Positions 1 through 64,000 of a DNA stretch of 64,000 bases are shown here, piece after piece. The notes under the pieces are model-generated. The model was not told the origin of the DNA, made no database searches, and worked only from the letters and a program-made list of their open reading frames with translations. The stretch comes from Escherichia phage AV125. How positions within the stretch are numbered: position 1 is the first letter of the stretch; the number at the start of each line of letters is the position of its first letter. The stretch lies in sequence record OR352955.1; one strand, given 5' to 3'. Made by a program: the position numbers and the translations under genes.

Positions 1-1485
1 GTTACTGGGAATAGCGGCAAGTCTCGTCTGCTATTGCTGAAAGCTTTAAAATACGCCTACAAAGACCCTTTGTTTGGTGGAATACTTTTCCGTAAGAACA
101 CCACTGCTCACCGTAAACCAGGTGGTCTGTTTACAGAAGCAAAACGTTTGTATCTTCCTTTACAACCGCACGTAAAAGAAAGTACAATGGATATCATTTT
201 TGAAGCCACTGGCGGCGGAACCCTCAAATTTGACCATTTGGAAAACGATAACGTAACCGCAGAAACAAACCATCAGGGTACACAGTATTCAATGGTAGGT
301 TTTGACGAGTTAACCCACTTCACACAGTATGAAATGCTCTATCTTCTGGGACGTATGCGTTCAGAATCAGAAACAAGCTTCATGTTGTGCACATGTAACC
401 CCGATGCAGATAGTTGGGTTTTGAATTGGGTACTACCTTATCTCGATGAGGGCGGTTATCCTAGAGAAGATATGTGTGGTAAACAAAAATATTTCATCAT
501 TGTTAACGATGAACCTGTTTTTGCTGACACACCTGAAGAACTGAAAGAAAAATATCCAGAAAACTGTTTCATGGAAAACCCTAATACAGGGGAGACAGTT
601 GTTATTGAACCACAAACTTTCGTATTTATCGGTGGGACAATATTTGATAACCCAGAATTGATTAGGCTTAACCCTAATTATTTAGCACAGCTTAAATCAC
701 AAACAGCAATCAAAAGAGCACAACTCTTGGACGGCTGTTGGTTTGCACGTATACAGAAAGAGTCTTTCTTCCAACGTGAATGGTTGCATAAGATATCTTA
801 TAAAGATGTTCCTAATAATCTTAAACTAATGCGAGCATGGGATAAAGCTGTTTCAGTTCCTACAGAAACTTATCGTTATCCAGACTATACAACATCTGTC
901 AAAATGGGTAAAGACCAAGATGGTAATATCTACATCTTTGGTGACTATGATTATGATGCTGTGGATGAGAAAAGTAAAATTTTCGGAAGGTTTCGAAGAT
1001 TACCTGGGGAAAGGGATAACCTGATTCTAAATCAATGTAAGATTGATGGACCAGAAGTTACAGTAGTTCTTCCTAAAGACCCATCTGGTGCTGGGACAAT
1101 AGAATATACAGAGTCTGCAAAGAAACTTATTCTAGAGGGTTTTGTTGTTAAACCAGATGCTATGCCAGGCAACAAGAAAAAGCTTCAGCGTTTTATGCCT
1201 TTTAGTAGTGCGTGTCAAAACGGTTTTGTTTATATTGTTGAAGATTCTTTCCCTAATGTGGAAACTTTAACCCACTTTTATAAAGAATTGGAATCTTTCA
1301 ATGGTGAAAGATCTACAGCCACTATTAAAGATGACATTCCCGATGCTGCTGCTTCTTGTTTCAATACTCTGTCAAAAGAGAATACTTTCAAAGCAGTAGC
1401 TATCCCTGCAACAACAAATGCTCCTACAGGATACAGTAGAATGAACAGCGGATTTCACCAACCGTATAGTGTCCGTAAAAGATAA
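1..1485 (+). CDS. Terminase large subunit, 5' partial (reading frame open from window start)
   Basis: Frame 1 has no stop from position 1, so the track ORF at 34 is a truncation. P-loop-like GNSGKS at the window edge, Walker B-like MVGFDELTHF, CTCNP motif, C-terminal nuclease-like segment; sits directly upstream of the portal gene. Confidence 0.6.
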   Translation, partial: VTGNSGKSRLLLLKALKYAYKDPLFGGILFRKNTTAHRKPGGLFTEAKRLYLPLQPHVKESTMDIIFEATGGGTLKFDHLENDNVTAETNHQGTQYSMVGFDELTHFTQYEMLYLLGRMRSESETSFMLCTCNPDADSWVLNWVLPYLDEGGYPREDMCGKQKYFIIVNDEPVFADTPEELKEKYPENCFMENPNTGETVVIEPQTFVFIGGTIFDNPELIRLNPNYLAQLKSQTAIKRAQLLDGCWFARIQKESFFQREWLHKISYKDVPNNLKLMRAWDKAVSVPTETYRYPDYTTSVKMGKDQDGNIYIFGDYDYDAVDEKSKIFGRFRRLPGERDNLILNQCKIDGPEVTVVLPKDPSGAGTIEYTESAKKLILEGFVVKPDAMPGNKKKLQRFMPFSSACQNGFVYIVEDSFPNVETLTHFYKELESFNGERSTATIKDDIPDAAASCFNTLSKENTFKAVAIPATTNAPTGYSRMNSGFHQPYSVRKR

Positions 1486-1488
1486 TTG

Positions 1489-1517
1489 TTGACAAAAGTC
1501 ACTTTAAAGTGTATTAT
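1489..1517 (+). promoter_or_regulatory. sigma70-like promoter (TTGACA-17-TATTAT) upstream of portal gene
   Basis: -35 TTGACA at 1489-1494, 17-nt spacer, -10 TATTAT at 1512-1517, in the intergenic gap after the terminase stop. Confidence 0.5.
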
Positions 1518-1586
1518 AACTAGATAGGTGAGGTTGTATATAATACAGCCTTGCCTTAACGATTTTATACCTGACTGGAGGAACAA

Positions 1587-3152
1587 GTGTCAACAGGAAA
1601 AAGAACGTACACTAAAAAGTCAGAATACTGGGACAAAGGTGCTGCAAATAAAGCTGCTCTCTCTCCAACAAAAGAGGCAGAGAAAGAGAAAACGTTACTC
1701 CTGTCACCTGAAATAGGAACGATCGGATTAAACTCAATCAAAGCATTTACGAATTTCATGCAACCTTATGAGACTCGTTTCCCAGAATGTATTCGCACTT
1801 TTAAAGAGATGGGTGAAGACCCTGATGTAGCTACTGCTCTTGACGCTACATATATCTTTGTAGATAGAGCATTCTTTGATTTCAAGATAAAATACAATGT
1901 AAACTCGGCAAAGTCAAGAAAAGCTGCTAAGTTTATTGATTACATGTTACGCAATATGCAAGCCCCTCTACGTCAATATGTTAGATCACTTTTGACATAT
2001 AAGCAATATGGTTTTGCATTCGCAGAGAAAGTTTATGAGTTGGATGAAGATCCTAAAAGTCCTTACTTTGGGTATTGGCGATTGACCAAACTGGCTTTTA
2101 GACCACAAGACACTCTTCACATGGCTCAACCTTTTACATATTCGGCAGACGGACGTTCTATTCTATCTGTTAACCAGAATATCACCAATACGATGTTAGC
2201 TCCAGGTAATACAACTTTAGAAACTGGTATTAAAGAAATTCCTTTCAGTAAAGTTTTATTTGTTGGTAGCAACATTACAGAGAATAACCCACTAGGAGTT
2301 AGTCCGCTTTTAGCTGTATATCGTAGCTGGCGTGAAAAATCTCTTATTCAGGAATTTGAGGTTATTGGGGTATCTAAAGATTTAGGTGGTATGCCAGTTC
2401 TTAAGGTTCCAAGTGACATTCTAAACAGAGCATCTTTAGATCCTGCTGGGGATGAAGCACAATCTCTTCGAGTTCTCCAAGCCAACATCGCTAACCTGCA
2501 CTCTGGTGAGCAAGCCTACATGGTATTGCCTTCAGACGTTTATGAAGGCACAGTGATGCGTCAATACGATCTTGTATTCCAAGGTGTTGATGGCACGGGT
2601 AAACAGTTTGACACTCAAGCACTAATCAAACAACGCAAGCTAGATATTTATAACCGCTTTGGTGCGGGTGTGTTGATTATGGGTGATGGTGATGCAGGAA
2701 GTTTTGCGCTTTCTGACAACAAACAAACACTATTGTCTCATTTTATTGAGCGAGATGTAGATATTGTTGTAGAAGCTATAAACTCTCAACTGATCCCTCA
2801 AACACTACGACTAAACAATATCTTCCTTTCTGATGAAGATATGCCTAAGTTTGTCAGTGGTGAAATGGGTGATCCTGATATTGAAGTAAATGCTAAAGCT
2901 ATTCAGCAGTTGGTAGCCTCTGGTGCAATACCTTTAACCCCAGAAGTTATTAACGAGTTCCTTGAAAAAATTGGTTTTGAATATCGTATCCCTGACGATA
3001 TTGTTGCCAATAAAGAGAAATTCTTTGAATTCATGGATAACTATATGCCTGACAAAACTTCACGATCAGGAGATGGTTTAGCTACAGCGGGAACTGGAAC
3101 GTCTGATACTGTTTCTGCTTTAGATCCTTCAGCACAAAACCTGTCGAATTAA
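1587..3152 (+). CDS. Portal protein (putative)
   Basis: 521-aa ORF immediately after terminase; GTG start with GGAGG RBS; acidic C-terminus; position and size typical of portals. Confidence 0.5.
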   Translation: MSTGKRTYTKKSEYWDKGAANKAALSPTKEAEKEKTLLLSPEIGTIGLNSIKAFTNFMQPYETRFPECIRTFKEMGEDPDVATALDATYIFVDRAFFDFKIKYNVNSAKSRKAAKFIDYMLRNMQAPLRQYVRSLLTYKQYGFAFAEKVYELDEDPKSPYFGYWRLTKLAFRPQDTLHMAQPFTYSADGRSILSVNQNITNTMLAPGNTTLETGIKEIPFSKVLFVGSNITENNPLGVSPLLAVYRSWREKSLIQEFEVIGVSKDLGGMPVLKVPSDILNRASLDPAGDEAQSLRVLQANIANLHSGEQAYMVLPSDVYEGTVMRQYDLVFQGVDGTGKQFDTQALIKQRKLDIYNRFGAGVLIMGDGDAGSFALSDNKQTLLSHFIERDVDIVVEAINSQLIPQTLRLNNIFLSDEDMPKFVSGEMGDPDIEVNAKAIQQLVASGAIPLTPEVINEFLEKIGFEYRIPDDIVANKEKFFEFMDNYMPDKTSRSGDGLATAGTGTSDTVSALDPSAQNLSN

Positions 3153-3180
3153 AAATATTTAATATTTTTTAATTTTTCTA

Positions 3181-3209
3181 TTGACAAAACAACAAATATC
3201 CTGTAGACT
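3181..3209 (+). promoter_or_regulatory. sigma70-like promoter (TTGACA-17-TAGACT) with AT-rich upstream element
   Basis: -35 TTGACA 3181-3186, 17-nt spacer, -10 TAGACT 3204-3209; AT-rich run 3150-3180; followed by RBS and ATG at 3246. Confidence 0.45.
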
Positions 3210-3245
3210 AAGATTTATGGGATATCTGTTTTTAAGAGGTTTCAA

Positions 3246-3725
3246 ATGGAACTCAATAAAGATACACTGTGGGAACTCTTCAAAACCTTCGCTGGTTTTA
3301 AAGAGAATTCTGAATCCCAACAAGATTCTATACCATCTCAAAAACCTGAAACTCTAGTCAAACAAAATAAATTTGATGAAGAAAAGATGCAGGTTATTGA
3401 GGTCTTGTATTGTCCACCTGAAGAAGACGATCTCCACGGAGAGCGCATGTCTGATTTGGAAATCAGGAAGATGGTTGACAACTTCAATGAGAATATTACC
3501 AACATTAGTGGTAATCTTGGTCACATGAAGAACACCGATAAGTTTTCTCCAATTAAAGCTTGGGTAAATGAAGTCGATTGTTACATTGGTGACGAACTCG
3601 TTGTGGAAGGAACTCCCCTCGTTAAAATCCAATTCAACGACCCTGAATTATATCAAGCTCGTAAAGACGGCGTTCTTAAAGGTTTGAGTATAGGCGCAAT
3701 GGGCGTTAAAGTCAAGAAGGACTAA
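3246..3725 (+). CDS. Head morphogenesis protein (unassigned; possible prohead protease or assembly factor)
   Basis: 159-aa ORF between portal and scaffold-like gene; good RBS; no diagnostic motif recognised. Confidence 0.3.
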   Translation: MELNKDTLWELFKTFAGFKENSESQQDSIPSQKPETLVKQNKFDEEKMQVIEVLYCPPEEDDLHGERMSDLEIRKMVDNFNENITNISGNLGHMKNTDKFSPIKAWVNEVDCYIGDELVVEGTPLVKIQFNDPELYQARKDGVLKGLSIGAMGVKVKKD

Positions 3726-3727
3726 TC

Positions 3728-4843
3728 GTGGCAAATACATATTTAACTAACGTAGACTTTTCTGGAAAAGCTACGGAAGAGTCACTAGGTGCTCATATTG
3801 CTTACACTTTTGATTTTCAAGGTGGAGCGGCATCTGGTTATAATACCCCCCTTTTATTTAAGTCAGACGGATCTCCAGACATAACTTTTGAAAAGTTAGA
3901 AGCTCTCACTAAAATGGGAGAAGATGTTACAGAGTTACGTAAAAGCTATATTCAACAAGTGATGGATCGCATTTCTGAAAAAGTGCGTGAAAAATTTGAA
4001 GCTGGTTGGGATTGGGTTTACGTTATTGATGCTGACTTCGATGCGAACGTTGCAATTTTCTGTTCAGATAACGGTATGTTCTCTGTTGGCTTTAAAGTTG
4101 ACGGACTGAATGTTGAAGTTGAAGAGGTTGCTAAACCTGTTGTTCGTGTTACTGATTATCAAGTTGTTGATGGTGATGTAATGATCTCCATTGATTTCTT
4201 TGAGGACGTTTTAGACGATGCTTTGAGTAATCTCGTTAAGAGTTCCTTGAAACAAAGTCAAGTTAAAGATTATTTAGTGAAAGCTCACGCTAAAGCTAAT
4301 ACAAACTCTGTGGATGCAGAGGCTAACCCCGCAGGTGATAAATCTGCAAACACAACTGGAATCAATAAAGGAGAAACCCCTTTGGAAAATATCAACAAAG
4401 AAGAATTCCTGAAATCTGCTGAATTCCAAGAACTGATGAAAGCACAGATCGCTGAAGCTGTAGAAAAAGCAGCCGCAGATGCACGTGCAGCCGCAGAACT
4501 TGAAGCACAGGAAAAAATCGCTAAGGCAGAACAGGAAGCAGAAGAACTTCGTAAAGCTGAACAAGCTCGTATCGAAGAAGAATATACAACTGTTGTTAAA
4601 TCCTATTCTTTCGTAGAAGAAGACAAAGTTGAAGCTCTCGTTAAATATCTGGTAGACAATAAAGATATCGCTGAAACTATCGTCAAAGCATTCGAAAAAG
4701 CACGTGCAGAAGTGGACGCAGTTAAGAAAGAATTTGGAACAGAACGTGGTGTTGATGTGATCAATACTCAACCTGTAGCTAAATCTTCTTCTGAACTGAT
4801 TAGTCAGAAAGCTGCTGAACTTAAAAAAGCCCAGAAACAATAA
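3728..4843 (+). CDS. Scaffolding protein-like (C-terminal Ala/Glu/Lys-rich coiled coil)
   Basis: GTG start; C-terminal half is a heptad-like acidic/basic helix (AEAVEKAAADARAAAELEAQEKIAKAEQEAEELRKAEQ); sits between portal and capsid genes. Confidence 0.45.
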   Translation: MANTYLTNVDFSGKATEESLGAHIAYTFDFQGGAASGYNTPLLFKSDGSPDITFEKLEALTKMGEDVTELRKSYIQQVMDRISEKVREKFEAGWDWVYVIDADFDANVAIFCSDNGMFSVGFKVDGLNVEVEEVAKPVVRVTDYQVVDGDVMISIDFFEDVLDDALSNLVKSSLKQSQVKDYLVKAHAKANTNSVDAEANPAGDKSANTTGINKGETPLENINKEEFLKSAEFQELMKAQIAEAVEKAAADARAAAELEAQEKIAKAEQEAEELRKAEQARIEEEYTTVVKSYSFVEEDKVEALVKYLVDNKDIAETIVKAFEKARAEVDAVKKEFGTERGVDVINTQPVAKSSSELISQKAAELKKAQKQ

Positions 4844-4862
4844 TCTTAGGAGATTAAATTAA

Positions 4863-5261
4863 ATGGCTAAAGGAATTACTTTATCTAACTCTCGCCAGGA
4901 ATTCGGACACCTGGTTCTGGGTGGAGTGTTTAGCTCTGACCTTGGACACTGTGTACGTGAAGTTAACCTGGTTAAAACAGCAACCATGAAAATTGGTTCT
5001 ATCCTGAAAGCTGACAACACTGAAGCTGCTAAAGCTGAAGCTGCCGATGCTGCTAAAGTTCTGATTTGGACTGATGCTCTGTTCGGTATTGACGATGTAG
5101 CAGTAGGTGACACTTTCACCGCAGTTGTTGGCGTACGTGATCTTACTCTGAACCGCTTTGCAGTATACTACAAAGATGGCTCCCTGGTAGATGACGCTGG
5201 CGTAGCAGCACTGGAAACACATGATCTGAAACTGACCGAAAAAGTCGTTTTCACTTCTTAA
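4863..5261 (+). CDS. Head decoration protein-like
   Basis: 132-aa ORF immediately upstream of the major capsid gene with a strong RBS (TAGGAGA); size and position as for decoration proteins paired with E-type capsid proteins. Confidence 0.4.
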   Translation: MAKGITLSNSRQEFGHLVLGGVFSSDLGHCVREVNLVKTATMKIGSILKADNTEAAKAEAADAAKVLIWTDALFGIDDVAVGDTFTAVVGVRDLTLNRFAVYYKDGSLVDDAGVAALETHDLKLTEKVVFTS

Positions 5262-5282
5262 TTTTAATAGGAGATTAATATA

Positions 5283-6284
5283 ATGCCAGCAGTAATTTTA
5301 GATCAGGTTGTAGATTTCAGCCCTATGATCGAACTTCAGGATTCCCCTGATACACTGATTGCCAGCCTGAATCTGTTCAGTGTTGACTATCATTCAACTA
5401 CCGCTATTGAAATCGGTAAAGAAAAAGCTGAAGATGCTCTGATCTCCGCTCGTGAGCGTGGTGGTGAGCGTAACTTCCTGACCATGAAAAATCCAGAACT
5501 GAAAGCGTTCCGCATTCCGTTCTTCCCTCTGGATAAAAACATCAAAGCTCAAGATATTCAATCTTTCCGTAGCTTTGCAATGGCAGGAATCAATGACTCT
5601 CTGCGCACAGACGCTGAAGTTGTTAACCGCTATATGTCCCAGATTCTGCGTGACGTAGCAAAAACCAAAGAAAAAATCTTTGCAGAAGCAGTTATGGGTC
5701 GTGCCTATAACGGCGTAGGTGGTGCAGCTAACTCTGCATACAACTGGTATACCGAATGGGGTGCTACCCAGAAATCTGTTGCTGTAGACTTTGCTTCTAC
5801 CACTGTTTCTCCAGCAGCCACTATCGAGCAAGAAGCTCGTGCTTACATCATCGATACTAAACAAGATGGCTCTACCGCTACTCGTATCGTAGCTCTGTGT
5901 TCTCGTGAATTTTTCGCATCTCTGGTTAACTCTCCATTTGTTCGCCAGGCGTATCAGTATTTCCAGGGAACTCCTAACCTTCTGCGTGACCGCCTTAGCG
6001 GTAACATGGATGTTCAGGTGTTCGAATGGAACGGTGTAACTTACATTGAAGATATCCACGGTAACATTCCTGCTGGTGAAGCATATGTTCTGCCTATGGG
6101 TATCGAAGGTATGTTCCAGGCGCACTACGCTCCTGCGGATACTCCAGAACTGGCTAACACCCAGGCTCGTGAACTGTATACCTTCATGATCAGCCAGCAC
6201 CGCACTATTCAGCTTCAGTCTGAATTCTCGCTGCTCGCAGTTAACACCCGTCCAGAACTGGTAGTTAAACTGACTACGGCTTAA
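5283..6284 (+). CDS. Major capsid protein
   Basis: 333-aa ORF with strong RBS (TAGGAGAT), followed by a strong terminator; position after scaffold and decoration genes; size typical of E-type capsid proteins. Confidence 0.6.
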   Translation: MPAVILDQVVDFSPMIELQDSPDTLIASLNLFSVDYHSTTAIEIGKEKAEDALISARERGGERNFLTMKNPELKAFRIPFFPLDKNIKAQDIQSFRSFAMAGINDSLRTDAEVVNRYMSQILRDVAKTKEKIFAEAVMGRAYNGVGGAANSAYNWYTEWGATQKSVAVDFASTTVSPAATIEQEARAYIIDTKQDGSTATRIVALCSREFFASLVNSPFVRQAYQYFQGTPNLLRDRLSGNMDVQVFEWNGVTYIEDIHGNIPAGEAYVLPMGIEGMFQAHYAPADTPELANTQARELYTFMISQHRTIQLQSEFSLLAVNTRPELVVKLTTA

Positions 6285-6304
6285 TAGAACTCTGTTAAGA
6301 TTAG

Positions 6305-6338
6305 AGGCTCGTCCGTGATGGGCGAGCCTTTTCTGTTT
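6305..6338 (+). terminator. Rho-independent terminator after major capsid gene
   Basis: Stem AGGCTCG (6305-6311) / CGAGCCT (6323-6329) followed by a T-rich tract TTTCTGTTT. Confidence 0.6.
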
Positions 6339-6368
6339 ACAATAAGAGTTTACAACGAGGAGATTGAT

Positions 6369-6713
6369 ATGTCAAACCCAGAATTGAAACGTTACTTTAG
6401 TTATCACGAAATGATTCGTGATTTCGAATCGCTTTCACCACTGATCGATGCTGATAAAACATTAGTATCTGCGCCACCAATGTCTTTCTATCTGAAAGAT
6501 GGTCGTATTGCATTAGGTGGAAACTTCATTCACTTCCTCACGCGTTTGAGAGAAGAAACAGGTATTCTTGTGCATCCTTTTGCAAGTGAAGAACACATGG
6601 GTTACTATCTTGTAAGTTACGAAGACTATGCACCTGTAAAAATCAAAGAAGAAGTTTTAAAAGTAGAAGCGGTAGACACTCCAGCTAAAAAACGTTCCCT
6701 TCGTAAAAAATAA
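6369..6713 (+). CDS. Hypothetical head/neck protein
   Basis: Track ORF 6315-6713 trimmed to the ATG at 6369 preceded by AGGAG; the upstream part of the track ORF overlaps the terminator hairpin. Confidence 0.35.
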   Translation: MSNPELKRYFSYHEMIRDFESLSPLIDADKTLVSAPPMSFYLKDGRIALGGNFIHFLTRLREETGILVHPFASEEHMGYYLVSYEDYAPVKIKEEVLKVEAVDTPAKKRSLRKK

Positions 6714-6722
6714 GGTGGGCTT

Positions 6723-7271
6723 ATGCTGAATGCGGTAGAGTTGGCACCACTGATCCGAATTCTTGTTTATAACCCTTCTCAAGAAGTATTGCCAGATGCA
6801 ATGCTGATTCAGATCATCCAAACTTGGATTGATATTATAGGGAATGAAGATAGGGATAAGTGTGCAGTATTGTGGAACAGCTTGATTTCTGTTTTAGAGT
6901 ATCTATGGAACAACGATGTTCTTAACAACAGTACTCAAACAGGAGGAGCTATGTCCCGCAGAGAAAAGATGGGTGAAGTCGAAGTTGAAGTTAAATTTAA
7001 CAACGGTCAAGTAACTTATAAGTCTCCGTGGGAAGATATCTATCATAACTATTTAAATGGTCTTATGGTCATTCCTGGGTGCACGGCAGGACGAGGAGCA
7101 ACCAGCAAAGTTCTTATTGGCGGTGTGGATGCTCGTGAGATTGATCGAGTAAACAGCGATCCTAACTCTGTGAATGGTCTTGGTAATGTTGCAAGTGTTG
7201 ATCGTAATACCCGCAACGTTAATTATTTGCGAAATTACGGACCTGTTTCTTTTTATCGTAGGGACAAATAA
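6723..7271 (+). CDS. Hypothetical head-tail connector/neck protein
   Basis: 182-aa ORF in the neck module; RBS AAGGTGGG. Confidence 0.3.
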   Translation: MLNAVELAPLIRILVYNPSQEVLPDAMLIQIIQTWIDIIGNEDRDKCAVLWNSLISVLEYLWNNDVLNNSTQTGGAMSRREKMGEVEVEVKFNNGQVTYKSPWEDIYHNYLNGLMVIPGCTAGRGATSKVLIGGVDAREIDRVNSDPNSVNGLGNVASVDRNTRNVNYLRNYGPVSFYRRDK

Positions 7272-7759
7272 TGGAAAGTGAGATCTTACCAGGTGACGAT
7301 ACAGATTGGGAAACCATTATCAAAAAGATGATGGACCTTGAACAAGTTCAAATCGAAGCTGGTTTTTTAACAAACAAAAGGCATCCTGAATCAGATCTCA
7401 CTATTCCTGCAATAGCAGCTATTCAACAATATGGTAATGAAACAAATAACATACCTGCTCGCCCTTTTATAACAGATGGTGCTGTTATCTCACAGAAAGA
7501 TATCGCTAAAAAGATGAAGCAGGTGTTTGCAAATTACCTAATGAATAATGTCGGGTTAGCTGTTTTTGAGCCTATAGCGAGAGCCTCTAGAGAAGGAATA
7601 GCTCAAGCGATTGCAATGCAACGTTATCGTCCTTTATCTCCTGTGACAATTAAGATACGACAAGATAAAGGCAACTATTCTAATCATATCTTAATAGATA
7701 CGGCACACATGATAAATGCAATCGAAACAAAAATCACAAAAAGCAAGTCTAAAAAATAA
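7271..7759 (+). CDS. Hypothetical head-tail joining protein
   Basis: 162-aa ORF with start overlapping the upstream stop (translational coupling). Confidence 0.3.
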   Translation: MESEILPGDDTDWETIIKKMMDLEQVQIEAGFLTNKRHPESDLTIPAIAAIQQYGNETNNIPARPFITDGAVISQKDIAKKMKQVFANYLMNNVGLAVFEPIARASREGIAQAIAMQRYRPLSPVTIKIRQDKGNYSNHILIDTAHMINAIETKITKSKSKK

Positions 7760-7760
7760 C

Positions 7761-7789
7761 TTGCATAAACTTTGTTTTTGATGTATACT
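7761..7789 (+). promoter_or_regulatory. sigma70-like promoter (TTGCAT-17-TATACT)
   Basis: -35 TTGCAT 7761-7766, 17-nt spacer, -10 TATACT 7784-7789, in the intergenic gap before the next gene. Confidence 0.45.
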
Positions 7790-7804
7790 AAAAAGGAGAT
7801 ACAA

Positions 7805-8221
7805 GTGTTACTAGATCAATTTACTCTCCTTGATCTAACTGAATACCAAGGTCGTAGACGAGTCTACAAAGAGGCAGTTGGTTCAGTTATTGCTAACTTA
7901 GAAAGTAGTGTAGAGTATGAACCATTTACTATCGAAGCAGCAAGCTTACAACCGATATCTGGTAAAACACTGAATGCACTACCTGAAGGTTACAGATCTA
8001 AGGCTCAATATAGTTTCTGGACTAAAACAGAAATGAAGGGGTTACAACAAGGAACAGAACAGTTATCAGATCAGATATTGATAGATGGTAAATGGTATTC
8101 TGTTTATTCCCTTAAAGATTGGACCAGAACATCTTTCTTAGTCCATCATCACTGTGTTGCAATATTAGACGATCAAAACAACTCCTGGTCTTATGGAACA
8201 GAAGGAGGAAACTTTGGCTAA
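7805..8221 (+). CDS. Hypothetical neck/tail completion protein
   Basis: Track ORF 7772-8221 trimmed to the GTG at 7805, which lies 6 nt after an AAGGAG RBS and downstream of the promoter. Confidence 0.3.
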   Translation: MLLDQFTLLDLTEYQGRRRVYKEAVGSVIANLESSVEYEPFTIEAASLQPISGKTLNALPEGYRSKAQYSFWTKTEMKGLQQGTEQLSDQILIDGKWYSVYSLKDWTRTSFLVHHHCVAILDDQNNSWSYGTEGGNFG

Positions 8222-8852
8222 TATTTACCAACAAATAGAAGCATACGAAAATGCCATCTACTTAAATATAGGTGGCTTCCTTCAAGAATTAGTGGGGTTG
8301 CCAGTCTATGTTATGGATAAGCCATTCATTAAACCGGATACTCCTTACCTAGCACTACGTATTATCACTTCCAGCGATTCTGGAGGTTGGTCTTACCGAA
8401 GTTCTATTCAAAATGATATGTATTCCTACGAGATGGATAATACCTACGAGATTGAACTTGTAGCCTATCGTGGAAGACCTACCACTTTGATGAGCTATGT
8501 TCTGGCTGCTCTCCGTGGTGCAGAGGAATTAAAATACAAACATCTCTATTCTAAAGGTCTTGGTTTTTTAGGAGCCTCTAATATAGCTCAAGCCAATACA
8601 ATTGTAGACGGAGATAAGACTGAATTAAGAGCGCGTATGGTTATGACGTTCAACACTCGCATGAGTATTGAAGATATTGCTACTACACCAATAGAAGCAA
8701 TCAACATGCACATCCGTTCATTCAGAGATAGTTACAATGATCCTATCCCTTTAGATTTAATTCTAAACAGGGTTTATGCAATTACTTTGGTTCCAGGCGA
8801 ATACTCGTCAGTTAATCAAAATGGATCATTATTTAACAACCCTACCGAATAA
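8193..8852 (+). CDS. Hypothetical neck/tail protein
   Basis: 219-aa ORF; the ATG at 8193 has no RBS, whereas a TTG at 8214 lies 5 nt after AGGAGG, so the true start may be 8214. Confidence 0.3.
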   Translation: MEQKEETLANIYQQIEAYENAIYLNIGGFLQELVGLPVYVMDKPFIKPDTPYLALRIITSSDSGGWSYRSSIQNDMYSYEMDNTYEIELVAYRGRPTTLMSYVLAALRGAEELKYKHLYSKGLGFLGASNIAQANTIVDGDKTELRARMVMTFNTRMSIEDIATTPIEAINMHIRSFRDSYNDPIPLDLILNRVYAITLVPGEYSSVNQNGSLFNNPTE

Positions 8853-8886
8853 ACTCATTGGAATTAAGTTTCTAACAGGAGCATAA

Positions 8887-10260
8887 ATGGCAACTTTTCG
8901 TGAAAAGGTAGCAACCGTAACTTTACTGTATGGTGCTACATCAATTCGTGAAACCCAGTTCGATATTCCCCTGATCCTTACAGGTCAGAACGTAACTGGC
9001 GAAGCGATTCAATATTACTCTTCTTCCGATGCACTTTTGGAAGCAGGTTATGGATTAAATGATCCAGCGTATATTATGGCAGTCAAACTGTTTAACGGTT
9101 TGTTCCCACCAGATCAAGTTATGGTTGGTAAGCGTGAAGTTACAAACTTTACTCTAACTCCAATCGTAGAAGATAGTGCAACTTACACAATTACCATCAA
9201 AAATGGTACCAAGAAAAAAGAATTTAAATTCATTGCTGATGACACTGCAACTGCACAAGAGATTGTAGTTGGTCTGACTGAAATGATCAATGCAGATCTT
9301 GTTTATGGCCCACTGTTTACAGTAGCTAACAACGGCGCTGCAATGACTTTCACTCCAGTAGAAGGTAAGTTTGGTTCTATTGACAGCACAGGTTTCACTC
9401 AAGAAACTGTCTATGCTAATGCTATTACGGAAGATATTGCTGCTCTGCATGATATTGATAGTAGCTGGTTCTGGACCCTTTCAGATTCCCATGAAACAGA
9501 AGATATTCTAGCTTTGGCTGCATGGGTAGAAGAGAATGATAAAGTTTACTTCTTCTCTAGTTCTGAACCTGGAATTAAAACGAAAGCAGAAGATAACGTT
9601 CTGGAACGACTGAATGATCTCGGTTATAATAACACTTGCTTTGCATTGTGGATGACCGATGCAGATTCTGTATTCCCAGAAGCAGCAGTTGTTGGTGCTA
9701 TCTGTTCTCGTCAACCTGGTTTAACTACCCTTCACGGTAAAACACTGGTAGGTGTAGAGATCGAGAAACTGGATCAGACTTCGGAAAACAATATTGTTCA
9801 ACAGAACGGTAACATCTATCGTAAAGAGCATGGAACTCTGTTCTATCGTGATGGATTGATGGTTAGCGGTTTCTTTGTTGACTATGTTGTTCATGCTTTG
9901 TGGTTTAAAGCTCGCACAGAAGAATCACTGTTTACACTGTTTAAACAACAGTCTATGCTGGGTGGTGGTGTTCGTGCTACTTCAAACGGTCTAGCTTTGA
10001 TTCGACAAGCTGTTCTGGCTAACCCGATCCAAGTAGGTATCCTCAACGGTTCCATCGCTAATGAAGTTGTTACTTCTGAAGAGACTGGTTTGCGTGTCGA
10101 TCTGAAACCTATTGTTTATATTCCTTCTCGTGCCGATATGACCGATGCGCAAATCAATGCTCGTCTGGTTGATGGGATGAAGATTGAATATGTTTACGCT
10201 GGCTTCTTCCATTACGTTAAAGTTCAGGTCAACGTCCTGACTAACCGTACTGCAAACTAA
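8887..10260 (+). CDS. Tail sheath protein (putative)
   Basis: 457-aa ORF immediately upstream of the tube-like gene, chaperone pair and tape measure; followed by a strong terminator; RBS AGGAGCA. Confidence 0.5.
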   Translation: MATFREKVATVTLLYGATSIRETQFDIPLILTGQNVTGEAIQYYSSSDALLEAGYGLNDPAYIMAVKLFNGLFPPDQVMVGKREVTNFTLTPIVEDSATYTITIKNGTKKKEFKFIADDTATAQEIVVGLTEMINADLVYGPLFTVANNGAAMTFTPVEGKFGSIDSTGFTQETVYANAITEDIAALHDIDSSWFWTLSDSHETEDILALAAWVEENDKVYFFSSSEPGIKTKAEDNVLERLNDLGYNNTCFALWMTDADSVFPEAAVVGAICSRQPGLTTLHGKTLVGVEIEKLDQTSENNIVQQNGNIYRKEHGTLFYRDGLMVSGFFVDYVVHALWFKARTEESLFTLFKQQSMLGGGVRATSNGLALIRQAVLANPIQVGILNGSIANEVVTSEETGLRVDLKPIVYIPSRADMTDAQINARLVDGMKIEYVYAGFFHYVKVQVNVLTNRTAN

Positions 10261-10265
10261 TACGG

Positions 10266-10290
10266 CGGGGGTTAAGCCCCCGTTATCAAA
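10266..10290 (+). terminator. Rho-independent terminator after sheath gene
   Basis: Stem CGGGGG / CCCCCG (10266-10282) with loop TTAAG, then TTATCAAAAT. Confidence 0.5.
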
Positions 10291-10306
10291 ATAAAGAGGA
10301 TCTATA

Positions 10307-10786
10307 ATGGATAAAATGCTTACTGGCGTAATGGCCTACGACCCATCTCAAGTTATCCTTTCATTAGGTGGTTGGGAACCGTGGGGTTTTGCGGCTGATA
10401 CTAAAATCGTTATTGCTAAATCTAACGATATTATCAACCCTTATTCAGGGACTGATGGGGACGTTTCACTAGCTTTGAGTCGTAACCGTTTGGGAACACT
10501 CACAATGTCTTTGCAACGCACATCTCCAGCTAACGAAGTACTTGCAACATATGCACAAACAATGTATTCTACTCGTCAAGTAGCATTCAGTGTTTACTTG
10601 GAAGACCCACGTGGCTATTACATTAGCACGATTGGATGGATTCAAAGTCAACCTGAAGATACTATTGGCGAAATGATTACAGAGAACCAATGGGTTATTG
10701 GTCTTAAAGATGCAAGCCTTCTGCGTAATGAAGTTGGTGTAGGTTTGAGCACCCTTAACTCAATCTCTGCTCTGACAATTCAATAA
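10307..10786 (+). CDS. Tail tube protein (putative)
   Basis: 159-aa ORF between the sheath and chaperone genes; followed by a terminator. Confidence 0.45.
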   Translation: MDKMLTGVMAYDPSQVILSLGGWEPWGFAADTKIVIAKSNDIINPYSGTDGDVSLALSRNRLGTLTMSLQRTSPANEVLATYAQTMYSTRQVAFSVYLEDPRGYYISTIGWIQSQPEDTIGEMITENQWVIGLKDASLLRNEVGVGLSTLNSISALTIQ

Positions 10787-10791
10787 TAAAT

Positions 10792-10814
10792 AAAGGGCAG
10801 AAATGCCCTTTTTA
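10792..10814 (+). terminator. Rho-independent terminator after tube gene
   Basis: Stem AAAGGGCA / TGCCCTTT with loop GAAA, followed by TTTAT. Confidence 0.55.
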
Positions 10815-10831
10815 TCATTAGAGAGGAAAAT

Positions 10832-11314
10832 ATGTCACAAGAACAAGATAACACAATTCAAAAATATGCTCGACCAGAAGAAGTAGTTGAGATTCCGTTA
10901 GATGGAAACAGATCTGTTACTTTCCGTATTATGAAGTGGAGTCCATCTAAAGTGTTTGACAGGATTCCAGAATTAGGTAGTGTTCTGGTTGTTCCTATGA
11001 CTATGTATAGCACAGCAACAATGTCCGCAGACGAAGACCTTGAGTCACGTATTGCTATGGCACTGATCCAACTTTTTGCAGGTTTGGAAGAAAAGAATTT
11101 AACTGTCTTTTTGCGTAAAATTTTAGATGAGGTTTATACCCAAGACGGTTATAACGTTGCAGAAAATTTTGATGAATTATTTATGGCTCACCCAGAACTA
11201 GTGTTAGATCTTACTGCTAAAGTTCTGGAGGTAAACTACGGCCCTTTTTTCAAACGAGGTTTCGGAAAACTGTTCACACAGCTTCAGGCGATGACGAGTT
11301 TAGCAGCAAATTAA
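10832..11314 (+). CDS. Tail assembly chaperone (G-like, zero-frame product)
   Basis: 160-aa ORF directly upstream of the tape measure gene; contains a slippery heptamer near its 3' end. Confidence 0.5.
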   Translation: MSQEQDNTIQKYARPEEVVEIPLDGNRSVTFRIMKWSPSKVFDRIPELGSVLVVPMTMYSTATMSADEDLESRIAMALIQLFAGLEEKNLTVFLRKILDEVYTQDGYNVAENFDELFMAHPELVLDLTAKVLEVNYGPFFKRGFGKLFTQLQAMTSLAAN

Positions 11315-11580
11315 CACCTGCGATTGAACATGCTATCGACACAGCAACGAAAACCCTTACTTTGAAGTGGTATGAGGTTATTCTTTGCAAAGTCGTTAAA
11401 GATACCTCGGAAACACTGAAAACATTAGATAACTACGGTGTAGATTATCTTTTAAAACTATATGAGTATTTAACATACGAAGAGTATGTTGAAGCCATGT
11501 ATGTTAAAGACACTTCAATAAAGAGAAAACATCAAAACCAGACAAATAAAATGTCAGATTTGTTTAAGAAACTTGTTTAA
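11245..11580 (+). other. -1 programmed frameshift site (T_TTT_TTC at 11245-11251) and -1 frame extension giving a GT-like chaperone fusion
   Basis: Heptamer is in X_XXY_YYZ register in the zero frame. The -1 frame is open from at least 11221 through the track ORF 11362-11580 with no stop. Position between tube and tape measure matches the conserved G/GT arrangement. Confidence 0.5.
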
Positions 11581-11600
11581 TCCAACACGAGGAACATACT

Positions 11601-13589
11601 TTGTTAGAAATTAACGCCTCCAGAATTAGTAACGTGGTTACGTTTAAGGTGGACAAGAACAGTCTCAAGGAAGCAAAAGATGCCGTGTTGAGTGTTCAGA
11701 AGTTTGCAAATAAAATGCAACCCACTATGAACATGACCAAGTTTAGACAACAAATGAAAGAGATTGAGCGTGAACTTAAGAAAGCTCAAACTCAAAGCCA
11801 AAAACCTATGCGAGCACCTACTCCCGCTGGAGCGGGTGCTCCTGTAGGTGGTTCTGGTAGACCTAGAACTCCTAAAACCCCACAAGGTAGAGAAGAAGAA
11901 AAAGCTCGTAAAGCGGCTGAACGCGAAGCTAAAGCAGCAGCACGTAGGGAAGACTTAGGTAATCTTCGTTTACAGAACTTTAACTATCGAGCAAGAGCAT
12001 TTAGTAAAGCCAGTCCTGGAGCTATGCAAGAAGCTAGAGACGTTATGGGTAAAGCTGTAGAGCAATACAAAAAGGGTGAAATAACTCTTCAACGTATGAA
12101 CCAAGCTCTTGCTCACCAGTTAGATGCTTTACGCAGATCTCATCGTGAAAAGAATGCTGAAATAGAAGATGAGGTTCGCGGTCGTCGCCGTATTCGTAGA
12201 GAGCTAGAAGCAGAAGCTAAAATGCGTATACGTATGCGAAATCGTGAACTTAGGGATATAGAACGAAATCGTAAGCGTGAATTGGCACAACAAAAACGTG
12301 ATCGTGATCGTAGATATGGACAACTAAAAGAAGGTGCAGCAGGTCTTAATCCACGTATGATTGCATCCTCTTTGATAGGTGCTGGACTGTTTGCAGGTGG
12401 TTCTGTAGTAGGTAACACGTTGATGAATACTAACGAAAGAATTAAACTTGTAAGCCGTGGTGCTGAAAACGTACAGACAAACGCCAACTCTATTTTAACA
12501 ATGACAGCTTGGGGTGAACAGAACGGTGTAGACTCTGCAAATATTATTAAATCAATAGATAATATTAAAGACGTTCGTGAACGTCTTGGTAATACCGTTT
12601 TAGCTGCAAAGTGGAATGAGAAAGAAGGGAAGTGGAAAGGCGGTGATAATGGCATAACTGACATTATGAACTTGTTTGGATGGAATCCAGAACAGCTTAA
12701 ACCTTTACAGAACGATCCTTTAGCTTTTATTCAGGCTACTGTTAATGAAGGTGAGCGTCGAGGTATGAACTCTGCTCAAATCGGGCGACTTCTTGAAAAC
12801 CTTGGTGATGACCTTATGCACTACCAACGTATGTTTAGTAAAAACGGCGAAGGCTACAATGAAACATTGAAAATGCTTCAAAGAACAGGTGCAACATTAA
12901 CTCAAGAACAAATAGATGCTTCTAAAGAGTTTACTCGTTTTGCTGCAACAGTTCAGCTTGTAGGTCAAGGTATGCAGAACCACTTCTTAGAGGGTTTTGT
13001 GAAAGCCTTACCTAAAGATGATTCTTGGTTGGATAACGTTAAAGTGCTAGATCAGTTTGCCAAAGATTTAGGTGAAGAACTTGGTAAGACAACAGTTCAA
13101 TTAGGAGGTTTTGCTAAAGAATTGGGAGATGGTTTCGGATCTTTTACCAATTGGCTTAAAGAAACATTCCCAGATACCTTCGGAGACAACACAGATCCTA
13201 ATAAATCTATGGCACAAAAAGCATACGAGGCAACGCAAAGTGGAGATAGCAATCCTGTAGCAGATTGGTTGTACAATTTAACAGGTATTGATACACAAGA
13301 CATTGGTCGTATGTGGAGAGGAGAACAAACAAGGACACGTGCTTTTGGATTTGGTAATCCTCTTGAAGATTTACGTGAATCAGCCTATACACCTAACGTA
13401 AGTTTGGCTCGTAATCAACCTGTTGTTGAGAATACGGTAGCAATACCAAGTGATCTTATCAAAGTTACGATCAGCCCTTCTTCAGAGTTTGGAAATATTC
13501 TTGATGCAAGAATTCAAAATAGCGGAAATAGCATTTTCCAACGTTTATCTCTTTCAACTCTAAGTGGACAATCTAACACTGGTGGTTAA
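11601..13589 (+). CDS. Tail tape measure protein
   Basis: 662-aa ORF; N-terminal half Arg/Glu/Ala-rich helical; central hydrophobic Gly-rich segment (IASSLIGAGLFAGGSVVGN); TTG start after GAGGA; sits after the chaperone pair; followed by a terminator. Confidence 0.6.
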   Translation: MLEINASRISNVVTFKVDKNSLKEAKDAVLSVQKFANKMQPTMNMTKFRQQMKEIERELKKAQTQSQKPMRAPTPAGAGAPVGGSGRPRTPKTPQGREEEKARKAAEREAKAAARREDLGNLRLQNFNYRARAFSKASPGAMQEARDVMGKAVEQYKKGEITLQRMNQALAHQLDALRRSHREKNAEIEDEVRGRRRIRRELEAEAKMRIRMRNRELRDIERNRKRELAQQKRDRDRRYGQLKEGAAGLNPRMIASSLIGAGLFAGGSVVGNTLMNTNERIKLVSRGAENVQTNANSILTMTAWGEQNGVDSANIIKSIDNIKDVRERLGNTVLAAKWNEKEGKWKGGDNGITDIMNLFGWNPEQLKPLQNDPLAFIQATVNEGERRGMNSAQIGRLLENLGDDLMHYQRMFSKNGEGYNETLKMLQRTGATLTQEQIDASKEFTRFAATVQLVGQGMQNHFLEGFVKALPKDDSWLDNVKVLDQFAKDLGEELGKTTVQLGGFAKELGDGFGSFTNWLKETFPDTFGDNTDPNKSMAQKAYEATQSGDSNPVADWLYNLTGIDTQDIGRMWRGEQTRTRAFGFGNPLEDLRESAYTPNVSLARNQPVVENTVAIPSDLIKVTISPSSEFGNILDARIQNSGNSIFQRLSLSTLSGQSNTGG

Positions 13590-13596
13590 TAAAATA

Positions 13597-13618
13597 CCTC
13601 GCTTCGGCGAGGTTTTTT
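13597..13618 (+). terminator. Rho-independent terminator after tape measure gene
   Basis: Stem CCTCGC / GCGAGG with loop TTCG, followed by TTTTTT. Confidence 0.7.
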
Positions 13619-13626
13619 CGTTTCCC

Positions 13627-13656
13627 TTGACACGAAGTTTCTATATGTGTTACAAT
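13627..13656 (+). promoter_or_regulatory. sigma70-like promoter (TTGACA-18-TACAAT) upstream of baseplate cluster
   Basis: -35 TTGACA 13627-13632, 18-nt spacer, -10 TACAAT 13651-13656, immediately after the terminator. Confidence 0.5.
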
Positions 13657-13715
13657 AATCAATATGGGAAGATCTTGCATCTTCCTTTTGGCATTATCAT
13701 TACTACGAGGTTATC

Positions 13716-14417
13716 ATGGCAGCAATGACTCCACAACAGTCGGTGAGAGCCGTCTATAAGGCAGAACAGGAAATCAACTCTACCGAGAATAAAAATACCT
13801 CGGCATCTACTGTAAAGGGTGATAATGGTTTCTGCATTTTAGCAAGTGTTTATAATAGTTCAAGTGATCAATACATTCAAAACTTTAAAGCAATTACTTT
13901 CGATTCGGTCCCTGAAATAGGTGTAACTCGTGAGGCAGATGTTACAAGTTTTCCAGTAGAATCAGGATCGGATGTAAGTGACCACGTTCAAATAAAAAAC
14001 AACAGATTTAAACTTTCAGGTATAATTACCGAAACACCAATTCGGCTTATGCGAGATCAATTATACAGTGCAGGTGTAAATGGTGCAAGGATTTCTCAAG
14101 CAATAGAATATCTAGATCAAATATTTGAGTCAAGACAACCAATAGTTCTTTTGACAGAACACAGAACTTTTGAAAATGTTATTCTCAAAGGTTATTCGTA
14201 TGATTATAAATCTGAATTTGCTATGCAATTTGATTTAGAGTTTGAACAAATCCGTCTCGTTTCTAAGGCCACTACTAATGCTATTGCTGTAAAAACAGCA
14301 CCAAATAAATCGACGGGTGGTGATGTGAAAGGTCAAGTTGCTTCGAATGGTCCTAAGTCAGATATTACAGTAAGAACTGCTGAAGCTACTAATACCCCAA
14401 CAAACAACGGAGGTTAA
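13716..14417 (+). CDS. Baseplate/tail assembly protein (unassigned)
   Basis: 233-aa ORF, first gene after tape measure; RBS ACGAGG. Confidence 0.3.
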   Translation: MAAMTPQQSVRAVYKAEQEINSTENKNTSASTVKGDNGFCILASVYNSSSDQYIQNFKAITFDSVPEIGVTREADVTSFPVESGSDVSDHVQIKNNRFKLSGIITETPIRLMRDQLYSAGVNGARISQAIEYLDQIFESRQPIVLLTEHRTFENVILKGYSYDYKSEFAMQFDLEFEQIRLVSKATTNAIAVKTAPNKSTGGDVKGQVASNGPKSDITVRTAEATNTPTNNGG

Positions 14418-14419
14418 TA

Positions 14420-14833
14420 GTGACAACTTATTCTAAAACAACAAGGTCTACAAGTAATACAGGCTACAGTGCAGTTTATCTAGAGGACCATTCTACTTAT
14501 TTTGCATGGTACCTGAAAACTGAAGAGTATCCTGATCAAACATATACAGTTACATTGGATGGGGTTGATTATGATATTCGTTTAAGGTGGAACACTAGGG
14601 ACGAGTCTTGGCAATGTCAGATTGGATTATCTGGAGATGATCCAAGTATAAGTTTCAAAGTTACAAATGGTTTAGATCTTCTTAAACCTTATAAATATCT
14701 TGAAAGTGTGCCAGATGGTCAATTATATATAGTAGATACAGTTAAGATTAATGGTCGTCCTGGGTATACAACTACAGGTCGAGATAAACGTTTTGTATTG
14801 GTTTATATTGATAACAAACCTAATCAGGCGTAA
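14420..14833 (+). CDS. Baseplate protein (unassigned)
   Basis: 137-aa ORF with GTG start after GGAGG; within the baseplate cluster. Confidence 0.3.
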   Translation: MTTYSKTTRSTSNTGYSAVYLEDHSTYFAWYLKTEEYPDQTYTVTLDGVDYDIRLRWNTRDESWQCQIGLSGDDPSISFKVTNGLDLLKPYKYLESVPDGQLYIVDTVKINGRPGYTTTGRDKRFVLVYIDNKPNQA

Positions 14834-14842
14834 GGAGATAAT

Positions 14843-15853
14843 ATGGCAGAAAGAGAGTATACAAAAGCTCCTGCCCCTAATTTAAACAGGGCATACAAAT
14901 TATTAATTGGTTCTGCCACAAACACAATACAGAAGAGAACTAAGAACTCGGCATTTAAATCTACAGTAGATTTGGATACCAAGTTAGGGACAACAGAAAA
15001 ATCCTCTTCTAATTTGTATTTGTTGCAAGACCATCAAATAACCTTCAGTATTAAGAAAGATAATAACAAAGATCCTAACCAAGCAGAGATTGTAGTTTAT
15101 AACCTTTCGGATGATACTGTTAACTATATAAACCGTGGTATCCGAAATAACTTGGCTGTTGCTTTAGCGGTAGGATACGAAGGTGAAGAGTTGGTTATGG
15201 TCTTCAAAGGAACTATCCAGTGGGTTAGTGATACTTTTGACTCGGTAGACAGGAAAACCACTTTACACTGTTTGGATGGCGGTATTAACATTGCAGAAGC
15301 AAGAACAAGCCGCAGTTATCCAAAAGGAACTAAAATCAAACGTGTTGTGACAGATTTGGTAAAGGATTTAGGAACTACAGAAGGTAATATACACGTAGAT
15401 AATGATCAAACCTTATCTTCAGCAACAGCTATGTGTGGAAACACTTCACATTACCTAGAACATATTTGTAAAAGTATTGATCACAATGTGTCGATACAAG
15501 ATGGATCTGTTTATGTCACTCCTCGTTCACAAATGTCTAGTGCACGTAGCGCCTACATTAGCCCTGAAACTGGTCTGATAGGAAGTCCAGAACCATTCCA
15601 CAACGATATAAAACCTACTAAAAAAGTTACCAAGTCCTCTAAGAAGGCAAAGAAACCTACAGATGGTGTTAAATTCAAATGCCAAATGAATGGTGCAATA
15701 CTACCAGAAAAAACAATCTGGTTAAAAAGCCGAGATTATGATGGTCCATTTAAAGTTGTTTCTGTTTCTCACAATGGTGATAAAGAGGGTAAAGAGTGGG
15801 TTACTGAAGTGGAGTGTGTATCCGTGTCTGAAATAATGACTAAGGAGAAATAA
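14843..15853 (+). CDS. Baseplate hub-like protein (putative)
   Basis: 336-aa ORF immediately upstream of the spike gene, the position occupied by hub proteins in contractile-tail baseplates. Confidence 0.3.
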   Translation: MAEREYTKAPAPNLNRAYKLLIGSATNTIQKRTKNSAFKSTVDLDTKLGTTEKSSSNLYLLQDHQITFSIKKDNNKDPNQAEIVVYNLSDDTVNYINRGIRNNLAVALAVGYEGEELVMVFKGTIQWVSDTFDSVDRKTTLHCLDGGINIAEARTSRSYPKGTKIKRVVTDLVKDLGTTEGNIHVDNDQTLSSATAMCGNTSHYLEHICKSIDHNVSIQDGSVYVTPRSQMSSARSAYISPETGLIGSPEPFHNDIKPTKKVTKSSKKAKKPTDGVKFKCQMNGAILPEKTIWLKSRDYDGPFKVVSVSHNGDKEGKEWVTEVECVSVSEIMTKEK

Positions 15854-16587
15854 TGGATGCATTGAATTTTGTCACAGCAATGCGCGGATTAATGACAGAA
15901 CAATTAGCAGAAGTCCATACAGCCCTGCCAGTCCGTGTGACTGGCGTTAATTATGGTGCTAAAACTGTCACTTTAGAATCTATTGTTAAAAACACACGAT
16001 CTAGTGAAGATGAAATAGATTATCCTACTTTTGAAGATGTTCCTTTTATGGTTAATGGGGGTGGGACAGGAAGAATCTCATTCCCTATTAAAGCTGGCGA
16101 TTTAGGAACTGTTATATTTTCTGAAAGAGATCCTTCTAATGCACTGCAAACTAGTGGAGAAACCTCTTCATCATCCACTTTTATGCAGCCTTGTGGATTA
16201 TACCCTATTTGTTTTATTCCCAAAATAGCTACAGGAACAGATTCAACAGAAGCCGTAGATTCTGAAAAGGTAGTTATTTCTAATAACAAAAACACGTACG
16301 CTTCTTTCGACCCTACAGGTAATATTTCAATATGGAATAGTCAAGGGATGAAAATAGATATTACTACCTCCGGTATTACTATTACAGATGGCACAGGGAC
16401 TTTGGATCTAAAAGGTGGTAATTTAACTTTCAAAGGCGGCGTGGCAGATATCAATGGTCTTAAAATAGATCAGAACGGTTTGATGACAGATGGTAATGGC
16501 ATCGGATTCCATACTCACACGCACACGGTTCGTAACATTCAGAGCGGTAACTCAAGTGCCGAGTCCTTAAAACCAACAGGAGCCTAA
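15853..16587 (+). CDS. Baseplate central spike protein (gpV/gp5-like) with HxHxH tip
   Basis: N-terminal OB-fold-like region, Gly/Thr-rich beta-rich C-terminal part, terminal GIGFHTHTHT motif resembling metal-binding spike apexes. Confidence 0.5.
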   Translation: MDALNFVTAMRGLMTEQLAEVHTALPVRVTGVNYGAKTVTLESIVKNTRSSEDEIDYPTFEDVPFMVNGGGTGRISFPIKAGDLGTVIFSERDPSNALQTSGETSSSSTFMQPCGLYPICFIPKIATGTDSTEAVDSEKVVISNNKNTYASFDPTGNISIWNSQGMKIDITTSGITITDGTGTLDLKGGNLTFKGGVADINGLKIDQNGLMTDGNGIGFHTHTHTVRNIQSGNSSAESLKPTGA

Positions 16588-16588
16588 C

Positions 16589-17215
16589 ATGGGAATCCCT
16601 TTTGACTTAAAACTTGGGCCAAACAACGACCTCATTATGGATGATGGGGATTTGGTCCTCACTACAACCAGAACAGAAATTGCAGCACAAACTCTTGGGA
16701 TAACTCTGAACACGTATCGTGGGGAGTGGTTTTTAAATACTAACTTCGGTGTTCCTTACTTACAAGAGATTATTGGTGTTGCTAGAAAGAAAGATATTGT
16801 AGACAGAATATTTTTAGCAGAGATTGCCAAAAACGTTTACATAGATACAATAAACAGTTATAAATCTGCTTATGACATGGATCAACGTTATTACTCAATG
16901 ACAGTTATGGTCACAGTTGGAGCAGATACAGTAACATCTATATTCAATACTCAACCTTCTGAAGAGTTTATTTACCCTGAAGCTGGTGAAGACAATGCAG
17001 CGATCACTTGTGAAGCTTACAGTATTGTTGAGAATTCGAATAGACTTTATCGCTTTATCAACTTTGTTGGTTTGCCACGTGATACCTACTCTACTTGGTG
17101 GAATGAATGGTCTACAGAGTCAGCAGTGGAAAGAATCATGGTTAACGAAAAAGGTGATGCATTAGCTACAAACAATAATTTCGGTATAACAGCTATGACA
17201 GGAGTAGAAGAGTAA
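16589..17215 (+). CDS. Baseplate wedge protein (gp25/W-like, putative)
   Basis: 208-aa ORF directly after the spike gene, as for W/gp25-like proteins; no diagnostic motif. Confidence 0.3.
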   Translation: MGIPFDLKLGPNNDLIMDDGDLVLTTTRTEIAAQTLGITLNTYRGEWFLNTNFGVPYLQEIIGVARKKDIVDRIFLAEIAKNVYIDTINSYKSAYDMDQRYYSMTVMVTVGADTVTSIFNTQPSEEFIYPEAGEDNAAITCEAYSIVENSNRLYRFINFVGLPRDTYSTWWNEWSTESAVERIMVNEKGDALATNNNFGITAMTGVEE

Positions 17216-17688
17216 TGGCAGATTTAACTACGATCAAAGTTTCTGATCTTACACAAACAACCTCTGTGTCTGATACAGATTTCTTTGTAACAGATCAGGC
17301 TGGAATAACAAAGAAAACTTCTTTGAAAGTGCTGTTGAGTGGTGCAGGGGTAACTAGAAACCGTCTGAATGCACGGGGAACAGTAACTAGCACATTGGCA
17401 TTAGATATTAGTTCAGCAGAATATTTTTCAGCAACTTTATCTTCTGAAACGTGCACAATTAGTTTTACTAATATTCCAGTAGCAACAAATGCAGTTTTAA
17501 ACTTTACTTTAGCTTTGCGTCAAGGAAGTGGTGCAAATAAAGTCGTATGGCCTTCTTCTGTAAAATGGAGTTTTGGTCGTTCCCCAGTTTTGAGTTATCG
17601 TCAAGGTGCAACAGACACTTTTGAGTTTATCAGTTATGATAATGGTGCAACTTGGACAGGTAGCTTAGTTTTAGCAGGAGTTATTTAA
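17215..17688 (+). CDS. Small tail protein carrying a fiber N-terminal anchor-like motif
   Basis: N-terminus VSDTDFFVTDQAGITKKTSLKVL resembles the N-termini of the 22735 tailspike and the 45-aa ORF at 25189. Confidence 0.3.
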   Translation: MADLTTIKVSDLTQTTSVSDTDFFVTDQAGITKKTSLKVLLSGAGVTRNRLNARGTVTSTLALDISSAEYFSATLSSETCTISFTNIPVATNAVLNFTLALRQGSGANKVVWPSSVKWSFGRSPVLSYRQGATDTFEFISYDNGATWTGSLVLAGVI

Positions 17689-20564
17689 TGTCAAGAGTTA
17701 AGCACAATATTGACAACACGTTTCAGTTGATTGAAGGGTTGGTTCAGTTTTTGGAAAGAAATACTGGGCTTACCATAGATCCTACGGTTCAGCATTACAT
17801 TATCAACCCACAAAACGTATTGGCGAACAACAGACACTTTATTAACTGGACAGCGCAGGAAGGGCAACCAAACGGTGACGCTACTACCGAAGGTCAATCT
17901 GTGCTTATCACTGGTTTTGCTTATGCATATTTGGCTACAGGGGATAAAAAATATCTTGAATCTGCCGAGAAGTATTGGCAAGCCTATATAGATCACTTCT
18001 TCGGGGGCCAACCTATTCCTGATCCTCCGGCTAAGTATCGTCCCAACTGGATCATCAATGGTAAAGAACCACGTTTAGCACATTACCCTCTCACAGATGA
18101 TGGGTATCCTACGCACGGTGGGTTCAAAGGTAGCATGATGACTTGGATTAACGGAAGGACTGTTATTCCTAAAGGTGCACCGCATTGGGGAGAATACTTA
18201 GATAAAGCTTGGTTTGCTTTCAATGGTAATCTTGGTTGGAACTCCGTTAACGCAACAGTTTATGCAACTAACCCAGATGGTTCAACTAACTGGAAAGAAT
18301 ATGGAGATCAGTGGGACGTTGAATGGATTATAGATCGTCTAGGACGTAAAGTTGATTGGGATGGTAACATTTTATCTGCAGGGCACAGCTTCGCAGAATA
18401 TGGAACAGTGCAACTTAAAAATGCTTCTGTGAACGGTGATTATAAATTCAACTACGCTACATGCAACCCTGTAGAACACGGTGGATATCTGCTTAAGCGT
18501 AATGAGATGTGGCATAACCGTCCTGTAAACGTTCCGGTAGAGTTAGGCTATCAAGATAATGCTTCCGATGCTGAAACGTGGTGGTGTGATGCAAACTACT
18601 TGATGTATCAGATCACAGGAGAGAGAAAATACTGGCTTTGCTGGCAATCTTCTTTATTGTTGTGTCAAGACTACTCAAACATCGATATGTTTGATAAATT
18701 CTTCCGTAGATCTACGACAGCAATAATTCCTTTTACAGATGGTATCTCGTATGATTACTCATACCCATCTACAGCAATACCTAAATATTCTCGTGACGAA
18801 TTAGGATATACAGTAATTCGCCAAGATGTTTCAGCACAAACAACTCTAGAACAACAGGCAGTTTGGTTCAGAGTGGATCAGAATTCAAAACTGCGTATTG
18901 AGTTTCAAGGTGTAGATGATGCAGGGGAAGGTGTTCTTTTCCGTCCAGAGTTAGAATTAAGCAAGACTAAGAGTGAAACAGACACAGTGACATATCGTTG
19001 TGGCTTACCTCTTGGTGCAGCTAATATGACTAAGATGGATATACCTTTATCTAGTTTTATGCGCACCGAACCTCCTGGAGGTGGTGTATATATTATTGCT
19101 GAACCTAGAATCATTGTTGACTGGGGAAGCAATACTGTGATACAATATAAATATGCAACTGGTATTGCTGGGACAAATAGTGATCAGATAGTTTCTGCTA
19201 ATATGGATTCAGATGGTGGTTTTACTATTGGATTTTGGTTAACACCAACTAAAACAGCCAATTTAAAATCTATTACCTATCGTTCATACGCAGATGATTT
19301 TAACATCACTATTACGGATTCCGCAGGTTGGAGATGGTGGGCCATGTTAGAAAAAACAAATTCTGCATGGGTTACTAAAGCTTTAAGTCCTGCTGATTTC
19401 AAATTAAGCACTTGGCAACCTAATCACAATGACACAGAGACAAAACCTTCGTCAATAAACCTGACTGCTGTTGATCAGATCAACATTGCATTGGATTCTG
19501 AACCTGCAAATGGCTTGACAGGGGCAATCGACTTTTATTGCGTTAACGATATCCCATCTTTGTATTCTTCAGCCGCTGGTGATGATTACACAATGTATTT
19601 CAGGGTTACAGTTTCATCTGAAAATCCTTATACAGCAAAACTTGGAGATTGTACAATACTGGACTACAAACTTGACAGTTTGAATTATACTCCAGGAATC
19701 ATTCCATTTTCCAATATTAGTGATCCTAACACAGCATTATATGACGGTTGGCGTGGTATTCCTTACCCAGGTTATCAATACCCATCCTTATATTGTTTTA
19801 AAGGGAGAGATATTGACTGGGTTCGTATGAACAACAGTATAGACTTTTTATATGATTCACAAATGTGGTTTTATAATAAGTTTGCCCCTGTGATGCCTGG
19901 GCCAATGGCACAAGCTTATGTTTGGGATCGTTGGGATGCTCATAAATACGGAAACAAGAATGAGTTCACAATGTATCATTGGAACGATAAAGCTTGGGAT
20001 GGTTATGAAGCACGAGCATTCTTCTGTGCATGTCATACAGTATACGAACTGAAACAACGAGGAGCAGAAGTTCCTGCAAAACTTTTAACAGTTTGTAAAA
20101 ACTGGATCAACTATCTGAAATGGTTCCAAGATAACAACGAAGGAAGAACACCAACAATATTTTATCCCAATGGAGAAGTGGCTGCGCCTGTAGATGACTT
20201 TACAAGTCACATGTCTGCGCTCTTTATGGCGGGATGTGCTATAATGGGGATGGCTGGATATGATTCAGAAATTCCTAACATTAGAATAGTAGCAGACCGC
20301 TGTTTTGAACTTATTCAGGAAAACTATATTGTTCTTGGTCCTAATCACGTCATGAATGGTTGTTGGAGTGCCGCTCCTAGACCAGACAGTGATAACGGAG
20401 TCTTCTTTGGCTTCCACGCTGGAGAGTTGTTACGTGGTTTTGGGTTGTATGCTTTATACAAAAAACTTAATCCCCAAAATGCATTACCTGTTTTGGATTC
20501 GAGCAATATTCCTGCACTTACTGTTTTGACAATGGCAAACATTAGTGTGGACGTTACCGAGTAA
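17688..20564 (+). CDS. Large tail/baseplate-associated protein (958 aa), possible enzymatic receptor-binding protein
   Basis: Large ORF in the tail cluster; Trp/Tyr-rich; segment ITGFAYAYLATGDKKYLESAEKYWQAY is suggestive of a glycoside-hydrolase-like helical barrel (weak). Confidence 0.3.
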   Translation: MSRVKHNIDNTFQLIEGLVQFLERNTGLTIDPTVQHYIINPQNVLANNRHFINWTAQEGQPNGDATTEGQSVLITGFAYAYLATGDKKYLESAEKYWQAYIDHFFGGQPIPDPPAKYRPNWIINGKEPRLAHYPLTDDGYPTHGGFKGSMMTWINGRTVIPKGAPHWGEYLDKAWFAFNGNLGWNSVNATVYATNPDGSTNWKEYGDQWDVEWIIDRLGRKVDWDGNILSAGHSFAEYGTVQLKNASVNGDYKFNYATCNPVEHGGYLLKRNEMWHNRPVNVPVELGYQDNASDAETWWCDANYLMYQITGERKYWLCWQSSLLLCQDYSNIDMFDKFFRRSTTAIIPFTDGISYDYSYPSTAIPKYSRDELGYTVIRQDVSAQTTLEQQAVWFRVDQNSKLRIEFQGVDDAGEGVLFRPELELSKTKSETDTVTYRCGLPLGAANMTKMDIPLSSFMRTEPPGGGVYIIAEPRIIVDWGSNTVIQYKYATGIAGTNSDQIVSANMDSDGGFTIGFWLTPTKTANLKSITYRSYADDFNITITDSAGWRWWAMLEKTNSAWVTKALSPADFKLSTWQPNHNDTETKPSSINLTAVDQINIALDSEPANGLTGAIDFYCVNDIPSLYSSAAGDDYTMYFRVTVSSENPYTAKLGDCTILDYKLDSLNYTPGIIPFSNISDPNTALYDGWRGIPYPGYQYPSLYCFKGRDIDWVRMNNSIDFLYDSQMWFYNKFAPVMPGPMAQAYVWDRWDAHKYGNKNEFTMYHWNDKAWDGYEARAFFCACHTVYELKQRGAEVPAKLLTVCKNWINYLKWFQDNNEGRTPTIFYPNGEVAAPVDDFTSHMSALFMAGCAIMGMAGYDSEIPNIRIVADRCFELIQENYIVLGPNHVMNGCWSAAPRPDSDNGVFFGFHAGELLRGFGLYALYKKLNPQNALPVLDSSNIPALTVLTMANISVDVTE

Positions 20565-20572
20565 GGGGTAAA

Positions 20573-22726
20573 ATGAAACAAGCTATATTTACTGTCACGC
20601 GAGACAAGAGAGTAAATGCGAGTTCATTTAACTACACGACTGTTGACGGAACAGCAGTCGCTGGTAGAGATTATATAGCAAAATCGGGAACACTTGTGTT
20701 CCCTGATGATGCTGATTCTGCTACCATTGTGGTTGAAGTATTTGAACGACCAAAGAACTCAATAGATCTTAACTTCTCCCTCCAAGTTTCAGGGATTAGT
20801 CAAAATAACATGATGGTTGAAACGACCATCAATTGTATTATAACTACTATCCAAGAAAACACTACTCCAATAACTTGGACTACAAAAGACGTTAAAATGT
20901 TCTCTCCTATGTATTGGACAATAGACTCTCAAGCAACGGAAAGTTGTTCTATTGTATCTCATGGAGACTCTTTTACTGCAAGATTTGTAAACAGAACAGC
21001 AGCAGGTTTGGCAGGGGTTATCTGGAGCACAGTTGACAAATATGATCACAAAGGTGTTGGGTATTTACCCCACACAGATTTAAGTTCAGAGAAACTTTGG
21101 TTTAAAATGGAAATTAGTCAAAACATGCCAGGTTTTAAAGAAGAACCTTTGGTGCCGACTTTGACTGTAACTCTCCTGGATAAAAGTGTTCATTATGTCA
21201 GTTTAGGATTCTACGCTTCAGATATTTCAGAAGATGGTAAAACAGCCACAATCAAGTTAGATTTTGGTAATATCTTTTCTGGCCCTAATAATGATATTCC
21301 TTTGGATATGAGTGCTGTAGATAATATTTTCTTCTCTTTGATTACAGCAAGGTATGAAGAAATAGAAGAGATTGTACCTATTGCCAGTCAAGAGGCTTGG
21401 TTTACTTTCACTCTTCTTGAACCTACTTCTGGTTACAGTATGATGAAAGTCAGCAACCTTGTTCAGCCTGAACATGATATTCGCATGTGCACATCTTATG
21501 ATGATATGTATAACCTGACTCCAGAGAGAGTTATTTATAATACGTATGCACTAGGTTATCGTGGAATGATTAACCATTACAACGGAATGTCTCACTATTA
21601 TGAGTTCTCATGGAACGGAACATCTTGGGCTTTAAATAGATCTGTTTTCCTGAATCCGGCTACAGAAGCTTGGCTTAACAGTTTCCATTCTATAGCTAAT
21701 GAAAATGGCTACACAATAATGAACTCTTTGAGTTTTGAGTTGATGAGCACAGTTTGTCCTGTAGAATGGGTTCAACATGATTGGAACGATGCTCTTGCAG
21801 CAACAGGTTATGAGCCGCCTAGTTATGTGTTATCTCCAACAATTGATGAAGGTATGGAATATTTGCAAAATGTTATTAACAAAATAGCATCTATTTCTCA
21901 AGCTAACAATATTCCAGTCGTCATTCAAATTGGTGAACCTTGGTGGTGGTATAATACAGCAAGTAAAATGCCTTGCATATACGATTACACTACCAAACTG
22001 GCATTCAACACAGAAACTGGCTTATTTGCACAAGATGCAGGAACAATAGATAATTATAAAACAGGAACGCCGTTTGACGAATACTATGCGTTTTTGTCTC
22101 GTAAACTAGGATTAAGAGTTACAAAGTTTGCAACAGATACTAGAGCAACTTACCCAGGAGCTAAAGTAACATTGCTTCCGTTCTTACCATCGATTATCGG
22201 CAACGGTTTGATGGAGAAAGTTAACTTTCCGTCTGATTACTACATTCCTGAAACTTTTGATTTTTACTGTTCAGAGTGTTACGACTGGCTTCTGGAAGGT
22301 AAAATGATGAAAGCATTCGATGCAATTACCATACCACGTGAAAAATTAGGTTTTGAATATTCTGATATTCACTATCTTTCAGGTTTTGTTCCAGATGCTA
22401 CTCTTGCGCCTTTGTATGGCTTCGATCCTGAATCAAACTACCGCACGTATCTTTGGAAAATGATTATAGGTAATATAGTGTTGAACGCCAATAAGTTCAA
22501 TGGGCTTACACAATATATATGGGCCTATCCTCAAATAATGCATGATTCCATCACGGTAGTTAATTCTCAATCCCAAGTTTTCTATATGGGTAACGTGCCT
22601 TTGAACGTTTATTTACAGGATATCACGCTTAAACAGGTAAATGTTGAGATTGCCACCATAAGTGGAATTACATTAGCCACTAAATCTGGAGAAGATTTAG
22701 TAACAACACAAAAATTTTATATATAG
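20573..22726 (+). CDS. Tail-associated protein with N-terminal Calx-beta-like domain
   Basis: N-terminus FTVTRDKRVNASSFNYTTVDGTAVAGRDYIAKSGTLVF matches the Calx-beta pattern (R, DG, TA.AG.DY, G.L.F); 717 aa, in the tail cluster. Confidence 0.35.
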   Translation: MKQAIFTVTRDKRVNASSFNYTTVDGTAVAGRDYIAKSGTLVFPDDADSATIVVEVFERPKNSIDLNFSLQVSGISQNNMMVETTINCIITTIQENTTPITWTTKDVKMFSPMYWTIDSQATESCSIVSHGDSFTARFVNRTAAGLAGVIWSTVDKYDHKGVGYLPHTDLSSEKLWFKMEISQNMPGFKEEPLVPTLTVTLLDKSVHYVSLGFYASDISEDGKTATIKLDFGNIFSGPNNDIPLDMSAVDNIFFSLITARYEEIEEIVPIASQEAWFTFTLLEPTSGYSMMKVSNLVQPEHDIRMCTSYDDMYNLTPERVIYNTYALGYRGMINHYNGMSHYYEFSWNGTSWALNRSVFLNPATEAWLNSFHSIANENGYTIMNSLSFELMSTVCPVEWVQHDWNDALAATGYEPPSYVLSPTIDEGMEYLQNVINKIASISQANNIPVVIQIGEPWWWYNTASKMPCIYDYTTKLAFNTETGLFAQDAGTIDNYKTGTPFDEYYAFLSRKLGLRVTKFATDTRATYPGAKVTLLPFLPSIIGNGLMEKVNFPSDYYIPETFDFYCSECYDWLLEGKMMKAFDAITIPREKLGFEYSDIHYLSGFVPDATLAPLYGFDPESNYRTYLWKMIIGNIVLNANKFNGLTQYIWAYPQIMHDSITVVNSQSQVFYMGNVPLNVYLQDITLKQVNVEIATISGITLATKSGEDLVTTQKFYI

Positions 22727-22734
22727 GAGTAAAA

Positions 22735-24930
22735 ATGTCAACTACAATTACTAATTTACCCGAAACATCAAAAGTTAATGGTTCTGATTACCTGGTTTTA
22801 GACCAAGCTGACAAGACTGTTAAAAGCACAGTTTCCAACTTTCTTACTGACACTGGGGTGGTTTTAGCCACCCAGTTGAAAGATACAGATGGAGCAGATT
22901 TAATACAATCCTCAAATGGTAATACTGTTCAGGAAGAGTTGAATAACAATCTTCTTAATGATCGTGAACTATGGCGTCGTAGTCTTGCTGAGGCAGGGTT
23001 AACTCTTGTCAACGGTAGCTTTGAAGATGGCGCTATATTAAATAATAAGACGGATGCTGTTTGGTATATTGCAGGTGGACAGTGCTATACATGGGGTGGT
23101 GCTTTCCCTAAAGCTGTTCCCGCTGACTCAACCCCTGAAACATCCGGTGGTGTTGGGCCGGGTGCGTGGGTTTTGGTGAACGCCACCACCCAGCTACCTT
23201 ATGTCACCCCTGAAATTTATGGTGCAAAGGGTGATGGCGTAACTGACGACTTGACCGCGATACAAGCGGCATTAGATTCAGGTAAAGATGTAATTTTTTC
23301 TAAAAAATATACAGTATCAGCCCGTTTAACTTTGAAAACTAATAACCAGACTCTACAATTTATTAATGGGTCTTCTTTGATGTGCAATGTACCGACAGTT
23401 ACCTTGCTGTATGGTTCTGGTGTTACAGGTGTCAAAATCTTTAATGCTCGTCTTGCCTCCAGTTCAGGTTCTACCAACACATATAATGGTTCTTGTGTTT
23501 GGTTAGATACATGCTCATATTGTTGCATTGAAGATTGTGTGTTTTCTAACTATAAAGCCTCGGCGGTATTTCTAAATAACTCAAGTTATTGTAATGTTGT
23601 GAGATGCACATTTTTGGGATCTCCGGGGGCTGCTGGTGACGTGACTATGTGGCGTTCCAATGTGGGGCACTTGATTTCTGATAACAATATGGTTTCTGGT
23701 TCAGATACTGCTATTGTTTTGCAAACAATTGATGATGGGGACCATTCTAATGCCAACAGAATAGTTAACAATACTATTGAAAATTGTACGCGGTATGGTA
23801 TAGTCGTTTATAACAATCTGGAAACAAAGACAGGGACACTCACCAATACATTGGTACAAGGGAACACCATTAAGAATATTTATGGTAATGTTCTTAATAC
23901 CACAACCCAAACATATACTTACGGATCAGGGATATACATTTTGTCTGCCGAAGGTATCAAAGTGATTGGGAATACCATAGATCTCACAAATCAAAACACC
24001 GATTCTACGACACTTTCACCAGCGTGTATTGGTGTGAACGCAACATCTGAAGCCATTATTTCCAATAATATAATTTCTCGTGGGGCTTATTATGGGATTA
24101 TGATTTCAGATGCACTACAGCAGGGGGTAGGGACTAACGCCAATTCTGAATCATTTAAACCAAATTCTACTGTCGTTGTTGCTAACAATATTATTAAAGC
24201 ATGTTCCCGTAGCGGGTTGTATATCTTTAATCATCATAATGTTAAATGTGTGGGTAATATCACTATTTCCAACACACAAAATGGGGTTCTCACAGGTGCT
24301 GATAATGCGTTATATCCAACTTTAAACAATATTGAAATTCTTTCGCACACTTCCAGAGAAAATACTATGGCTGGTCTGTCAATAACAAAATGTGATACCC
24401 CTACGATTGATGTATCAGAATGTAAGGATAATTCGGGAGATGGAATCTATTGTTCTTCAATAAATGCTGTTATCAAAGTGGGGAGCGTAATTCGGAACAA
24501 CAGAGGGATCGTGATTGCAGCTTCCGGTTGTTCAATAATGGGCGGTAGAGTCACAGGGAATACTACAGGAATATTATCTACTCTTAGTTATAAGTTGATT
24601 TCTGCTTATGTAGCTGGTAATACTACAGATTATTCTGGGGATTTCGGTCCAATTTTGTCCTACAAAGGTAACTCTACACCATCAGTCAAAGACAGAGATA
24701 CGATCATCCTGAGCGATGCCACTACCATAACCGATTTCACTGATGGTGTGTTGGGCCAGACAATTAAGATTAGGGCCACAGTTAATGGAACGGTTATTTC
24801 TCATAATTCATCCGGTATACGTCTTAAAGGGAATACCTCATTCTCTATGCAAGCTGGAGAAACATTGACGTTAACTAAATTTTACACGAACCAATGGGAT
24901 GAAATATCTAGAAAAACCGTAACCGAATAA
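22735..24930 (+). CDS. Tailspike with right-handed parallel beta-helix (pectate-lyase-like)
   Basis: N-terminal anchor motif SDYLVLDQADKTVKSTV; motif FPKAVPADSTPETSGGVGPGAWV; repeated N/G-x-I-x-N beta-helix rungs (NNTIENCTRYGIVVYNN, GNTIKNIYGN, SNNIISRGAYYGIMISD). Confidence 0.5.
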   Translation: MSTTITNLPETSKVNGSDYLVLDQADKTVKSTVSNFLTDTGVVLATQLKDTDGADLIQSSNGNTVQEELNNNLLNDRELWRRSLAEAGLTLVNGSFEDGAILNNKTDAVWYIAGGQCYTWGGAFPKAVPADSTPETSGGVGPGAWVLVNATTQLPYVTPEIYGAKGDGVTDDLTAIQAALDSGKDVIFSKKYTVSARLTLKTNNQTLQFINGSSLMCNVPTVTLLYGSGVTGVKIFNARLASSSGSTNTYNGSCVWLDTCSYCCIEDCVFSNYKASAVFLNNSSYCNVVRCTFLGSPGAAGDVTMWRSNVGHLISDNNMVSGSDTAIVLQTIDDGDHSNANRIVNNTIENCTRYGIVVYNNLETKTGTLTNTLVQGNTIKNIYGNVLNTTTQTYTYGSGIYILSAEGIKVIGNTIDLTNQNTDSTTLSPACIGVNATSEAIISNNIISRGAYYGIMISDALQQGVGTNANSESFKPNSTVVVANNIIKACSRSGLYIFNHHNVKCVGNITISNTQNGVLTGADNALYPTLNNIEILSHTSRENTMAGLSITKCDTPTIDVSECKDNSGDGIYCSSINAVIKVGSVIRNNRGIVIAASGCSIMGGRVTGNTTGILSTLSYKLISAYVAGNTTDYSGDFGPILSYKGNSTPSVKDRDTIILSDATTITDFTDGVLGQTIKIRATVNGTVISHNSSGIRLKGNTSFSMQAGETLTLTKFYTNQWDEISRKTVTE

Positions 24931-25018
24931 ATATTGATCAATAGGGGTTAAGTGCTCCTCTTCTTTTGATGCTATTTATCAAAACAGAGTATCATCACAC
25001 CGCAATGTTTCAAAAACA

Positions 25019-25047
25019 TTGACAACTTTGTGTGCACAAGTTATAAT
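25019..25047 (+). promoter_or_regulatory. Consensus sigma70 promoter (TTGACA-17-TATAAT) with palindrome across the -10
   Basis: Perfect -35 and -10 hexamers with 17-nt spacing; inverted repeat TGTGTGCA (25029-25036) / TGCACACA (25047-25054) brackets the -10 element. Confidence 0.65.
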
Positions 25048-25188
25048 GCACACACGTTAATAGATGGTTTGTGTGGCTTGCCGCACTTTACGACACAACA
25101 AGAACAAGCGACTGAGTATCATCACCCTGAAGGGGAAATCATCTCCTTCAGGTGGTGTTCAGTGCATAACGTATAAAAGGAAAAGTAA

Positions 25189-25326
25189 ATGTTAAATTAC
25201 ACCACTAGTCGCCCAACAGTAGCTATCTCAGATCTTGATAGCACTGGGGTTGTAACTTTATCAAACGATCTTGTCGTGGATCAACCTGATGCCACGAGAA
25301 AGGCCTCTTTAGCCTCTGTTCTGTAG
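25189..25326 (+). CDS. 45-aa ORF resembling a tail fiber N-terminal anchor module
   Basis: ATG at 25189 after AAAGGAAAAG; translation MLNYTTSRPTVAISDLDSTGVVTLSNDLVVDQPDATRKASLASVL shares the D-x-LVxDQxxxTxK motif with ORFs 17215 and 22735; not in the track because it is under 60 aa. Confidence 0.3.
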   Translation: MLNYTTSRPTVAISDLDSTGVVTLSNDLVVDQPDATRKASLASVL

Positions 25327-25378
25327 ACCTTGGGGAATTAGCTGTATATCGTGATTTAAAAAGTAATGAGAACGCACC

Positions 25379-25621
25379 ATGAGAAAGTTTTTAATCGGAA
25401 TGTTTTGTACTTATCCAAACAACAAAATCAGTTCTACTAAAGTGTGGAACGCACTGGGAATGCTAACCATGACAGGCATGTTTATCTTTTTAGGAATAGA
25501 AAAAGAAATTCCTGAATGGATGGGTTGGGCTTTTGTTTTCATGATAACTCCTTCTCGCCTCATGAAAAATCTTATTGATTTACGCTGGGGCAGATCACAA
25601 TCTACCAAAGAGGATGAATAA
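25379..25621 (+). CDS. Small membrane protein (two predicted TM helices)
   Basis: 80-aa ORF with two hydrophobic segments (LIGMFCTY...; MTGMFIFLGI...WMGWAFVFMI). Confidence 0.3.
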   Translation: MRKFLIGMFCTYPNNKISSTKVWNALGMLTMTGMFIFLGIEKEIPEWMGWAFVFMITPSRLMKNLIDLRWGRSQSTKEDE

Positions 25622-27108
25622 TGGACGAATATGGTTTGACAGATGCGGGATTTGTAATCCCGACTTTTGACGATGTTTTAAACAACTACATGACAGCAGT
25701 AAAAAACACATTTGGTGCAGATGCAGCCACTTCGGAAGATACTGTGATCGGACAACTGTTTAGAATAATTGCATACACAGATTACACATTGTGGGAAGGT
25801 ATGCAAGGGGTTTATAATACTCAAACACTGGATGGTGCAGAAGGTATTTATCTTGATGAAATCTTTTCTAAACGCGGTTTCTATCGAGCAGGTGCAGCAG
25901 CAAGTACAGGTTATGCATATGTTAAGAGTAATAACAAAGCAGCTTGGACTTATGAGCTAGGCACGGATATTTACTTCAACTCTGACAGTGATATGAACTA
26001 CTATGTTAGCACACCAACTATGTTGAATGCTAAGATTGCAGCTTATCAAATCTCTCGTGCTAATGCAACTGCTACAGGTGTTCCAAATATTACTTTTTAT
26101 GCACAAAGTGCGGTGGATGGAGGACTAAACAGTAAAACACTTGCACCTGGTTCTTCTACATTTATAACCGATCTTGAAACTTTTATCAAGGCGAATTTAA
26201 CAGAAGCTGATCGTAGTCTTGTATTTTCTGATTCAGGTAACTTATCAATTGGTTTTACTTCTTTAACCAGTGATACTCCAGTGGGGCTGGTAACTCCTAT
26301 TAAATTTTATGCTAGTGTTCCGGTTGGAACCAAGTGGAGTGAGATTCCGGTAGTTGCAGCAGAGAAAGGATACAATCCTGTTGGTGTGGAGTCTATTACA
26401 GGGATATCTTCTACCTTTACAGGTTATCTTGATAGTGGTAACTTCTATTCATTTTCCCCTGGTCGAGATGTTGAGACAGACGCAGAATTCCGCTCTCGTT
26501 TCAATGACAACGTTGACGAAGCTAACGCAGGGACACGAGCAGCTATTGTGAAAGCTCTGCTACTTACAGATGGTGTTACTAAGGTGAAGATTTATGATAA
26601 CCCTACATTACATGATCAAGAACATGCTCCAGCTATGACTTTCCAGACTATAGTTTATGGTGGCAGTGCAGAAGAAATTGCAAATGTTATCTATAAAACC
26701 AAACCAATCAACACTTTGACACACGGAACAACAAACATAACAGTTACAACAGAAGATGGAGGACAAGAAATTATTCGCTTCTCTCCTGGTGCTTCTGCTA
26801 TGTATTCCGTAAAACTTGTTTATCAAACTGTCAACGGAACAACTTTAAGTGGAACAGAAAAACAAAACATCGTAGAAGCTTTACAAAACCTGCAAGCTTA
26901 CTTTGAGTTAGGTTCTTCAGTAACGAACGATCAAATCAAAGGTGTTATTTATGCAGCACTTGCTTTTGGACGCTTGACTTCTCTTCGTGTTTATGTTAAA
27001 CTTAATACTGAGGATGACAGTAAATATACAGAGAATAATATAGTTCCTGCTTATAATGTTGTCCCTTCTTTTGACCTTGATAACATTTCTTACGAGTATG
27101 GAGTGTAA
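25621..27108 (+). CDS. Baseplate J-like protein
   Basis: N-terminus (GLTDAGFVIPTFDDVLNNYMTAVKNTFGADAATSEDTVIGQLFRIIAY) resembles baseplate J-family N-termini; 495 aa; followed by an I-like gene and a tail fiber. Confidence 0.45.
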   Translation: MDEYGLTDAGFVIPTFDDVLNNYMTAVKNTFGADAATSEDTVIGQLFRIIAYTDYTLWEGMQGVYNTQTLDGAEGIYLDEIFSKRGFYRAGAAASTGYAYVKSNNKAAWTYELGTDIYFNSDSDMNYYVSTPTMLNAKIAAYQISRANATATGVPNITFYAQSAVDGGLNSKTLAPGSSTFITDLETFIKANLTEADRSLVFSDSGNLSIGFTSLTSDTPVGLVTPIKFYASVPVGTKWSEIPVVAAEKGYNPVGVESITGISSTFTGYLDSGNFYSFSPGRDVETDAEFRSRFNDNVDEANAGTRAAIVKALLLTDGVTKVKIYDNPTLHDQEHAPAMTFQTIVYGGSAEEIANVIYKTKPINTLTHGTTNITVTTEDGGQEIIRFSPGASAMYSVKLVYQTVNGTTLSGTEKQNIVEALQNLQAYFELGSSVTNDQIKGVIYAALAFGRLTSLRVYVKLNTEDDSKYTENNIVPAYNVVPSFDLDNISYEYGV

Positions 27109-27110
27109 AA

Positions 27111-27740
27111 ATGGCAGTGAGTGTTGACCATGTAACAACTTGGGCCAGTATCAATGAAGATGTTAAAAACCTTCTGATTGAAGATTTTAAATCTTCTCCT
27201 AACATTGTCAAGCTCCTCTACATCGTATCCAGTGAAAAGCAAAAGATAGATCAGGCAATGATCTATCTTGCTAAACACCGCTTGATCTCTACAGCCACAG
27301 GCAAATACCTAGATATTCTAGGGGAAGAAATGGGGATCGAACGTAATGGCTCTGATGATGAAGAGTATAGAACAATATTAAAAATCAGGGCTTACCGCGT
27401 AGCCTCATCGGGGACTCGTGGTGACATAATTGATATCTTCGCCCGTTTCACAGGAACAGAGCGTGAAACGCTTAATACTTACGTAGGTTTGAATAAAACC
27501 TTTGATGTGTTTTTCTACAACCTGTGTCTTCAATCTGATCAAGCTTTAGAGCAGTTGCTAAGTGTTTTCCCTATTATTAGTAGCTACCGTCTTGGAGCAA
27601 AAGCAGGATCAGCTTTTGGTTTTAGTTCTTATTATGCTACCAAACCGCCTCATGGTATTGGTGGTTTAGGTTCCCTGTACATGGAATCTACTGGGGATGA
27701 AACAGGACGCATGTGTACGCTTCTCAAGCAAATAGATTAA
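27111..27740 (+). CDS. Baseplate/tail protein I-like
   Basis: 209-aa ORF between the J-like and tail fiber genes, the conserved J-I-H order. Confidence 0.35.
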   Translation: MAVSVDHVTTWASINEDVKNLLIEDFKSSPNIVKLLYIVSSEKQKIDQAMIYLAKHRLISTATGKYLDILGEEMGIERNGSDDEEYRTILKIRAYRVASSGTRGDIIDIFARFTGTERETLNTYVGLNKTFDVFFYNLCLQSDQALEQLLSVFPIISSYRLGAKAGSAFGFSSYYATKPPHGIGGLGSLYMESTGDETGRMCTLLKQID

Positions 27741-27749
27741 GGAGTTTAA

Positions 27750-28811
27750 ATGGCGAAGCCAATATATTATCCTGACTGGGCTACACAAACTGTAACGCTC
27801 CCAGGAACTTTAAACACAAACAAAATTAGACCTAAAGAAACCATCCGCACAATTGGTATGGATTATGGTCAAATCATGACTTGCGAAGAAATGAACTGGA
27901 TTCTTAATAATATCGGTTTATGGATTCGCTATTTGGTGGATGACTTTCTTCCAACTTTACCTAATACCTACTTGCCTTTAGTGGGAACTAAGATTACAAT
28001 GGCAGGTGATGCTACTGGTGAGGCTACTTGGAACGGTAACAAAGAAGTTACTTTATCTATCCAGGTTCAAGATAACAGTCATAATCACTTGTCGGCAAAC
28101 ATTACAGATGCCACTAGTTCAACAGTAACACCAAACGTGTTGGTAAAACGTGATGCGGGTGGTGCTATTTATGGTGGCGATGTTTATGTTAACGGTACTT
28201 CCACAACAGATCCTGCAACACTGTTCTTCAAAAACTTTGCAGGACAAACAAATGGTGAGATTTCTGCCGAGTATCAAAGCGGAGGTCAGCTTTATATTTA
28301 TCGTAGAAATCCTAGCACAGGTAGTGTATCGGCAGGTGTTCGTTTATATGATGCAGGTTATGTTCTAATAGATAATCCAAGATCAAACAGTGGACAAGAT
28401 ACTTCTAACGGAAATGCTTTAGTTCGTTTAGATTATCTGAACTCTCGTTTGACTTCCCTTCAGAACACATTGCAGACGAATATTAACACTGTTCAAAACA
28501 ACTTGAATAATGTTAACAACAACCTCTCTTCTCGTATAAACAATGTAGAAAGTAATCATCAAAGTCAGATTACAAATAACTACAACTATGCTAACGGAAC
28601 CTTTGTAAGAGATATTCGTTATACTAGCCAAGGTGTGTATTATCCACCAGGGAACGAGGTTTCTTGGACTTATATCTGTTCTTCTGGTTATGTTCTTTCT
28701 GGTATTATCGTACAGGAAACAGGACGTAGCTCTGCGGATAACATCGGTGGGGTTTACTTCAAACGCCTCCAGCGCAACGTTAACGGAAACTGGTACGATA
28801 TTGGAGGCTAA
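27750..28811 (+). CDS. Tail fiber protein
   Basis: 353-aa Gly/Asn/Thr/Ser-rich ORF with an N/Q/L-rich helical stretch (LQNTLQTNINTVQNNLNNVNNNLSSRINNVESN) typical of fiber shafts; followed by a chaperone-sized gene. Confidence 0.5.
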   Translation: MAKPIYYPDWATQTVTLPGTLNTNKIRPKETIRTIGMDYGQIMTCEEMNWILNNIGLWIRYLVDDFLPTLPNTYLPLVGTKITMAGDATGEATWNGNKEVTLSIQVQDNSHNHLSANITDATSSTVTPNVLVKRDAGGAIYGGDVYVNGTSTTDPATLFFKNFAGQTNGEISAEYQSGGQLYIYRRNPSTGSVSAGVRLYDAGYVLIDNPRSNSGQDTSNGNALVRLDYLNSRLTSLQNTLQTNINTVQNNLNNVNNNLSSRINNVESNHQSQITNNYNYANGTFVRDIRYTSQGVYYPPGNEVSWTYICSSGYVLSGIIVQETGRSSADNIGGVYFKRLQRNVNGNWYDIGG

Positions 28812-29357
28812 ATGATATTTACAAACTTTAAAAAATATATTCCTGAAGATCCTGAACTAAAAGAATTGGTAGAAGCAGAGAACATTCTTTTTCTTCGTTG
28901 CGATCAAGGTTACGATTGGTATTATTTACGTAGCACAGAATTCAATAACGATAAAATGAAAGTCGTTTTTGATGATCAAAATCGTATTGTGTTTTGGAAT
29001 ACTGATCCTACCCTACTTTGCCCTGAAGATCTTTCTATAGCACAAGTAGACTTTAATATAGATACTTTTGAGGATATTAGAAACAAGGTTCTGGATTTAG
29101 AAACCTTAACTCTTAAAGATAAAGAGTATTCCCGTGAAGAGTTGATGACACAAGCTAGTGCAAAAATTCGCTCTTTACAAGAAACAGCAGTAGCACTTAT
29201 AACACCTTTACAGTATGCTAAAGATTTAGAAATGGCTACTGAAGACGAATTAGCTTATCTTAAAAATCTTCAAGTTTATGTAGTTAAACTAAATCGTGTT
29301 CCGCTTCAAAAAGACTATCCTTACGCTATAGATTGGCCTACATTACCGACAGAATAA
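28812..29357 (+). CDS. Tail fiber assembly protein (putative)
   Basis: 181-aa ORF immediately downstream of and coupled to the tail fiber gene (ATG overlaps the upstream stop). Confidence 0.4.
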   Translation: MIFTNFKKYIPEDPELKELVEAENILFLRCDQGYDWYYLRSTEFNNDKMKVVFDDQNRIVFWNTDPTLLCPEDLSIAQVDFNIDTFEDIRNKVLDLETLTLKDKEYSREELMTQASAKIRSLQETAVALITPLQYAKDLEMATEDELAYLKNLQVYVVKLNRVPLQKDYPYAIDWPTLPTE

Positions 29358-29366
29358 GGGATCACT

Positions 29367-29702
29367 ATGGAATTTCAAGAAGCATGGGGACTTGCAAAGG
29401 ATGCAATAATCCCTTTAATAGGAGTCATCTGGTTCTTTTTCAAACAAAAAATGGATAAATTCGGCTCTGATCTTGAGGAAATGGAGGAGAAAAGTCGAGA
29501 GCTAGAGAAGAAGTTGGTCTTTGTTGAATCAACTTATGCAACTAAAGCCGAACTTACCCAGATGCTAAATCAAATTAACTCTACATTAATGGCAAATAAT
29601 AACACCCTTGAGCAAAAAATTGAAAAGATTATGGACCTCAAGAATGCGACTATCCAAATGATGCTAGATGACATAGTTAAACGTACACAGAATAAGGGGT
29701 AA
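29367..29702 (+). CDS. Small protein with N-terminal TM helix and coiled coil
   Basis: Hydrophobic segment AIIPLIGVIWFFF followed by a charged helical region. Confidence 0.3.
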   Translation: MEFQEAWGLAKDAIIPLIGVIWFFFKQKMDKFGSDLEEMEEKSRELEKKLVFVESTYATKAELTQMLNQINSTLMANNNTLEQKIEKIMDLKNATIQMMLDDIVKRTQNKG

Positions 29703-29705
29703 TTA

Positions 29706-32700
29706 ATGGCAACATTCCCAACATATCCAGCAACGTCTCTCGAACAGGGCGTAGACCTGGTTATTTTCTCATCTAACCAACTCCATGATGTTATTAATGG
29801 AAGTGCTACAGAGAGTATTGAAACAGAATCAGGGTTGATACCAACCCTGAGAAAAGCCCTTGTTGACAACTTTTTCTTTAAAAGCCCATTGGATTGGGCG
29901 CAAGGCACAAACGAAACAGTTTTTAACCAACTTCGTTATTTCCAGAATGGAGTGTTGAGTGGTTATTACTATGCGCCTAATGCTACACTGGTAAACCCAA
30001 TTCCTATGCAAGGGACTCCAGTAGGAGATAACAACTGGGTATTGTGGGGACTGAAGACAGAACAACTAGCAACAGAAGTCACCCCTTGGGTATATTCTGG
30101 TGCAACTGGTTATGAAACAGTAATCAGTCCTCCCTACATCTTTGATAGTGCTATTGTTACAATCAATGGTGTTATTCAGGTTCTGGGAGAAGCTTTCCGC
30201 ATAGAAGATAGTAAAATCATTTTATCTGAACCTTTGGGACATGATCCTGCAACAGGACTGCCAAACAAGCTTTTTGCCTATATTGGTAAAATCGTAGCTT
30301 CCGCAGATACAGATCCTAACTTAGAAAACCGTCTTGTCAGTTTAGAAACAAAAACTGAAGAACTGACAGAAAGCATGGATAAAGTACCTTTACAAACTAT
30401 TGCTCGTAAATACGGTTTGTTGGATGATGAAGTAGCTTACGCAACAGCGGGTCAATCATTAACAGGGATTAAAGCTCTGTATGATCCAGTAGCACAATCT
30501 TCCTACACATTGCCTCCTAACATCACAGGGACTTTAACATCTTTGTCTGTTTCTGGAGTAATGACTTATTCTGGCGGATCTGTAGATCTTTCTGCATTAG
30601 CTGTTGAACGTGGACAGTTTGTTCATTTGCCTACAAGCTTTGGTAATAATGTAACTCTGACAGCTAAAAATCAGACGATTGGACGTGGTGCTGGTCGTTA
30701 TCGTTGGGCTGGAAGTTTACCAAAAAGTATTTTGGCCTCTGACACGTTAGAGACAAGTGGTGGATTAGGTCCAAACGCATGGGTTCTAACTAATACGGAA
30801 GGACTGTTAACCCCTCGTGGTGGAACATACAACGATTTATTCGATGTTGTCTACTTGTCAGAATTTGCTAACAATACAACTACCTATACCACACCAGAAG
30901 CAGCTTTCCAGGCGGCACTGTTAGCAGCAAAAGCTTCGAAAAGTAAGATTCTCGATGCTTACGGTTGCGATATGACTTTCACGACAAGCTCTTTTGATAT
31001 TCAAGGTATCACTTTGCGTGGTGGTGTGTTCCGTGGTCAACGCGACTATCGTGTGCAGAATGCTACAGTAGAAGGCACAACTTTCCGTAACTCTCGTGTT
31101 ATGTATTGGGGTGGTGCTGTGCGCATGTTCGATTGTTTGTGGGACGGTGCTCCTCGCGCAGGTCAAGTTGGTAGCTTGGTATTCCAAGGCAACCCAATAT
31201 CAGGTACTTTTGAAATTGATAATTGTACTTTTAAAAACGGGTTATATGGCATCCTTCAACAAGGGACAGGAGAACCAGTAACACGCGGTGTCTTCCGTAA
31301 CCTTACCTTCATGGACATGCAAGGTGATGCGATAGAACTGAACGTCATCAATAAACATTATGATGATGGTTGTGTGATTGAGAATATTTACCTGTCTAAT
31401 ATCGATGGGACTAACGCTCCTATTCCTCTGTCCAACTGGGGTATCGGTATCGGTGTAGCTGGTAAAGGACCATATGGTTACGGAATCCCTGATGATCAAT
31501 ATTGCAAGAATATTACAATTCGTAACGTTTTTGCAAAACGTTGCCGTCAGATTGTCCACGTAGAAGTTGGTCGTAATATTTCTATCGAAAACATTCATGG
31601 CGATCCAGATCAAACCGTATCTGTTGGGACAGGTTTGGCAACTGGCGCAGTTGTAATGTATGGAAGTAAAGATTTTACGATTGACGGTGTTTATGGAGAG
31701 CCTAAAACAGACGGTAGCACACTTGCAAGTAATATCCGTATGATTTATTTGGAGTGGGGAACTAACGCAGTTCTGGACGAAGAGGGTAATCCGGTAGTTC
31801 CGGCACAGGGTAGACCTTCAAACCCATGTTTTAACTATTCTGTTCGTAACATTCACACCAAAACTGGGCGTGTTTTTGCGGGAGTTTCCGCTGGGCCAGG
31901 TTATGAAAACAGAGTTAGCTTTGAAAATATTCGTTGCGCTGCATTGCAGTTGTTCGGTATAGCTTCTTGGCTTTCAATGTCTAACATCACCTGTAATATC
32001 TTCGATTGTGTTGGTCAACCTGAATCTGGTCCAGGAACATTTTATGATGGATTCTTCCGTAGAGAAAAATCTGTTCTTGAAATGGTTAACGTAAACTGTT
32101 ACCCAGATGGCAAGACGATGGTTACTGGTCGTCCACAGTGGAGCCGTTGCCGTTACTCGGATATTCATCGTGTCAACTGTAATGTTGAAGCTAATATGTA
32201 TACCAATATCGCAGGTGGTATTGGAGCTATTGTAGGGACAACGGGCAAAGTTTATTACTTAGAGCCTAATCCTAGTCGAAACATTGATGGAATGCATTTC
32301 CCAACAGGGAAAGAGTTTGACAAAGGTGATATGATAGTCAAAGCGGATAATACGTTCTTCCTTGTAACAACAAGTGGGGCATATATTCCAGATATCCCAG
32401 CTTTCGGTATTCGAGCTACACAGGCAGGAGATACCTTCCTGACACAGAACTTGACTCCTAACGGGACAGCAACAAATGCTTCTTGGTTGTATCATTACCC
32501 TCTGTCAGCAGGGACACGTATCCGTATTCCTGGTGCTGGTGTAGGTGGAGCAGATTTGGACACAGTTATTACTCGTGCACCTTATCAAGATAATGATACG
32601 TGGACTAACCCAGTTAAAATAGACATTGCAGATCCAATTGTAACGCCTACAAGTGCTGGAGTTAGAATTAAAACCATACCTAATGATTCCAGTAATGTTT

Positions 32701-32759
32701 CTGTAGGTAATACTGCGGTTATTCGCCCAACGCCAGTAGTAGATGTGCCAACAACCTAA
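29706..32759 (+). CDS. Tailspike/tail fiber (1017 aa) with beta-helix-like region
   Basis: Internal module RYRWAGSLPKSILASDTLETSGGLGPNAWVLTN shared with two other fiber genes; beta-helix-like repeats (ITIRNVFAKRC, ISIENIHGDP, SVRNIHTKTG); followed by a terminator. Confidence 0.5.
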   Translation: MATFPTYPATSLEQGVDLVIFSSNQLHDVINGSATESIETESGLIPTLRKALVDNFFFKSPLDWAQGTNETVFNQLRYFQNGVLSGYYYAPNATLVNPIPMQGTPVGDNNWVLWGLKTEQLATEVTPWVYSGATGYETVISPPYIFDSAIVTINGVIQVLGEAFRIEDSKIILSEPLGHDPATGLPNKLFAYIGKIVASADTDPNLENRLVSLETKTEELTESMDKVPLQTIARKYGLLDDEVAYATAGQSLTGIKALYDPVAQSSYTLPPNITGTLTSLSVSGVMTYSGGSVDLSALAVERGQFVHLPTSFGNNVTLTAKNQTIGRGAGRYRWAGSLPKSILASDTLETSGGLGPNAWVLTNTEGLLTPRGGTYNDLFDVVYLSEFANNTTTYTTPEAAFQAALLAAKASKSKILDAYGCDMTFTTSSFDIQGITLRGGVFRGQRDYRVQNATVEGTTFRNSRVMYWGGAVRMFDCLWDGAPRAGQVGSLVFQGNPISGTFEIDNCTFKNGLYGILQQGTGEPVTRGVFRNLTFMDMQGDAIELNVINKHYDDGCVIENIYLSNIDGTNAPIPLSNWGIGIGVAGKGPYGYGIPDDQYCKNITIRNVFAKRCRQIVHVEVGRNISIENIHGDPDQTVSVGTGLATGAVVMYGSKDFTIDGVYGEPKTDGSTLASNIRMIYLEWGTNAVLDEEGNPVVPAQGRPSNPCFNYSVRNIHTKTGRVFAGVSAGPGYENRVSFENIRCAALQLFGIASWLSMSNITCNIFDCVGQPESGPGTFYDGFFRREKSVLEMVNVNCYPDGKTMVTGRPQWSRCRYSDIHRVNCNVEANMYTNIAGGIGAIVGTTGKVYYLEPNPSRNIDGMHFPTGKEFDKGDMIVKADNTFFLVTTSGAYIPDIPAFGIRATQAGDTFLTQNLTPNGTATNASWLYHYPLSAGTRIRIPGAGVGGADLDTVITRAPYQDNDTWTNPVKIDIADPIVTPTSAGVRIKTIPNDSSNVSVGNTAVIRPTPVVDVPTT

Positions 32760-32765
32760 TGGAAT

Positions 32766-32790
32766 AGAGGGGGATTCCCCCTCTTCTTCC
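32766..32790 (+). terminator. Terminator hairpin after tailspike gene
   Basis: Stem AGAGGGGG / CCCCCTCT with a 3-nt loop, followed by TCTTCC. Confidence 0.45.
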
Positions 32791-32820
32791 AATAGAATGG
32801 TCTAATGATAGGAGAGATAA

Positions 32821-34845
32821 ATGAATTTAACAAGACCTAATAGTGCGATAGCCGATCTGGTAGAAGCTACTTATCGAAAACGTCGCAGCTTTGAGGCAGG
32901 TTTTACATTACGTAATTCCCGTGAAGTTTTGCTGTTAGCAGCAGAAGGGAATTATTACCAATGGAAAGGAACTTTTCCTAAAGTGGTTCCAGCAAACTCT
33001 ACGCCAGCCACCACAGGTGGTATTTCTTCCCTTGCATGGCAAAGTGTTGGGACCGCTGATGATATAGCAATTATCAATGCCAAGTTTACGGCAATGCAGC
33101 AACAAATTGATGATCTGTCGGAAACAATACCTGAAGCTGGTAAATCGGCTTATCAGATCGCACTTGATAATGGTTTTGTTGGAACAGAAGCACAGTGGCT
33201 TGCCTCTTTGAAAGGGGATACTGGTGCTCAACTTAATATTAAAGGATCATTAGCAAGTACTAGTGAACTACCATCCACAGGTAACGTTGCAGGGGATGGT
33301 TATATCGTAGGTGATGTAATCTACGCTTGGGATGGTTCTGTTTGGAAACTTATTTCTTCTCTTGGGCCAGAAGGTAAATCAGCTTACGAGGTATGGTTGG
33401 CAGATGGTAATACAGGATCTGTTTATGATTTCCTTACCTCTATAAAAGGTGATAAAGGCGATGTTGGTCCTACAGGGCCACAGGGAGCACCTGGTGTTAA
33501 CGCCAACGGTTTTGATTATCGTGGAGATTTGCCTTCTACAAGTAACTTACCACAACCTACCTCTGAAAACGTAAGCCAAGCTTATTCTATCAATGGTAAT
33601 CTTTATGTCTCTAATGGGACAGCTTGGGTCAACATGGGTAATATTGTTGGTCCTCAAGGTCCACAAGGCGAGGCAGGAAAAGACGGTCTAGATGGAACAG
33701 ATGGAGATGAAGGGAAATCTGCATATCAAAGTTGGCTGGATGCTGGTAATGAAGGGACAGAAGTAGATTTTATTGCCTCACTTAAAGGTCCAAAAGGAGA
33801 CAAGGGTGATCAAGGAGAGCGAGGTCCACAAGGTGAACTAGGTCCACAAGGACCAGTGGGTGCAACAGGATCAGGCTTAGAGATTATCGGGGTTCTGAAC
33901 AGCGAAGCTGAACTTCCTCCGACTGGAGAAGTAGGTGACGCATATAAAATTAATAATGATTTATATGTTTGGGTCCAAGATGCTACGGAATGGATGAATG
34001 TTGGCAGTCTTGGAGGAACATCAATTACAGCTAAAGGTCATGTTCCGAACAGTGAAGCTCTCCCTGTTTACAATAACTATGGTGATGCTTACTTAACTGA
34101 AGACACTAGTAATCTTTACATCTATACCTACGATCAAGACACCAATTCCGCATCTTTTGTTGACATGGGAAGTATTAAAGGCGACAAAGGTGAAAAAGGG
34201 GATAAAGGAGATAAGGGTGATCCTGGAACAAACGGAACCAACGGTACTGATGGGACCAACGGTAAGGACGGCGCACAGTGGTTTGTAGCAACAACTAATC
34301 CAGTCGCAGGAGACGGTGTTATCAATGATTACGCCTTCAATACTACCACTGGAGCAGTGTTTAAGAAAACAGATTCTTCTACGTGGACGCTTATAGGCAC
34401 TCTTCCTAGTATACCAGAAGCCCCTCAAGACGGCTTGACGTATGGTAGGTCTGATGGAAATTGGATCGAAATATCAGGATCAGATCCTACGGAAGCTATA
34501 ACACCAACTAGAGTTACAGCAGGTTTCATGGAACTTGAAACAACTACTGCCAACTCTGGAGCATCTTGGACTCCTTCTGGAACTTCCAATATGTATGTTG
34601 TTACAGTAACTGACGCTCTGACAGTTGGAGCATGGCCTGGTGTCACTGGCTCTACAAAACCTAAAGCGTTTTCAGCAATGATTTATTTGATTCAAGATAC
34701 AACGGGACACACGGTTACACTAGATGCGTCTTATGGAGCACTAAATGATACAGAAATAGCAACTACTGCTAACGCAGTAACAATTTTGCAATTAACGTAT
34801 CCTGGTGTGGGTGATATCGTGGACATGGTTGTTGTAACACGATAA
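32821..34845 (+). CDS. Tail fiber with collagen-like G-X-Y repeats
   Basis: Motif FPKVVPANSTPATTGG near the N-terminus; three GKSAY-x-WL-x-G-x-G repeats; several G-X-Y tracts (GPQGPQGEAGKDGLDGTDG; KGDKGEKGDKGDKGDPGTNGTNGTDGTNGKDG). Confidence 0.55.
   Translation: MNLTRPNSAIADLVEATYRKRRSFEAGFTLRNSREVLLLAAEGNYYQWKGTFPKVVPANSTPATTGGISSLAWQSVGTADDIAIINAKFTAMQQQIDDLSETIPEAGKSAYQIALDNGFVGTEAQWLASLKGDTGAQLNIKGSLASTSELPSTGNVAGDGYIVGDVIYAWDGSVWKLISSLGPEGKSAYEVWLADGNTGSVYDFLTSIKGDKGDVGPTGPQGAPGVNANGFDYRGDLPSTSNLPQPTSENVSQAYSINGNLYVSNGTAWVNMGNIVGPQGPQGEAGKDGLDGTDGDEGKSAYQSWLDAGNEGTEVDFIASLKGPKGDKGDQGERGPQGELGPQGPVGATGSGLEIIGVLNSEAELPPTGEVGDAYKINNDLYVWVQDATEWMNVGSLGGTSITAKGHVPNSEALPVYNNYGDAYLTEDTSNLYIYTYDQDTNSASFVDMGSIKGDKGEKGDKGDKGDPGTNGTNGTDGTNGKDGAQWFVATTNPVAGDGVINDYAFNTTTGAVFKKTDSSTWTLIGTLPSIPEAPQDGLTYGRSDGNWIEISGSDPTEAITPTRVTAGFMELETTTANSGASWTPSGTSNMYVVTVTDALTVGAWPGVTGSTKPKAFSAMIYLIQDTTGHTVTLDASYGALNDTEIATTANAVTILQLTYPGVGDIVDMVVVTR
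33448..34270 (+). repeat. Collagen-like G-X-Y triplet repeat region, coding
   Basis: Four interrupted G-X-Y tracts encoded within the 32821-34845 gene. Confidence 0.5.
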
Positions 34846-34849
34846 CAGA

Positions 34850-34874
34850 AGCCCCGAAAGGGGCTTTCTTTTTA
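34850..34874 (+). terminator. Rho-independent terminator after collagen-like fiber gene
   Basis: Stem AGCCCC / GGGGCT with loop GAAA, followed by TTCTTTTTA. Confidence 0.65.
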
Positions 34875-34886
34875 TGGAGGGTTTAA

Positions 34887-37559
34887 ATGTTTCCAATTCC
34901 AATATTTACTATTATGACCAGCACTGGTGTCGTTCCTCTGCCAGCAGGTATTGTTAAAAAAGTAATCACTTTAGATTACCCAGATAATGCTGGTAATTCT
35001 AATAGCAGTTTAGCAATTTTGCTTAATGATGGTAGATTGTTTACTCAAGGCGCAAACCTTTTTGGTGAGATTGCAGATGGAACTCGTAGTGCACGATTCA
35101 ATAATTTCCACTTAGCTTCTACTGTAGTAGCGGATGTGTTTACCGCAGATCGTTGTTTTGTTATTAAAACTAACAGTGGAGGATGGCAATATTCAGGATT
35201 GACAGCAGGATTGGTAGGATCTATAGCAGCAGGTGGTACGGACGCATGTGTAACTACTTGGACCAGCTTTCCATCTGTAATAACAGGGACTATCTCTTTA
35301 GCTAATCTTAAAGAGGTTAAGGGAGGATATAACAATACTCTCTGGTTAATGAATAGTGGTGTTCTTTATGGATCAGGTCAAAACACAGTAGGTAGTTTAG
35401 GTGCAAGTACTACTAACGAAGTTTCTACTCCTCGTCAGATAACAAGTGCAGCAGTTGCTTTTGATGCAGGTTACAACCAATGTTCTTATGTCAACAATGT
35501 GGGAACCTTGCGTGTTTGTGGAGCCAGTAAAGGTTTAGCAGGTAATAATAACACAACAACAGCTTTTGTCAATGCCAAGATATCCGCTACTGAAACAGTG
35601 TATGTCAAAGATTACATCAATACAGTTTCCCAGACAATAGTTGTAGGAGATACCTCCGGTGGCACGGGTGCAGTAAACTACTTATATGTTAGATCTAATA
35701 CAGAAACAACCTATACTAAACTGGATACCTTTGCAGCAGGTTTCTCAACATGGAAATTTCCACCAAGCCGCCACTCTTTTTTCGTTGGGATCAATAATTC
35801 CTTGTGGGCTATTGGTAAGAACTACACTGCAAACTTAGGTTTGGGGTATGATTCTGCGAGCGGAGATCCACTTCAAGTGGGAAAACCAGTTAAACCTGAA
35901 GGAGTGGGTTCCTGGGATATAAACAAGCTCACAAGCGTTCATACGCTGAATATGGATGTTACTAACCAATTAGGTTATCAAGGAACCTTTTTCGTTTATA
36001 ATGGAGATATGTATTATTCCGGTATTTGGAAAGATGGGAAAGCCTCGTATCTGTTCAATAGCGGTCTAAACTATAATAAATTCACACCAATAGCAAGCTC
36101 TGTGATTACAGGGGATGTGCTGGCAACTAGCTTAACTACAGATTCTTTAGGAATTTGTATTGTAGGTGGAACTAAACAGTTGACACATTCTGTTAGCCCA
36201 GAAGGAGGTAAACTTTTCAATATTAAATACACTTCTTCTGCCCCTGCAAACATGACAATATCATCTACTGGTTTAATGACTTTCCATGCAGAAGGTGGTT
36301 TTGATGCAGGTATGACATCCTTAAACGCTGAAGGAACAACTTTATCAGATACCTCTGGAGGATATGCTTCAACATTGAGCGTTTACACCCCTAGCTTATC
36401 TGCGATGGATGTAGGAACAACACAAACAATGGTAGCAGAAATAACGCCAACAGGAGCAGCAAGCTTACCTGGCATGGTTGTTGAGTATACAACTACAGAT
36501 CCTAGTGTTGCTACAGTAGATCCTACAACTGGTGTAATAACTGGTGTTGGTGATGGTGGTTGTAGGATTGGTTGCACAGCTACGTATCAAGGTGTTGTTA
36601 CCGCTTCCGATAGTTCTTATTTAACGGTGAATGCTGTTGCGGGAAAGGAGTTAGCTCCATCTCCGAGTAGTAGTTTAACGGTTCTAAACGGATATTTCAA
36701 CCACTCGGCAGATGGGGCAATTACGTTCCCAATTTTATCGGGTACTGTCACACCAGCTAACTTTGTAGTTAAGGTGGATGACGTTGTAATACCTTCAAAT
36801 AAAGTAATATTTAGAAATAAAGCTTTCTCTACAGTGGATAGTTATCCAGCAGGAGAATATAGACTGGCTATTGAATTTGCAAGTGCTTCAGTAGTGAATA
36901 GTGTTGATGTGTCTATGGAAGCAAATCCAAATCTTTTAGAATTATGGGGCGGCAACAGAATTGGTTATTCTACAAGCCCAGCCTCACAATTCTTAAAAGG
37001 TTGTGCTAACTTAAGACGAATAACTTCTGATTGTTTTAGTAACACATCTTACACCGGAACATCTATAAGTGGTATCTTCTCTGGCTGTACAAGTTTGACA
37101 GCTATCCCTGAAGGTTTATTCAGTGATACTTTATTTCCTTCAATGACAACAATGTCAAGCACGTTTGAAGGTTGTACATCTTTAACATCTATTCCTTCAG
37201 ATTTATTTAAGAATCTATCAAAAGTTACAAGATATTCTTACACCTTTAAAGATTGCACGTCTCTTGCAGAAGTTCCAGCAGGAATGTTTGATAATATTCC
37301 AACGAAAGTGACCTCTTTAACAGCTACATTCCAAGGTTGTTTAGCACTTACAGATTTTAATAAAATCTTTAATGACAACCCAGGGTTAACTGTTTGTGGT
37401 AAACGTGGAGCATTATCTTCTTTCTTTAGTGGATGCACAAATCTTACAGGAACAGGAACAACATTAACAAATACATTAGGCGGAGTAGCTAATAGTTACC
37501 TATTCAGGTATTGCACAAAACTTTCTGATTATAACAACATTCCTTCCAATTATAAATAA
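34887..37559 (+). CDS. Tail fiber-like protein with Ig-like (Big_2-type) and BspA-type leucine-rich repeat regions
   Basis: Ig-like segment TTDPSVATVDPTTGVITGVGDGGCRIGCTATYQGVV; C-terminal repeats of the form F-x-GCTSLT-x-IP (FSGCTSLTAIPEGLF, FEGCTSLTSIPSDLF, FKDCTSLAEVPAGMF, FQGCLALTDF); 890 aa. Confidence 0.45.
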   Translation: MFPIPIFTIMTSTGVVPLPAGIVKKVITLDYPDNAGNSNSSLAILLNDGRLFTQGANLFGEIADGTRSARFNNFHLASTVVADVFTADRCFVIKTNSGGWQYSGLTAGLVGSIAAGGTDACVTTWTSFPSVITGTISLANLKEVKGGYNNTLWLMNSGVLYGSGQNTVGSLGASTTNEVSTPRQITSAAVAFDAGYNQCSYVNNVGTLRVCGASKGLAGNNNTTTAFVNAKISATETVYVKDYINTVSQTIVVGDTSGGTGAVNYLYVRSNTETTYTKLDTFAAGFSTWKFPPSRHSFFVGINNSLWAIGKNYTANLGLGYDSASGDPLQVGKPVKPEGVGSWDINKLTSVHTLNMDVTNQLGYQGTFFVYNGDMYYSGIWKDGKASYLFNSGLNYNKFTPIASSVITGDVLATSLTTDSLGICIVGGTKQLTHSVSPEGGKLFNIKYTSSAPANMTISSTGLMTFHAEGGFDAGMTSLNAEGTTLSDTSGGYASTLSVYTPSLSAMDVGTTQTMVAEITPTGAASLPGMVVEYTTTDPSVATVDPTTGVITGVGDGGCRIGCTATYQGVVTASDSSYLTVNAVAGKELAPSPSSSLTVLNGYFNHSADGAITFPILSGTVTPANFVVKVDDVVIPSNKVIFRNKAFSTVDSYPAGEYRLAIEFASASVVNSVDVSMEANPNLLELWGGNRIGYSTSPASQFLKGCANLRRITSDCFSNTSYTGTSISGIFSGCTSLTAIPEGLFSDTLFPSMTTMSSTFEGCTSLTSIPSDLFKNLSKVTRYSYTFKDCTSLAEVPAGMFDNIPTKVTSLTATFQGCLALTDFNKIFNDNPGLTVCGKRGALSSFFSGCTNLTGTGTTLTNTLGGVANSYLFRYCTKLSDYNNIPSNYK

Positions 37560-37561
37560 GA

Positions 37562-37590
37562 AAAGGAGCCAAATGGCTCCTTTCTTTTAT
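37562..37590. terminator. Bidirectional terminator at the convergent junction
   Basis: 9-bp stem AAAGGAGCC / GGCTCCTTT with loop AAAT, flanked by A-rich sequence upstream and T-rich downstream; between the end of the plus-strand fiber gene and the end of the minus-strand HNH gene. Confidence 0.6.
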
Positions 37591-38018
37591 TCAGCGTTCA
37601 ACCCTTCACCATGTTCTTGATGCCAAGCCTCATGGTGTAGAGGGCACAGCCATAGAACATCTAACGGTTTATCATAATCACAATGATGAGCATGAACATC
37701 AACAGACCCACACACTTGGCAAGGTTGTTTTACTAACTTTCCATCTCGGAGTGCGTTACCAACTAAAACGTGAACACTACGCTTCTTGGGATTCTTTTCT
37801 TGCCAACGTTTTTTAGCCGCGTCCGCTTTATCCTTTCCTTTTCCTTTTACATACTTTTCTTTTGCTGCTTTACGATTAGGGTCTTGATCTCGTATACGGT
37901 CACGTTCTTTTAAGCAAGCTTTACAGGACGCCGTATAGCCATCTTTAGAAGCCTTCCTTACTTGGAACATGTTGAGAGGCTTTTCAGCCCCACAACACGA
38001 GCATAACTTACTGATCAA
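37587..38018 (-). CDS. HNH homing endonuclease (free-standing)
   Basis: C-terminal HNH motif HAHHCDYDKPLDVLWLCPLHHEAWH; N-terminal Cys cluster CSCCG...SCKAC. Confidence 0.6.
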   Translation of the reverse strand: MISKLCSCCGAEKPLNMFQVRKASKDGYTASCKACLKERDRIRDQDPNRKAAKEKYVKGKGKDKADAAKKRWQEKNPKKRSVHVLVGNALRDGKLVKQPCQVCGSVDVHAHHCDYDKPLDVLWLCPLHHEAWHQEHGEGLNAE

Positions 38019-38902
38019 AAAGGAATATCTTCGTCGAAGTCCATTGGAGGTTCTTCTTGATTACTTGGAGTTGGTTCTGGTTGTGGTTCAGGTTTCTTAA
38101 CTTCTTTCTTCTCTTCTTTCTTAGGCTGTTCTGCGGAACCACGAATGGCAGCAGCAACTTTATCAGACAGAGCCAGAACTTTACGAGCAGAATCAATCAG
38201 ATCTTCTACAGAGACAGTCTTGATGGTATGGTCTTTACAAGCATTGAGAATAGCGTGACCAACAGATGCCCCAAGATCATAATCATTAATATCAACGCCA
38301 CGAGATTCAGCAATTTCAGATTTCAGCGTGACAGTTGCAGATTGAACAACCCCAGCGATATCGAAAGCATCGCCTTTAACACCATTACGAATCAGTTCCA
38401 GTGCACCATTTACTGCGTGACCAGTTTCCAGACCTACAGTATCACGTTTTTTATAGGACTGCTTAGGAGCAGCATCGTTGGAACCTTTATTGCCAGAAGA
38501 TTTGTTAGACTTCTGAACACCATCGGTAGACAATACTGTAATACGAGATTTTTTAGTATTGTAGTAAGTTTTACCGCCTTTATTATCAACGCGATCAATA
38601 TCAATACTTACTTCTACACCTTTTTCAATAGTGATCCAATTATCACCTTCTTTGACTTGCAGGTTTTCATAACCTTCTTTCAGTTCAATGTCACCAAGAG
38701 AAATCCAAACACCTTTCTCATCTGGTTTAGCACCTTTCTCTTTCAGAACAAGAGAAGCTCGGTGAGTTGAAACAATCGTTTTTCCTTCCCAATGGAAGGT
38801 TTTAGGTTCAGCGAATTTATCCAGTTTAACGTAGTCTACGATACCAGTTGCATAAGTTACGGTTTTGCCTTTACGATCAGTTTCAGTATTAATTACGGAC
38901 AT
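38015..38902 (-). CDS. ssb: Single-stranded DNA-binding protein with E. coli SSB-like acidic C-terminal tip
   Basis: 295 aa; Pro/Glu/Lys-rich linker then terminal PMDFDEDIPF, closely resembling the bacterial SSB tip DFDDDIPF; located in the replication module. Confidence 0.5.
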   Translation of the reverse strand: MSVINTETDRKGKTVTYATGIVDYVKLDKFAEPKTFHWEGKTIVSTHRASLVLKEKGAKPDEKGVWISLGDIELKEGYENLQVKEGDNWITIEKGVEVSIDIDRVDNKGGKTYYNTKKSRITVLSTDGVQKSNKSSGNKGSNDAAPKQSYKKRDTVGLETGHAVNGALELIRNGVKGDAFDIAGVVQSATVTLKSEIAESRGVDINDYDLGASVGHAILNACKDHTIKTVSVEDLIDSARKVLALSDKVAAAIRGSAEQPKKEEKKEVKKPEPQPEPTPSNQEEPPMDFDEDIPF

Positions 38903-38918
38903 TATTATCTCCTCTACA

Positions 38919-39311
38919 TTACATTAATTTTGCACAGAAAGAGCGGAGTCTTTCCATATCATCTTGCTCTAACAGGTATTTACCTTTACCTATTCCAACC
39001 CCAATTTCACCATTAGGAAAATGAACTATTTGCACTGGGAAACCTCCGAGTTTAATTGTGGCAGCTTTGCCTTCTTCGTCTATAACGTTTCGGATTGTAT
39101 CTTGCAGTGAAATGAATTCTTTGTTTGTAACAGTGGTTTCAATTATTTCAGATGTTTCAACACGAGCAGTTAGCTTCTTGTTTCCACCTTGAATAACCAA
39201 AATTTGAAAATAAAAAGAGTTGTCAAGACCTACAACATTTTTCTCAACTAGTGTCAAACTGGTATAGTTTCCATAAACAGTTTCAACAGCTATCTTAGAA
39301 CGTTCAGTCAT
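38919..39311 (-). CDS. Hypothetical protein
   Basis: 130-aa ORF with consistent strand and spacing; no motif recognised. Confidence 0.3.
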   Translation of the reverse strand: MTERSKIAVETVYGNYTSLTLVEKNVVGLDNSFYFQILVIQGGNKKLTARVETSEIIETTVTNKEFISLQDTIRNVIDEEGKAATIKLGGFPVQIVHFPNGEIGVGIGKGKYLLEQDDMERLRSFCAKLM

Positions 39312-39356
39312 TGAATGCTATCCTATCATAAAATGTTTAATATTGTCAAGCTTTAA

Positions 39357-39953
39357 TTACCAAGGAATATCATCTTCTTCTTCCGATTTGGTATCTACTT
39401 GAGGTGGACGTGGAACCTTAACCTCTTTAACAAAGCGAAGATATGGGAAACGCGTAGCGATTTTAATAACATGTTTGGCATCTTCTCTAACATCTTTGTG
39501 CAAGAAGCAGATCCCTGTTTCCAAAGTTGTTTCAAAATCTTTAGAGTAATAACAATCCTTTCCATCAAATGCAGCCTGGCAGATGGACAGATCAAACTCA
39601 TTCAGAAAGGTTGTCATTACATTTGGGTCCATAATCATAAGGTTGCAAAGCTGACCATCACGTTCAAATTCAAAAACGTGTTTAAGACCAGTAACACCCT
39701 CGTAGTTATCAGAAGCCTCTTTGTTTCCTAGTTTACGAATATTAGTTCCCATCAAAGCAGATGCAATCAAGTCTTGTATTTGCTCTTCTGATCGATGTGC
39801 AGGAAGAGACGTGTAAAAATCCAGATCACGTCCGGCAATATCAAGAATACGCCAATCACGAACAGCACCGCCAGCCAAGACAGAATTAGGATCAGCGATC
39901 TTTAATACGGTAAGAATTTCTTTGGCAATATTGATTTGTTTTGATTTAGTCAT
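39357..39953 (-). CDS. Pol-beta superfamily nucleotidyltransferase (CCA-adding/poly(A) polymerase head-like) with SSB-like C-terminal tip
   Basis: Motif LAGGAVRDWRILDIAGRDLDF matches the GGAVRD...D.D head-domain signature of class II CCA-adding enzymes; C-terminus ...SEEEDDIPW mimics the SSB tip. Confidence 0.45.
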   Translation of the reverse strand: MTKSKQINIAKEILTVLKIADPNSVLAGGAVRDWRILDIAGRDLDFYTSLPAHRSEEQIQDLIASALMGTNIRKLGNKEASDNYEGVTGLKHVFEFERDGQLCNLMIMDPNVMTTFLNEFDLSICQAAFDGKDCYYSKDFETTLETGICFLHKDVREDAKHVIKIATRFPYLRFVKEVKVPRPPQVDTKSEEEDDIPW

Positions 39954-40164
39954 TGATACGCTCCACAGTTACTTTAACAATATCGTCCATATTAATCTCA
40001 TCTCTCAAGACTTCAATAACACCTTTCTCATAAAGTCGAGCACATTCTTCCCATACTTCTGCTTCCGTCATTCCACCTTCAATCTTATTTGCAAGACCTT
40101 TAATAACATCTTCATTTTGTTCATCAATAAGAATTGAAACATTAAAGCTCACTAGTTTACGCAT
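39946..40164 (-). CDS. Hypothetical small protein
   Basis: 72-aa ORF with ATG and AAGGAG RBS; overlaps the downstream gene by 8 nt. Confidence 0.3.
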   Translation of the reverse strand: MRKLVSFNVSILIDEQNEDVIKGLANKIEGGMTEAEVWEECARLYEKGVIEVLRDEINMDDIVKVTVERIND

Positions 40165-40174
40165 TGTTTTCTCC

Positions 40175-40327
40175 TTATACCTCTAAACGGAAAGTTTCTT
40201 TAGATACAAAATCGTATCCACCTTTTTCAAGCCAGTCATTGTAAACCTCATCGGCTTGAGACTCTATCATAAAATACCGAGTGGTAATTTCGTCTCCGAC
40301 AATACGCACAATTTTATAGCAAATCAT
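40175..40327 (-). CDS. Hypothetical small protein (50 aa; not in ORF track)
   Basis: Manual translation MICYKIVRIVGDEITTRYFMIESQADEVYNDWLEKGGYDFVSKETFRLEV; fills an otherwise empty 160-nt gap in a tightly packed operon. Confidence 0.2.
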   Translation of the reverse strand: MICYKIVRIVGDEITTRYFMIESQADEVYNDWLEKGGYDFVSKETFRLEV

Positions 40328-40341
40328 GATACCATTTCCCA

Positions 40342-40533
40342 TTAATCTTCCTCCAGATCAATTTCATTATAGCAATGTATGCAGTAGCCATCGTTGTGCA
40401 TATGCTGTTCATAAGACATATCTTTACCACAAGACCAACAACGAATATCACCATCGTCCCATTCACGTTCTTCTTCGCCTTCAAATGCATCTGGTAGGTA
40501 AGGCATACCAAGACAATCTAAATCGTAATGCAT
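40342..40533 (-). CDS. Small zinc-ribbon-like protein
   Basis: Track ORF trimmed to the ATG at 40533 preceded by AGGAGG; the upstream part of the track ORF overlaps the polymerase 3' end and terminator. Cys pairs CWSCG...CIHC. Confidence 0.35.
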   Translation of the reverse strand: MHYDLDCLGMPYLPDAFEGEEEREWDDGDIRCWSCGKDMSYEQHMHNDGYCIHCYNEIDLEED

Positions 40534-40546
40534 ATCTCCTCCTATA

Positions 40547-40564
40547 AAGGGGCAGAAGCCCCTT
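40547..40564 (-). terminator. Terminator hairpin after DNA polymerase gene
   Basis: Perfect stem AAGGGGC / GCCCCTT with loop AGAA, between the polymerase stop and the next RBS. Confidence 0.45.
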
Positions 40565-40582
40565 ATAAAACAATATGTTAGA

Positions 40583-43500
40583 TCAATGACAGGATGCCCA
40601 GGAATTACCCACATCATATCCGGCAGTAAGCTGAACGTTAAGATTGTAAAATTCTCCAGCCTTAGTAACAGCTAAAGCAGCAAGTTCACCTGCCCGACTA
40701 TAGGCTGTAAACCATCCACCTTTGGGAGATTCATGAATGTTAGCCCAAATTTGCCCTGTCTCTTTTTCCTTATTATGCTTCCATTCTTCGACTTTAGCAA
40801 GACATTCTTTATCAATTTTCTTTTGTTCTTCAGGATCGTCTACTTTCTTCCAACCTAATGATTCAGGTGAAAACCATTTGAATTCTACAAGGTTACGAGA
40901 AACTTCAAGCTGGGCTTCATCGTGGTATGCAATCATTTGTTGCACGAAGTCTTTATTCTTCCAGTCATCTTTAAAGAAGTCAACACTTAGCCCTTCTTCT
41001 TCGATCATGTCGTCATAAATAACCATTGCACGTTTAGCACAGATAACCCCACCACTTTGGAACAGAGAGTTAAGAATCGCGTGAGCAGAACGAGTAGGAA
41101 CCTTACGACCGTCAATACCCAAAACATACTGTTTACCAGTCTTAACCCAGAAATCGTTTAAACGTTCTTTAAGACGCGCCAGTGGGAATGCAGCTTCCCA
41201 GAAAGCATCGAACACCAGTTGCCCTGTGTATTTATCGCTACCAATTGTTTTAGCAACCTTGTCTGCTTGTGCACCATAAGTGATCCCGTATTTAACAGAT
41301 TTCGCCGGACTACGTTCAAACTTACGCCCAATAGTATCTGTAATACGTTTTGCCATCATGGTATGAACATCGTTAGGCTTCTCTAACAAGAGAGCGTTAC
41401 AGTATTCATGAGGCTCCGGTTCGTAGCGCCAACAGTTTCCTGTGATGGTAATGCAGTCTTTCTGACGCATGACCCACGTACCAAGTTCTGTTTGTGGACA
41501 CCAAACATCCTCTACACCCCACTCTTCAATAGTCAAACTTTGAACAGGAATGTGAGAGCGGTTAGTCAATGTTGCCACTTTTACTTTCTGCTCTTTTGTA
41601 TTGAAAGCTACAGAGATATTGCCTCCATGCACCAGGTACGAGGCAGTTAAAGCTGCTTCAAAAAGTTCACCTGGGTTCTGCGCCCAACGCCAAACAGGTT
41701 TTTGTTTATGTTCATGCCAGTAACCATCTGCAATCAAGAAACCTTCCAAGAAAGCTACACGCTCGGCATGAGACATATTAACTACACGCTCTACCCACGG
41801 AACATCCCATTTACCTTGTTGAACAGAAGTTAAACTATTTACCTGATCTTGTTCCATGTTAAATGGAGCATTACAAATAATATTATCTCCTGTGCAAAGA
41901 TCGGCAGTTGTTCTGACTTTAGGCACATAAGTATTCCCTTTACTACGGGTATTAACATACCAACGGTGATCTGCTGTTGCACGGTAAGTGTGTGATTTCC
42001 CTTTAATCTCAAACGTCTTACTATTTTTATAGAAGACCTTACCTTTTACTTTAGTCCATTCTTTCATACCTGTTTCAGCATTGTACCCTAAAATCTCATC
42101 CCCTTCCTTCAGGTCGTGATATCCTACCCAACCTTTACGAGTCAAAGCTTGAGCATCCATCGGCACACAGTAATGCGACTCAATCTTTGCTTCCAAAGAG
42201 TCGAAGTCATAACCGATCTGGAAGTATTTAGGAACCTCTACACCAAACAAGTTACGCATCTCCCATCCAAACAAAGATGTGACACGAGGAATATTAGCTA
42301 CAGACCTATGCTTCATACGAGAGGTTGCAGCATCACATGTAGCTGCTGGGGTAGGAATACGACCATCCGCCCTTACTGCGGCTAAGAAACCTTTATCGTA
42401 TTCTTGATCTTCTTCGTCTTCTTCCCAATCGGCACCACCACCTAAAATAGAGTTCCTACGGTGTTTATACGTTAAGTATTCTACAATCTGTGTAGCATAA
42501 GGAAATTTCTCACCCAAAGCTTGCAGGTTAGGACAAATTTCTTTTTCCTGACCTTTGGTAAAACATGGGTTAGTCAATACTTTAAGACCGCGACCTTTAC
42601 CTTTTGCTATACGCTCTTGAATCTTCCTTTCCAAGGTTTCCGGTGTGCACTCCAGATGATCACAACGATCCTGACAAAAATTAGAAGATAGAGTTTGCTC
42701 AACGTAAGCTCGAATACCTTTCTGAAGTTCTTCCTCGCTCTTTTTAATCTTGGTGCCAGATTTAAGAGTCAAGTCTTTATCTTTATATTCAGACGGTACC
42801 CAACCTAACCCTACAAGCCAGTTTTTAATATGGGTTGTATCGTTCAATGTTGCAGGGATATTAGGATCACACAAAGGCTCATCTGCTGCAACTGGCAGTT
42901 TCCACTCTTTCCCCAACATAACTAACCACCAATCTCCATCCCTCTCTTCCAAATGACCATCATGTTTCTTAGCAAAATTGATCATATGGTTAGTTGGCTC
43001 TAAGTTCTTTTTAATTTGCAACTTAGGTGGAATAAAAGCCTTAAGATAGCCTTTTGTTGCTGGTTTAGGTGGCAAAATAGGCTCAACGAGTAAACGAAGA
43101 CGCTCCATTTCTGCATCCAAAAAAGCAAGGTTCTCTTCTGCTTGCTTCATGTTAAAAGCAAATCCACGGTGTTCCTGGCGTGTAATAATGTCTGCTACAC
43201 GTTGTTCAAGTTCAAATGGACCTTCCCATTTATCATAATCACCCCACTCTTCCATAAGGTAATTATATACGCTTGTATTAGCTTTGTTGTCATAGATACA
43301 GTAATAAAGCATATCCGCAGCAAAAGTCTTAAATCGATCTTCTTCTGGAATCTCTTTACGGAAATCTATTTTTACATCACCACCTGCTTTTCGAGAAAGT
43401 GCTGCCAAGCTATGTCCTGATTTGCCCTCAATCTTTCGATCTGGGTTTAACACTTTACTCAAAATCAAGGAGTCAATAAGTTTTACCTTATTTTTGCCCC

Positions 43501-43915
43501 ACGTATTATATTTAACACTGTAATCTAATCCATAAAACAGTTTTGTAGCCAACCAGTCGTAGTTGATACCGTTGTGAGCCACAGCCATTTCAACCAGATA
43601 TTCAGGCTTGTCTTCAAAATAACCTTCATGATTAATAAAGTCTGGGAAATCTTTTAGTTGAAAATGCGTGTAATCTTGCGCCACATACTCTTTAAGAACA
43701 TATGTGTATTTACCATCTGACTCTTCATAAGGACGCCCATCAAAGATGTATTTAGGGCCATCGTGGAAAGCTACTATTTCTCCTGTTTCATGGTTCTCTA
43801 AGACAATACAGTGCATTTGAAATGTGTCTTTGAGACGATAAGGACTAGCTAAATAATCAATAGTGTCATTATTCAACAATCCGTTTGCTTCAATATCCCA
43901 TGTAAACTTACTCAC
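40583..43915 (-). CDS. Family A DNA polymerase with 3'-5' exonuclease domain, interrupted by an intein-like insertion
   Basis: Exo I motif DIEANGL; polymerase motif A DFDSLEAKI, motif B RSPAKSVKYGITYG, motif C YHDEAQLEV; about 245 extra residues between motifs A and B; GTG start overlapping the upstream stop. Confidence 0.75.
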   Translation of the reverse strand: MSKFTWDIEANGLLNNDTIDYLASPYRLKDTFQMHCIVLENHETGEIVAFHDGPKYIFDGRPYEESDGKYTYVLKEYVAQDYTHFQLKDFPDFINHEGYFEDKPEYLVEMAVAHNGINYDWLATKLFYGLDYSVKYNTWGKNKVKLIDSLILSKVLNPDRKIEGKSGHSLAALSRKAGGDVKIDFRKEIPEEDRFKTFAADMLYYCIYDNKANTSVYNYLMEEWGDYDKWEGPFELEQRVADIITRQEHRGFAFNMKQAEENLAFLDAEMERLRLLVEPILPPKPATKGYLKAFIPPKLQIKKNLEPTNHMINFAKKHDGHLEERDGDWWLVMLGKEWKLPVAADEPLCDPNIPATLNDTTHIKNWLVGLGWVPSEYKDKDLTLKSGTKIKKSEEELQKGIRAYVEQTLSSNFCQDRCDHLECTPETLERKIQERIAKGKGRGLKVLTNPCFTKGQEKEICPNLQALGEKFPYATQIVEYLTYKHRRNSILGGGADWEEDEEDQEYDKGFLAAVRADGRIPTPAATCDAATSRMKHRSVANIPRVTSLFGWEMRNLFGVEVPKYFQIGYDFDSLEAKIESHYCVPMDAQALTRKGWVGYHDLKEGDEILGYNAETGMKEWTKVKGKVFYKNSKTFEIKGKSHTYRATADHRWYVNTRSKGNTYVPKVRTTADLCTGDNIICNAPFNMEQDQVNSLTSVQQGKWDVPWVERVVNMSHAERVAFLEGFLIADGYWHEHKQKPVWRWAQNPGELFEAALTASYLVHGGNISVAFNTKEQKVKVATLTNRSHIPVQSLTIEEWGVEDVWCPQTELGTWVMRQKDCITITGNCWRYEPEPHEYCNALLLEKPNDVHTMMAKRITDTIGRKFERSPAKSVKYGITYGAQADKVAKTIGSDKYTGQLVFDAFWEAAFPLARLKERLNDFWVKTGKQYVLGIDGRKVPTRSAHAILNSLFQSGGVICAKRAMVIYDDMIEEEGLSVDFFKDDWKNKDFVQQMIAYHDEAQLEVSRNLVEFKWFSPESLGWKKVDDPEEQKKIDKECLAKVEEWKHNKEKETGQIWANIHESPKGGWFTAYSRAGELAALAVTKAGEFYNLNVQLTAGYDVGNSWASCH
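41435..42169 (-). other. Intein-like insertion (Hint domain with a single LAGLIDADG-like motif) within the DNA polymerase
   Basis: Begins with Cys583 right after motif A (ESHY|CVPMDAQ); TxxH block (TADH); LAGLIDADG-like AFLEGFLIADGYW (nt 41723-41752); ends ...ITGN followed by Cys828 as +1 nucleophile. Other family A polymerases have about 30 residues here. Confidence 0.5.
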
Positions 43916-44709
43916 TATTCCTCCTTTCTAATGTTCTCCAGAACCCACTGAAGTTCTTTTAAACTTAAACTTCTTACTCCCGCAGTTTTACTAGCTTCAG
44001 CTTTAAGTAACGGGTAAGCCTCAATGATACGCGTTTTAAGATCAGAAGTCAAGGCTTTTAAAAAATAGGTAGATGCTTCAGATAAAGAATCTTCTTCTGA
44101 TAACACTTTACCTGCACTTGCTCCCGCTCTCCTAACGGCTATATCGTAGTCTTTACTGTTACCTAATACGAATAGTCGATTCTCTCCTAAAACAACGGGA
44201 GAACGCTTCTCGTTGCGTTTAATCCATATCTGGAATACACAAGGAACATCCCAAGGTTCTCCATGAAGAATAAAAGATCCTTTTGGACATTCTTCTTCGT
44301 AAAGAAGATGCATATGGGGATTTAGTTTGTGTGCAAAAAAGATTTTTTGAAATGTGCGAGGCAAGATAAAACAAATACCACCTTCGTTATCCAGCATTTC
44401 AGCACAATGGTTAAAGAATTTAATGGCAAGACTAGCATTTTTTCCAAATGGAGGATTACCGACAAAAGCAGTTACACTACCAACAGACTCAACAGATTGA
44501 GCTAAAAAATCTGCCTCAATACAATCTTCAAACTTAGGGTCAATATCAAAAGAAGTTATGTTTTTAAAACAAGAAGAGAAAGCTCCTTCTCCCGCAGATG
44601 GTTCTACGTAGTTAGCTTCCTCTCCAAAAATTTCTTTGATCTTATCACATAAGAACCCCGCATAAGCGGGGTTAGTGTAATATTGATCAAGTGTGTTCAA
44701 CTTGCTCAA
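43915..44709 (-). CDS. N6-adenine DNA methyltransferase (gamma-class motif order; orphan)
   Basis: Motifs DQYYTNPAYAGFL, EPSAGEGAF (AdoMet-binding) and VGNPPFGK (NPPF catalytic motif); no adjacent restriction endonuclease; stop overlaps the polymerase start. Confidence 0.5.
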   Translation of the reverse strand: MSKLNTLDQYYTNPAYAGFLCDKIKEIFGEEANYVEPSAGEGAFSSCFKNITSFDIDPKFEDCIEADFLAQSVESVGSVTAFVGNPPFGKNASLAIKFFNHCAEMLDNEGGICFILPRTFQKIFFAHKLNPHMHLLYEEECPKGSFILHGEPWDVPCVFQIWIKRNEKRSPVVLGENRLFVLGNSKDYDIAVRRAGASAGKVLSEEDSLSEASTYFLKALTSDLKTRIIEAYPLLKAEASKTAGVRSLSLKELQWVLENIRKEE

Positions 44710-44718
44710 TAGTCCTCC

Positions 44719-45150
44719 TTAGTTGTTAGCGAACTCAATAGTGAGGTCCACTTTACCATCATCAGAAATAACCATGTTTTTGGTATTTTTAAAGATGATA
44801 TCTACTTTACCTTCACTTACACGACAGAATGCAACACCATCTGCAACTTTATCAATATAATATTTGTAAGAAAGAATACCCACTTTACTACGACCAGCAC
44901 CTTTTGTGAAAGAAGGGCTTACATCGAAACGGAAACCTTTAGAAGAAACAACACGGTAAGAACGTCCAGTTGGAAGATGTTCAATAACAGAGACATTGTT
45001 CTCAACAACTTTTACAGCAAACTCTTCAGGATGATCCTCAACAATCATGTGTGGGATGGCAAACGCCAACGCTTGTTTGTGTTTAATAACACCAGCACCC
45101 AGAGCACCAGCAGCTTTAACTTTTGCATTCAGATCGATTGTCATACGCAT
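44719..45150 (-). CDS. Hypothetical protein (first gene of the promoter-proximal MTase/polymerase operon)
   Basis: 143-aa ORF with AGGAG RBS, downstream of a strong minus-strand promoter. Confidence 0.3.
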   Translation of the reverse strand: MRMTIDLNAKVKAAGALGAGVIKHKQALAFAIPHMIVEDHPEEFAVKVVENNVSVIEHLPTGRSYRVVSSKGFRFDVSPSFTKGAGRSKVGILSYKYYIDKVADGVAFCRVSEGKVDIIFKNTKNMVISDDGKVDLTIEFANN

Positions 45151-45184
45151 TTTTTACTTCTCCTCTTGTTTGGTTGATGAGACA

Positions 45185-45213
45185 AGTATAAGTCCCTTCC
45201 GTAAAGTTGTCAA
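45185..45213 (-). promoter_or_regulatory. sigma70-like promoter (TTGACA-17-TATACT) on minus strand
   Basis: Minus-strand -35 TTGACA (plus 45208-45213), 17-nt spacer, -10 TATACT (plus 45185-45190); between the primase-helicase terminator and the next gene. Confidence 0.55.
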
Positions 45214-45229
45214 CAGGTATTTTTAATAA

Positions 45230-45245
45230 AAGGGCCGAAGCCCTT
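45230..45245 (-). terminator. Terminator hairpin at 3' end of primase-helicase gene
   Basis: Stem AAGGGC / GCCCTT with loop CGAA, followed on the minus strand by TTATTAAAAAT; overlaps the stop codon. Confidence 0.4.
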
Positions 45246-47022
45246 AATAATTGCTATCCGTAGGCAAATTAGCAGGATTGTTGAAATACTGCTCTTTGTC
45301 ATGCAGAGTTGCAGTTCTAATGTCATAGTAAAACTGCCCTGCCGGACCAGTTTCCGAGAACTCACGGTTTTTTAGGATAAAGCAATGAGTCGTATTGCGT
45401 TCTACAGGGTCTTCAGCGGCTTTATCTCGTTCCAAAGCCAAGGTAATACCAGCACCTTTAGCCAAGAAACTACTACCCATTGCATCGTCCTCTGTTAAGT
45501 GTTCATTGCCACCATTAGCCGATTTCTTAACGTGTGAGATGACGATAATAGTTATAGCATACTCTTTCATGATGCGCTTCAACCATGTTGCTAACTCTTC
45601 CTGGGCTTGAACATCCATACCAGAAAGCAAATCAGAATAAGGGTCGATAACAAGAATTGTTACTCCAAAATAGATGATCATCTCCAAAACTTTTTCTTTG
45701 ATAGACTCCACATCTGCTCCACGATCATCACACACATAAAAACGTGGTGATCCATCTTCTCTTTCGTAAAAATCTAGGATTTTTTCTTTATTCTCTTCCA
45801 AGATTTGAAATTTCTCTTCCGGTGTTTTCCTGTGTAGAGGAATATGCAGGAACGAGGACAACAGGTTACGAGAATATTTCTTATAAGTTGCTTCCAAGGA
45901 CAGAATACCTAGGGTATGTTCTGGGTGCGCAACAATAATATGTTTGGTGATCTCGTTCACCATCAAAGTTTTACCGATACTGGTCTTTGCCAGGATGACT
46001 GTAATCTCTTCCTCTACTAAACCACCACCCAGCATATTTGCAGCAACACGCATAAAAGGAGGCAAGGTAATCATCTTGGATTCCAAGCATTCTAATGCAG
46101 CTTCATACAAGACATTAGAAGCATAAACACCTGCTGGGGTGTATAGACGAGCACTCCAAAAAGCTTTTACGAAATCTTTTGCACGACCTTCTTCCAGATA
46201 CTGATTGGCATCCTTAAGATCCATCTGCATACGGTAGACTTTGTTACGAGGCAGCACCTTAACAATATTTTCAAATGCCTCATTACCTGCTTTGTCATTA
46301 TCCATGCAAACAATAATCTTCTTAAATTTTTCAAAGAAAGGGTATTGTGCCTGAACTTGTTTATACATACTGGTTTCACCAGTTGTGCCACTAACTACTG
46401 CTGGAAGTTCATATTTGTTGTCCAAGTTTTCAGACAGCATTTGATAAGCTGCCAGAGCATCGTGTTCACCACCTGTAATTACCACAGTATGAGAACGGTC
46501 TGCAAAACGAATTTGTCCAAAAAGATCTACATCTTTACCTACTTGACCAATAGGTTTACTGAAATCTTTAGGATGAATACGACGCTTAAAACCAACCAAT
46601 TCTTTACCGATGGTAGTTGGATATAAACAACTTTCTACTACCATCTGATCCCCTTCCTGACGGTATTCATAACGAACACCATAGAAAGATGAAACTTTTT
46701 CTTTAATGCCTCGATAACCACGTGGGTTGGTTGATGTTTCTTGAACAATTTTACGATGAATCTGTTTATTAAATTCCGAACCCACAATCTCCTCCTCTTC
46801 TTCTAAAACTTCACCATTTTCTCGTAACCATTCTACGCTAGGAATAGTGTATTCACACGCAAAGCACTTAGCACCTTTATGCTCTCCATTAGAATCTAAT
46901 CCATAAACCATCAGGTTATTACGAGAGCGATCCTTGCCATTTTTCATGCAGCGCGGACAACCTGTATGTCCTTCCTTGCTAAGATCAACATCAAATCCAT
47001 ATTTAGTTATAATGTGCGACAC
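45244..47022 (-). CDS. Bifunctional DNA primase-helicase (T7 gp4-like)
   Basis: N-terminal zinc finger CPRC...CFAC; TOPRIM-like VVITGGEHDALAAY and VCMDNDKAGNEA; helicase Walker A KTSIGKT and Walker B ILVIDPYSD. Confidence 0.7.
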   Translation of the reverse strand: MSHIITKYGFDVDLSKEGHTGCPRCMKNGKDRSRNNLMVYGLDSNGEHKGAKCFACEYTIPSVEWLRENGEVLEEEEEIVGSEFNKQIHRKIVQETSTNPRGYRGIKEKVSSFYGVRYEYRQEGDQMVVESCLYPTTIGKELVGFKRRIHPKDFSKPIGQVGKDVDLFGQIRFADRSHTVVITGGEHDALAAYQMLSENLDNKYELPAVVSGTTGETSMYKQVQAQYPFFEKFKKIIVCMDNDKAGNEAFENIVKVLPRNKVYRMQMDLKDANQYLEEGRAKDFVKAFWSARLYTPAGVYASNVLYEAALECLESKMITLPPFMRVAANMLGGGLVEEEITVILAKTSIGKTLMVNEITKHIIVAHPEHTLGILSLEATYKKYSRNLLSSFLHIPLHRKTPEEKFQILEENKEKILDFYEREDGSPRFYVCDDRGADVESIKEKVLEMIIYFGVTILVIDPYSDLLSGMDVQAQEELATWLKRIMKEYAITIIVISHVKKSANGGNEHLTEDDAMGSSFLAKGAGITLALERDKAAEDPVERNTTHCFILKNREFSETGPAGQFYYDIRTATLHDKEQYFNNPANLPTDSNY

Positions 47023-47034
47023 TTTGTTCTCCTG

Positions 47035-47313
47035 TTAAAATGGTTCGTTAGTCTCCATCATATATTCTGCTTCTAGTTCTTCCATGTGCTTTCTAAATTG
47101 GAAAGCAATTTCTGCTACAGTTACATTTAAATCTTTTTCAAAAACTTCTGTAGATCCTTCATAAAAACGAATACCGTCAATTAAAAGCCCTCCGTGGTAA
47201 TCCCAATCGCTTTCACGAGAAAGTGGATTAGGTTCTTCATAATAGTAATCCACCTCCACGACCAAGGCTTTCCCGTTACGAGTGGTGTATTCAAAATCAA
47301 AAGTGTTAATCAT
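47035..47313 (-). CDS. Hypothetical protein
   Basis: 92-aa ORF, coupled to the upstream gene. Confidence 0.3.
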   Translation of the reverse strand: MINTFDFEYTTRNGKALVVEVDYYYEEPNPLSRESDWDYHGGLLIDGIRFYEGSTEVFEKDLNVTVAEIAFQFRKHMEELEAEYMMETNEPF

Positions 47314-48257
47314 TATAGCTCCTCAAATAAAAGTCTACGACGCTCATTCAACACATCAATGTGATAATGAGTCCTGACATACTTAGCTAATGCTAATCCT
47401 TTCTCCATGCAAACATCGGGAGCACTTGATAAGTATTCCGTAATATCTTTCCACTCGGAAGGTGTTTCAGCAAAGAATAACAAATCTTTAAACTCTTGTG
47501 TATGATAATTCTCACGAGGAGAGCAGATTAAAGGTAAACCCTTAGCACCTGCCTCAAGAATTTTAAGATTGCTTTTTGCATTATTAAACACGTTATCGAT
47601 CAATGGTGCAAGACTGATTTGATGACCATCGTAAGATTCCATGTAGTTGGCATATGGTCTTACACCTTCATAAACACAAGTTGGTGCTACATTTTCCCTG
47701 ATTAAAGACCATTCACGACTACTTAAAACTTCAGAATCCCTACGAAAACCACATATTGTAAGATCTTTACCAAAATCGGGCAAGATAGCCAAATCTTGTT
47801 TATGTGTTTCACTTCCAGCCCAGACTAATGGAGTTTTGGAGTAGCGATCACGGGTCAACACAAATTGACCTTCATCGTAAGGAAGTCCATTAGGGATTAT
47901 GTGCACATTATCATTGTATTGTGAAAGTTCAACTTGCAAGGCAGGTGTCGTAGTTGTAACAAGATCACTGTGCTCTAAAAACCATTTTAAATGTTCACGA
48001 ATACCTGATTCAAAAATACCTTCTAACATGTGTCCTTTTGGAATAACTAAAGAGTCATCCAAATCCATAACCATTTTAAAGCCCAGGTTTTTAAGGGCTA
48101 AAAAGCCCTCTTTACCTTTTGTTGGCACTCCGTTAAAAACGAAAACGTTGTGTTTAGGTTGTGAAGAGAACTGCCTTGAGTAAGGCAGCACTACCCTATG
48201 GAAATCGCAGACACTATAATTGATTCCGTTACGATTGTCAAGAATTATTTGTCCCAT
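47313..48257 (-). CDS. Glycosyltransferase (GT-B fold-like), paralog 1
   Basis: C-terminal motif KSNLKILEAGAKGLPLICS typical of GT-B donor-binding domains; paralogous to the adjacent gene. Confidence 0.45.
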   Translation of the reverse strand: MGQIILDNRNGINYSVCDFHRVVLPYSRQFSSQPKHNVFVFNGVPTKGKEGFLALKNLGFKMVMDLDDSLVIPKGHMLEGIFESGIREHLKWFLEHSDLVTTTTPALQVELSQYNDNVHIIPNGLPYDEGQFVLTRDRYSKTPLVWAGSETHKQDLAILPDFGKDLTICGFRRDSEVLSSREWSLIRENVAPTCVYEGVRPYANYMESYDGHQISLAPLIDNVFNNAKSNLKILEAGAKGLPLICSPRENYHTQEFKDLLFFAETPSEWKDITEYLSSAPDVCMEKGLALAKYVRTHYHIDVLNERRRLLFEEL

Positions 48258-48264
48258 ACTTCAC

Positions 48265-49251
48265 CTACAAACTTTCAATAACCTGGCGTCGCAATTCGTT
48301 TGCATCTGCCAGATTATAATGTGTTCGAACATGTTCCGCTAAGAACAAGCCGCGATCTTCCCGATAGTTCGGATTTCGAAGAAGCTTAACAATTTCGTAA
48401 TGCCATTCTGCTTTATTCTCTGCATAAGCAACAGCGCGAGCATCTACAGGGTTAAAATAAGGTAATACCTTAGAACAAACAATCGGAATACCTTTTGCCC
48501 CAGCTTCAAGGATTTTGAGATTACTTTTACAATTATTAAAATCATTATCTACCAAAGGAGCTATAGCAATAGCATGACTTTCGTAAACACTCATGTAATT
48601 ATCTAAATCTTTTACAGCAGCTTTATATTTGGCATTTGGTAAATTTCTACGGATCTTAATCCACTCTTGCCCTGTGATACTCTGCGATGCTTCATATCCT
48701 GCAATAGTAAGAAGTTCATCATCGAAAGTATTAGAGACTAGTCGTAAATCGGGTTCGTGACTAGCACCGCCAGCCCATACAACAGGGGTACCGGATGAAC
48801 GATCATTTGACAAAGTGAATTGTCCGCTATCAAAAGGAAGTGCATTTCGGATCACAACAACATTCCTATTTAAGTGACGGATCTTATATGCCAAATATTC
48901 CGTAGTCACAATGACCACATCGGCAAGCTTAACCATAGCTACAATAGCATGAGTGTTTGACTCATATAAACTTGCTAAATAATGTTCTGGATTAAGTTGG
49001 TAGAAATCATCTAAATCTACAACAATCTTAACACCTTGACGTTTCAGGGACAGAACATATTCTGCCCCTTTAGAATGAATACGGTTAAACACGACAACAT
49101 CTTTCTTAGGCTGAAAATTATTGTTGTTAAATGGTATAACAATACGATGATAATCACAACCACTGTGAGGTTTTGCATCAATTTTCAGTTTAGTCCATTT
49201 TTTATTTGACATGTGCCAGTGCCTCCTCATAAGAAATTCGGATTTTCCCAT
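48265..49251 (-). CDS. Glycosyltransferase (GT-B fold-like), paralog 2
   Basis: Collinear similarity to the 47313 gene (DYHRIVIPF vs DFHRVVLPY; KSNLKILEAGAKGIPIVCS). Confidence 0.45.
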   Translation of the reverse strand: MGKSEFLMRRHWHMSNKKWTKLKIDAKPHSGCDYHRIVIPFNNNNFQPKKDVVVFNRIHSKGAEYVLSLKRQGVKIVVDLDDFYQLNPEHYLASLYESNTHAIVAMVKLADVVIVTTEYLAYKIRHLNRNVVVIRNALPFDSGQFTLSNDRSSGTPVVWAGGASHEPDLRLVSNTFDDELLTIAGYEASQSITGQEWIKIRRNLPNAKYKAAVKDLDNYMSVYESHAIAIAPLVDNDFNNCKSNLKILEAGAKGIPIVCSKVLPYFNPVDARAVAYAENKAEWHYEIVKLLRNPNYREDRGLFLAEHVRTHYNLADANELRRQVIESL

Positions 49252-49885
49252 TTTTAATATCTTCTAAAGACGCTTTATATTCTTCCCAGTTAATGCCAAT
49301 AGCAGCTTCTTTCTCTTCTTTTGTCAGATTAGCAAAAGGCATAGGATTGTTTCCAAAAACATCGTCTGGGTGGATATAAGCCATGATACGAAGTGGACAA
49401 GGTATTGCCTGAATGCCCTGATTCAAACCAGCAGCTTTCAAACGGTGTACCCATTCAGCATCTTCAAAACCATAGCCGTGAGTGTAAGGGCGGAAATAAC
49501 CCATCTTCTCAACAACGGCACGAGAATACATTGCAAATTGACACATTGCAAGTTCCCAGAGAATAACTTCTCCTTTACTCCCAACAACTTTATCTTTGAA
49601 ATACTCCGGCATACCAAAGAAATCCCATCCTCCAGAGACAGCTTGATCTACAAAATATGTTTCCCATCCCTCCATGATTGGGTAGCAATCGTCGTCAAAA
49701 ATAAACCAATAATCATAACCTTCTTCATAAAACTGGTGCATAAGTTCATTCCTGGCGTAAGCTACACCTTTACGATCTGGATCGTTGAATATTCGAAAAT
49801 CTGCATGTGGATCTGTTACAAGATAGTCTTTAAGTGGACGGACACCTACAGTGATAACACCCACTCCGATTTTAATATTTTCCAT
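49202..49885 (-). CDS. Glycosyltransferase (GT-A fold-like, DxD)
   Basis: FIFDDDCYP (DxD) and YGFEDAEW motifs; the 3' end overlaps the next gene by about 50 nt. Confidence 0.45.
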   Translation of the reverse strand: MENIKIGVGVITVGVRPLKDYLVTDPHADFRIFNDPDRKGVAYARNELMHQFYEEGYDYWFIFDDDCYPIMEGWETYFVDQAVSGGWDFFGMPEYFKDKVVGSKGEVILWELAMCQFAMYSRAVVEKMGYFRPYTHGYGFEDAEWVHRLKAAGLNQGIQAIPCPLRIMAYIHPDDVFGNNPMPFANLTKEEKEAAIGINWEEYKASLEDIKNGKIRISYEEALAHVK

Positions 49886-49893
49886 TTTCTCTC

Positions 49894-50457
49894 CTAGATA
49901 GTTTTACTGTGATCGTGACAGTGTAATAAATGATGTATAGACCGTTGAGGATTTGTTTGACCTAATCTGTAAATGTGAAACAGATACATTCCCCGCATCA
50001 ATCCTAACCTTTTTCCTTTTTCATGTAAAGTGCGAGAGAAAATTAGGTCGAATTGGATAGATTTTTCTTCGAAAGGAATTTCATTCCACAATGATTTTCT
50101 AAAAAGCAAAAAGAAACCTGCCAGAGGTGTTCCGAAAGGAACTTCTTCAACACTCACTTTATGATATTCTCTTGCAATCTTAGCATATTCTATATGGTTT
50201 AGAATATTTGGATCATCGTTAATTTGGTTAGAGAAAAGCTGATAACCACTACCTAACCTGTTACAAGTTGCACCTATTACATCAAAAGGCGGGTTTGACA
50301 TAATAAGCTCTTCAAGCATAGATGGTTGATCAGGCAGGAGGAACATTGTATCGGTATCTCTTAAGCACACCCAACTATCATCTGGAAGAACGGCAATAGC
50401 TTCATTGATAGCCTTGCCGATATTTCCTGTCAGATAGGGAGTAATATAATAAATCAT
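49894..50457 (-). CDS. Putative glycosyltransferase (GT-A-like, DxD motif CLRDTDTMF)
   Basis: N-terminal YITPY..GNIGKAINEAI then DTD motif; fourth member of a glycosyltransferase cluster. Confidence 0.3.
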   Translation of the reverse strand: MIYYITPYLTGNIGKAINEAIAVLPDDSWVCLRDTDTMFLLPDQPSMLEELIMSNPPFDVIGATCNRLGSGYQLFSNQINDDPNILNHIEYAKIAREYHKVSVEEVPFGTPLAGFFLLFRKSLWNEIPFEEKSIQFDLIFSRTLHEKGKRLGLMRGMYLFHIYRLGQTNPQRSIHHLLHCHDHSKTI

Positions 50458-50473
50458 TCTCCCCTCCGTTATA

Positions 50474-50665
50474 TTAACTGTCAGCTACAATCCCACGTTT
50501 AATCATTTCTTGTTGGATTTGGATGACACGATCTCGTGCTTCCATATATTCTTTAAAAGATTCTTGGAGATGGTCACGAGCTACATCCCGTAGTTTAATC
50601 AGCTTGTCGTTTGTCACTTCTTGAAGAGAGATCTCGCCAGTTTCATTGGTCCCAAGCGTTTTCAT
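50474..50665 (-). CDS. Hypothetical small protein
   Basis: 63-aa helical, charged ORF. Confidence 0.3.
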   Translation of the reverse strand: MKTLGTNETGEISLQEVTNDKLIKLRDVARDHLQESFKEYMEARDRVIQIQQEMIKRGIVADS

Positions 50666-50873
50666 TTACAACCTCCTTAATAGCTACTGCACAGTTCTTA
50701 CAAATACATTGACCTTTGTTCTTAGAAATTTCAATGTAAGGTTCATTTTCGTTTTCTCCGCGTCGTGAATCGTATATTACAGTATTGAAGCAGACAACGC
50801 AAATGTTTTTAATAACAACATATTTTTGCACTTTTTGTTTAGTGCGAAAATTTACTTCAATGACTTCTCCCAT
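50643..50873 (-). CDS. Small zinc-ribbon protein
   Basis: Track ORF trimmed to the ATG at 50873 that overlaps the upstream stop; Cys pairs CVVC...CICKNC. Confidence 0.3.
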   Translation of the reverse strand: MGEVIEVNFRTKQKVQKYVVIKNICVVCFNTVIYDSRRGENENEPYIEISKNKGQCICKNCAVAIKEVVNENAWDQ

Positions 50874-51157
50874 CAGTGAATCTCCCCTAAAATGTTGTTT
50901 TGAGACATTACTGCGGAGCATTCTACAGCATCATGAGTCCTTGCAAAACGCTCCCACAGCACAGCATCTACTTTAAGAACCATACAAGGATAAATACTGT
51001 CGTTGATCATATCAATGCTATATTTATCTACATCCTTTTCATCTTCCATAAACAAAGTAGCGTATGCTTCCAAATGTTTACGGGTGTAGTATACGTCCTC
51101 TTCGGTAAGACCGACAACCAGGTAACTTGCTACAACAACAGTATTATCTTCTTGCAT
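50873..51157 (-). CDS. Hypothetical protein
   Basis: Track ORF trimmed to the ATG at 51157, the first start after the upstream gene's stop, with AAGGGGAG RBS. Confidence 0.3.
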   Translation of the reverse strand: MQEDNTVVVASYLVVGLTEEDVYYTRKHLEAYATLFMEDEKDVDKYSIDMINDSIYPCMVLKVDAVLWERFARTHDAVECSAVMSQNNILGEIH

Positions 51158-51158
51158 T

Positions 51159-51680
51159 TTAACTCCCCTTTGGTAGATAGAAACCATGCACTTTATCTCG
51201 ATAAACAAGACGCATATCACGCTCCCAGTGTGTCCTTATATTCCGTTTCTTGAAGTATAGAGCACCTTTAGTAACATCTAAAACAGACCGCAATTCAGGA
51301 AAATGTTTCTCTAAATAAAGTAAACGCTCCGCTATTGCTTTTGCTTCCTGCCACTTATCTTTCTCTGTCACGTTAAAAGTTTTCGCATATGAGAATTGCC
51401 CTTTCTGGAACAAGACTCCCTTGACTGTGTTAGGGAAGTAGGCATCATTTCTTCTGTTGATTACCACATTCCCAACGGCATTCATTCCTTTTTTACCCAG
51501 ACCGCGACCTTCTGCGTAAATTGCACAAGCTAATAGAATTTTATCATTATATTGCTTTGTACATTTGTGAACTACTTTAGCGGTTTTTACGTTTGCAGCT
51601 TCGGCTTTCGCCACAACAGGTGTAAATGTAAAAGCAGTTAAGGATAGTAACGCAACTGTTACAAAGTTTTTTATCAGCAA
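51159..51680 (-). CDS. Secreted cell-wall hydrolase, SleB/CwlJ-like (candidate endolysin)
   Basis: N-terminal signal peptide (LIKNFVTVALLSLTAFTFTPVVAKA); Hydrolase_2-like core LLACAIYAEGRGLGKKGMNAVGNVVINRR; TTG start 8 nt after AAGGAGG; own promoter. Confidence 0.5.
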   Translation of the reverse strand: MLIKNFVTVALLSLTAFTFTPVVAKAEAANVKTAKVVHKCTKQYNDKILLACAIYAEGRGLGKKGMNAVGNVVINRRNDAYFPNTVKGVLFQKGQFSYAKTFNVTEKDKWQEAKAIAERLLYLEKHFPELRSVLDVTKGALYFKKRNIRTHWERDMRLVYRDKVHGFYLPKGS

Positions 51681-51712
51681 ATTTTGCCTCCTTTTTAAGT
51701 TAACGAACTTCT

Positions 51713-51741
51713 AGTATAACACGATAGAGGCTTTATTGCAA
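51713..51741 (-). promoter_or_regulatory. sigma70-like promoter (TTGCAA-17-TATACT) on minus strand upstream of the SleB-like gene
   Basis: Minus-strand -35 TTGCAA (plus 51736-51741), 17-nt spacer, -10 TATACT (plus 51713-51718). Confidence 0.45.
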
Positions 51742-51762
51742 GAGGGGGGACTTCTCCCCCTC
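51742..51762 (-). terminator. Terminator hairpin after TerD gene
   Basis: Stem GAGGGGG / CCCCCTC with a 7-nt loop, immediately downstream of the TerD stop and abutting the promoter. Confidence 0.4.
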
Positions 51763-51780
51763 AAAATCATTTGTTAATTA

Positions 51781-52383
51781 TTATGGACATTCATACCATT
51801 CTTTTTTACCACCGAAGGCCATCACCACATCGCAAATATCCAGACCAGCTTTACCTACACCATATGCTTTCAGCTTCCATTCTCCATCTTCACGAACCAG
51901 GGAAGCCACGTGGCAGATTGTGTTGCCAGCTACTTCAGGAGCCAGGAAGTCAAAATCCAGAATTTCCACATTGCGCTCGGAGTCGAAGATTTTAAGCATA
52001 CCTTCAGAAGCATGACCAAAACGTTTCAGACCTGTATCATCATCAATGGTCAGAACAAAGGCAATCTCTTGTGCATCAGGAGAGATTTTAGCCAGAGTAA
52101 TATCAATCTGCTCCATGCTGCCAGTTCCATCACGAACATCGTCACCAGCGAAGGTAGAACGTTCAGGATCAAACTTGTTAGCATAGCAAACCAGATGACG
52201 TGCAGACAGCATTTCAGGATTGCCAGCGGCATTGTGACGACAAACCAGTGCACTTACATCCAGATCCAGTTTAGAATCAGATTTCCAAGAGAATTCCAGA
52301 CGCAGTTCTTTCAGAGCCGGAGCAACTTTCTTCAGGGAAATTTTTTCGCTAGAACCTTTTTTCAGGGAAATTTTATCAGTCAT
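51781..52383 (-). CDS. terD: TerD-domain protein (tellurite-resistance TerD family)
   Basis: N-terminal ISLKK repeats; core TFAGDDVRDGTGSMEQIDITLAKISPDAQEIAFVLTIDD matches the TerD GDxxxG..GDDE..I...L pattern; about 200 aa. Confidence 0.6.
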   Translation of the reverse strand: MTDKISLKKGSSEKISLKKVAPALKELRLEFSWKSDSKLDLDVSALVCRHNAAGNPEMLSARHLVCYANKFDPERSTFAGDDVRDGTGSMEQIDITLAKISPDAQEIAFVLTIDDDTGLKRFGHASEGMLKIFDSERNVEILDFDFLAPEVAGNTICHVASLVREDGEWKLKAYGVGKAGLDICDVVMAFGGKKEWYECP

Positions 52384-52398
52384 CTTTTGTCTCCTCTA

Positions 52399-52668
52399 TT
52401 ATTTAAGTGTAATACCAGTTACAGTCAATTCTACTTCCAAAAGCTTAGATGTGTTTTGGATTGATACTAATTGTGCATGATGGTTTAGTTCTACAGCAGA
52501 ATAATCATTTTCCCCATCATCTACTTTTAAATAAACAATGATTTCACTAAGGTCTAAACCATTTTCGTCAAATGCATTTTCATAGACGAAAGTATCTCCT
52601 ACATCCAAATCTTTGATGGTAAGGCATCGTTTATTTACTTTTTGCTCATCAATTTCGAAGTTTAACAC
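52399..52668 (-). CDS. Small protein, paralog B of a two-member family (precedes TerD)
   Basis: KDLDVGDTFVYENAFDENGLD...LEVELTVTGITLK aligns with the 53690 ORF (EDLGIGATFMYYDAYEDAGLD...VEVDLEVTNITLK). Confidence 0.35.
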   Translation of the reverse strand: MLNFEIDEQKVNKRCLTIKDLDVGDTFVYENAFDENGLDLSEIIVYLKVDDGENDYSAVELNHHAQLVSIQNTSKLLEVELTVTGITLK

Positions 52669-52897
52669 TTCTTCCTCCTAATGTTATCTCCGGTTTGTAT
52701 ATACGAAGAATTATAACATTTTCATTTTCTTTGTCAACCCATTCTTCATAATCAGGCCATACATGAATCTCTACTCTACTTACAATATCTTCCATTCGCA
52801 CAGTCCCAATGAAATACTCTTTGAGACTGCGCATAATGAAAGCTTCTCTCTCGCGCCAATAATTTTCTATGACTTGAGAGGCAAGCTCGTCGATCAT
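52649..52897 (-). CDS. Hypothetical small protein
   Basis: 82-aa ORF between the vWA gene and paralog B; overlapping coupled starts. Confidence 0.3.
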   Translation of the reverse strand: MIDELASQVIENYWREREAFIMRSLKEYFIGTVRMEDIVSRVEIHVWPDYEEWVDKENENVIILRIYKPEITLGGRSVKLRN

Positions 52898-53688
52898 TTT
52901 TTAGCACCTACTTTAACAACCCACTCTCCGAACTCTTCAGATAAGAGTTTGTCATAAAGCTCTGAATCTGTCAAGTCTAAATCTTTAATGCCAATAAAAC
53001 CAACATTATCATAAGCATTTGCCAGTTCTTTCAGGAAGCCAAACTTCTCATTACCAACGCCAACCATGAACCAATAAATAGGTTTATTCTTATTCTCTTC
53101 AATAAGACGACGAACAGCACTAGGATCACCATTCTCACCATCCGTCTGGAAGAATACAACACCAGGGGTAACGTCAGCACCTGGTTCAGACACAGCTACA
53201 ACCTTTTCACGCTCTACAGATACTGTTTCAGTTTTACCAAGCAGACGATTAAAGAAGCCTTTCTTTGGAGCCTCCTCTTGTACCACTTGTTTAGTGGTAA
53301 TATATTTGGTAACAGTGCCAAAATACTCATCGTAGATATCTGCCATTACAGGGGCGTAATTTGTTCCACCTCCGATACGAACATTGCGCATACATTTACC
53401 AACATAGTCATCGTAAACGTCTGCTGTTGCTGGAGTAAGCTCTTGGGAACTCGTATTGAAGGCCCACATATCAATTTGTTGATTATCGTCGAACAGCATA
53501 CCAAAAGGAAGCAGTTTACCTACAAAATCACTCACTACCCCACTAGAATATAGACCATGCATACTACCAGAAATATCTAGAGCACATGCTACACGAAGAA
53601 CAATCTTACCTTCATTCAGGTTCTTATTCTTTTTCAGAGAGAAAGCAAGGTTTTCTTGACGTTTTTTCAGGCTGATTTTCTCGGACAT
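52894..53688 (-). CDS. von Willebrand factor A (vWA) domain protein with TerD-like N-terminal leader
   Basis: MIDAS motif DISGSM in LRVACALDISGSMHG; N-terminus MSEKISLKKRQENLAFSLKK parallels the TerD N-terminus MTDKISLKKGSSEKISLKK. Confidence 0.55.
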   Translation of the reverse strand: MSEKISLKKRQENLAFSLKKNKNLNEGKIVLRVACALDISGSMHGLYSSGVVSDFVGKLLPFGMLFDDNQQIDMWAFNTSSQELTPATADVYDDYVGKCMRNVRIGGGTNYAPVMADIYDEYFGTVTKYITTKQVVQEEAPKKGFFNRLLGKTETVSVEREKVVAVSEPGADVTPGVVFFQTDGENGDPSAVRRLIEENKNKPIYWFMVGVGNEKFGFLKELANAYDNVGFIGIKDLDLTDSELYDKLLSEEFGEWVVKVGAKK

Positions 53689-53689
53689 A

Positions 53690-53986
53690 TTATTTCTCCT
53701 TCTTAAGTGTAATATTGGTAACTTCTAAATCTACTTCCACCATATTTGTATCTGGCGGGATGCAATGAGTATAGCCTCGTTGTGCTAGTGATCCATTAAT
53801 ACAGATCGCACTGTTTGTGGAATTTTTAATGAACACCAAGTTACGGTAGGTATCCAACCCTGCGTCTTCATAGGCATCATAATACATGAATGTGGCCCCT
53901 ATGCCAAGATCTTCGAAAGCAATAGGTAAATCCTGACACTTTTCTTCTTGAATATTGAATCTAAACACGCATACCTCCTCTACCAA
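53690..53986 (-). CDS. Small protein, paralog A (precedes the vWA gene)
   Basis: See paralog B; 98 aa. Confidence 0.35.
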   Translation of the reverse strand: MVEEVCVFRFNIQEEKCQDLPIAFEDLGIGATFMYYDAYEDAGLDTYRNLVFIKNSTNSAICINGSLAQRGYTHCIPPDTNMVEVDLEVTNITLKKEK

Positions 53987-54524
53987 TTTTGAAGCCCAAA
54001 TCGTAAGCTTCTTTAGTGATCTTTTGCAACTCGCTTATAGGAAGTGTTACAAGAGGATCATCTTCTTCAATTTCCATCTTGTCATCTTCTGTTTCAATGA
54101 GAGTATTATGCACTTTATGATAAGGGTTGTCAACACGTTTAAACTTATTCTTTTCTGTGCTGAAGAAACAATCTGGATCTTCTTCACCATCACCCCAACC
54201 TTGATTAGGATCTCTGTCAGATTGTTCTGTAGGGATCTCACCTGTAAAGTACTCTTCCAGCACCATAGCGATGCCGTCCCTTGGATTTGAGGAATGCATC
54301 AAATCACAAACCTTACTCCAATCCATAGCCCAGTCGAACCGTTCACGAACGCCATTTTCATCCTCTTTTCCAGAGAAAACACAACCATAACTATCATAGT
54401 TGCCATACATCTCTTCAATAACAACACCGTCCTTCAAAAGAAAGAGGTAGCAAGGTGATCCGTCGAAAGAAGTAGAAAGGGCAGCTTTGCCCGATTCTTT
54501 GCACAAAAAGCTAAAACAACCCAT
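53961..54524 (-). CDS. Hypothetical acidic protein
   Basis: 187-aa ORF rich in Asp/Glu (EEDPDCFF, ETEDDKMEIEEDDP). Confidence 0.3.
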   Translation of the reverse strand: MGCFSFLCKESGKAALSTSFDGSPCYLFLLKDGVVIEEMYGNYDSYGCVFSGKEDENGVRERFDWAMDWSKVCDLMHSSNPRDGIAMVLEEYFTGEIPTEQSDRDPNQGWGDGEEDPDCFFSTEKNKFKRVDNPYHKVHNTLIETEDDKMEIEEDDPLVTLPISELQKITKEAYDLGFKIGRGGMRV

Positions 54525-54727
54525 TACAAACCCTCCTTCAGATTATCAAGAGCTACAGTGGTTTCACAAAATTCTCCATAAGCTTTATGATGTTCCAGAA
54601 AAGCTTCGGGTCCACCCCAATCATTGTCTTGTGTATTCCAGCCATCAATAAAAGCATCTTCAATGATTGTGATCAGTTCTTGTCGGGTTAACTGGATAAT
54701 ATTAGGGTCGTTATCGTAGTTAAACAT
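54524..54727 (-). CDS. Hypothetical small acidic protein
   Basis: 67-aa ORF; ATG with GAGGAGGAAG RBS. Confidence 0.3.
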   Translation of the reverse strand: MFNYDNDPNIIQLTRQELITIIEDAFIDGWNTQDNDWGGPEAFLEHHKAYGEFCETTVALDNLKEGL

Positions 54728-54893
54728 CCTCTTCCTCCTCTAAAATATGGAACCCGTAATTACAATAGTCCTGAAAGGTTTCGTGTGCAAGATCTTCTAT
54801 ATCCTCTTGAGACATATCATCTTCAATTTCGATATCCACAACCTCATTGCATCCACACCAAGCAGTTTCAATATTCACTCGTAATATTTTCAT
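54720..54893 (-). CDS. Hypothetical small acidic protein (57 aa; not in ORF track)
   Basis: Manual translation MKILRVNIETAWCGCNEVVDIEIEDDMSQEDIEDLAHETFQDYCNYGFHILEEEEDV; ATG overlaps the upstream stop (TAATG) and follows a GGAGGAGGAG RBS. Confidence 0.25.
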   Translation of the reverse strand: MKILRVNIETAWCGCNEVVDIEIEDDMSQEDIEDLAHETFQDYCNYGFHILEEEEDV

Positions 54894-55090
54894 TACTCCT
54901 CCTCCTCATTGAAGTCAATATCTGCAAGGAGTTCGAATTTACGGAAGTTACGACAACCTTCATAAATATAACAATCACGACAAACTGCTAGAACACTTGG
55001 GGGATATATGCCTCCCATCGGCGCGAATCGTTTTTCGTCATCATAACGGACACCAATGTCCTCATCAATTATATAGATACGGATTCTCAT
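54893..55090 (-). CDS. Hypothetical small protein with acidic C-terminus
   Basis: 65-aa ORF ending ...DIDFNEEEE; start overlaps the TelA stop. Confidence 0.3.
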   Translation of the reverse strand: MRIRIYIIDEDIGVRYDDEKRFAPMGGIYPPSVLAVCRDCYIYEGCRNFRKFELLADIDFNEEEE

Positions 55091-56199
55091 TTACCAAGCC
55101 CTCGTTTCACAGCAGCTACCATCCCGTCTTCCAAAGATTGAACTTCATTAATATAATCAACACGAGCAGCACGGGCTTCCGTATTGATGCGGTTAGTTTC
55201 TTCCAACATCTTAACCAAGTTTTCCTGATCGTGACGCAGAGTTTCAATATCCAACACTTGACGGTTAGCCAGTGCTGCTGCTTCGATCTGATTCTGTGTG
55301 GCAAGATCGCTACCCAGTTTAATTGCCAGGTTAAATTCATCAAGAACGTTATTCTGCGACTCTGCTGCTTTCATTTGACGTAAGCTCTCGATATACATTG
55401 AGAAGTTAGCAGAGTAAGCAGGAATAACATTATTTACTATGTTACGCGCAGATCGCATTAAGCTTGCAGAAACTTTTTGCATACCTTGTACACGCGGTCC
55501 CATTTGGACACACAGTAGGCGCAATGCTTTTAAATCTGCAATACGAATCTCCAGAAGATCCAAAGTATCTCGGATCACTTGTCGCTGTTCTACTGCATCT
55601 TCTGGAAGAGCAGCCAAAGCTTGTTCTTCTTTTTCATAGGTTGCTGTTAGAAGCTGCATATCTCGGTTCAAACTTGCAGCATATTGTCCAATAGCTTGAT
55701 GTAGCTTTTCAAGATATACCAAGGAATCTTCTTCTTTGCGAATATCCATTTGAAGGTTTTTTACCAACTCTTCAATACGGTTATTAACATTATCAAACTC
55801 CCCAAACAGATCTTCTTTCATACCCATAACTTTTTTAATGAGTTTAGTAATACCCTTGCTTTGTTTAATAGAGTTTGGATCAAGTTGTTTTGCCTGTTTA
55901 ATCAAAGCTGTGAGTCGTTCACTCATCTGATCGCCTTGATTACTACGTTGATGTTTTAATACCTCGGCATTCAAGGAACGCAAGGTTGTTCCTGCCTCTG
56001 CCCCAATCTCTTCGATCTCCTGTCGGGTCATAGAAGGCAAAACTGGAACTTCTTGCGGTGCCGCTGGTGCATAAACAGGACTGGCATCTAACACGCTTGG
56101 AGCGAATACAGATTTACTTGCATCTGTTGTTGCAGCAAATACGCTCATTTCAGGTTTCTTCTGACAGCCAGTAGCTGCTTTTAAAAATGGACTTGTCAT
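55087..56199 (-). CDS. telA: TelA-like toxic anion resistance family protein
   Basis: 370 aa, largely helical with long heptad-like segments; size and composition as for TelA/KlaA; lies in a cluster with TerD, vWA and TerC homologs. Confidence 0.5.
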   Translation of the reverse strand: MTSPFLKAATGCQKKPEMSVFAATTDASKSVFAPSVLDASPVYAPAAPQEVPVLPSMTRQEIEEIGAEAGTTLRSLNAEVLKHQRSNQGDQMSERLTALIKQAKQLDPNSIKQSKGITKLIKKVMGMKEDLFGEFDNVNNRIEELVKNLQMDIRKEEDSLVYLEKLHQAIGQYAASLNRDMQLLTATYEKEEQALAALPEDAVEQRQVIRDTLDLLEIRIADLKALRLLCVQMGPRVQGMQKVSASLMRSARNIVNNVIPAYSANFSMYIESLRQMKAAESQNNVLDEFNLAIKLGSDLATQNQIEAAALANRQVLDIETLRHDQENLVKMLEETNRINTEARAARVDYINEVQSLEDGMVAAVKRGLGK

Positions 56200-56786
56200 T
56201 CTTCATTCTCCTCTTCTGCATCTCTTATATATGGTGAAACACCGTACTCTTTAGCTACTTTAACCCAATCGTCCCATTTATACAACCATAATTTTCCTTC
56301 GGTCCCTTCTTTATCTGATTTCAACCACATATTAGGTTGCTTACCTGGGTACATGCGATTAGGTTTACGATTATAACCTCTAACACATCTTGTCGCAAAC
56401 CTATCTACCAGAACAAGAACATATTTATATTCGTGGTTCAACGGCTCTTTGGAAGTGGCTTTAGGATTAGCCCCTAACTCTGCTGCCAGTTTTTGCCAAT
56501 GAGCACCGTGTCTACTAAACTTACCCATACAACCATCAATAGCATGAGCAATTTCGTGCTTCATTGTATCCACGATCATATCTCTTGTAGAGTTCTTATG
56601 CAAGTGCCAATTTACAACAACAATTTTATCTCGGTAGTTGCACCAACCGAAAGAGTTATTCACTTTGTTTCTAACACAAGCTTTATATCCTGCTTCACGT
56701 AACATGTTGTAGTAAACAGGAAAATCTTCTTTTATTTCCTGCATCACTTCCCACCACAAGAGTTGCAAGTCTCTCTCGGTATACAT
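56196..56786 (-). CDS. SprT-like zinc metalloprotease domain protein
   Basis: HExxH motif in MKHEIAHAIDGCMGKFSRHGAHWQKLAAELG; acidic C-terminal tail. Confidence 0.5.
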   Translation of the reverse strand: MYTERDLQLLWWEVMQEIKEDFPVYYNMLREAGYKACVRNKVNNSFGWCNYRDKIVVVNWHLHKNSTRDMIVDTMKHEIAHAIDGCMGKFSRHGAHWQKLAAELGANPKATSKEPLNHEYKYVLVLVDRFATRCVRGYNRKPNRMYPGKQPNMWLKSDKEGTEGKLWLYKWDDWVKVAKEYGVSPYIRDAEEENEE

Positions 56787-56789
56787 AAC

Positions 56790-57383
56790 TTACACCTTAA
56801 AAGTGAAATGCGTGGTCGTGGTTTCAAAATCAGGACCAGATAAACGTGCACTGAAATCTGAAATATTTGTAATTAAAAAGCTTTTATGCATACCTAACAC
56901 AGCTACGCTTTCAATATCTTCTACTAACATTTCAATCATGTTAGAAACATGGCTGAACGTAGAGTTTTGTTTTTTGATGGTGTAGAAAGAAAGATTCCCA
57001 CCTGCTGTATAAGATACCTCTTCAAAATCTTTAATGGTATATTGTGTGCCATCAGTAAAGAAAATGGTAGCTTTATTAGTAGCACGTTTCTTGTTTTTTG
57101 GTCCTTTTTTACGTTTACTGCGAGTAGGCAAACCGTTTGGGAACACCATAGCTACAAATTCTTCAGCAGAAACCTCCTTACCGAAATCATAACCATAAGA
57201 AACAGCGTCTATAAACTCGTCATCTTCATTTTTAAAATAATGGAAATAGGGCCAATTTGAAAGATTATCAAGCATCTTATGCTCGTCCACAGCAGAGAAT
57301 GTATCCCTCAAAGCGCGTGTGATTTGCAAAGCATTAGGCAACCTTTTAACACCTACGATGGAAGTACGAATAGAAATTGTCAT
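56790..57383 (-). CDS. Hypothetical protein
   Basis: 197-aa ORF with a basic stretch (RSKRKKGPKNKKRATNK). Confidence 0.3.
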   Translation of the reverse strand: MTISIRTSIVGVKRLPNALQITRALRDTFSAVDEHKMLDNLSNWPYFHYFKNEDDEFIDAVSYGYDFGKEVSAEEFVAMVFPNGLPTRSKRKKGPKNKKRATNKATIFFTDGTQYTIKDFEEVSYTAGGNLSFYTIKKQNSTFSHVSNMIEMLVEDIESVAVLGMHKSFLITNISDFSARLSGPDFETTTTHFTFKV

Positions 57384-57397
57384 TGTTTTTCTCCTTA

Positions 57398-57835
57398 TTA
57401 ACGTCGCTTGCTACGAGATGAACTCTTTTTACTTAAAGGGCTATTGTAAGATTTACGAGTTGTATAGCTACTATTTGTTTTAAAAGTTTGTCTCGGCTTT
57501 TCATAAGTTTTTATCTCTTGTTTAGGCTTACTATAAAAATTAGTTTTCGGTTTAGGTGTATTATAATGCTTATTAATAATCGTTCTGTTATCGTTATAAT
57601 CCCCACTGCTACGATTACTACCGCCACTCATCATATGCCCTAACAACATACCTGTAGCAAACTCACCAACACCGCTACTACTAGAACCGCCACCATTGTT
57701 GATAATAGTTGTATCTCCGTCAGATCCTTGTTGAGCGTATTGTTGAGGAGGTTGTTGGTATTGTGCAGGATTTGTTTCATCCTCGCAAGCTGTTAAAAAG
57801 ATACAACCAATTAAAATCAGGGCTAGTTTTTTCAT
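57398..57835 (-). CDS. Lipoprotein (lipobox LTAC), Gly/Ser-rich
   Basis: Track ORF trimmed to the ATG at 57835; signal peptide MKKLALILIGCIFLTAC with lipobox Cys; overlaps the 3' end of the upstream TM-protein gene in another frame. Confidence 0.4.
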   Translation of the reverse strand: MKKLALILIGCIFLTACEDETNPAQYQQPPQQYAQQGSDGDTTIINNGGGSSSSGVGEFATGMLLGHMMSGGSNRSSGDYNDNRTIINKHYNTPKPKTNFYSKPKQEIKTYEKPRQTFKTNSSYTTRKSYNSPLSKKSSSRSKRR

Positions 57836-58022
57836 ATTTGCTTTCCTCGTTTTGGCTATTAATACATCTGTGTTTGAAATCTCCAGAGAAGCAATAAAGT
57901 TGCTCTCCATCTCGGTATAAACTCACTTTACTGCCGTTGATTACGCTTGTCAATACAAAAATTACAACAAACAACCCTATTGCAAAACAAATATTTTCAA
58001 ACACAACCAACAAGTATTTCAT
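57777..58022 (-). CDS. Small membrane protein with N-terminal TM helix
   Basis: 81-aa ORF; hydrophobic segment LVVFENICFAIGLFVVIFVLTSVI; ATG with GAGGT RBS. Confidence 0.3.
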   Translation of the reverse strand: MKYLLVVFENICFAIGLFVVIFVLTSVINGSKVSLYRDGEQLYCFSGDFKHRCINSQNEESKYEKTSPDFNWLYLFNSLRG

Positions 58023-58369
58023 TTTAAAAATACCTCATCATCAGTTTCATTATCCCAGAAGAACAAGTCCCAACCATTCGGATCATTCCATTTAGCTGCT
58101 GGAGAAGTCCATATTTGCTCGATATCAATATTCAAAACTTCACCGTTTCGTTTTGAAACAGCTTTAGTTAATTCCCAACGGGATACAGGCTCCACTTCCC
58201 CTGAACCACTCCCACAACAAGCTACCACATTAGGAGGCAAATTAATTGGATCTTTGGTCACGATCATAACGCTTACCCCAGGGTAAACTTTTGAAAGATA
58301 ATCTAAAACGTAATCCACATCACCAGATAAATCCCAAACAAGTTCTTGAATTTCATCAAAATTACTCAT
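58019..58369 (-). CDS. Hypothetical protein
   Basis: 116-aa ORF; start after a terminator hairpin. Confidence 0.3.
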   Translation of the reverse strand: MSNFDEIQELVWDLSGDVDYVLDYLSKVYPGVSVMIVTKDPINLPPNVVACCGSGSGEVEPVSRWELTKAVSKRNGEVLNIDIEQIWTSPAAKWNDPNGWDLFFWDNETDDEVFLK

Positions 58370-58387
58370 AAGTCTCTCCTATAAAAT

Positions 58388-58405
58388 AGCCTCCCGAAGG
58401 AGGCT
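58388..58405 (-). terminator. Terminator hairpin after TerC gene
   Basis: Stem AGCCTCC / GGAGGCT with loop CGAA, followed on the minus strand by ATTTTAT. Confidence 0.5.
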
Positions 58406-58411
58406 CATTTA

Positions 58412-59386
58412 TTAAACAGTAGCTTCTTCTTTTTCAGGGAAGATAAAGCTTGCAATAACACCAAGAGATAATGTGCCTAGAACAATCATCAGACTTACGT
58501 TAGGGGAAATATCATGCGGGAGGAATGACCACTTGGCATGAAGTGTTTCACCGAACGGGTGATACATAAGTTTAGCACCAACAAACACCAGAACCACAGC
58601 AACAGCTTTCTCTAAGTGAACCAGATATTTCACAGCTACACTTAACACAAAGAAAAGTGCACGTAAACCAAGAACAGCCATCAGCATTGCAGAATAAACT
58701 AGCAGAGGTTCTTGTGTCACACCGATCACAGCCGGAACTGAATCAAAAGAGAAGACAATATCTGTAAGCTCAATAACAAACACACAAAGAAGAGCAGGAG
58801 TTGCATATTTAATACCATTCTTAATGGTGATGAACTTTTCACCATCCAGTGCATTGTGCACAGGCAGAACTTTACCTACTAAACGAACAGCCCAATGTTT
58901 AGAGTAATCAATATCCTCTTCTTCGTCACCACCTTTGATGATAGCCACGGCAGACCAAGCTACAATCAAACCGAACAACACTTGGACCGACCAATGAAGG
59001 TTAAACAAAGCGGTCCCTGCTGCAACAAAAATACCTCGGAAGACAATGGCTCCTGCAATCCCCCAAAGTAGAATCTTATGTTGGAGATGTGTGCTCTTAA
59101 TTCCAAAGCTTGCAAAAATTGCCATGAACACCATTAGGTTATCTACAGAAAGACTCTTTTCCAACACATAGCCACTTAGGAAAAGCGCGGCAAACTCTTT
59201 ACCATGTTCTACCCAAATGAATGCGTAATACCCTAAAGCTAAAGCAATCCAAAAAACAGACCAAAGCAAAGCAGATTTAATTCCAATTTCTTTATTCTCT
59301 TTATGACCAAAGAAATCGATACCAATAGACAATGCTAAAATACCAACTAAAACAACTACATCAATAATTGGGAAACCGAGTTGCAT
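58412..59386 (-). CDS. terC: TerC-family integral membrane protein
   Basis: 324 aa with multiple hydrophobic helices throughout; size and topology consistent with the TerC family; in the Ter-like cluster. Confidence 0.45.
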   Translation of the reverse strand: MQLGFPIIDVVVLVGILALSIGIDFFGHKENKEIGIKSALLWSVFWIALALGYYAFIWVEHGKEFAALFLSGYVLEKSLSVDNLMVFMAIFASFGIKSTHLQHKILLWGIAGAIVFRGIFVAAGTALFNLHWSVQVLFGLIVAWSAVAIIKGGDEEEDIDYSKHWAVRLVGKVLPVHNALDGEKFITIKNGIKYATPALLCVFVIELTDIVFSFDSVPAVIGVTQEPLLVYSAMLMAVLGLRALFFVLSVAVKYLVHLEKAVAVVLVFVGAKLMYHPFGETLHAKWSFLPHDISPNVSLMIVLGTLSLGVIASFIFPEKEEATV

Positions 59387-59403
59387 TCTTTTCTCCTCTC
59401 TTT

Positions 59404-59422
59404 GCGGGGAACTATTCCCCGC
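59404..59422 (-). other. GC-rich hairpin in intergenic region (possible terminator or processing site)
   Basis: Stem GCGGGGA / TCCCCGC with a 5-nt loop, between the small membrane protein gene and the TerC RBS; no clear U-tract. Confidence 0.3.
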
Positions 59423-59465
59423 TTCATGTGATATATCTTACTCTTTTTAAGAACTATGTCAACAC

Positions 59466-59687
59466 TTATTTTGTTGAATGAGAGGAAAAGATTCCTCGTA
59501 ATACCGCCAAAATAAACGAAACACAAACCACGGTCCAGAAGGTTACTGGGACAGTGATATCTGCATGACCCATAACTTCAGCAACATAGTTGTAAGCCAG
59601 CAACAGTAACCAAGCTGGAATCAAACTAAGCATAAAAGCAATAACAAAAAAGCTTACCACTGCAACAATACCTGCAAAAACACCCAT
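59466..59687 (-). CDS. Small membrane protein (two TM helices)
   Basis: 73-aa ORF with two hydrophobic segments; immediately upstream of TerC. Confidence 0.3.
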   Translation of the reverse strand: MGVFAGIVAVVSFFVIAFMLSLIPAWLLLLAYNYVAEVMGHADITVPVTFWTVVCVSFILAVLRGIFSSHSTK

Positions 59688-59699
59688 ACTAATCTCCTC

Positions 59700-60173
59700 T
59701 TAAAGTTTATAAATAGTCACATCGTGGCCTGTTTTTACTAAAGTTTCTTCAATCATCACTTGGATGATAGCCCAATTACCTCCGGCATGTCCCGCTCCAA
59801 TCATAGGTAAACCGATCTTACATTTTTGGTCACGGAGAAGCAAATCATTAGCCATAGCTATTAGTGCATCGTAAAGTGCATCATAGTCCAACTGACGACC
59901 TTTAGCATTGTATCCGTAACGGTATTGCCCGTATAGATTATATACCAAAGGGTCTGATTGTTCGTCTGGCACCCCTAAACTAAAAGAACCTAACTTACTT
60001 TGATCACCAGCCATTGTGTCTAAATCTGCCGCATATGCATAAGGGAATGCTCGTTTAATTTGCGGAGCAATTCCTGCTCCCATATTACACATACAATTGC
60101 AACAATGAGCAATAACAGTTACTTCACCTGCTTTAGCGGCATCAATAAGATTACCTGTTTTCATTTTAAGCAT
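59700..60173 (-). CDS. Macro-domain-like protein (putative ADP-ribose/nucleotide-binding)
   Basis: Track ORF trimmed to the ATG at 60173 after AAGGAG. Segments VIAHCCNCMCNMGAGIAPQIKRAF and KIGLPMIGAGHAGGNW parallel the macro-domain NAAN..GGGV..AI and AFPAISTGVYG blocks (divergent). Confidence 0.3.
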   Translation of the reverse strand: MLKMKTGNLIDAAKAGEVTVIAHCCNCMCNMGAGIAPQIKRAFPYAYAADLDTMAGDQSKLGSFSLGVPDEQSDPLVYNLYGQYRYGYNAKGRQLDYDALYDALIAMANDLLLRDQKCKIGLPMIGAGHAGGNWAIIQVMIEETLVKTGHDVTIYKL

Positions 60174-60186
60174 TTTTAGCTCCTTA

Positions 60187-61014
60187 TTACAGAATGTGTT
60201 GTTTTGTGTAACGATCCAAGAATTCAAAGTTTTCAGCATACTTTGAAATTCGGTTGTAACCTTCTCCCAAACATCCGAAGAAAAGTTGCTCTACATAGTA
60301 GTGTGGCAATTGGCTAAGAATGATTTTGAAGTCTTCGTGATTTTGGCCCATAAGATACTTAATAGGACGAACAAGACACTGTGCATCACGTTCTTCATTA
60401 ATCATTTTAACAAACGCTTCTGGTGTATTGATGTAGTTAAAATTCAGTTTAGCTTCAGTATCTGCTTGATTACCTTCATATTTTGCAAAATACAAGAAGT
60501 AAACATCATTTTTAACTTGATTTTCATCAAGAATCTCAATCAGTTTGTCTTCATGAGTTCCGGTGATATTTACATCATCAATGAACACAAGCTTCTTATC
60601 ACCCCAGAATTCTTTGTTGCAGTAGAATGTATCCCCATCAATAAGTTTCTTACGACTAGCTTTATCCAAGAAACCATAATCGTTGATATAGCTAACTTTA
60701 CGATGAATAATATCCAGTTCTGCTGAACGACCTTGATCATATTGTGCTTGCAACATATTAAAGTAATTAATAAAATGATCTGTCATCATTGTTGCAGCAT
60801 TGTGCACATGGTTATAAGGAGAAGGGATGATAACAAATTGTTCCCCAATATGTTTCATTGCCACTTGAGCAAAAAACTGAAGTGCCAATTCTTTACCCAT
60901 ACGACGCGCAGCTTGGTTACTACCAAATTTCAATTTTGAATAGTCTTTGATATCAAAAGTAGCAGTTTCCAGGTCATCAAATTTATTTGCAAAAATTTGA
61001 GTTTGATTACGCAT
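60187..61014 (-). CDS. Phosphoribosyltransferase (type I PRTase fold)
   Basis: PRPP-binding motif KLVFIDDVNITGTHEDK (hhhhDDhhtTGxT). Confidence 0.55.
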   Translation of the reverse strand: MRNQTQIFANKFDDLETATFDIKDYSKLKFGSNQAARRMGKELALQFFAQVAMKHIGEQFVIIPSPYNHVHNAATMMTDHFINYFNMLQAQYDQGRSAELDIIHRKVSYINDYGFLDKASRKKLIDGDTFYCNKEFWGDKKLVFIDDVNITGTHEDKLIEILDENQVKNDVYFLYFAKYEGNQADTEAKLNFNYINTPEAFVKMINEERDAQCLVRPIKYLMGQNHEDFKIILSQLPHYYVEQLFFGCLGEGYNRISKYAENFEFLDRYTKQHIL

Positions 61015-61663
61015 TTACAATTTCTCCTCTTTTAAGTTTCTCTAGTAAGTCGTTAGGGTTCTTAATATGACAGAAGTTAATCCCTATGTCAACACATTTA
61101 CCATCAAATTCTTCGCTGTCCCCAACATGTAAAATCTCTTCAGCCTTCAAAGGAATGCTTGAATATGTGGCGGTCCTAACAAAGAATCTAGGATCTGGTT
61201 TACATAACAGATGTTCGTCTGAAAAATGCATAAATTCAAAACAATTCCAACTGTCGAACATACAAGCACGACGCAAAATATCCCCAGATATAAAATTAGT
61301 ATTGCTTTTAATACTAAGATCATATTTACCAGACAAGTATAGCAAACAAACTGGCAAATCTAAAGCGATATGTGGAGGAAATTTAAGAAACCATTGCTCA
61401 CACTCAAAACGCATTTGTGCAGATTCTACAGGGGTTAAACCTATCTTTCTTCCCAACATATTCCATGCATATGCTACACCTTCTGCACACCCATTTAGTG
61501 CAGCATTATCCATAATTTCTTTGGCATCTTTATATGCTTCTTTTGCCGCACGTTCAGACATTCTACCATATGTAGCAATAGTGTGCGTACGTGCATCTGC
61601 ATAGTTTTGATTGGCAGAAATAAGAGTATTCCATACATCAAAAGAAATATGTTTTATTGTCAT
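61007..61663 (-). CDS. HAD-superfamily hydrolase (phosphatase-like)
   Basis: Motif I-like ISFDVWNTL (DxYGT variant), motif III KPDP, motif IV HVGDS. Track ORF begins at a TTG (61684); the ATG at 61663 follows the upstream stop and a GGTGGG RBS. Confidence 0.5.
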   Translation of the reverse strand: MTIKHISFDVWNTLISANQNYADARTHTIATYGRMSERAAKEAYKDAKEIMDNAALNGCAEGVAYAWNMLGRKIGLTPVESAQMRFECEQWFLKFPPHIALDLPVCLLYLSGKYDLSIKSNTNFISGDILRRACMFDSWNCFEFMHFSDEHLLCKPDPRFFVRTATYSSIPLKAEEILHVGDSEEFDGKCVDIGINFCHIKNPNDLLEKLKRGEIVNA

Positions 61664-61664
61664 A

Positions 61665-62270
61665 CTAGGCCCACCACGCATCAAGATTTAAGTTACTGTC
61701 TACCACAACTTGTTCTATGTGGTAGCCTTTTATCTGTATCCCACTGTTCAAGAGCATATCATACGCTTCATTGAAACGCAACTTATCTTCTGCGGAATAT
61801 AAGCGAGCATTATAAAATCGGTAATCAATTTCTTCAGCATTAGAAGAAATACGGAAGAAGTTTGTTTCTACTTCAGGATCACTTGCTGAAGTTTTAATGT
61901 GAACTTCTCCGTAATTTTCTTTGCTTAGATCCATGAAAAGAACACAGGCAACATGTTTGAACATTCGTTCTAGTTTGTAACGAACAACATTGAAACCTGC
62001 ATTCTCAAGTTTTTCTACACATTGCAACATTAACGTAGTGTCGAGATCGCTTTGATACTTTGTTAACATACGATCACGTTGAGACTTTGTATCCCGATGT
62101 AAATCAATTGTTGTGCATTTGGCACCAATGATCTTAGCTGCTTTCATCAACTCTTCAGAACTAACGTTAGATAAAGTAAGATGAAAATGGGCTTTCCACA
62201 CTTTTTTAGCAGGGACACCAAAAGATTTATCCCCACTATTCGGCATGTTGACTACTACACTATGTTGCAT
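61665..62270 (-). CDS. Hypothetical protein (weak 2H-phosphoesterase-like H-x-T-x motif)
   Basis: 201-aa ORF with HFHLTL near the N-terminus and a second, imperfect HIKTS; assignment tentative. Confidence 0.25.
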   Translation of the reverse strand: MQHSVVVNMPNSGDKSFGVPAKKVWKAHFHLTLSNVSSEELMKAAKIIGAKCTTIDLHRDTKSQRDRMLTKYQSDLDTTLMLQCVEKLENAGFNVVRYKLERMFKHVACVLFMDLSKENYGEVHIKTSASDPEVETNFFRISSNAEEIDYRFYNARLYSAEDKLRFNEAYDMLLNSGIQIKGYHIEQVVVDSNLNLDAWWA

Positions 62271-62285
62271 TACTTATCTCCTCAC

Positions 62286-62477
62286 TTAAAATGGAAGTCT
62301 TTGAAGTTCATCTCCTCCGATATCAAGTAATTTAGCAACATCTCGATCAGAAAGCAACTCTTTTCTTTGTAAAATATCCACAAGGGTTGCAAGAATGTCC
62401 TTAACGTCCCGATCACTGTTCTTCAAAAGTTCTCCTGCCGTCCCTACCCTATCTCCTACAGCAAAATATGTAACCAT
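62286..62477 (-). CDS. Hypothetical small protein
   Basis: Track ORF trimmed to the ATG at 62477 preceded by AGGAGG. Confidence 0.3.
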   Translation of the reverse strand: MVTYFAVGDRVGTAGELLKNSDRDVKDILATLVDILQRKELLSDRDVAKLLDIGGDELQRLPF

Positions 62478-62490
62478 AAAACCTCCTACG

Positions 62491-62961
62491 CTAATCTGAT
62501 TGCCAACCACTCGCCGTTTTGGTCCATAATCTTTGATTATCTGACCCTCTGAAAGGTTTTGTGGTTGGATTGTTTATTTCATACTTTCCGTCTACAATAA
62601 TGTCAACAAGATTTTTAATATACAAAGGCACTTCCTCAAAAGTATATCCTGTATACACCATTATATCTTTGCTTGACCCATAAACGTCTCTAACCTTTTC
62701 TATAAGGTTTTTAACATTGTAAATATTCTGCGGATCTAATGGTTCTCCTCCTAAAATTGTTAAACCTTTTACAAACGGTCTTGACAAATCTTTTAAAACT
62801 TGCTCTACATTTTCGTTAGTGAACGGTTTCCCATAAGAATAAGACCAGGCTTTCTGGTTAAAACAGCCACGACAACCGTGGCTACAACCACTAACCCAGA
62901 GGGAGCACCTAACTCCCTCACCATTAATAAGATCTACAGGTTCATATCCTGCAAAATTCAA
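62491..62961 (-). CDS. nrdG: Anaerobic ribonucleotide reductase activating protein (radical SAM)
   Basis: Cluster motif CSHGCRGC (Cx3Cx2C) near the N-terminus, GGEPL motif, 156 aa; start overlaps the NrdD stop (ATGA). Confidence 0.65.
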   Translation of the reverse strand: MNFAGYEPVDLINGEGVRCSLWVSGCSHGCRGCFNQKAWSYSYGKPFTNENVEQVLKDLSRPFVKGLTILGGEPLDPQNIYNVKNLIEKVRDVYGSSKDIMVYTGYTFEEVPLYIKNLVDIIVDGKYEINNPTTKPFRGSDNQRLWTKTASGWQSD

Positions 62962-64000
62962 AGATGTTTCTCCCTTTGCAAAACTTCCTGCATTTTACCT
63001 TTGTTATAAGGCCGTGAATTAGGGGCAGAAAGATACCCTGATACACGTCTAACTACAGAAATAGTTTCTTCTTCATGGTTGCCACAATTAGGACACTCAA
63101 ACCCTTTAGCCGTTGCCTTAAATTCTCCATGAAAACCACACTTAAAGCATTGATCCACGGGCTGATTAATACCAAAATAGTGAATATGTTCATAAGCGTA
63201 GTCTACTAAAGTCTCCAAAGCTTCTAAGTTATTCTTTAAGTTTGGTGTTTCGACATAACTTATGTTACCACCATTGCTAATCTGTGCAAAACCTGCTTCA
63301 TAATCCCATTTTTCAAAAGGATTTGTTACCAACCATACAGGTTGATGAAAAGAATTAGTAAGATAGTCTCTTTCTACCAGACCTGGATATTTTTCATTTA
63401 AAGCTGTTGCAAATTTATAGCACAAGGATTCTGCTGGAGTTCCATAAAGACTAAATGCCAACTTAGATCGTTCTTTAAACACAGCACACACATCTTTCAT
63501 ATGTTGCAGAATGTTTTTACCTAGTTCCTTTTTATCTTTTTCTTCTGGATAAAGGATTTCCAAAGCTTCGGCAAGACCTACATAACCAATACTAATAGAA
63601 GCATAACCACCTTCAAACAAAACACCAATTTCATCATTGGCATTTAAACGCGCTAAAGCCCCTTCCATGAAAAGAATAGGGTTTTCAGATGCTTTGGTAT
63701 GCCTAATACGGTTTACACGTAACATGTGAGCATCGTAGGCTATCTCCATATGTTTATTAAGGAGGTCGGTGAAAGATTCTCCTTTACTTCTCGCTTCCGC
63801 AGCAATCAGAGGTAAATTGATAGAAACTACTCCAAGGTTGAATCGTCCATCATATTTTTCTCCTTGTTCGGTGGCATAGTACGACAAAAAGGAACGACAA
63901 CCCATACTCGTAACAGTACCCTCTGCTGATCCCGTAACTTCTTTGTTCAAAGGAACAGAAATAAAATCTGGATAAATACGATCAGCACAACATGCCAAAG
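62958..64000 (-). CDS. nrdD: Anaerobic ribonucleoside-triphosphate reductase, 5' partial (N-terminus beyond window end)
   Basis: C-terminal zinc ribbon CFKCG...CPNCG followed by glycyl-radical motif RRVSGYL; only the C-terminal 346 aa are in the window. Confidence 0.7.
   Translation of the reverse strand, partial: LACCADRIYPDFISVPLNKEVTGSAEGTVTSMGCRSFLSYYATEQGEKYDGRFNLGVVSINLPLIAAEARSKGESFTDLLNKHMEIAYDAHMLRVNRIRHTKASENPILFMEGALARLNANDEIGVLFEGGYASISIGYVGLAEALEILYPEEKDKKELGKNILQHMKDVCAVFKERSKLAFSLYGTPAESLCYKFATALNEKYPGLVERDYLTNSFHQPVWLVTNPFEKWDYEAGFAQISNGGNISYVETPNLKNNLEALETLVDYAYEHIHYFGINQPVDQCFKCGFHGEFKATAKGFECPNCGNHEEETISVVRRVSGYLSAPNSRPYNKGKMQEVLQREKHL

Follow-up and report, generated by a model that had tools for sequence, protein, structure and literature searches.

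Among the replication genes of Escherichia phage AV125 is a cassette of four tandem glycosyltransferase genes, named here D, C, B and A, which is portable between unrelated phages and is kept together with a phage-encoded dTDP-L-rhamnose pathway. We tentatively favour the reading that this cassette builds a short, rhamnose-containing glycan on an acceptor other than DNA, most likely the proteins of the virion. The corresponding proposal for the Stephanstirmvirinae coliphages, that their virions or another phage-made protein are coated with a rhamnose glycan through the D-C-A/B cassette and the phage dTDP-rhamnose pathway, is possible and stops short of probable.

Organization of the cassette

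The analysed stretch of 64,000 nucleotides, referred to here as the window (sequence record OR352955.1), belongs to a Phapecoctavirus, an E. coli myovirus of the phAPEC8-like type with 99.9% identity to phage ESCO25. The phage is of a virulent, 150-kb myovirus type. Occupying positions 47313-50457 of the window are four tightly packed open reading frames (ORFs), all on the minus strand, followed by a small acidic ORF:

49894-50457, minus strand: D, the first cassette gene, a predicted compact GT-A-like glycosyltransferase of 187 aa (phrog_14179, D34-x-D36)
49202-49885, minus strand: C, a GT-A glycosyltransferase of 227 aa (phrog_2456, AlphaFold model)
48265-49212, minus strand: B, a GT-B glycosyltransferase of 315 aa and paralogue of A (phrog_7162; the longest ORF extends to 49251)
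47313-48257, minus strand: A, a GT-B (GT4-like) glycosyltransferase of 314 aa, as predicted with AlphaFold and Foldseek
47035-47313, minus strand: a small acidic ORF of 92 aa (pI 4.2), with one base shared between its start and the stop of A

The spacing between successive genes is 8 nt, -11 nt, 7 nt and -1 nt, and a Shine-Dalgarno-like sequence lies ahead of every cassette gene. The likely start of B is ATG 49212, which is preceded by a GAGGAGG ribosome-binding site, overlaps the stop of C and coincides with the start of B in the RefSeq entry of ESCO5. D, C, B and A, in this order, are likely to form one co-transcribed, translationally coupled glycosylation cassette. Whether the small ORF belongs to it is doubtful; its product shares 48% identity with that of an 87-aa ORF located after the A-like gene of Klebsiella phage KP2025, it has no counterpart in the temperate-phage copies of the cassette, and a Pfam search with it returned nothing.

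Flanking the cassette are genes for a family A DNA polymerase, a putative N6-adenine methyltransferase (with an NPPF motif and a weak Eco57I-methylase match) and a Toprim-DnaB primase-helicase, as well as TerD, vWA-TerF, TelA and SprT-like genes. These flanking genes bear out the original prediction, made from the DNA sequence, that the cassette is placed in the replication module between the primase-helicase and a Ter-like cluster, with an adenine methyltransferase (still putative) and the DNA polymerase as neighbours. That all four tandem genes encode glycosyltransferases is confirmed by their assignment to PHROG 'glycosyltransferase' families (E 1e-79 to 1e-149). This part of the HMM family assignment was successful, whereas every Pfam match of the four proteins was under the gathering threshold (for A, PF13524 with 23.3 bits against a cut-off of 25; for B, PF13692 with 22.6 bits against a cut-off of 27).

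Structure and conservation of the transferases

A and B are paralogues with 41% identity (E 3e-76), and B matches phrog_7162 with an E-value of 7e-149. The AlphaFold model of A (pLDDT 93) comprises two Rossmann-like domains in a GT-B fold, and Foldseek ranks PglA, GtfC/Gtf3, GlgM, BshA, MshA, SdgB, TarM and WaaG highest among PDB structures, with a probability of 1.00 to PglA, BshA, MshA, GlgM and WaaG and query-normalised TM-scores of 0.50-0.61 (0.42 for MshA entry 3c48_A). On this model, A is a GT-B enzyme of the GT4 type. Several of its relatives have precomputed PF13524 matches. Nearly invariant in the family is E235, within the segment KILEAGAKG; by inspection, a second glutamate eight residues downstream, as in the E-x7-E motif, is absent. 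The family of A comprises only 35 clusters, almost all from phage-sized contigs. In actinobacterial phages, the matches of A and B are weak and partial, at 25-41% identity, and come from two phages of Streptomyces and one of Arthrobacter.

C matches phrog_2456 (E 4e-79) and is modelled by AlphaFold (pLDDT 85.7) as a single Rossmann-like domain with a GT-A fold, in which the motifs FIFDDD and YG[FY]ED are invariant, as are D64-D65-D66. Its best solved-structure match is STIV A197 (1.2e-6), with other GT-A enzymes next; among its fold neighbours are TarP, TarS and, low at rank 30, RmlT, and among predicted viral structures, those closest to C belong to GT2- and GT25-like proteins from phages, megaviruses and archaeal viruses.

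D, which has no detectable relatedness to C, matches phrog_14179 (E 1e-112). Its D34-x-D36 is nearly invariant, each aspartate being present in 90% or more of the sequences, and N66, R67, H161, Y163 and R164 are invariant. In P0083, a relative of D, the D-like domain scores as Pfam GT2 (PF00535, 2e-11), and by sequence D is a putative GT-A-like glycosyltransferase of the DxD type. An exhaustive search found 972 representatives of the D family; the D-like domain is fused to a TOD1/MUCI70 glycosyltransferase domain in 44 of the 59 multi-domain members and to GT2 in 6. As D-like domains are mostly fused to other transferase domains, the family is consistent with glycan building. The original division of the four genes into two GT-B-like paralogues and two GT-A-like (DxD) genes is thus upheld, by the A/B identity and the model of A for the former, and by model and motif (C) or motif and the P0083 match (D) for the latter.

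The calculated pI is 5.7 for A, 8.5 for B, 4.9 for C and 6.1 for D, making three of the enzymes acidic and B mildly basic. Membrane-spanning segments are absent from A-D (maximum 19-residue Kyte-Doolittle hydropathy of at most 1.65), and all four products are likely to be soluble, cytoplasmic enzymes. The A and C families are essentially phage-restricted, homologues in bacteria being almost absent, and none of the four proteins is matched by an NCBIfam model.

A phage-encoded dTDP-L-rhamnose pathway

Located ~70 kb from the cassette, outside the window, are the rml genes, which were examined in the complete genome of the 99.5% identical phage ESCO5. This genome encodes the full set of RmlA, RmlB, RmlC and RmlD (gp083-086), with Pfam matches to RmlD_sub_bind (2e-73), dTDP_sugar_isom (8e-67), NTP_transferase (8e-73) and GDP_Man_Dehyd/Epimerase (2e-79). 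With a cut-off of 95% identity, RmlD, A, C and D are each found in one and the same set of 64 records; beyond these, they are present in the phiWec, Justusliebigvirus and Klebsiella-phage relatives. The four transferases and four Rml enzymes are kept together in the same ~127 phage genome records, and across phage groups the pathway and the transferases have essentially the same distribution, a link already pointed out in PMC7552041. We infer that rhamnose is a donor, at least one step probably using dTDP-L-rhamnose made by the phage RmlA-D.

The cassette in other phages

As a portable cassette, the D-C-A or C-A set is present also in the late-gene and head-gene regions of unrelated temperate phages. 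A Serratia prophage carries D-C-A between its lysis genes and the small terminase subunit, in a 45.8-kb contig genes resembling A and C lie between that for the large terminase subunit and that for the portal, and in a lambdoid contig C-A is immediately upstream of holin and lysozyme. In Cellulophaga phage phi18:1, a D-like fusion adjoins a Methyltransf_24 gene, with a head-morphogenesis gene on one side and the genes for protease and capsid on the other. The distant Klebsiella phage KP2025 resembles the window in having the cassette next to a Ter cluster.

Candidate acceptors of the glycan

Two targets had been suggested originally: modified DNA bases, glycosylated as a defence against restriction, and host surface polysaccharide. 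The former was also proposed by Olsen et al. 2020, and appears in PMC7552041 and again in PMC10844046. It accords with the location of the cassette among replication genes, like that of T4 b-gt and gene 42, and with the phage's own nucleotide-sugar supply, which would fit the high demand of DNA modification; C, in addition, is weakly and locally similar, in the DxD region, to phrog_842 (E 7.8e-6), which represents the beta-glucosyl-HMC alpha-glucosyltransferases, and to Pfam TAGT (PF20691, E 0.0018), although the TAGT match covers only residues 37-68 and, with 18.7 bits against a cut-off of 27.5, is below threshold. The partners of such a system are missing, however. The window contains no base-hydroxymethylase, as had been noted, and the search of the whole ESCO5 genome as a stand-in found none either: a ThyA-family hydroxymethylase is absent, the sole thymidylate synthase is ThyX (PF02511, 1.6e-8), tblastn with the T4 dCMP hydroxymethylase gp42 found nothing (best E 2.3), and no TET/JBP is among the annotated genes. 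Searching the ESCO5 genome and the window by tblastn with T4 b-gt returned at best an E of 0.89, at a site not in the cassette; comparing the A1 profile with T4 beta-glucosyltransferase by hhalign gave a probability of 1.2%, and T-even DNA transferases are absent from the fold matches of A and C. The acidity of three of the four enzymes (T4 beta-glucosyltransferase has a pI of 9.05) and the presence of the cassette in small lambdoid phages also argue against a DNA acceptor. HincII RFLP typing worked on ESCO25, ESCO5 and ESCO13 DNA, which was cut, and left three other phages, at least one of them T-even, uncut in the same assay (PMC10269720); the ESCO5 genome has 117 HincII sites. The phi92-like relatives with orthologous genes are unusually restriction-modification-sensitive (PMC8594841), and Justusliebigvirus relatives are highly sensitive to restriction-modification and sensitive also to defence systems for which the authors propose that unmodified DNA is most likely recognised. 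With no hydroxymethylase, no T4-type transferase kinship and cuttable DNA, glycosylation of DNA bases against restriction is not borne out and is very improbable. This evidence counts against the idea of 'rhamnosylated DNA' that recurs in the literature, and shifts attention to proteins or envelope glycans.

Modification of host surface polysaccharide, the second original target, is a live rival, if in our estimate a rather unlikely one. The cassette would remodel a host envelope glycoconjugate by acting at the cytoplasmic face on lipid-linked intermediates, for instance Und-PP-GlcNAc, O-units, ECA, NGR glycan or LPS core, and the effect would be a block to superinfection, progeny kept off debris or, for the temperate phages, serotype conversion of the lysogen. 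Favouring this is that the receptors of these phages are ECA/NGR and LPS core (PMC8594841; PMC11990801). The cassette sites in temperate phages (the Q/lysis and lysis/terminase intervals) are typical of conversion cargo. Fold neighbours of A with lipid-linked or polymer acceptors include PglA, PimA, WaaG and TarM, those of C include the prophage-encoded TarP as well as TarS and RmlT, which modify wall teichoic acid, and rhamnose is common in O-antigen and LPS core. Enzymes with lipid-linked acceptors are usually basic peripheral membrane proteins, however, whereas A-D have no membrane-spanning segment and three of them are acidic; no flippase, GT-C enzyme or GtrA/B-like partner is among the annotated ESCO5 genes. 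The scarcity of bacterial homologues of A and C, together with the lack of NCBIfam matches, is unusual for enzymes taken from polysaccharide clusters, and glycan replacement on the outer membrane would presumably be incomplete within a short lytic cycle. A small molecule is an improbable acceptor, an example being the nucleoside-like metabolite proposed for the adjoining Ter-linked modules (PRTase, HAD phosphatase), an idea that reportedly goes back to Anantharaman and colleagues in 2012. Consistent with it, A has fold matches to BshA (malate), MshA (inositol phosphate), GlgM, sucrose-phosphate synthase and TreT, the cassette is next to the Ter cluster both here and in KP2025, and farther along the same strand ESCO5 has genes for a PRTase, a HAD hydrolase, a phosphatase and TerC; the temperate-phage copies, however, have no Ter genes in their sequenced surroundings, and Ter adjacency in large myoviruses may be mere conserved gene order.

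The enzymes would probably work one after another, with a sugar added by each, to make a short oligosaccharide. If, as we favour, the acceptor is a phage protein of the virion, progeny particles would gain a glycan coat, as in Cluster F mycobacteriophages. C aligns with the transferase domain of SiSi gp96 over 193 columns (hhalign probability 98%, E 1.4e-13), and gp96 occupies the right-end cassette position, where Che8 gp108-110 lie. By tblastn, C has about 350 mycobacteriophage matches, among them Rita, for which capsid glycans have been reported (PMC11256854). Che8 gp108 combines GT2 with Methyltransf_24, a pairing that recurs in P0097 as a fusion with a D-like domain. Counting against virion proteins as the acceptor are the marginal pairwise similarities that C and D have with the characterised enzymes of Che8 (E 0.002 to 0.012) and the location of the cassette among replication rather than structural genes. 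Capsid, tail tube, sheath and portal are collinear with, and equal in length to, those of a Vequintavirus, from a group without the A/B and D families, and so there is no lineage-specific C-terminal acceptor tail as in mycobacteriophages. The temperate-phage sites, moreover, are classic spots for lysogen cargo that alters the host surface, and the 2023 study of Freeman and colleagues reportedly saw scarcely any virion glycosylation outside actinobacteriophages.

Implications

Phapecoctavirus and Justusliebigvirus phages have host ranges among the broadest of coliphages and are candidates for therapy and biocontrol, and the eight conserved genes (four for transferases, four for Rml enzymes) are a large investment on their part. 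Virion glycosylation is known to us only from actinobacteriophages; virion glycans here would be the first such system among phages that infect Gram-negative bacteria, temperate enterobacterial phages would use the same cassette in the same role, and there would be a bearing on antibody shielding, clearance from the body and the stability of therapeutic phages. Were host glycans the target, the cassette would represent a new cytoplasmic route to receptor masking.

Comparison with known systems

The T-even DNA glucosyltransferases (T4 alpha and beta; T2/T6 beta-glucosyl-HMC alpha-glucosyltransferase) are likewise transferases of phage origin whose genes lie amid replication genes; like A and B, T4 beta-glucosyltransferase belongs to the GT-B class, and C has its weak PHROG match to the T2/T6 family. 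Unlike in those systems, the enzymes here are mostly acidic, show no relationship to T4 beta-glucosyltransferase in sequence or profile and lack a hydroxymethylase partner, and the DNA is cut by restriction enzyme. Seroconversion by GtrABC or prophage TarP similarly involves phage-borne transferases able to alter host surface glycans, and TarP is a fold neighbour of C, but the membrane-embedded GtrA flippase, GtrB and the GT-C enzyme of the Gtr type are missing from the annotated genes here and the phage is virulent. Among the viral GT-A enzymes of archaeal and giant viruses, STIV A197 is the closest to C in solved structure, although their sequence identity is only 10-20%.

The mycobacteriophage virion cassettes (Che8 gp108-110 and Cluster F1 SiSi/Rita; Freeman et al. 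2023, as cited in PMC11256854) attach O-glycans to tails at the C-terminus of capsid and tail tube subunits, whereas in the present phage these proteins have no extra tail relative to a Vequintavirus. The host here is Gram-negative, the cassette is without a methyltransferase, the phage has a complete dTDP-rhamnose pathway, and A/B have only weak, partial matches in actinobacterial phages. Shared with those cassettes is a set of two to four soluble phage transferases encoded outside the structural module; C and the transferase domain of SiSi gp96 are true homologues, and the architecture of Che8 gp108, a glycosyltransferase joined to Methyltransf_24, recurs among the relatives of D.

The glycosyltransferase operon

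The block at 47313-50457 is filled by four minus-strand open reading frames (ORFs), all running in the same direction and referred to here as D, C, B and A in order of transcription:

49894-50457, minus strand, gene D, 187 aa
49202-49885, minus strand, gene C, 227 aa
48265-49212, minus strand, gene B, 315 aa
47313-48257, minus strand, gene A, 314 aa

The start of B is given as 49251 in the ORF list; the ATG at 49212 has a GAGGAGG site upstream, overlaps the stop codon of C and matches the RefSeq start. Consecutive genes are spaced by 8, -11 and 7 nt, each is equipped with a Shine-Dalgarno-like sequence, and the start of a 92-aa ORF overlaps the stop codon of A by one base. The promoter and terminator scan was uninformative, with no minus-strand terminator-like site within the D-A block. 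D-C-B-A is a single operon with translational coupling.

All four products belong to PHROGs families annotated as glycosyltransferase (E 1e-79 to 1e-149). A and B are paralogues with 41% identity; C and D show no relationship at the sequence level. The original prediction of four tandem transferases, two GT-B-like and two GT-A-like, thus stands on the ORFs, the PHROGs families, the A/B paralogy, the structural models of A (GT-B) and C (GT-A) and a D-x-D motif in D, and its account of the flanks, which set the block between a primase-helicase and a Ter-like cluster and next to an adenine methyltransferase and the DNA polymerase, was equally accurate.

Several neighbouring genes have features of their own. 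A small cysteine-rich ORF (50643-50921, minus strand; CxxC...CxC..C) may bind zinc, and its true start is probably the internal Met17, as in RefSeq and in a 74-aa homologue, 64% identical, of the distant Klebsiella myovirus KP2025. A SleB-type cell-wall hydrolase (51159-51680, minus strand; PF07486, 2e-17) is encoded between the transferases and the Ter cluster, a long way from the terminase and its nearby spanin genes; its N-terminal stretch is hydrophobic and may serve as a signal or anchor. The Ter-like cluster (51781-56786, minus strand, running on past the window) comprises TerD, a vWA-TerF-like protein, TelA and an SprT-like protein, followed in the annotated relative ESCO5 by TerC, a phosphatase, a PRTase and a HAD hydrolase, an arrangement kept in KP2025. 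The family A DNA polymerase (40583-43915, minus strand, 1110 aa) is interrupted by an insert of some 245 aa, which starts with Cys, ends in TGN before a Cys and carries an LIADGY motif; its only Pfam matches are below threshold (Intein_splicing, E 0.003; LAGLIDADG_3, E 0.15), and it probably represents an intein carrying a homing endonuclease.

Folds and families

The AlphaFold model of A (pLDDT 93) adopts a GT-B fold, and its nearest solved structures are of GT4 type: PglA, GtfC/Gtf3, GlgM, BshA, MshA, SdgB, TarM and WaaG. C is modelled with a GT-A fold (pLDDT 85.7), with STIV A197 as top match and further matches to chondroitin synthase, B4GALNT1, WrtF, LH3, TarP/TarS and RmlT; its motifs FIFDDD and YG[FY]ED are invariant. 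In D the D-x-D motif is nearly invariant, and the D-like domain of a relative, P0083, scores as Pfam GT2. Pfam matches of the enzymes themselves were below threshold throughout: A and B resemble GT1-type enzymes, C matches TAGT (E 0.0018), and D has no glycosyltransferase match, only a chance-level HAP2-GCS1 hit (E 0.15). Single-sequence and profile searches of A, C and D against the sequences of solved structures returned chance matches only, and no NCBIfam model matched A/B, C or D. Three of the proteins are acidic (pI 5.7 for A, 4.9 for C and 6.1 for D), and no membrane-spanning segment was found in any of the four.

The A/B family forms 35 clusters among 5.8 billion proteins, almost wholly phage-borne with a single bacterial genome entry, and the C family is likewise small. 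An exhaustive profile search gave 972 representatives of the D family; among the best 150, 59 are multi-domain, fused to TOD1/MUCI70 transferase-like domains (44 of 59), GT2 (6) or Methyltransf_24 (1), and none of these 59 carries a nucleic-acid-related domain.

Distribution and the rhamnose pathway

Over 47000-50700 the sequence shows 99.9% identity to Escherichia phage vB_EcoM_ESCO25, 99.5% to ESCO5 and 97-99% to some 60 further phAPEC8-like Phapecoctavirus phages (subfamily Stephanstirmvirinae). Records named Campylobacter phage B15 (99.6%, DNA), Klebsiella phage ZCKP1 (98.7%, DNA), Acinetobacter phage vB_AbaM_ABPW7 (97-99%, protein) and a Pseudomonas phage also match E. coli phapecoctaviruses closely over this interval; their host names may be wrong, or the records may reflect contamination.

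The annotated ESCO5 RefSeq record served as proxy for the genome beyond the window. At 30.5-33.8 kb of that record, outside the window, is a full dTDP-L-rhamnose pathway (RmlA, RmlB, RmlC and RmlD; Pfam E 8e-67 to 2e-79). Across the phage collection RmlD has the same distribution as the transferases: RmlD, A, C and D are all present in 64 records at at least 95% identity, and also in six phiWec phages, about 57 Justusliebigvirus (phi92-like) records and 8-10 Klebsiella-phage relatives, and no Vequintavirus phage was among the A or D matches. The pathway was noted by Olsen et al., who guessed at rhamnosylation of hydroxymethylated bases (PMC7552041), and was named a 'putative dTDP glycosylation machinery' by the BASEL authors (PMC8594841).

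These genes carried glycosyltransferase annotations before, and their link with rml has been published, so the observation by itself adds nothing new. What appears to be new is the convergent evidence against DNA glycosylation, a portable D-C-A/B cassette that temperate enterobacterial phages also carry and the homology of the cassette to that of mycobacteriophages.

Evidence against DNA glycosylation

The original prediction had offered modified DNA bases as one target while finding no base-hydroxymethylase in the window; the latter agrees with our tblastn searches, in which T4 dCMP hydroxymethylase, T4 beta-glucosyltransferase and T4 dCTPase gave nothing significant in the window or the whole ESCO5 genome. 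The 'putative thymidylate synthase' of ESCO5 (L001, 39755-40753; 332 aa), suspected of being a hydroxymethylase, was rejected: it belongs to the flavin-dependent ThyX type (Pfam Thy1), lacks a close relative of solved structure, with none in the ThyA family, and is the sole 'thymidylate synthase' of that genome. An ESCO5 gene annotated 'GTP cyclohydrolase II' (L003, 39336-39878) scores as a NADAR domain (PF08719, 1.8e-35).

By hhalign, the A/B profile bears no relation to that of T4 beta-glucosyltransferase (probability 1.2%), whose pI of 9.05 compares with the acidic values of A, C and D, and T-even DNA transferases are absent from the fold matches in PDB and BFVD. The TAGT match of C, under the Pfam cut-off, spans 32 residues around the DxD motif. 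ESCO25, ESCO5 and ESCO13 were among phages grouped by HincII RFLP, in which only ESCO10, ESCO47 and ESCO58 were uncut, at least ESCO10 being a T-even phage (PMC10269720); the ESCO5 genome has 117 HincII sites. The phi92-like BASEL phages, whose genomes hold orthologues of these genes, are described as 'exceptionally susceptible' to restriction-modification systems (PMC8594841). Druantia III and ARMADA II act against them too, and the authors of that separate work propose unmodified DNA as the most likely target recognised by both. The presence of ThyX only, the null T4 searches, HincII cutting, restriction sensitivity and acidic pI are independent lines that argue against base glycosylation, leaving room for modification that may be partial or rare.

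A portable cassette

The one bacterial entry of the A/B family is a temperate, HK97-like prophage of Serratia sp. M24T3 (L010, 5589-7670; AJHJ01000054.1), in which a D-like, a C-like and an A-like gene follow one another in unchanged order (hhalign E 1e-59, 2e-47), flanked by the lysis cassette and the small terminase subunit. Besides this prophage, two temperate-phage contigs (L012, L013) carry the C-A pair in late-gene regions. In a contig of 45.8 kb, genes resembling A and C separate the large terminase subunit from the portal, and in a lambdoid contig genes resembling C and A lie directly upstream of holin and lysozyme; in these small phages the cassette is placed in late or head-gene regions. 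In KP2025, D and one A/B gene are syntenic, beside the Ter cluster, and C lies elsewhere in the genome. From these copies we infer that the transferase set alone is the mobile unit between phages. The small ORFs beside the cassette were considered as carriers or acceptors and rejected, being common only to the syntenic large myoviruses and absent from the temperate-phage copies.

Candidate acceptors

The probable product of the cassette is a short glycan, assembled step by step on an acceptor other than DNA, and one donor would be dTDP-L-rhamnose made by the phage. Virion or other phage proteins are the acceptor that we favour, tentatively: confinement of the families to phages, the mostly acidic enzymes without membrane-spanning segments, the late or head placement in small phages and the homology of C to an enzyme at the virion-glycosylation cassette position of mycobacteriophages all argue for a phage-specific soluble acceptor, and virion proteins without an added C-terminal tail relative to a Vequintavirus count against a mycobacteriophage-style mechanism. 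Host envelope glycoconjugates, the other target originally proposed, are a somewhat unlikely acceptor, for which the main point is that the temperate-phage cassette positions are classic sites of conversion cargo genes; several fold neighbours also act on lipid-linked or polymeric glycans. A small molecule, possibly tied to the PRTase and HAD genes that accompany the adjacent Ter cluster, seems improbable, and DNA very improbable indeed; the remaining probability falls to acceptors outside these candidates.

Relation to virion glycosylation in mycobacteriophages

Two candidate observations on virion glycosylation were discarded. The negative glycoprotein stain of the E. coli phage JEP7, considered as relevant evidence, is inapplicable because JEP7 belongs to Rosemountvirus, while JEP6 is T4-like. 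A 'DNA methyltransferase' between portal and scaffold, considered as a sugar methyltransferase by comparison with the Methyltransf_24 protein of a Cellulophaga phage, is a prohead protease:

3246-3725, plus strand, counterpart of ESCO5 gp256, 159 aa; XkdF-type prohead serine protease (PF14550, 1.4e-11)

Given this score, the RefSeq label is probably wrong.

Virion glycans in the phage group of the window were not reported in any publication that the literature searches turned up. For the mycobacteriophages Che8 and Rita, glycans on capsid proteins are reported in PMC11256854, as cited there from Freeman et al. 2023. C has about 350 tblastn matches in mycobacteriophages, Rita among them, and its profile matches the transferase domain of SiSi gp96 (98% probability, E 1.4e-13). 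The SiSi gene immediately precedes the terminal HNH gene, in the cassette position at the right end that gp108-110 occupy in Che8. Compared directly with Che8 gp108-110, C and D show marginal or negative similarity; the link to mycobacteriophages runs solely through the SiSi/Rita-type enzyme.

Capsid, tail tube, sheath and portal are collinear with their counterparts in a Vequintavirus, a representative of a group without the A/B and D families, and differ from them in length by at most 3 residues; none of these four proteins shows an extra acceptor tail at its C-terminus, a difference that counts against a mechanism of the mycobacteriophage kind. Che8 gp108 combines GT2 with Methyltransf_24/TylF, a pairing that recurs with D-like domains. 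In Cellulophaga phage phi18:1 a D-like fusion adjoins a Methyltransf_24 gene, with portal and head-morphogenesis genes on one side of the pair and protease and capsid genes on the other.

Follow-up and report, generated by a model that had tools for sequence, protein, structure and literature searches.

A minus-strand gene of Escherichia phage AV125 encodes a SleB/CwlJ-like protein in which a predicted Sec signal peptide precedes a confidently modelled catalytic domain, and we read it, with a probability of roughly one in two, as an accessory, exported muralytic enzyme made from early or middle infection and probably not the main endolysin. The window, by which we mean the whole 64,000-nucleotide stretch that was analysed (sequence record OR352955.1), begins within the terminase large-subunit gene and continues through a structural module into a minus-strand module of replication and Ter-like genes. 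The open reading frame codes for 173 aa and has the same coordinates as in the earlier note, which had proposed a secreted candidate endolysin with its own promoter and no adjacent holin. The gene and the parts of its protein are as follows.

51159..51680, minus strand: coding sequence of the SleB/CwlJ-like (Hydrolase_2) protein, TTG start, TAA stop
51603..51680, minus strand: predicted Sec signal peptide, aa 1–26, cut most likely after AKA (residue 26), with residues 24 and 28 as alternatives
51171..51548, minus strand: catalytic Hydrolase_2 domain, about aa 45–170, from Pfam, profile, AlphaFold and Foldseek
51510..51512, minus strand: codon of Glu57, the predicted catalytic residue, invariant in all aligned homologues

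The 2.1 kb around the gene is 99–99.9% identical to Escherichia phages ESCO25, ESCO13, nieznany and phAPEC8_ev052, and the phage of the window is phAPEC8-like (genus Phapecoctavirus, subfamily Stephanstirmvirinae; host E. coli). The gene is already known: it is annotated in more than 100 genomes, and the copy in the window is one more, ordinary one. Its coding sequence is 99.9% identical to Phapecoctavirus genes annotated as ‘putative cell wall hydrolase’ or ‘endolysin’; near-identical records label it ‘putative cell wall hydrolase (SleB)’, the RefSeq label is ‘endolysin’, and the PHROGs match of the 173-aa protein is phrog_938 ‘endolysin’. The signal peptide, the distance from other lysis genes and a ‘two endolysin’ pattern are also already in print for related phages. 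The orthologues in Stephanstirmvirinae (phAPEC8 ‘putative cell wall hydrolase SleB’, ESCO13 gp226, nieznany gp193 and phi92 gp170; 68–100% identical) show identical synteny (TelA, vWA, TerD, SleB-like gene, small ORFs, primase) and have the upstream hairpin, promoter and TTG start as in the window, with no substantive difference. A word-index protein search returned close orthologues only (56–98% identity), and the wider spread of the family was taken from tblastn of phage records.

That the protein has a SleB-type core behind a signal-peptide-like N-terminus, as the earlier note had held, was borne out by Pfam, by profile comparison, by AlphaFold and Foldseek, and by an n/h/c layout with an AXA site. 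The match to Pfam Hydrolase_2 (PF07486, the SleB/CwlJ catalytic domain) had an E value of 2e-17 and 64.1 bits against a cut-off of 27, and covered profile positions 3–100 of 100. Among solved structures, a 20-sequence profile composed of the query and 19 orthologues (56–98% identity) matched the SleB catalytic domains 4F55 and 4FET only, and in the profile alignment E57 fell on the Glu of their YGESRGE motif, which we take, on the strength of the SleB structure papers, to be the catalytic residue. E57 lies in a Y-G/A-E-x-R-G motif and is invariant in the 20 orthologues and in the rV5-like, T5-like and PAK_P3-like homologues. The AlphaFold2 model had a pLDDT of about 90 for aa 35–170 and below 50 for aa 1–31, and Foldseek against the PDB returned SleB catalytic domains only (4FET_A/B and 4F55; E ≤ 0.001, probability 1.0, TM 0.69–0.73).

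The protein thus shares a common fold, the Y-x-E-x-R-G motif and the catalytic Glu with the catalytic domain of Bacillus SleB (PDB 4F55, 4FET), a germination-specific lytic transglycosylase, but the identity is only about 25% and two features of SleB are missing. Domain searches found no N-terminal peptidoglycan-binding domain in the 173-aa protein, so that it is not a true spore cortex-lytic SleB, and no YpeB-like partner is encoded among the flanking genes. The match to the SleB equivalog NCBIfam TIGR02869 was confined to aa 37–117 and reached 52.5 bits against a cut-off of 236.5. Because the E. coli wall contains no muramic-delta-lactam, substrate recognition must differ from that of Bacillus SleB; E. 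coli also has no cortex. Two cysteines near the active site, Cys40 and Cys52, are invariant in the orthologues and would fit a periplasmic, possibly disulfide-bonded protein.

The N-terminus reads MLIK / NFVTVALLSLTAFTFTP / VVAKA|EA, which on a heuristic reading follows the n/h/c scheme of Sec signal peptides, with one basic residue, a hydrophobic core of 16–17 residues (10-residue KD maximum 2.2), Pro at −5/−6 and AXA sites ending at residues 24, 26 and 28. No second hydrophobic stretch was found in the mature part, and the predicted mature enzyme has a mass of about 17 kDa and a pI of 9.9. N-terminal export signals were present in 19 of 19 orthologues and in the rV5-like (VKIKIFAIILSAFLSLPVVA|AP), T5-like (MKAALLLIAALTYSFNSHA|TY) and PAK_P3-like homologues, the last having a longer, anchor-like, Gly/Ser/Ala-rich N-terminus without an obvious cleavage site. 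A signal peptide was reported for a Certrevirus homologue (PMC7344957); published accounts conflict on this point, PMC10698182 being at odds with PMC7344957 and with the present prediction. In silico, then, the protein has the cleavable signal peptide on a muralytic enzyme that marks a Sec-secreted endolysin, and the same signal, predicted from the n/h/c regions and the AXA site, sets it apart from cytoplasmic endolysins, which have no export signal.

The gene lies between a Ter-like group and a long co-oriented array, with the following elements in its surroundings.

51781..52383, minus strand: TerD-domain protein, the upstream neighbour and last gene of the TelA / vWA-TerF / TerD group
51742..51762, minus strand: GC-rich hairpin GAGGGGGAGAAGTCCCCCCTC, −14.4 kcal/mol, directly after the TerD gene, without a U-tract
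51736..51741, minus strand: −35-like hexamer TTGCAA, 17-nt spacer to the −10
51713..51721, minus strand: extended −10 TGT-TATACT (TATACT itself at 51718–51713)
51687..51693, minus strand: Shine-Dalgarno sequence AAGGAGG, 6 nt 5′ of TTG
45244..51157, minus strand: tightly packed co-oriented downstream genes (three small ORFs, four glycosyltransferase-like genes, one small ORF, primase/helicase)
45225..45243, minus strand: canonical terminator GGGCTTCGGCCC followed by TTTTATT, after the primase/helicase gene; then TTGACA-17-TATACT (45213–45185)

Translation appears to begin at the TTG located 6 nt downstream of AAGGAGG, and no earlier in-frame start is possible upstream of it. The promoter alone matches the consensus at 9 of 12 positions and is unremarkable by itself. 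The layout of hairpin, TTGC[AC]A, exactly 17 nt, TGnTAnnnT, 29–32 nt, GGAGG and TTG was, however, kept in 10 diverged orthologous loci, a comparison that takes in lineages whose proteins are only 58–75% identical. Its retention in ten diverged loci makes it very probable that the promoter is genuine, and marks the hairpin as a conserved element. The hairpins of these loci had energies of −14 to −18 kcal/mol, and their stem sequences varied between relatives with the pairing preserved. The promoter postulated in the earlier note therefore held up with its geometry, whereas the ‘terminator’ postulated in front of it turned out to be a hairpin without a U-tract: in the window it was not called as an intrinsic terminator by the scanner, its fold z-score was only −1.6, and Rfam gave a chance match only. 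For want of a U-tract and of a terminator call, read-through from the TerD gene may occur. In one relative (L011) the hairpin is followed by a proper T-run. At the next unit boundary, after the primase/helicase gene, both a terminator and a host-type promoter are present, and for this reason we regard the combination as module punctuation.

Upstream, the synteny of the TelA, vWA-TerF-like and TerD genes is kept in metagenomic relatives. Downstream, the genes of the array overlap or are separated by gaps of at most 16 nt, and there is no minus-strand terminator inside the array between the SleB-like gene and primase/helicase; the array would accordingly seem to share the transcription unit of the SleB-like gene. 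Because a host sigma-70-type promoter heads an array that ends in primase/helicase, the arrangement suggests early or middle, not late, expression. None of the flanking proteins has a hydrophobic or transmembrane segment, which confirms the earlier observation that no holin is adjacent.

To find the other lysis genes of this phage type, the full genome sequence of nieznany, a near-identical phage, was examined; what is said here of the e-like lysozyme and of the spanin pair thus comes from relatives, and both lie outside the window. Nieznany encodes a soluble T4 e-like lysozyme of 166 aa, which aligns with T4 e from end to end at 48% identity, contains the EGLKLTVYQDHLGYWTVGIGH motif (the T4 e signature), has neither a hydrophobic N-terminus nor an export signal, and is located about 64 kb from the SleB-like gene. 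Directly upstream of the terminase gene, and so immediately outside the window, it also encodes an Rz/Rz1 spanin pair, recognized by its lipobox and N-terminal TMD. Among phage records at ≥60% identity, 132 have the e-like lysozyme and 131 the SleB-like protein, and the two co-occur throughout the subfamily. The presence of two ‘lytic proteins’ in Phapecoctavirus has been remarked on (PMC10793346). Searches for a holin gave no PHROGs or Pfam holin-family match among ten small membrane proteins of nieznany. Several uncharacterised small membrane proteins are encoded elsewhere in the genome, and a raw scan for hydrophobic ORFs was too noisy for direct use. The literature searched held nothing specific on the lysis genes of phAPEC8 and phi92, and no mutant data on whether the gene is required for host lysis.

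In T4, gene e is apart from the holin gene t, and the lysis genes are scattered (e, t, and the pseT.3/pseT.2 spanins). The e-like lysozyme, the spanins and a presumed holin are dispersed in a similar manner in the present phage type, where the e-like lysozyme also has no neighbouring holin; T4 differs in that it is not known to have an exported SleB-like enzyme. In a phage group with its lysis genes so dispersed, one cannot conclude from a missing holin neighbour that the enzyme has an export route of its own. The SleB-like gene also lacks the proximity to holin and spanin genes that is typical of a canonical endolysin, but this is a weak feature where lysis genes are scattered.

By tblastn, SleB-like homologues were found in 1088 phage records. 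Those of Vequintavirinae (CB7_83/CR3_087 and the rV5-like phages), Demerecviridae (T5.083) and Nankokuvirus (PAK_P3 gp151) are single-domain Hydrolase_2 proteins of 149–187 aa with an N-terminal export signal, and their genes are located in early or DNA-metabolism regions, away from the other endolysin. They differ from the window protein in sequence, with only 33–37% identity, and in their neighbours, which are rIIA/rIIB, an exonuclease gene and tRNA-Arg, or ligase/helicase. In T5, the lys/holin/spanin cluster is at 20–23 kb and T5.083 at 42.3 kb, in the early region amid annotated promoters. The T5 tRNA region is deletable, and T5.083 is located just outside it. Background on the T5 lysis cluster and early region is available (PMC3326045, PMC11180984); T5 lys and hol are likewise in the early region (PMC3326045), and an early placement is to this extent compatible with an endolysin role. 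In Nankokuvirus G1, the endolysin, a small ORF and Rz/Rz1 are found at 48.6–50.3 kb, after the tail genes, and the SleB-like gene adjoins ligase and helicase. In the rV5-like phages the homologue adjoins rIIA, and there is a separate GH19 or M15 endolysin (PMC7344957, PMC11370258); these phages have no RNA polymerase of their own, and their sigma-70-like promoters were taken as early/middle (PMC7344957). RNA-seq of PAK_P3 gave gp151 a late/early log2 fold change of 0.62, which is not significant, so the gene is already transcribed early.

These observations bear on the endolysin candidacy proposed in the earlier note. The domain, the export signal, the promoter and the lack of an adjacent holin all stand, but near-identical genomes encode a T4 e-like lysozyme and Rz/Rz1. 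The note had also said that a canonical endolysin-holin cassette elsewhere, with this gene dispensable, would tell against its proposal, and half of this is the case, another canonical endolysin being present in near-identical genomes. With a T4 e-like lysozyme in all 132 related records, the protein is probably not the sole or principal muralytic lysis enzyme. The step from an exported SleB-like protein to ‘the endolysin’ is weak because the e-like lysozyme co-occurs with it, because lysis genes are scattered, because the promoter and array suggest early or middle expression, and because the T5-like and PAK_P3-like homologues coexist with complete lysis clusters and the rV5-like phages have a separate endolysin. 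This comparative argument, by which the protein would be an accessory, early/middle exported enzyme rather than an endolysin, is our own.

We propose the following course of events. Host RNA polymerase would initiate at the sigma-70-type promoter with its extended −10, the gene leading an early/middle array that runs to primase/helicase, and translation from the conserved weak TTG start would keep the dose low. Sec would export the precursor, and signal peptidase I would release the 17-kDa, pI 9.9 enzyme into the periplasm, where Glu57, in a SleB-type, lytic-transglycosylase-like active site, would cleave the glycan strands of peptidoglycan. The sacculus may thereby be thinned or remodelled during infection, and lysis perhaps sped or assisted, while terminal lysis would most likely be brought about by the soluble T4 e-like lysozyme, a presumed holin and the Rz/Rz1 spanins, all encoded elsewhere. 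The analysis itself shows the ORF, its domain, fold, catalytic Glu and export signal, the conserved promoter architecture, the gene context and the co-occurrence with a canonical endolysin; we infer export and cleavage, the enzymatic chemistry, the timing of expression and the accessory role. Against this reading, a muralytic enzyme that is exported early would be expected to damage the cell if nothing limited its amount or activity.

A broader idea, which we put forward tentatively and consider doubtful, is that four groups of large virulent phages (phAPEC8/phi92-like, rV5-like, T5-like and PAK_P3-like), unrelated to one another and infecting Gram-negative hosts, keep an early/middle, Sec-exported SleB-type enzyme besides a complete canonical lysis system, and that its job is wall turnover or remodelling and not terminal lysis. 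It might, for example, recycle precursors that serve phage glycosylation, or weaken the sacculus in advance. In the phAPEC8/phi92 lineage the dose would be tightly set, perhaps by the TTG start together with a nucleotide-level element over the promoter and codons 1–57.

Among the alternatives, the one that survives best, unlikely as we find it, is that the protein is the principal or a co-equal endolysin, exported by Sec without a holin hole and restrained until the membrane is depolarised, with the e-like lysozyme redundant or otherwise used. Such a role would be in keeping with the export signal and intact active site, with the ‘endolysin’ labels of PHROGs and RefSeq, and with the failure of the PHROGs/Pfam scan of the ten small membrane proteins of nieznany to recognise a holin. 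Expression of the CB7 homologue in E. coli was, in addition, toxic, as PMC7344957 states without showing the data. In Certrevirus and Henunavirus (Vequintavirinae), a 2-TMD holin-like ORF comes right after or overlaps the homologue, which favours the same role, but tblastn with the Henunavirus ORF found no homologue in the nieznany, rV5-like, T5 or PAK_P3-like loci, so that this phage type has no detectable counterpart of the 2-TMD partner. The pairing seen beside some Vequintavirinae homologues does resemble that of an exported endolysin with a pinholin. What weighs most against the principal-endolysin role is that every member of the subfamily keeps a full-length orthologue of T4 e and that T5-like and PAK_P3-like phages have the exported SleB-like gene alongside complete canonical lysis clusters; the conserved weak TTG start and the position behind a host-type promoter, leading a replication-gene array, point in the same direction.

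The nearest precedent for a principal endolysin of this kind is Lys44 of Oenococcus phage fOg44, which is exported by Sec with a cleavable signal peptide and restrained until membrane depolarisation. The protein described here resembles Lys44 as a muralytic enzyme with a (predicted) cleavable signal peptide whose export would be independent of a holin lesion. Lys44 is, however, presumably the only endolysin of fOg44, encoded in a lysis cassette with a holin and acting on a Gram-positive host, whereas the present phage type has a coexisting canonical soluble endolysin and the gene is part of a replication-gene array.

The distinction matters because RefSeq, PHROGs and lysin surveys count the family among the ‘endolysins’ of Gram-negative phages, and enzybiotic work uses such lists. 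Should the family consist instead of accessory periplasmic enzymes made early in infection, this label would mislead, and a widespread phage function in the envelope of the infected cell would have been left uncharacterised.

There is a smaller chance that the protein has no part in lysis and is a periplasmic auxiliary enzyme for peptidoglycan turnover during infection. It could possibly feed anhydromuropeptide recycling and UDP-sugar pools for the downstream glycosyltransferases, or take part in an envelope change with the Ter-like module. A proposal of this kind was made by Chevallereau et al. for PAK_P3 gp151, regarded as a peptidoglycan-degrading auxiliary metabolic gene that would explain a rise in UDP-GlcNAc-type precursors (PMC4933390). 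In the window, four glycosyltransferase-like genes belong to the array that the gene heads, and a dTDP-rhamnose pathway is encoded by relatives; the early/middle placement and the low dosage suggested by the TTG start would also suit such a role. This support is purely circumstantial, and the glycosyltransferases are missing downstream of the SleB-like gene in one relative (L012), while the T5-like, rV5-like and PAK_P3-like homologues have other neighbours altogether.

SAR endolysins (P1 Lyz, phage 21 R21) work with pinholins, and their SAR domains are Gly/Ala-rich and uncleaved. They resemble the protein described here in having an N-terminal hydrophobic segment that engages Sec, in acting in a Gram-negative host and in needing no large-hole holin. 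We consider it improbable that the protein is of this type, with an uncleaved N-terminal segment that tethers an inactive enzyme to the inner membrane until pinholin collapse of the proton-motive force sets it free. By the same heuristic reading, the N-terminus is not the weakly hydrophobic, Gly/Ala/Ser-rich TMD without a signal-peptidase site that defines a SAR endolysin. Its hydrophobic core is rich in Thr, Ser and Ala (8 of 19 residues), as a SAR domain might be, but contains no Gly, and it is followed by Pro at −5/−6 and small residues at −3/−1 that are conserved in all orthologues; this predicted signal-peptidase site and the lack of an adjacent pinholin candidate are what distinguish the protein from SAR endolysins. 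The PAK_P3-like segment, which is Gly/Ser/Ala-rich and has no obvious cleavage site, and the invariant Cys40 and Cys52 near the active site would favour a SAR mechanism, while the textbook cleavage sites of the rV5-like (VVA|AP) and T5-like (SHA|TY) homologues speak against it.

An unusual conservation of the hydrophobic core could also be taken as a sign of a SAR domain: pairwise identity among the 20 orthologues was 81% in the signal-peptide core and 86% at the catalytic centre, compared with 70% in the mature domain and 53% in the cleavage region. The conservation is, however, largely at the nucleotide level and reaches codon 57, so that it is not specific to the membrane segment. It belongs to a block that runs from the −35 element to the codon of the catalytic Glu.

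51510..51741, minus strand: block in which nucleotide and synonymous divergence are unusually low (promoter, 5′ UTR and codons 1–57)

In a codon alignment of six lineages, an identical codon was used at 71–87% of conserved positions in codons 1–57 (five closer lineages) against 31–45% in codons 58–163; in neighbouring genes the share was 45–56%. Pairwise dS for codons 2–57 was 0.18–0.64 in the five closer lineages, whereas codons 58–173 were saturated; of the neighbours, the TerD gene, itself highly conserved, had a dS of 0.84–2.3, and the vWA gene one of at least 1.6. Several possible causes of the block were discarded. No plausible ORF was present in the other frames or on the opposite strand that could be an overlapping gene; a conserved RNA structure in the 5′ UTR and first 170 nt found no backing, with a z-score of 0.01 and an alignment fold without covariation support; no Rfam family matched beyond the chance match to the hairpin; and the block and the promoter are each unique in the window, which excludes a repeated genomic motif. 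A recombination boundary, a codon constraint linked to export or dosage, and a regulatory element are the remaining candidates.

The C-terminal two thirds of the protein evolve fast (dN about 0.33, dS saturated), and this, together with a score far under the SleB equivalog cut-off, might indicate an inactive or decaying remnant or a non-catalytic peptidoglycan-binding protein, which is nevertheless very improbable, since 20 positions, the catalytic Glu among them, do not vary between four phage lineages at 33–59% identity, the fold is predicted with confidence, and the gene is kept in more than 1000 phage records. In practical terms, the mature 17-kDa, pI 9.9 domain is a small candidate muralytic enzyme against E. 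coli, and its own export signal eases testing.

The SleB-like gene begins with a rare TTG codon, which is kept in all orthologues examined (L008, L009, L011-L013, L016-L019 and L021, all orthologous loci). This conservation suggests that the presumably exported enzyme may be under selection for low translation. The start codon lies within a block of low synonymous divergence.

51678-51680 (-), rare TTG start codon of the SleB-like gene, strong GGAGG site before the TTG
51510-51741 (-), low-synonymous-divergence block of the SleB-like gene, running from its promoter through the 5' UTR to codon 57

Over the first 57 codons dS was strongly suppressed (0.18-0.64); the gene's remaining codons were saturated, and values for the adjoining TerD gene were 0.84-2.3. 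An overlapping ORF, an RNA structure and a repeat were looked for as the cause, and none of them accounts for the block.

The Certrevirus SleB-like homologue was reported to carry a signal peptide (PMC7344957), with which PMC10698182 is in conflict; the evidence from the sequence favours the signal peptide.

A lysis gene was found in the near-identical genome of phage nieznany (L002), where a dTDP-rhamnose pathway precedes it.

L002:23055-23712 (phage nieznany, outside the window), T4 e-like lysozyme gene, between glutaredoxin and PhoH genes

As with the SleB-like gene, no membrane protein was found among the neighbours of this lysozyme gene, and lysis genes are therefore scattered in the phAPEC8-like phage group. 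In Henunavirus, a small membrane protein is encoded beside the SleB-like gene.

L010:3536-3766 (Erwinia phage pEp_SNUABM_01, Henunavirus), 76-aa membrane protein (two transmembrane segments), its gene flanked by the SleB-like gene and rIIA

It corresponds to the candidate class II holin reported beside the Certrevirus homologue, and a search for its homologue in the Phapecoctavirus genome found none.

Upstream of the SleB-like gene, this virulent coliphage has a phage-borne Ter-like module (51781-59386, -), whose synteny is kept in metagenomic relatives.

51781-52383 (-), TerD
52894-53688 (-), vWA-TerF-like
55087-56199 (-), TelA
57398-58022 (-), lipoprotein-like ORF (MKKLALILIGCIFLTAC..., lipobox) and 81-aa ORF whose product has a transmembrane segment at its N-terminus
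58412-59386 (-), TerC-like membrane protein
59466-59687 (-), 73-aa protein, two or three transmembrane segments; its ORF immediately precedes the TerC-like gene

The 73-aa protein is holin-sized and its sole match is a PHROG of unknown function; after its ORF come TTGACA-16-TAAGAT and a 5' hairpin. The lipoprotein-like and 81-aa ORFs, placed between the TelA and TerC-like genes, are predicted to encode additional envelope-targeted phage proteins.

The SleB-like gene heads an array that runs downstream of it.

50643-50873 (-), small ORF with a zinc-ribbon-like motif CxxC...CxxC (VVCFNT...CICKNC)
47313-50457 (-), four glycosyltransferase-like genes
45185-45249 (-), textbook terminator (GGGCTTCGGCCC + TTTTATT), then TTGACA-17-TATACT, after the primase/helicase gene

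The zinc-ribbon-like ORF matched no family. One of the glycosyltransferase-like genes (49202-49885) gave a sub-threshold match to TET-associated glycosyltransferase (PF20691, E 0.0018), and none of the four was present at the equivalent position in the relative L012. After the primase/helicase gene, 11 nt separate the terminator from TTGACA-17-TATACT, and this boundary has the same design as that upstream of the SleB-like gene.

Follow-up and report, generated by a model that had tools for sequence, protein, structure and literature searches.

Phage-borne Ter systems that combine a phosphoribosyltransferase (PRTase) with a HAD enzyme have been analysed by Iyer et al. 2021 (PMC7824862). In their model, the PRTase and HAD enzymes carry out signal biosynthesis and TerD and TerB act in sensing, while TerC provides the membrane response and TelA together with the TerF-type vWA protein forms sub-membrane structures; the authors propose that phage-encoded versions act against superinfecting phages. 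Phage Ter clusters were also previously noted in phi92, phiKp34, and Psa phages. On plasmids, ter genes lead to phage inhibition and colicin resistance (Whelan 1995, cited in PMC8386662). The cluster described here, initially put forward as a candidate for an undescribed system, is real yet previously described in related phages: such clusters with PRTase and HAD are published, and the GenBank records of this phage genus annotate genes as TelA-like, TerC, or TerD. We tentatively favor, at somewhat less than an even chance, the explanation that Phapecoctavirus has, in this block, its own copy of a phage-adapted Ter system, which would use a small molecule to tune envelope conditioning or superinfection exclusion.

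We analyzed a window of 64,000 nucleotides from the virulent Escherichia phage AV125 (OR352955.1), a Phapecoctavirus genome, in which the block extends from the TerD gene to a 201-aa ORF (positions 51781–62270). Both coordinates are exact ORF ends, with TerD stopping at 51781 and the last ORF starting at 62270, and all features given below lie on the minus strand. The region is 99.9% identical to Escherichia phage ESCO25, and its placement between glycosyltransferases and NrdDG is confirmed by its neighbors, with glycosyltransferases and a cell-wall hydrolase/endolysin downstream and NrdG and NrdD upstream. It matches 131 phage records, 66 of them at least 90% identical, and at least 80% of it is found in one place in 63 phage records; no match to the region DNA was found in 5,426 complete E. 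coli genomes or 72,556 plasmids. An origin from host or plasmid DNA, or from an assembly artefact, has a practically negligible probability: it could be argued from a 'Proteobacteria bacterium' MAG that includes a 13-kb contig with a 100% identical PRTase gene and the same flanking genes, but this contig is most simply mis-binned phage DNA, and the phage TerD is only ~31% identical to plasmid TerD proteins. Such an origin is refuted by the phage-record matches and the absence from E. coli genomes and plasmids, in agreement with the initial assignment to a phage. Comparison with related phage genomes reveals conserved synteny in the genera Phapecoctavirus and Justusliebigvirus, with 47–82% amino-acid identity, and the core genes are under purifying selection (dN/dS 0.02–0.15; 0.02–0.09 for the PRTase and 0.04–0.13 for TerD).

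On sequence evidence, the conserved module comprises six genes: HAD, PRTase_3, TerC, TelA, vWA, and TerD. All six have strong Pfam or NCBIfam support, with the PRPP loop, the HAD nucleophile and motifs II–IV, and the MIDAS intact; profile searches bear out every initial domain call (TerD, vWA, TelA, SprT-like, TerC, PRTase, HAD, and macro). The HAD-superfamily hydrolase (61007–61684) matches several NCBIfam HAD-IA models (best 1.5e-8), its Pfam Hydrolase match being weak and below cutoff (E 1.4e-3). Motif I reads FDVWNT (residues 15–20), with a Trp in place of the usual second Asp, and motifs II (SNTNF), III (KPD), and IV (GDSEEFD) are conserved. This DxW signature is invariant in 25/25 phage and 14/15 bacterial partners, the fifteenth being an incomplete match. 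Because the general acid/base Asp+2 is replaced by an invariant Trp, simple phosphatase chemistry is not assured; the substitution also counts against the explanation that we favor. The second enzyme (60187–61014) is a ComF-like type I phosphoribosyltransferase of the PRTase_3 family (PF15610, E 6e-42), whose PRPP loop, DDVNITGTHE (residues 146–155), is invariant in 22 homologs down to 44% identity; a sequence search found no homolog of solved structure. The end of the HAD gene lies 8 nt inside the PRTase start, and HAD directly precedes PRTase_3 in every locus examined (24/24 phage and 15/15 genome, 39/39 in all). HAD appears to be the obligate partner of PRTase_3 and the pair to be translationally coupled.

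A census of the HAD-PRTase_3 neighborhoods in 16 divergent phage loci, covering 239 neighboring ORFs, identified the Ter families as the most recurrent neighbors, the top Pfam families being TerD (7), TerC (6), TelA (4), and vWA-TerF (4). The initially proposed link to the comparative-genomic Ter model agrees with this census and with the published model. TerD, vWA, TelA, or TerC are present at most 10 kb away, in varied gene orders, in 7 of the 17 divergent loci outside Stephanstirmvirinae, and loci L012, L013, and L026 carry tight TerC-x-TerD-x-vWA-HAD-PRTase operons. The vWA gene adjoins TerD or TelA in loci L006, L007, L012, L013, L019, L022, L023, L025, and L026. Where the genes lie apart, they still co-occur at the genome level: in seven Brevundimonas phage records, PRTase, TelA, and TerD all have matches.

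The pair also occurs on its own, in 10 of the 24 phage loci and, amid ordinary metabolic genes, in Rhizobiaceae genomes (Rhizobium, Sinorhizobium, and Ensifer); Rhizobium phages with the pair are absent from the organisms among the TelA and TerD tblastn matches listed. Since it is found without Ter genes nearby, HAD-PRTase_3 can work independently. This occurrence counts against the favored explanation, and it is one of the arguments for a quite unlikely alternative, a mosaic of independent accessory genes forming no single system, in which HAD-PRTase_3 would be a free-standing salvage or scavenging unit, for example in PRPP- or NAD-related metabolism or modified-nucleoside synthesis, and Ter proximity would be incidental. 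A NadM-type NMNAT/NUDIX gene nearby in RHph_TM2_3B, PnuC and AAA_28 in L013, and Nampt/NadM near Ter genes in CcrBL9 and phiPsa315 are consistent with such a mosaic, as are the exchange of the HAD allele independently of the neighboring genes and a terminator that splits the TerC unit from the TelA/vWA/TerD unit. However, each NAD-salvage family occurs once among the 239 ORFs, where Ter families rank first, the tight operons recur with rearranged orders in unrelated phages, and in phage genomes whose PRTase is distant, TerD or TelA is present elsewhere, as in CcrColossus, with TerD ~28 kb away from PRTase.

The TerD-domain protein (51781–52383; PF02342, E 3e-28) aligns to Klebsiella TerD (solution structure 2KXT, 1.5e-15), a Ca2+-binding protein. 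The corresponding Ca2+-site motif is partly degenerate in the phage protein (GDDVRDGTGSME), another observation that counts against the favored explanation. In the TerF-type vWA protein (52894–53688; PF10138, E 1.6e-37), the MIDAS motif DISGS (residues 38–42) is intact. TelA, of the toxic-anion-resistance family (55087–56199; PF05816, E 2e-33), is all-alpha, its helices are very long, and ~55 residues at the N terminus are disordered; its model has no specific structural analog, which likewise weighs against that explanation. TerC (58412–59386; PF03741, E 3e-40) is an integral membrane protein of the Alx subfamily with a multi-pass hydropathy profile, and no DNA similarity to E. coli alx was found.

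TerC also matches the NCBIfam model TIGR03718, 'TerC/Alx family metal homeostasis membrane protein', above the model cutoff (E 4.5e-95). Together with the alignment to Klebsiella TerD, the intact MIDAS, and the ribonucleotide reductase genes beside the cluster, this match suggests a metal-homeostasis module in which TerC would move Mn2+ or another divalent cation across the inner membrane, and TerD and vWA would be Ca2+/Mg2+-binding regulators, with the purpose of supplying metal to phage enzymes or acting against metal or oxidative toxicity rather than excluding competitors. The reported contribution of K. pneumoniae terC to tellurite and zinc resistance (PMC12054061) points the same way. We consider this reading unlikely: no yybP-ykoY (Mn) riboswitch or other metal-sensing leader was found upstream of TerC, the neighboring ribonucleotide reductase is of the class III glycyl-radical/Fe-S type and not a Mn enzyme, the TerD motif is partly lost, and TelA and the HAD-PRTase pair are left without a role.

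The initial grouping of all these genes into one system holds for the six-gene core but not for the macro and SprT-like genes, which have other phage distributions; together with the 201-aa ORF, they appear as separate passengers in a shared accessory region, outside the Ter module. The macro gene (59700–60239) sits between TerC and PRTase and not upstream of HAD, as first described. It encodes a macro-domain ADP-ribosyl hydrolase of the DarG/TARG1/SCO6735 class (PF01661, 22.8 bits against a cutoff of 22; PADLOC DarG HMM, 2.6e-10; PDB macrodomain 5e3b, 1.3e-12, and also TARG1 and DarG 5m31), with a probable true start at M23 (60173). It is regarded as a passenger because homologs are found in 2,983 phage records, among them the T4 tk.4 locus (37% identity, 3e-13). 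T4 Tk.4 (AdfM), a DarG-like anti-DarT factor, has been established by experiment as an anti-DarTG2 factor (bioRxiv 10.1101/2025.11.20.689424), and its homolog here is a likely anti-DarT2 factor. The SprT-like Zn-metalloprotease (56196–56786; PF10263, E 4e-9; HEIAH at residues 77–81), whose gene shares its last 4 nt with the start of TelA, occurs only in Phapecoctavirus-type loci (L001, L002, and L016); it is placed outside the core because neither the sister genus Justusliebigvirus nor any other phage Ter locus examined has it. The ORF furthest upstream (61665–62270) has no Pfam match and does not encode a macro-like protein; its 201-aa product has a tandem ferredoxin-like fold and invariant residues H28, H30, T32, E122, H124, and K126. 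Its absence from the four Justusliebigvirus-type loci examined and its occurrence alone in Rheinheimera phages place it outside the core.

Several small proteins accompany the module. A 73-aa protein (s73) with two transmembrane segments (59466–59687; phrog_16065) is kept beside TerC in Stephanstirmvirinae (L002, L010, and L014–L017). Hydropathy and lipobox analysis indicate an overlapping pair of lineage-specific membrane accessories (57398–58022): an 81-aa protein (s81) with an N-terminal transmembrane segment (57777–58022), conserved in the same six loci, and a lipoprotein-signal protein with its likely start, MKKLALILIGCIFLTAC, at 57835, conserved in L010 and L014–L017. From hydropathy, TerC, s73, s81, and p170 are predicted membrane proteins. 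Two small acidic paralogs match phrog_11278 (7e-45 and 3.6e-48), one directly upstream of TerD (52399–52668) and the other upstream of vWA (53690–53986); at the DNA level, the repeat covers their 3' ends and the junctions downstream (families D1 and D3). A predicted intrinsic terminator directly follows the TerC stop (58388–58405), with a 7-bp stem containing five GC pairs, a TTCG loop, and then a T-rich tail. A sigma-70 promoter, identified as a consensus match only (52710–52737; TTGACA-16-TATAAT with a TG extension, 12/12), lies upstream of the small acidic ORF and TerD, and another consensus promoter precedes TerC. The single minus-strand block of the initial annotation is thus on one strand throughout but probably forms at least two transcription units rather than one operon, since a strong hairpin terminator lies after TerC and both TerC and TerD have a consensus promoter upstream. 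Because these predicted signals split the block, its co-regulation is unproven; the division is a further point against the favored explanation.

In the proposed envelope-conditioning system, the HAD-PRTase_3 unit is likely to produce a nucleoside-like molecule, with the PRTase predicted to couple a base to PRPP and so yield a ribonucleoside 5'-phosphate-like compound that the HAD enzyme would process further. During infection, TerC and three small membrane proteins would be inserted into the inner membrane, and TelA, vWA, and TerD may assemble beneath it as a divalent-metal-dependent complex, tuned or loaded by the small molecule. The envelope of the infected cell could then withstand superinfecting phages, colicins, and membrane or metal stress until the phage lysis programme fires.

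TerD adjoins a gene for a Hydrolase_2 cell-wall hydrolase whose N-terminal segment is hydrophobic and signal-like, an adjacency kept in Justusliebigvirus. In divergent loci, Hydrolase_2 and SPFH/Band_7 genes each turn up once in the vicinity of HAD-PRTase_3; TerC is flanked by several small membrane proteins, and Jug phages carry terD beside a pspA-like gene (PMC12880540). Such features could be consistent with Ter proteins that stabilize the energized inner membrane of the infected cell, guarding it against depolarizing or perforating Abi effectors and stopping premature release of the exported hydrolase, in a role in counter-defence or lysis timing. This possibility seems rather improbable to us, as its support is wholly circumstantial, the likeness of TelA to PspA/ESCRT-III does not exceed that of generic helical bundles, the endolysin adjacency is confined to one phage subfamily, and Ter proteins are not known to counter any Abi system.

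Compared with the full Ter system of bacteria, which includes TerB, ATP-grasp, TRSP, and CitE-type parts, the phage block has none of these among the 20 block ORFs scanned, and this also counts against the envelope-conditioning explanation. The block is nevertheless of the same kind as the membrane-associated stress and phage-inhibition system of the bacterial and IncHI2 plasmid ter/tel genes, of which it is a reduced version, and its proposed role in the phage would correspond to the phage inhibition (Phi) and colicin resistance (PacB) that plasmid ter operons confer.

The cluster at 51781–62270 is genuine, conserved, and under selection, and its domains had been read correctly in the initial annotation from the sequence alone. 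In profile searches, Pfam recognized the TerD domain (PF02342, 3e-28), the vWA protein as a member of the vWA-TerF-like family (PF10138, 1.6e-37), TelA (PF05816, 2e-33), the SprT-like protease (PF10263, 4e-9), TerC (PF03741, 3e-40), and the phosphoribosyltransferase as PRTase_3 (PF15610, 6e-42). The macro protein reached 22.8 bits against a Pfam cutoff of 22 and was secured by PDB macrodomains and DarG HMMs, and the HAD protein stayed under the Pfam cutoff but was matched by NCBIfam HAD-IA models, at up to 1.5e-8, and carries recognizable motifs. The ORF with which the block opens, p201, belongs to no Pfam family.

The source phage is a Phapecoctavirus, i.e., a phAPEC8-like virulent E. coli myovirus of the subfamily Stephanstirmvirinae with a genome of ~150 kb. 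The region 51781–62270 is 99.9% identical to that of Escherichia phage ESCO25 and matches 131 phage records, 63 of which contain at least 80% of it in one place. A DNA search of 5,426 complete E. coli genomes and 72,556 plasmids gave no match to the region, nor did sensitive blastn with the TerC gene find anything in E. coli; a host or plasmid origin of the cluster is therefore ruled out, and its attribution to phage DNA stands. Some record labels deserve caution. A 13-kb contig of a metagenome-assembled "Proteobacteria bacterium" (JAEZZU010000022.1) carries a PRTase gene 100% identical to that of the window, again with p201, HAD, and macro as its neighbors, and is almost certainly Phapecoctavirus DNA mis-binned into a bacterial genome. 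Likewise, the records of Campylobacter phage B15 and Acinetobacter phage vB_AbaM_ABPW7 show 96.6–96.7% DNA identity to the window, the TelA of Pseudomonas phage PsgM04F is 90% identical to the window TelA, and the proteins of Campylobacter phages C3 and A110a are 65–81% identical to those of the window, like Justusliebigvirus; the host labels of these five records look doubtful.

All 21 ORFs of the block lie on the minus strand. In transcription order, p201 (62270–61665) comes first and is followed by HAD (61684–61007), PRTase_3 (61014–60187), macro (60239 or 60173 to 59700), s73 (59687–59466), and TerC (59386–58412), the small or unnamed ORFs being numbered by their length in amino acids. The macro gene thus sits between PRTase_3 and TerC, which corrects its initial placement. 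Beyond a predicted hairpin terminator (58405–58388) follow p116, s81, p170, and p197, then SprT-like (56786–56196), TelA (56199–55087), the ORFs s65, s57, s67, p187, and s98, vWA (53688–52894), s82 and s89, and finally TerD (52383–51781). The block is bordered upstream by NrdG and NrdD, and downstream by a Hydrolase_2 cell-wall hydrolase and then four glycosyltransferase-like genes. One of the latter (49202–49885) has a weak match, below cutoff (1.8e-3), to the TET-associated glycosyltransferase family PF20691, a hint that this phage may hypermodify its DNA bases.

The terminator is a strong hairpin placed directly after TerC, and consensus promoters on the same strand precede TerC (59435–59462) and TerD (52710–52737, a 12/12 match with a TG extension). 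These signals, which are pattern matches only, indicate that the block is probably divided into at least two transcription units. A manganese riboswitch was also considered upstream of TerC and was rejected, as no yybP-ykoY leader or other Rfam match was found between 50000 and 64000 at E values up to 1.

To delimit the conserved part of the cluster, we compared 24 phage loci anchored on PRTase_3 and drawn from GenBank phages, IMG/VR, and metagenomic contigs, which were scanned with HMMs built iteratively from the window proteins. In IMG/VR, a scan with the single PRTase sequence returned one close relative only, and the scan was therefore run from an alignment. The most regular trait is the HAD gene, found immediately upstream of PRTase_3 in 24/24 phage loci and in all 15 loci retrieved from 100,044 species genomes by a pattern-based scan that reaches close relatives. 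The two genes overlap by 8 nt in the window. PRTase_3 carries the PRPP-binding loop of type I phosphoribosyltransferases, FIDDVNITGTHE, and residues D146, D147, T151, G152, T153, H154, and E155 are invariant in 22 homologues; a sequence search found no relative of solved structure.

The HAD partner departs from the canonical phosphatase. Its motif I reads D-V-W-N-T, so that the nucleophilic Asp is kept and a Trp occupies the +2 position of the general acid/base Asp in DxDx(T/V). Of the 25 phage partners, 24 have this Trp and one (L023) has Tyr; the 14 bacterial partners with an identified motif I all have Trp. Motifs II (SNTNF), III (KPD), and IV (GDSEEFD) are conserved across the family. Because a Trp at +2 is atypical for a phosphatase, the phosphatase step is only tentatively assigned. 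HAD is also the fastest-evolving core gene, with 47% identity between genera versus 65% for the PRTase. In the locus of Escherichia phage EF1-1, the HAD protein (15227–15898) is 76% identical to that of the window, with a dS of ~3, while the genes beside it are 99–100% identical; the EF1-1 HAD is 93% identical to that of a more distant IMG/VR phage (L002), which indicates that HAD alone was replaced as an allele by recombination.

Within Stephanstirmvirinae, the order HAD-PRTase-Macro-s73-TerC-s81-(p170)-p197-TelA-...-vWA-TerD is kept between genera at 47–82% amino acid identity. Outside this subfamily, Ter genes occur within 10 kb in 7/17 loci and their orders differ; three loci (L012, L013, and L026) contain tight TerC-x-TerD-x-vWA-HAD-PRTase operons. 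A Pfam census of 239 neighboring ORFs from 16 divergent loci placed Ter families on top, with TerD found seven times, TerC six times, and TelA and vWA-TerF-like four times each; other recurrent families were YqeY (4), RNA_ligase (4), and DUF475 (2). Genomes in which the pair is distant from Ter genes often carry them nonetheless: in CcrColossus, TerD lies ~28 kb from the PRTase, and PRTase, TelA, and TerD each have matches in the same seven Brevundimonas phage records. On the basis of pairing, synteny, linkage in divergent phages, the census, and genome co-occurrence, we define the core as HAD and PRTase_3, TerC, TelA, vWA, and TerD. These six genes are under purifying selection, with dN/dS values of 0.02–0.15. 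Macro, SprT-like, and p201 are left outside this core.

The pair also occurs in Rhizobiaceae, at ~40% identity, in Sinorhizobium kostiense (L032, 9061–11584) and in eight further loci (L033–L040), including one on plasmid pRL10. There, it forms an island of its own with a Clp-protease-like gene behind it, surrounded by genes for aminotransferase, LysE, and lactonase, and no Ter gene was found within 10 kb of these loci. Its solitary position among ordinary metabolic genes in these bacteria favors the view that the HAD-PRTase pair acts independently of the Ter genes; in phages, the linkage of the pair to Ter genes is recurrent but facultative, and we regard independence as improbable.

A function of PRTase_3 and HAD in NAD salvage was considered and rejected: NadM, PnuC, AAA_28, and Nampt each occur once among the 239 neighboring ORFs, versus four to seven occurrences for the Ter families. 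Nor is the enzyme of the type used by phages to reconstitute NAD+, since it belongs to PF15610 and not to NAPRTase/NAMPT. Genes of that kind were encountered near Ter clusters in other phages. In Pseudomonas phage phiPsa315 (Otagovirus; 1726–6318 and 8977–12449), a close homologue of the window macro gene (1.6e-33) directly follows a nicotinamide phosphoribosyltransferase gene and lies near a ribose-phosphate pyrophosphokinase gene, a pair resembling NAD reconstitution, ~3 kb from a TelA-vWA-...-TerD cluster. In CcrBL9, NadM/Nampt lie ~9 kb from the Ter operon.

Among the Ter proteins, the multi-pass (by hydropathy) TerC belongs to the Alx subfamily (NCBIfam TIGR03718, 4.5e-95, above its cutoff). 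Metal homeostasis through this Alx-type TerC is a rival reading of the cluster, and we consider it unlikely. The MIDAS motif of vWA, DISGS, is intact. TerD can be aligned over its length to the Klebsiella protein (PDB 2KXT, 1.5e-15); the acidic Ca2+ motif of the phage TerD is partly lost (GDD-VRDGTGSME versus GDNRTGEGDGDDE). The model of TelA shows very long helices and a disordered N-terminal stretch of 55 residues; sequence searches found no homologue of solved structure for either TelA or TerC. The segment made up of the s89 3′ end, the ribosome-binding site, and the first ~10 codons of TerD (52354–52439) repeats the s98-vWA junction (53659–53739) with 76% DNA identity (families D1 and D3), so that TerD and vWA share the N-terminal sequence M-x-x-K-ISLKK, which TerD repeats once more internally (52324–52365). 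The repeat looks like a segmental duplication or the relic of a fused TerF (TerD+vWA) ancestor.

Several other products are predicted to be membrane-associated by hydropathy and signal analysis: s73 with two transmembrane segments, s81 with one, and p170 with a lipoprotein signal. At 57398–58022, the gene of the 81-residue protein with its N-terminal transmembrane helix, conserved in Justusliebigvirus, overlaps the start of that of the lipoprotein-signal protein (lipobox LTAC, likely start at 57835), an architecture reminiscent of i-spanin/o-spanin pairs. Next to TerD, the cell-wall hydrolase (51159–51680, Hydrolase_2, 2e-17) has a hydrophobic signal- or anchor-like N-terminal segment and may for this reason be an exported or SAR-type endolysin. 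Justusliebigvirus likewise has the hydrolase beside TerD, and one divergent phage locus contains a Hydrolase_2 gene near HAD-PRTase_3. A role of the cluster in membrane integrity or lysis timing, tied to this adjacent and possibly exported hydrolase, is a further rival reading, which we judge distinctly unlikely.

The passenger genes have distributions of their own. The macro protein is a stand-alone macrodomain of ~157 residues, the gene of which overlaps the 3′ end of PRTase if the longest ORF is used. It matches PDB 5e3b (1.3e-12), TARG1, and DarG (5m31), which places it in the TARG1/DarG/SCO6735 class, and is 37% identical (3e-13) to the product of the T4 tk.4 locus. K113, within NAKGRQ, aligns with a Lys of SCO6735 and is, we presume, the equivalent of the catalytic Lys of DarG/TARG1. 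The family is present in 2,983 phage records, including the T4 tk.4 locus, most of them without Ter genes. T4 Tk.4 is AdfM, which protects T4 from DarTG2 (bioRxiv 10.1101/2025.11.20.689424), and analogous orphan antitoxin mimics are known in ICP1, T-even phages, and chimalliviruses, the last with a DarG2-like protein; PMC11481870 and PMC13309987 describe phage factors of this kind. The most economical reading is that the window macro gene would be an independent anti-DarT2 gene.

The SprT-like protease has the HExxH zinc motif (HEIAH, residues 77–81). Among the compared phage loci, its gene was found only in EF1-1, L002, and a third locus (L016), and it is therefore considered an accessory gene of Phapecoctavirus-type loci; a 4-nt overlap couples it translationally to TelA in the window. 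None of the four Justusliebigvirus-type loci examined contains the p201 gene, which in Rheinheimera Barba phages occurs alone. The AF2 model of p201 (pLDDT 81.5) displays a tandem ferredoxin-like fold, for which a structure search gave no informative match; proteins related to it in structure are encoded by Acinetobacter phage ME3, Sinorhizobium phage phiM12, and several giant viruses (Klosneuvirus, Bodo saltans virus, and Fadolivirus). Sequence relatives are uncharacterized viral proteins only. Two PADLOC "AbiEi" HMMs match p201 nearly end to end (4.7e-13 and 4.4e-12), with no match to Pfam AbiEi, and an invariant His/Glu/Lys set looks enzyme-like.

The six core proteins are homologous to Ter families, with intact catalytic or ligand motifs, strict pairing of HAD with PRTase_3, and purifying selection. 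Following the comparative-genomic model of Iyer et al. (PMC7824862), the phage PRTase and HAD would make a nucleoside-like signal that is bound by the TerD-type domain, TerC would provide the membrane response, and TelA and the TerF-type vWA would form sub-membrane structures. Plasmid ter operons confer phage inhibition and colicin resistance (Whelan 1995, as cited in PMC8386662), and on this ground we propose that the phage might condition the envelope of the infected cell under the control of a small molecule, excluding competitors and keeping the membrane intact until lysis. We favor this explanation tentatively, rating it at slightly less than an even chance. A bolder version, which we offer as a long shot, is that the invariant HAD(DxW)-PRTase_3 pair would be a self-contained source of a nucleoside-like messenger, which in phages would switch on a TerD/vWA/TelA/TerC membrane complex and so seal the infected cell against rival phages and colicins. 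If true, this would be a phage-encoded exclusion system under a small-molecule signal and would show both what is sensed by the Ter system of bacteria and what that system does.

The cluster had been put forward as a candidate undescribed system. This does not hold: phage Ter clusters with PRTase and HAD are already in the literature, and GenBank records of the genus already label TelA-like, TerC, TerD, vWA, SprT-like, phosphoribosyltransferase, and HAD genes. As the cluster is known at the genomic level and is no new kind of system, its novelty is low. The present analysis delimits a six-gene core, shows that HAD and PRTase_3 are strictly paired, identifies the non-canonical DxW motif of HAD, moves the macro gene to the AdfM/DarG class, and makes a split into two transcription units likely. 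First recognized more than 30 years ago, Ter genes occur widely in pathogens and on plasmids and have been associated with resistance to tellurite, colicins, and phages. Their six-gene version in easily grown E. coli phages (phAPEC8, ESCO13, phi92, and BASEL relatives) provides a convenient minimal model for Ter function. Moreover, these phages are therapy candidates in which automated annotation flags "tellurite resistance" genes, and knowing that these genes are part of a phage-specific module rather than of a host resistance island that could be transferred is useful when safety is assessed. Our literature search found no experiments on phage Ter clusters.

Phage Ter systems were described by Iyer et al. 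(Viruses 2021, PMC7824862, section 3.4.10) in Acinetobacter phage vB_AbaM_ME3, with PRTases and HAD, in Caulobacter jumbo phages carrying TerD, TerC, TerF, and TelA, and in "certain other related smaller tailed phages". They share with the window the set of TerD, TerC, TerF-type vWA, and TelA, the PRTase+HAD branch, and virulent tailed carriers; we confirmed a compact TelA-vWA-TerC-TerD operon in CcrBL9, and the proteins of ME3 were too divergent for tblastn with the window proteins. Unlike the jumbo-phage systems, the block belongs to a ~150-kb myovirus, contains many small ORFs particular to its lineage, is divided by a predicted terminator, and has a single PRTase family, PRTase_3. Another counterpart is the "alx-like ter cluster" of phi92 and other Justusliebigvirus (Schwarzer et al. 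2012, as cited in PMC11162368), with the orthologous HAD-PRTase-Macro-s73-TerC-...-TelA-...-vWA-TerD series between NrdDG and the cell-wall hydrolase/glycosyltransferase genes, to which Phapecoctavirus adds SprT-like, p201, p116, s57, and a second phrog_11278 copy with s82. Similar clusters are reported in Klebsiella phage phiKp34 and in Psa phages. The macrodomain resembles T4 Tk.4/AdfM in standing alone and in its predicted anti-DarT2 role, and differs in being wedged between PRTase_3 and TerC. The terZABCDEF operons of IncHI2 R478, E. coli O157, and Klebsiella and the RK2 kilA/telA/telB genes share the TerD domain, TerC family, TerF vWA, and TelA. Membership in the classical terZABCDEF group was rejected, as the block has one TerD, only ~31% identical to plasmid TerD, a split vWA, a TerC of the Alx subfamily, and no DNA match; profile searches detected neither TerZ/A/B/E paralogues nor TelB/KlaA in the block, and a Pfam scan of 20 of its ORFs, each 57 residues or longer, gave no match to TerB, ATP-grasp, TRSP, or CitE/HpcH-like enzymes. 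TerD, TerC, TelA with vWA, and the PRTase+HAD branch, by which Anantharaman, Iyer, and Aravind define the Ter-dependent stress response, are all present, and the block is an abbreviated version of the bacterial Ter system.
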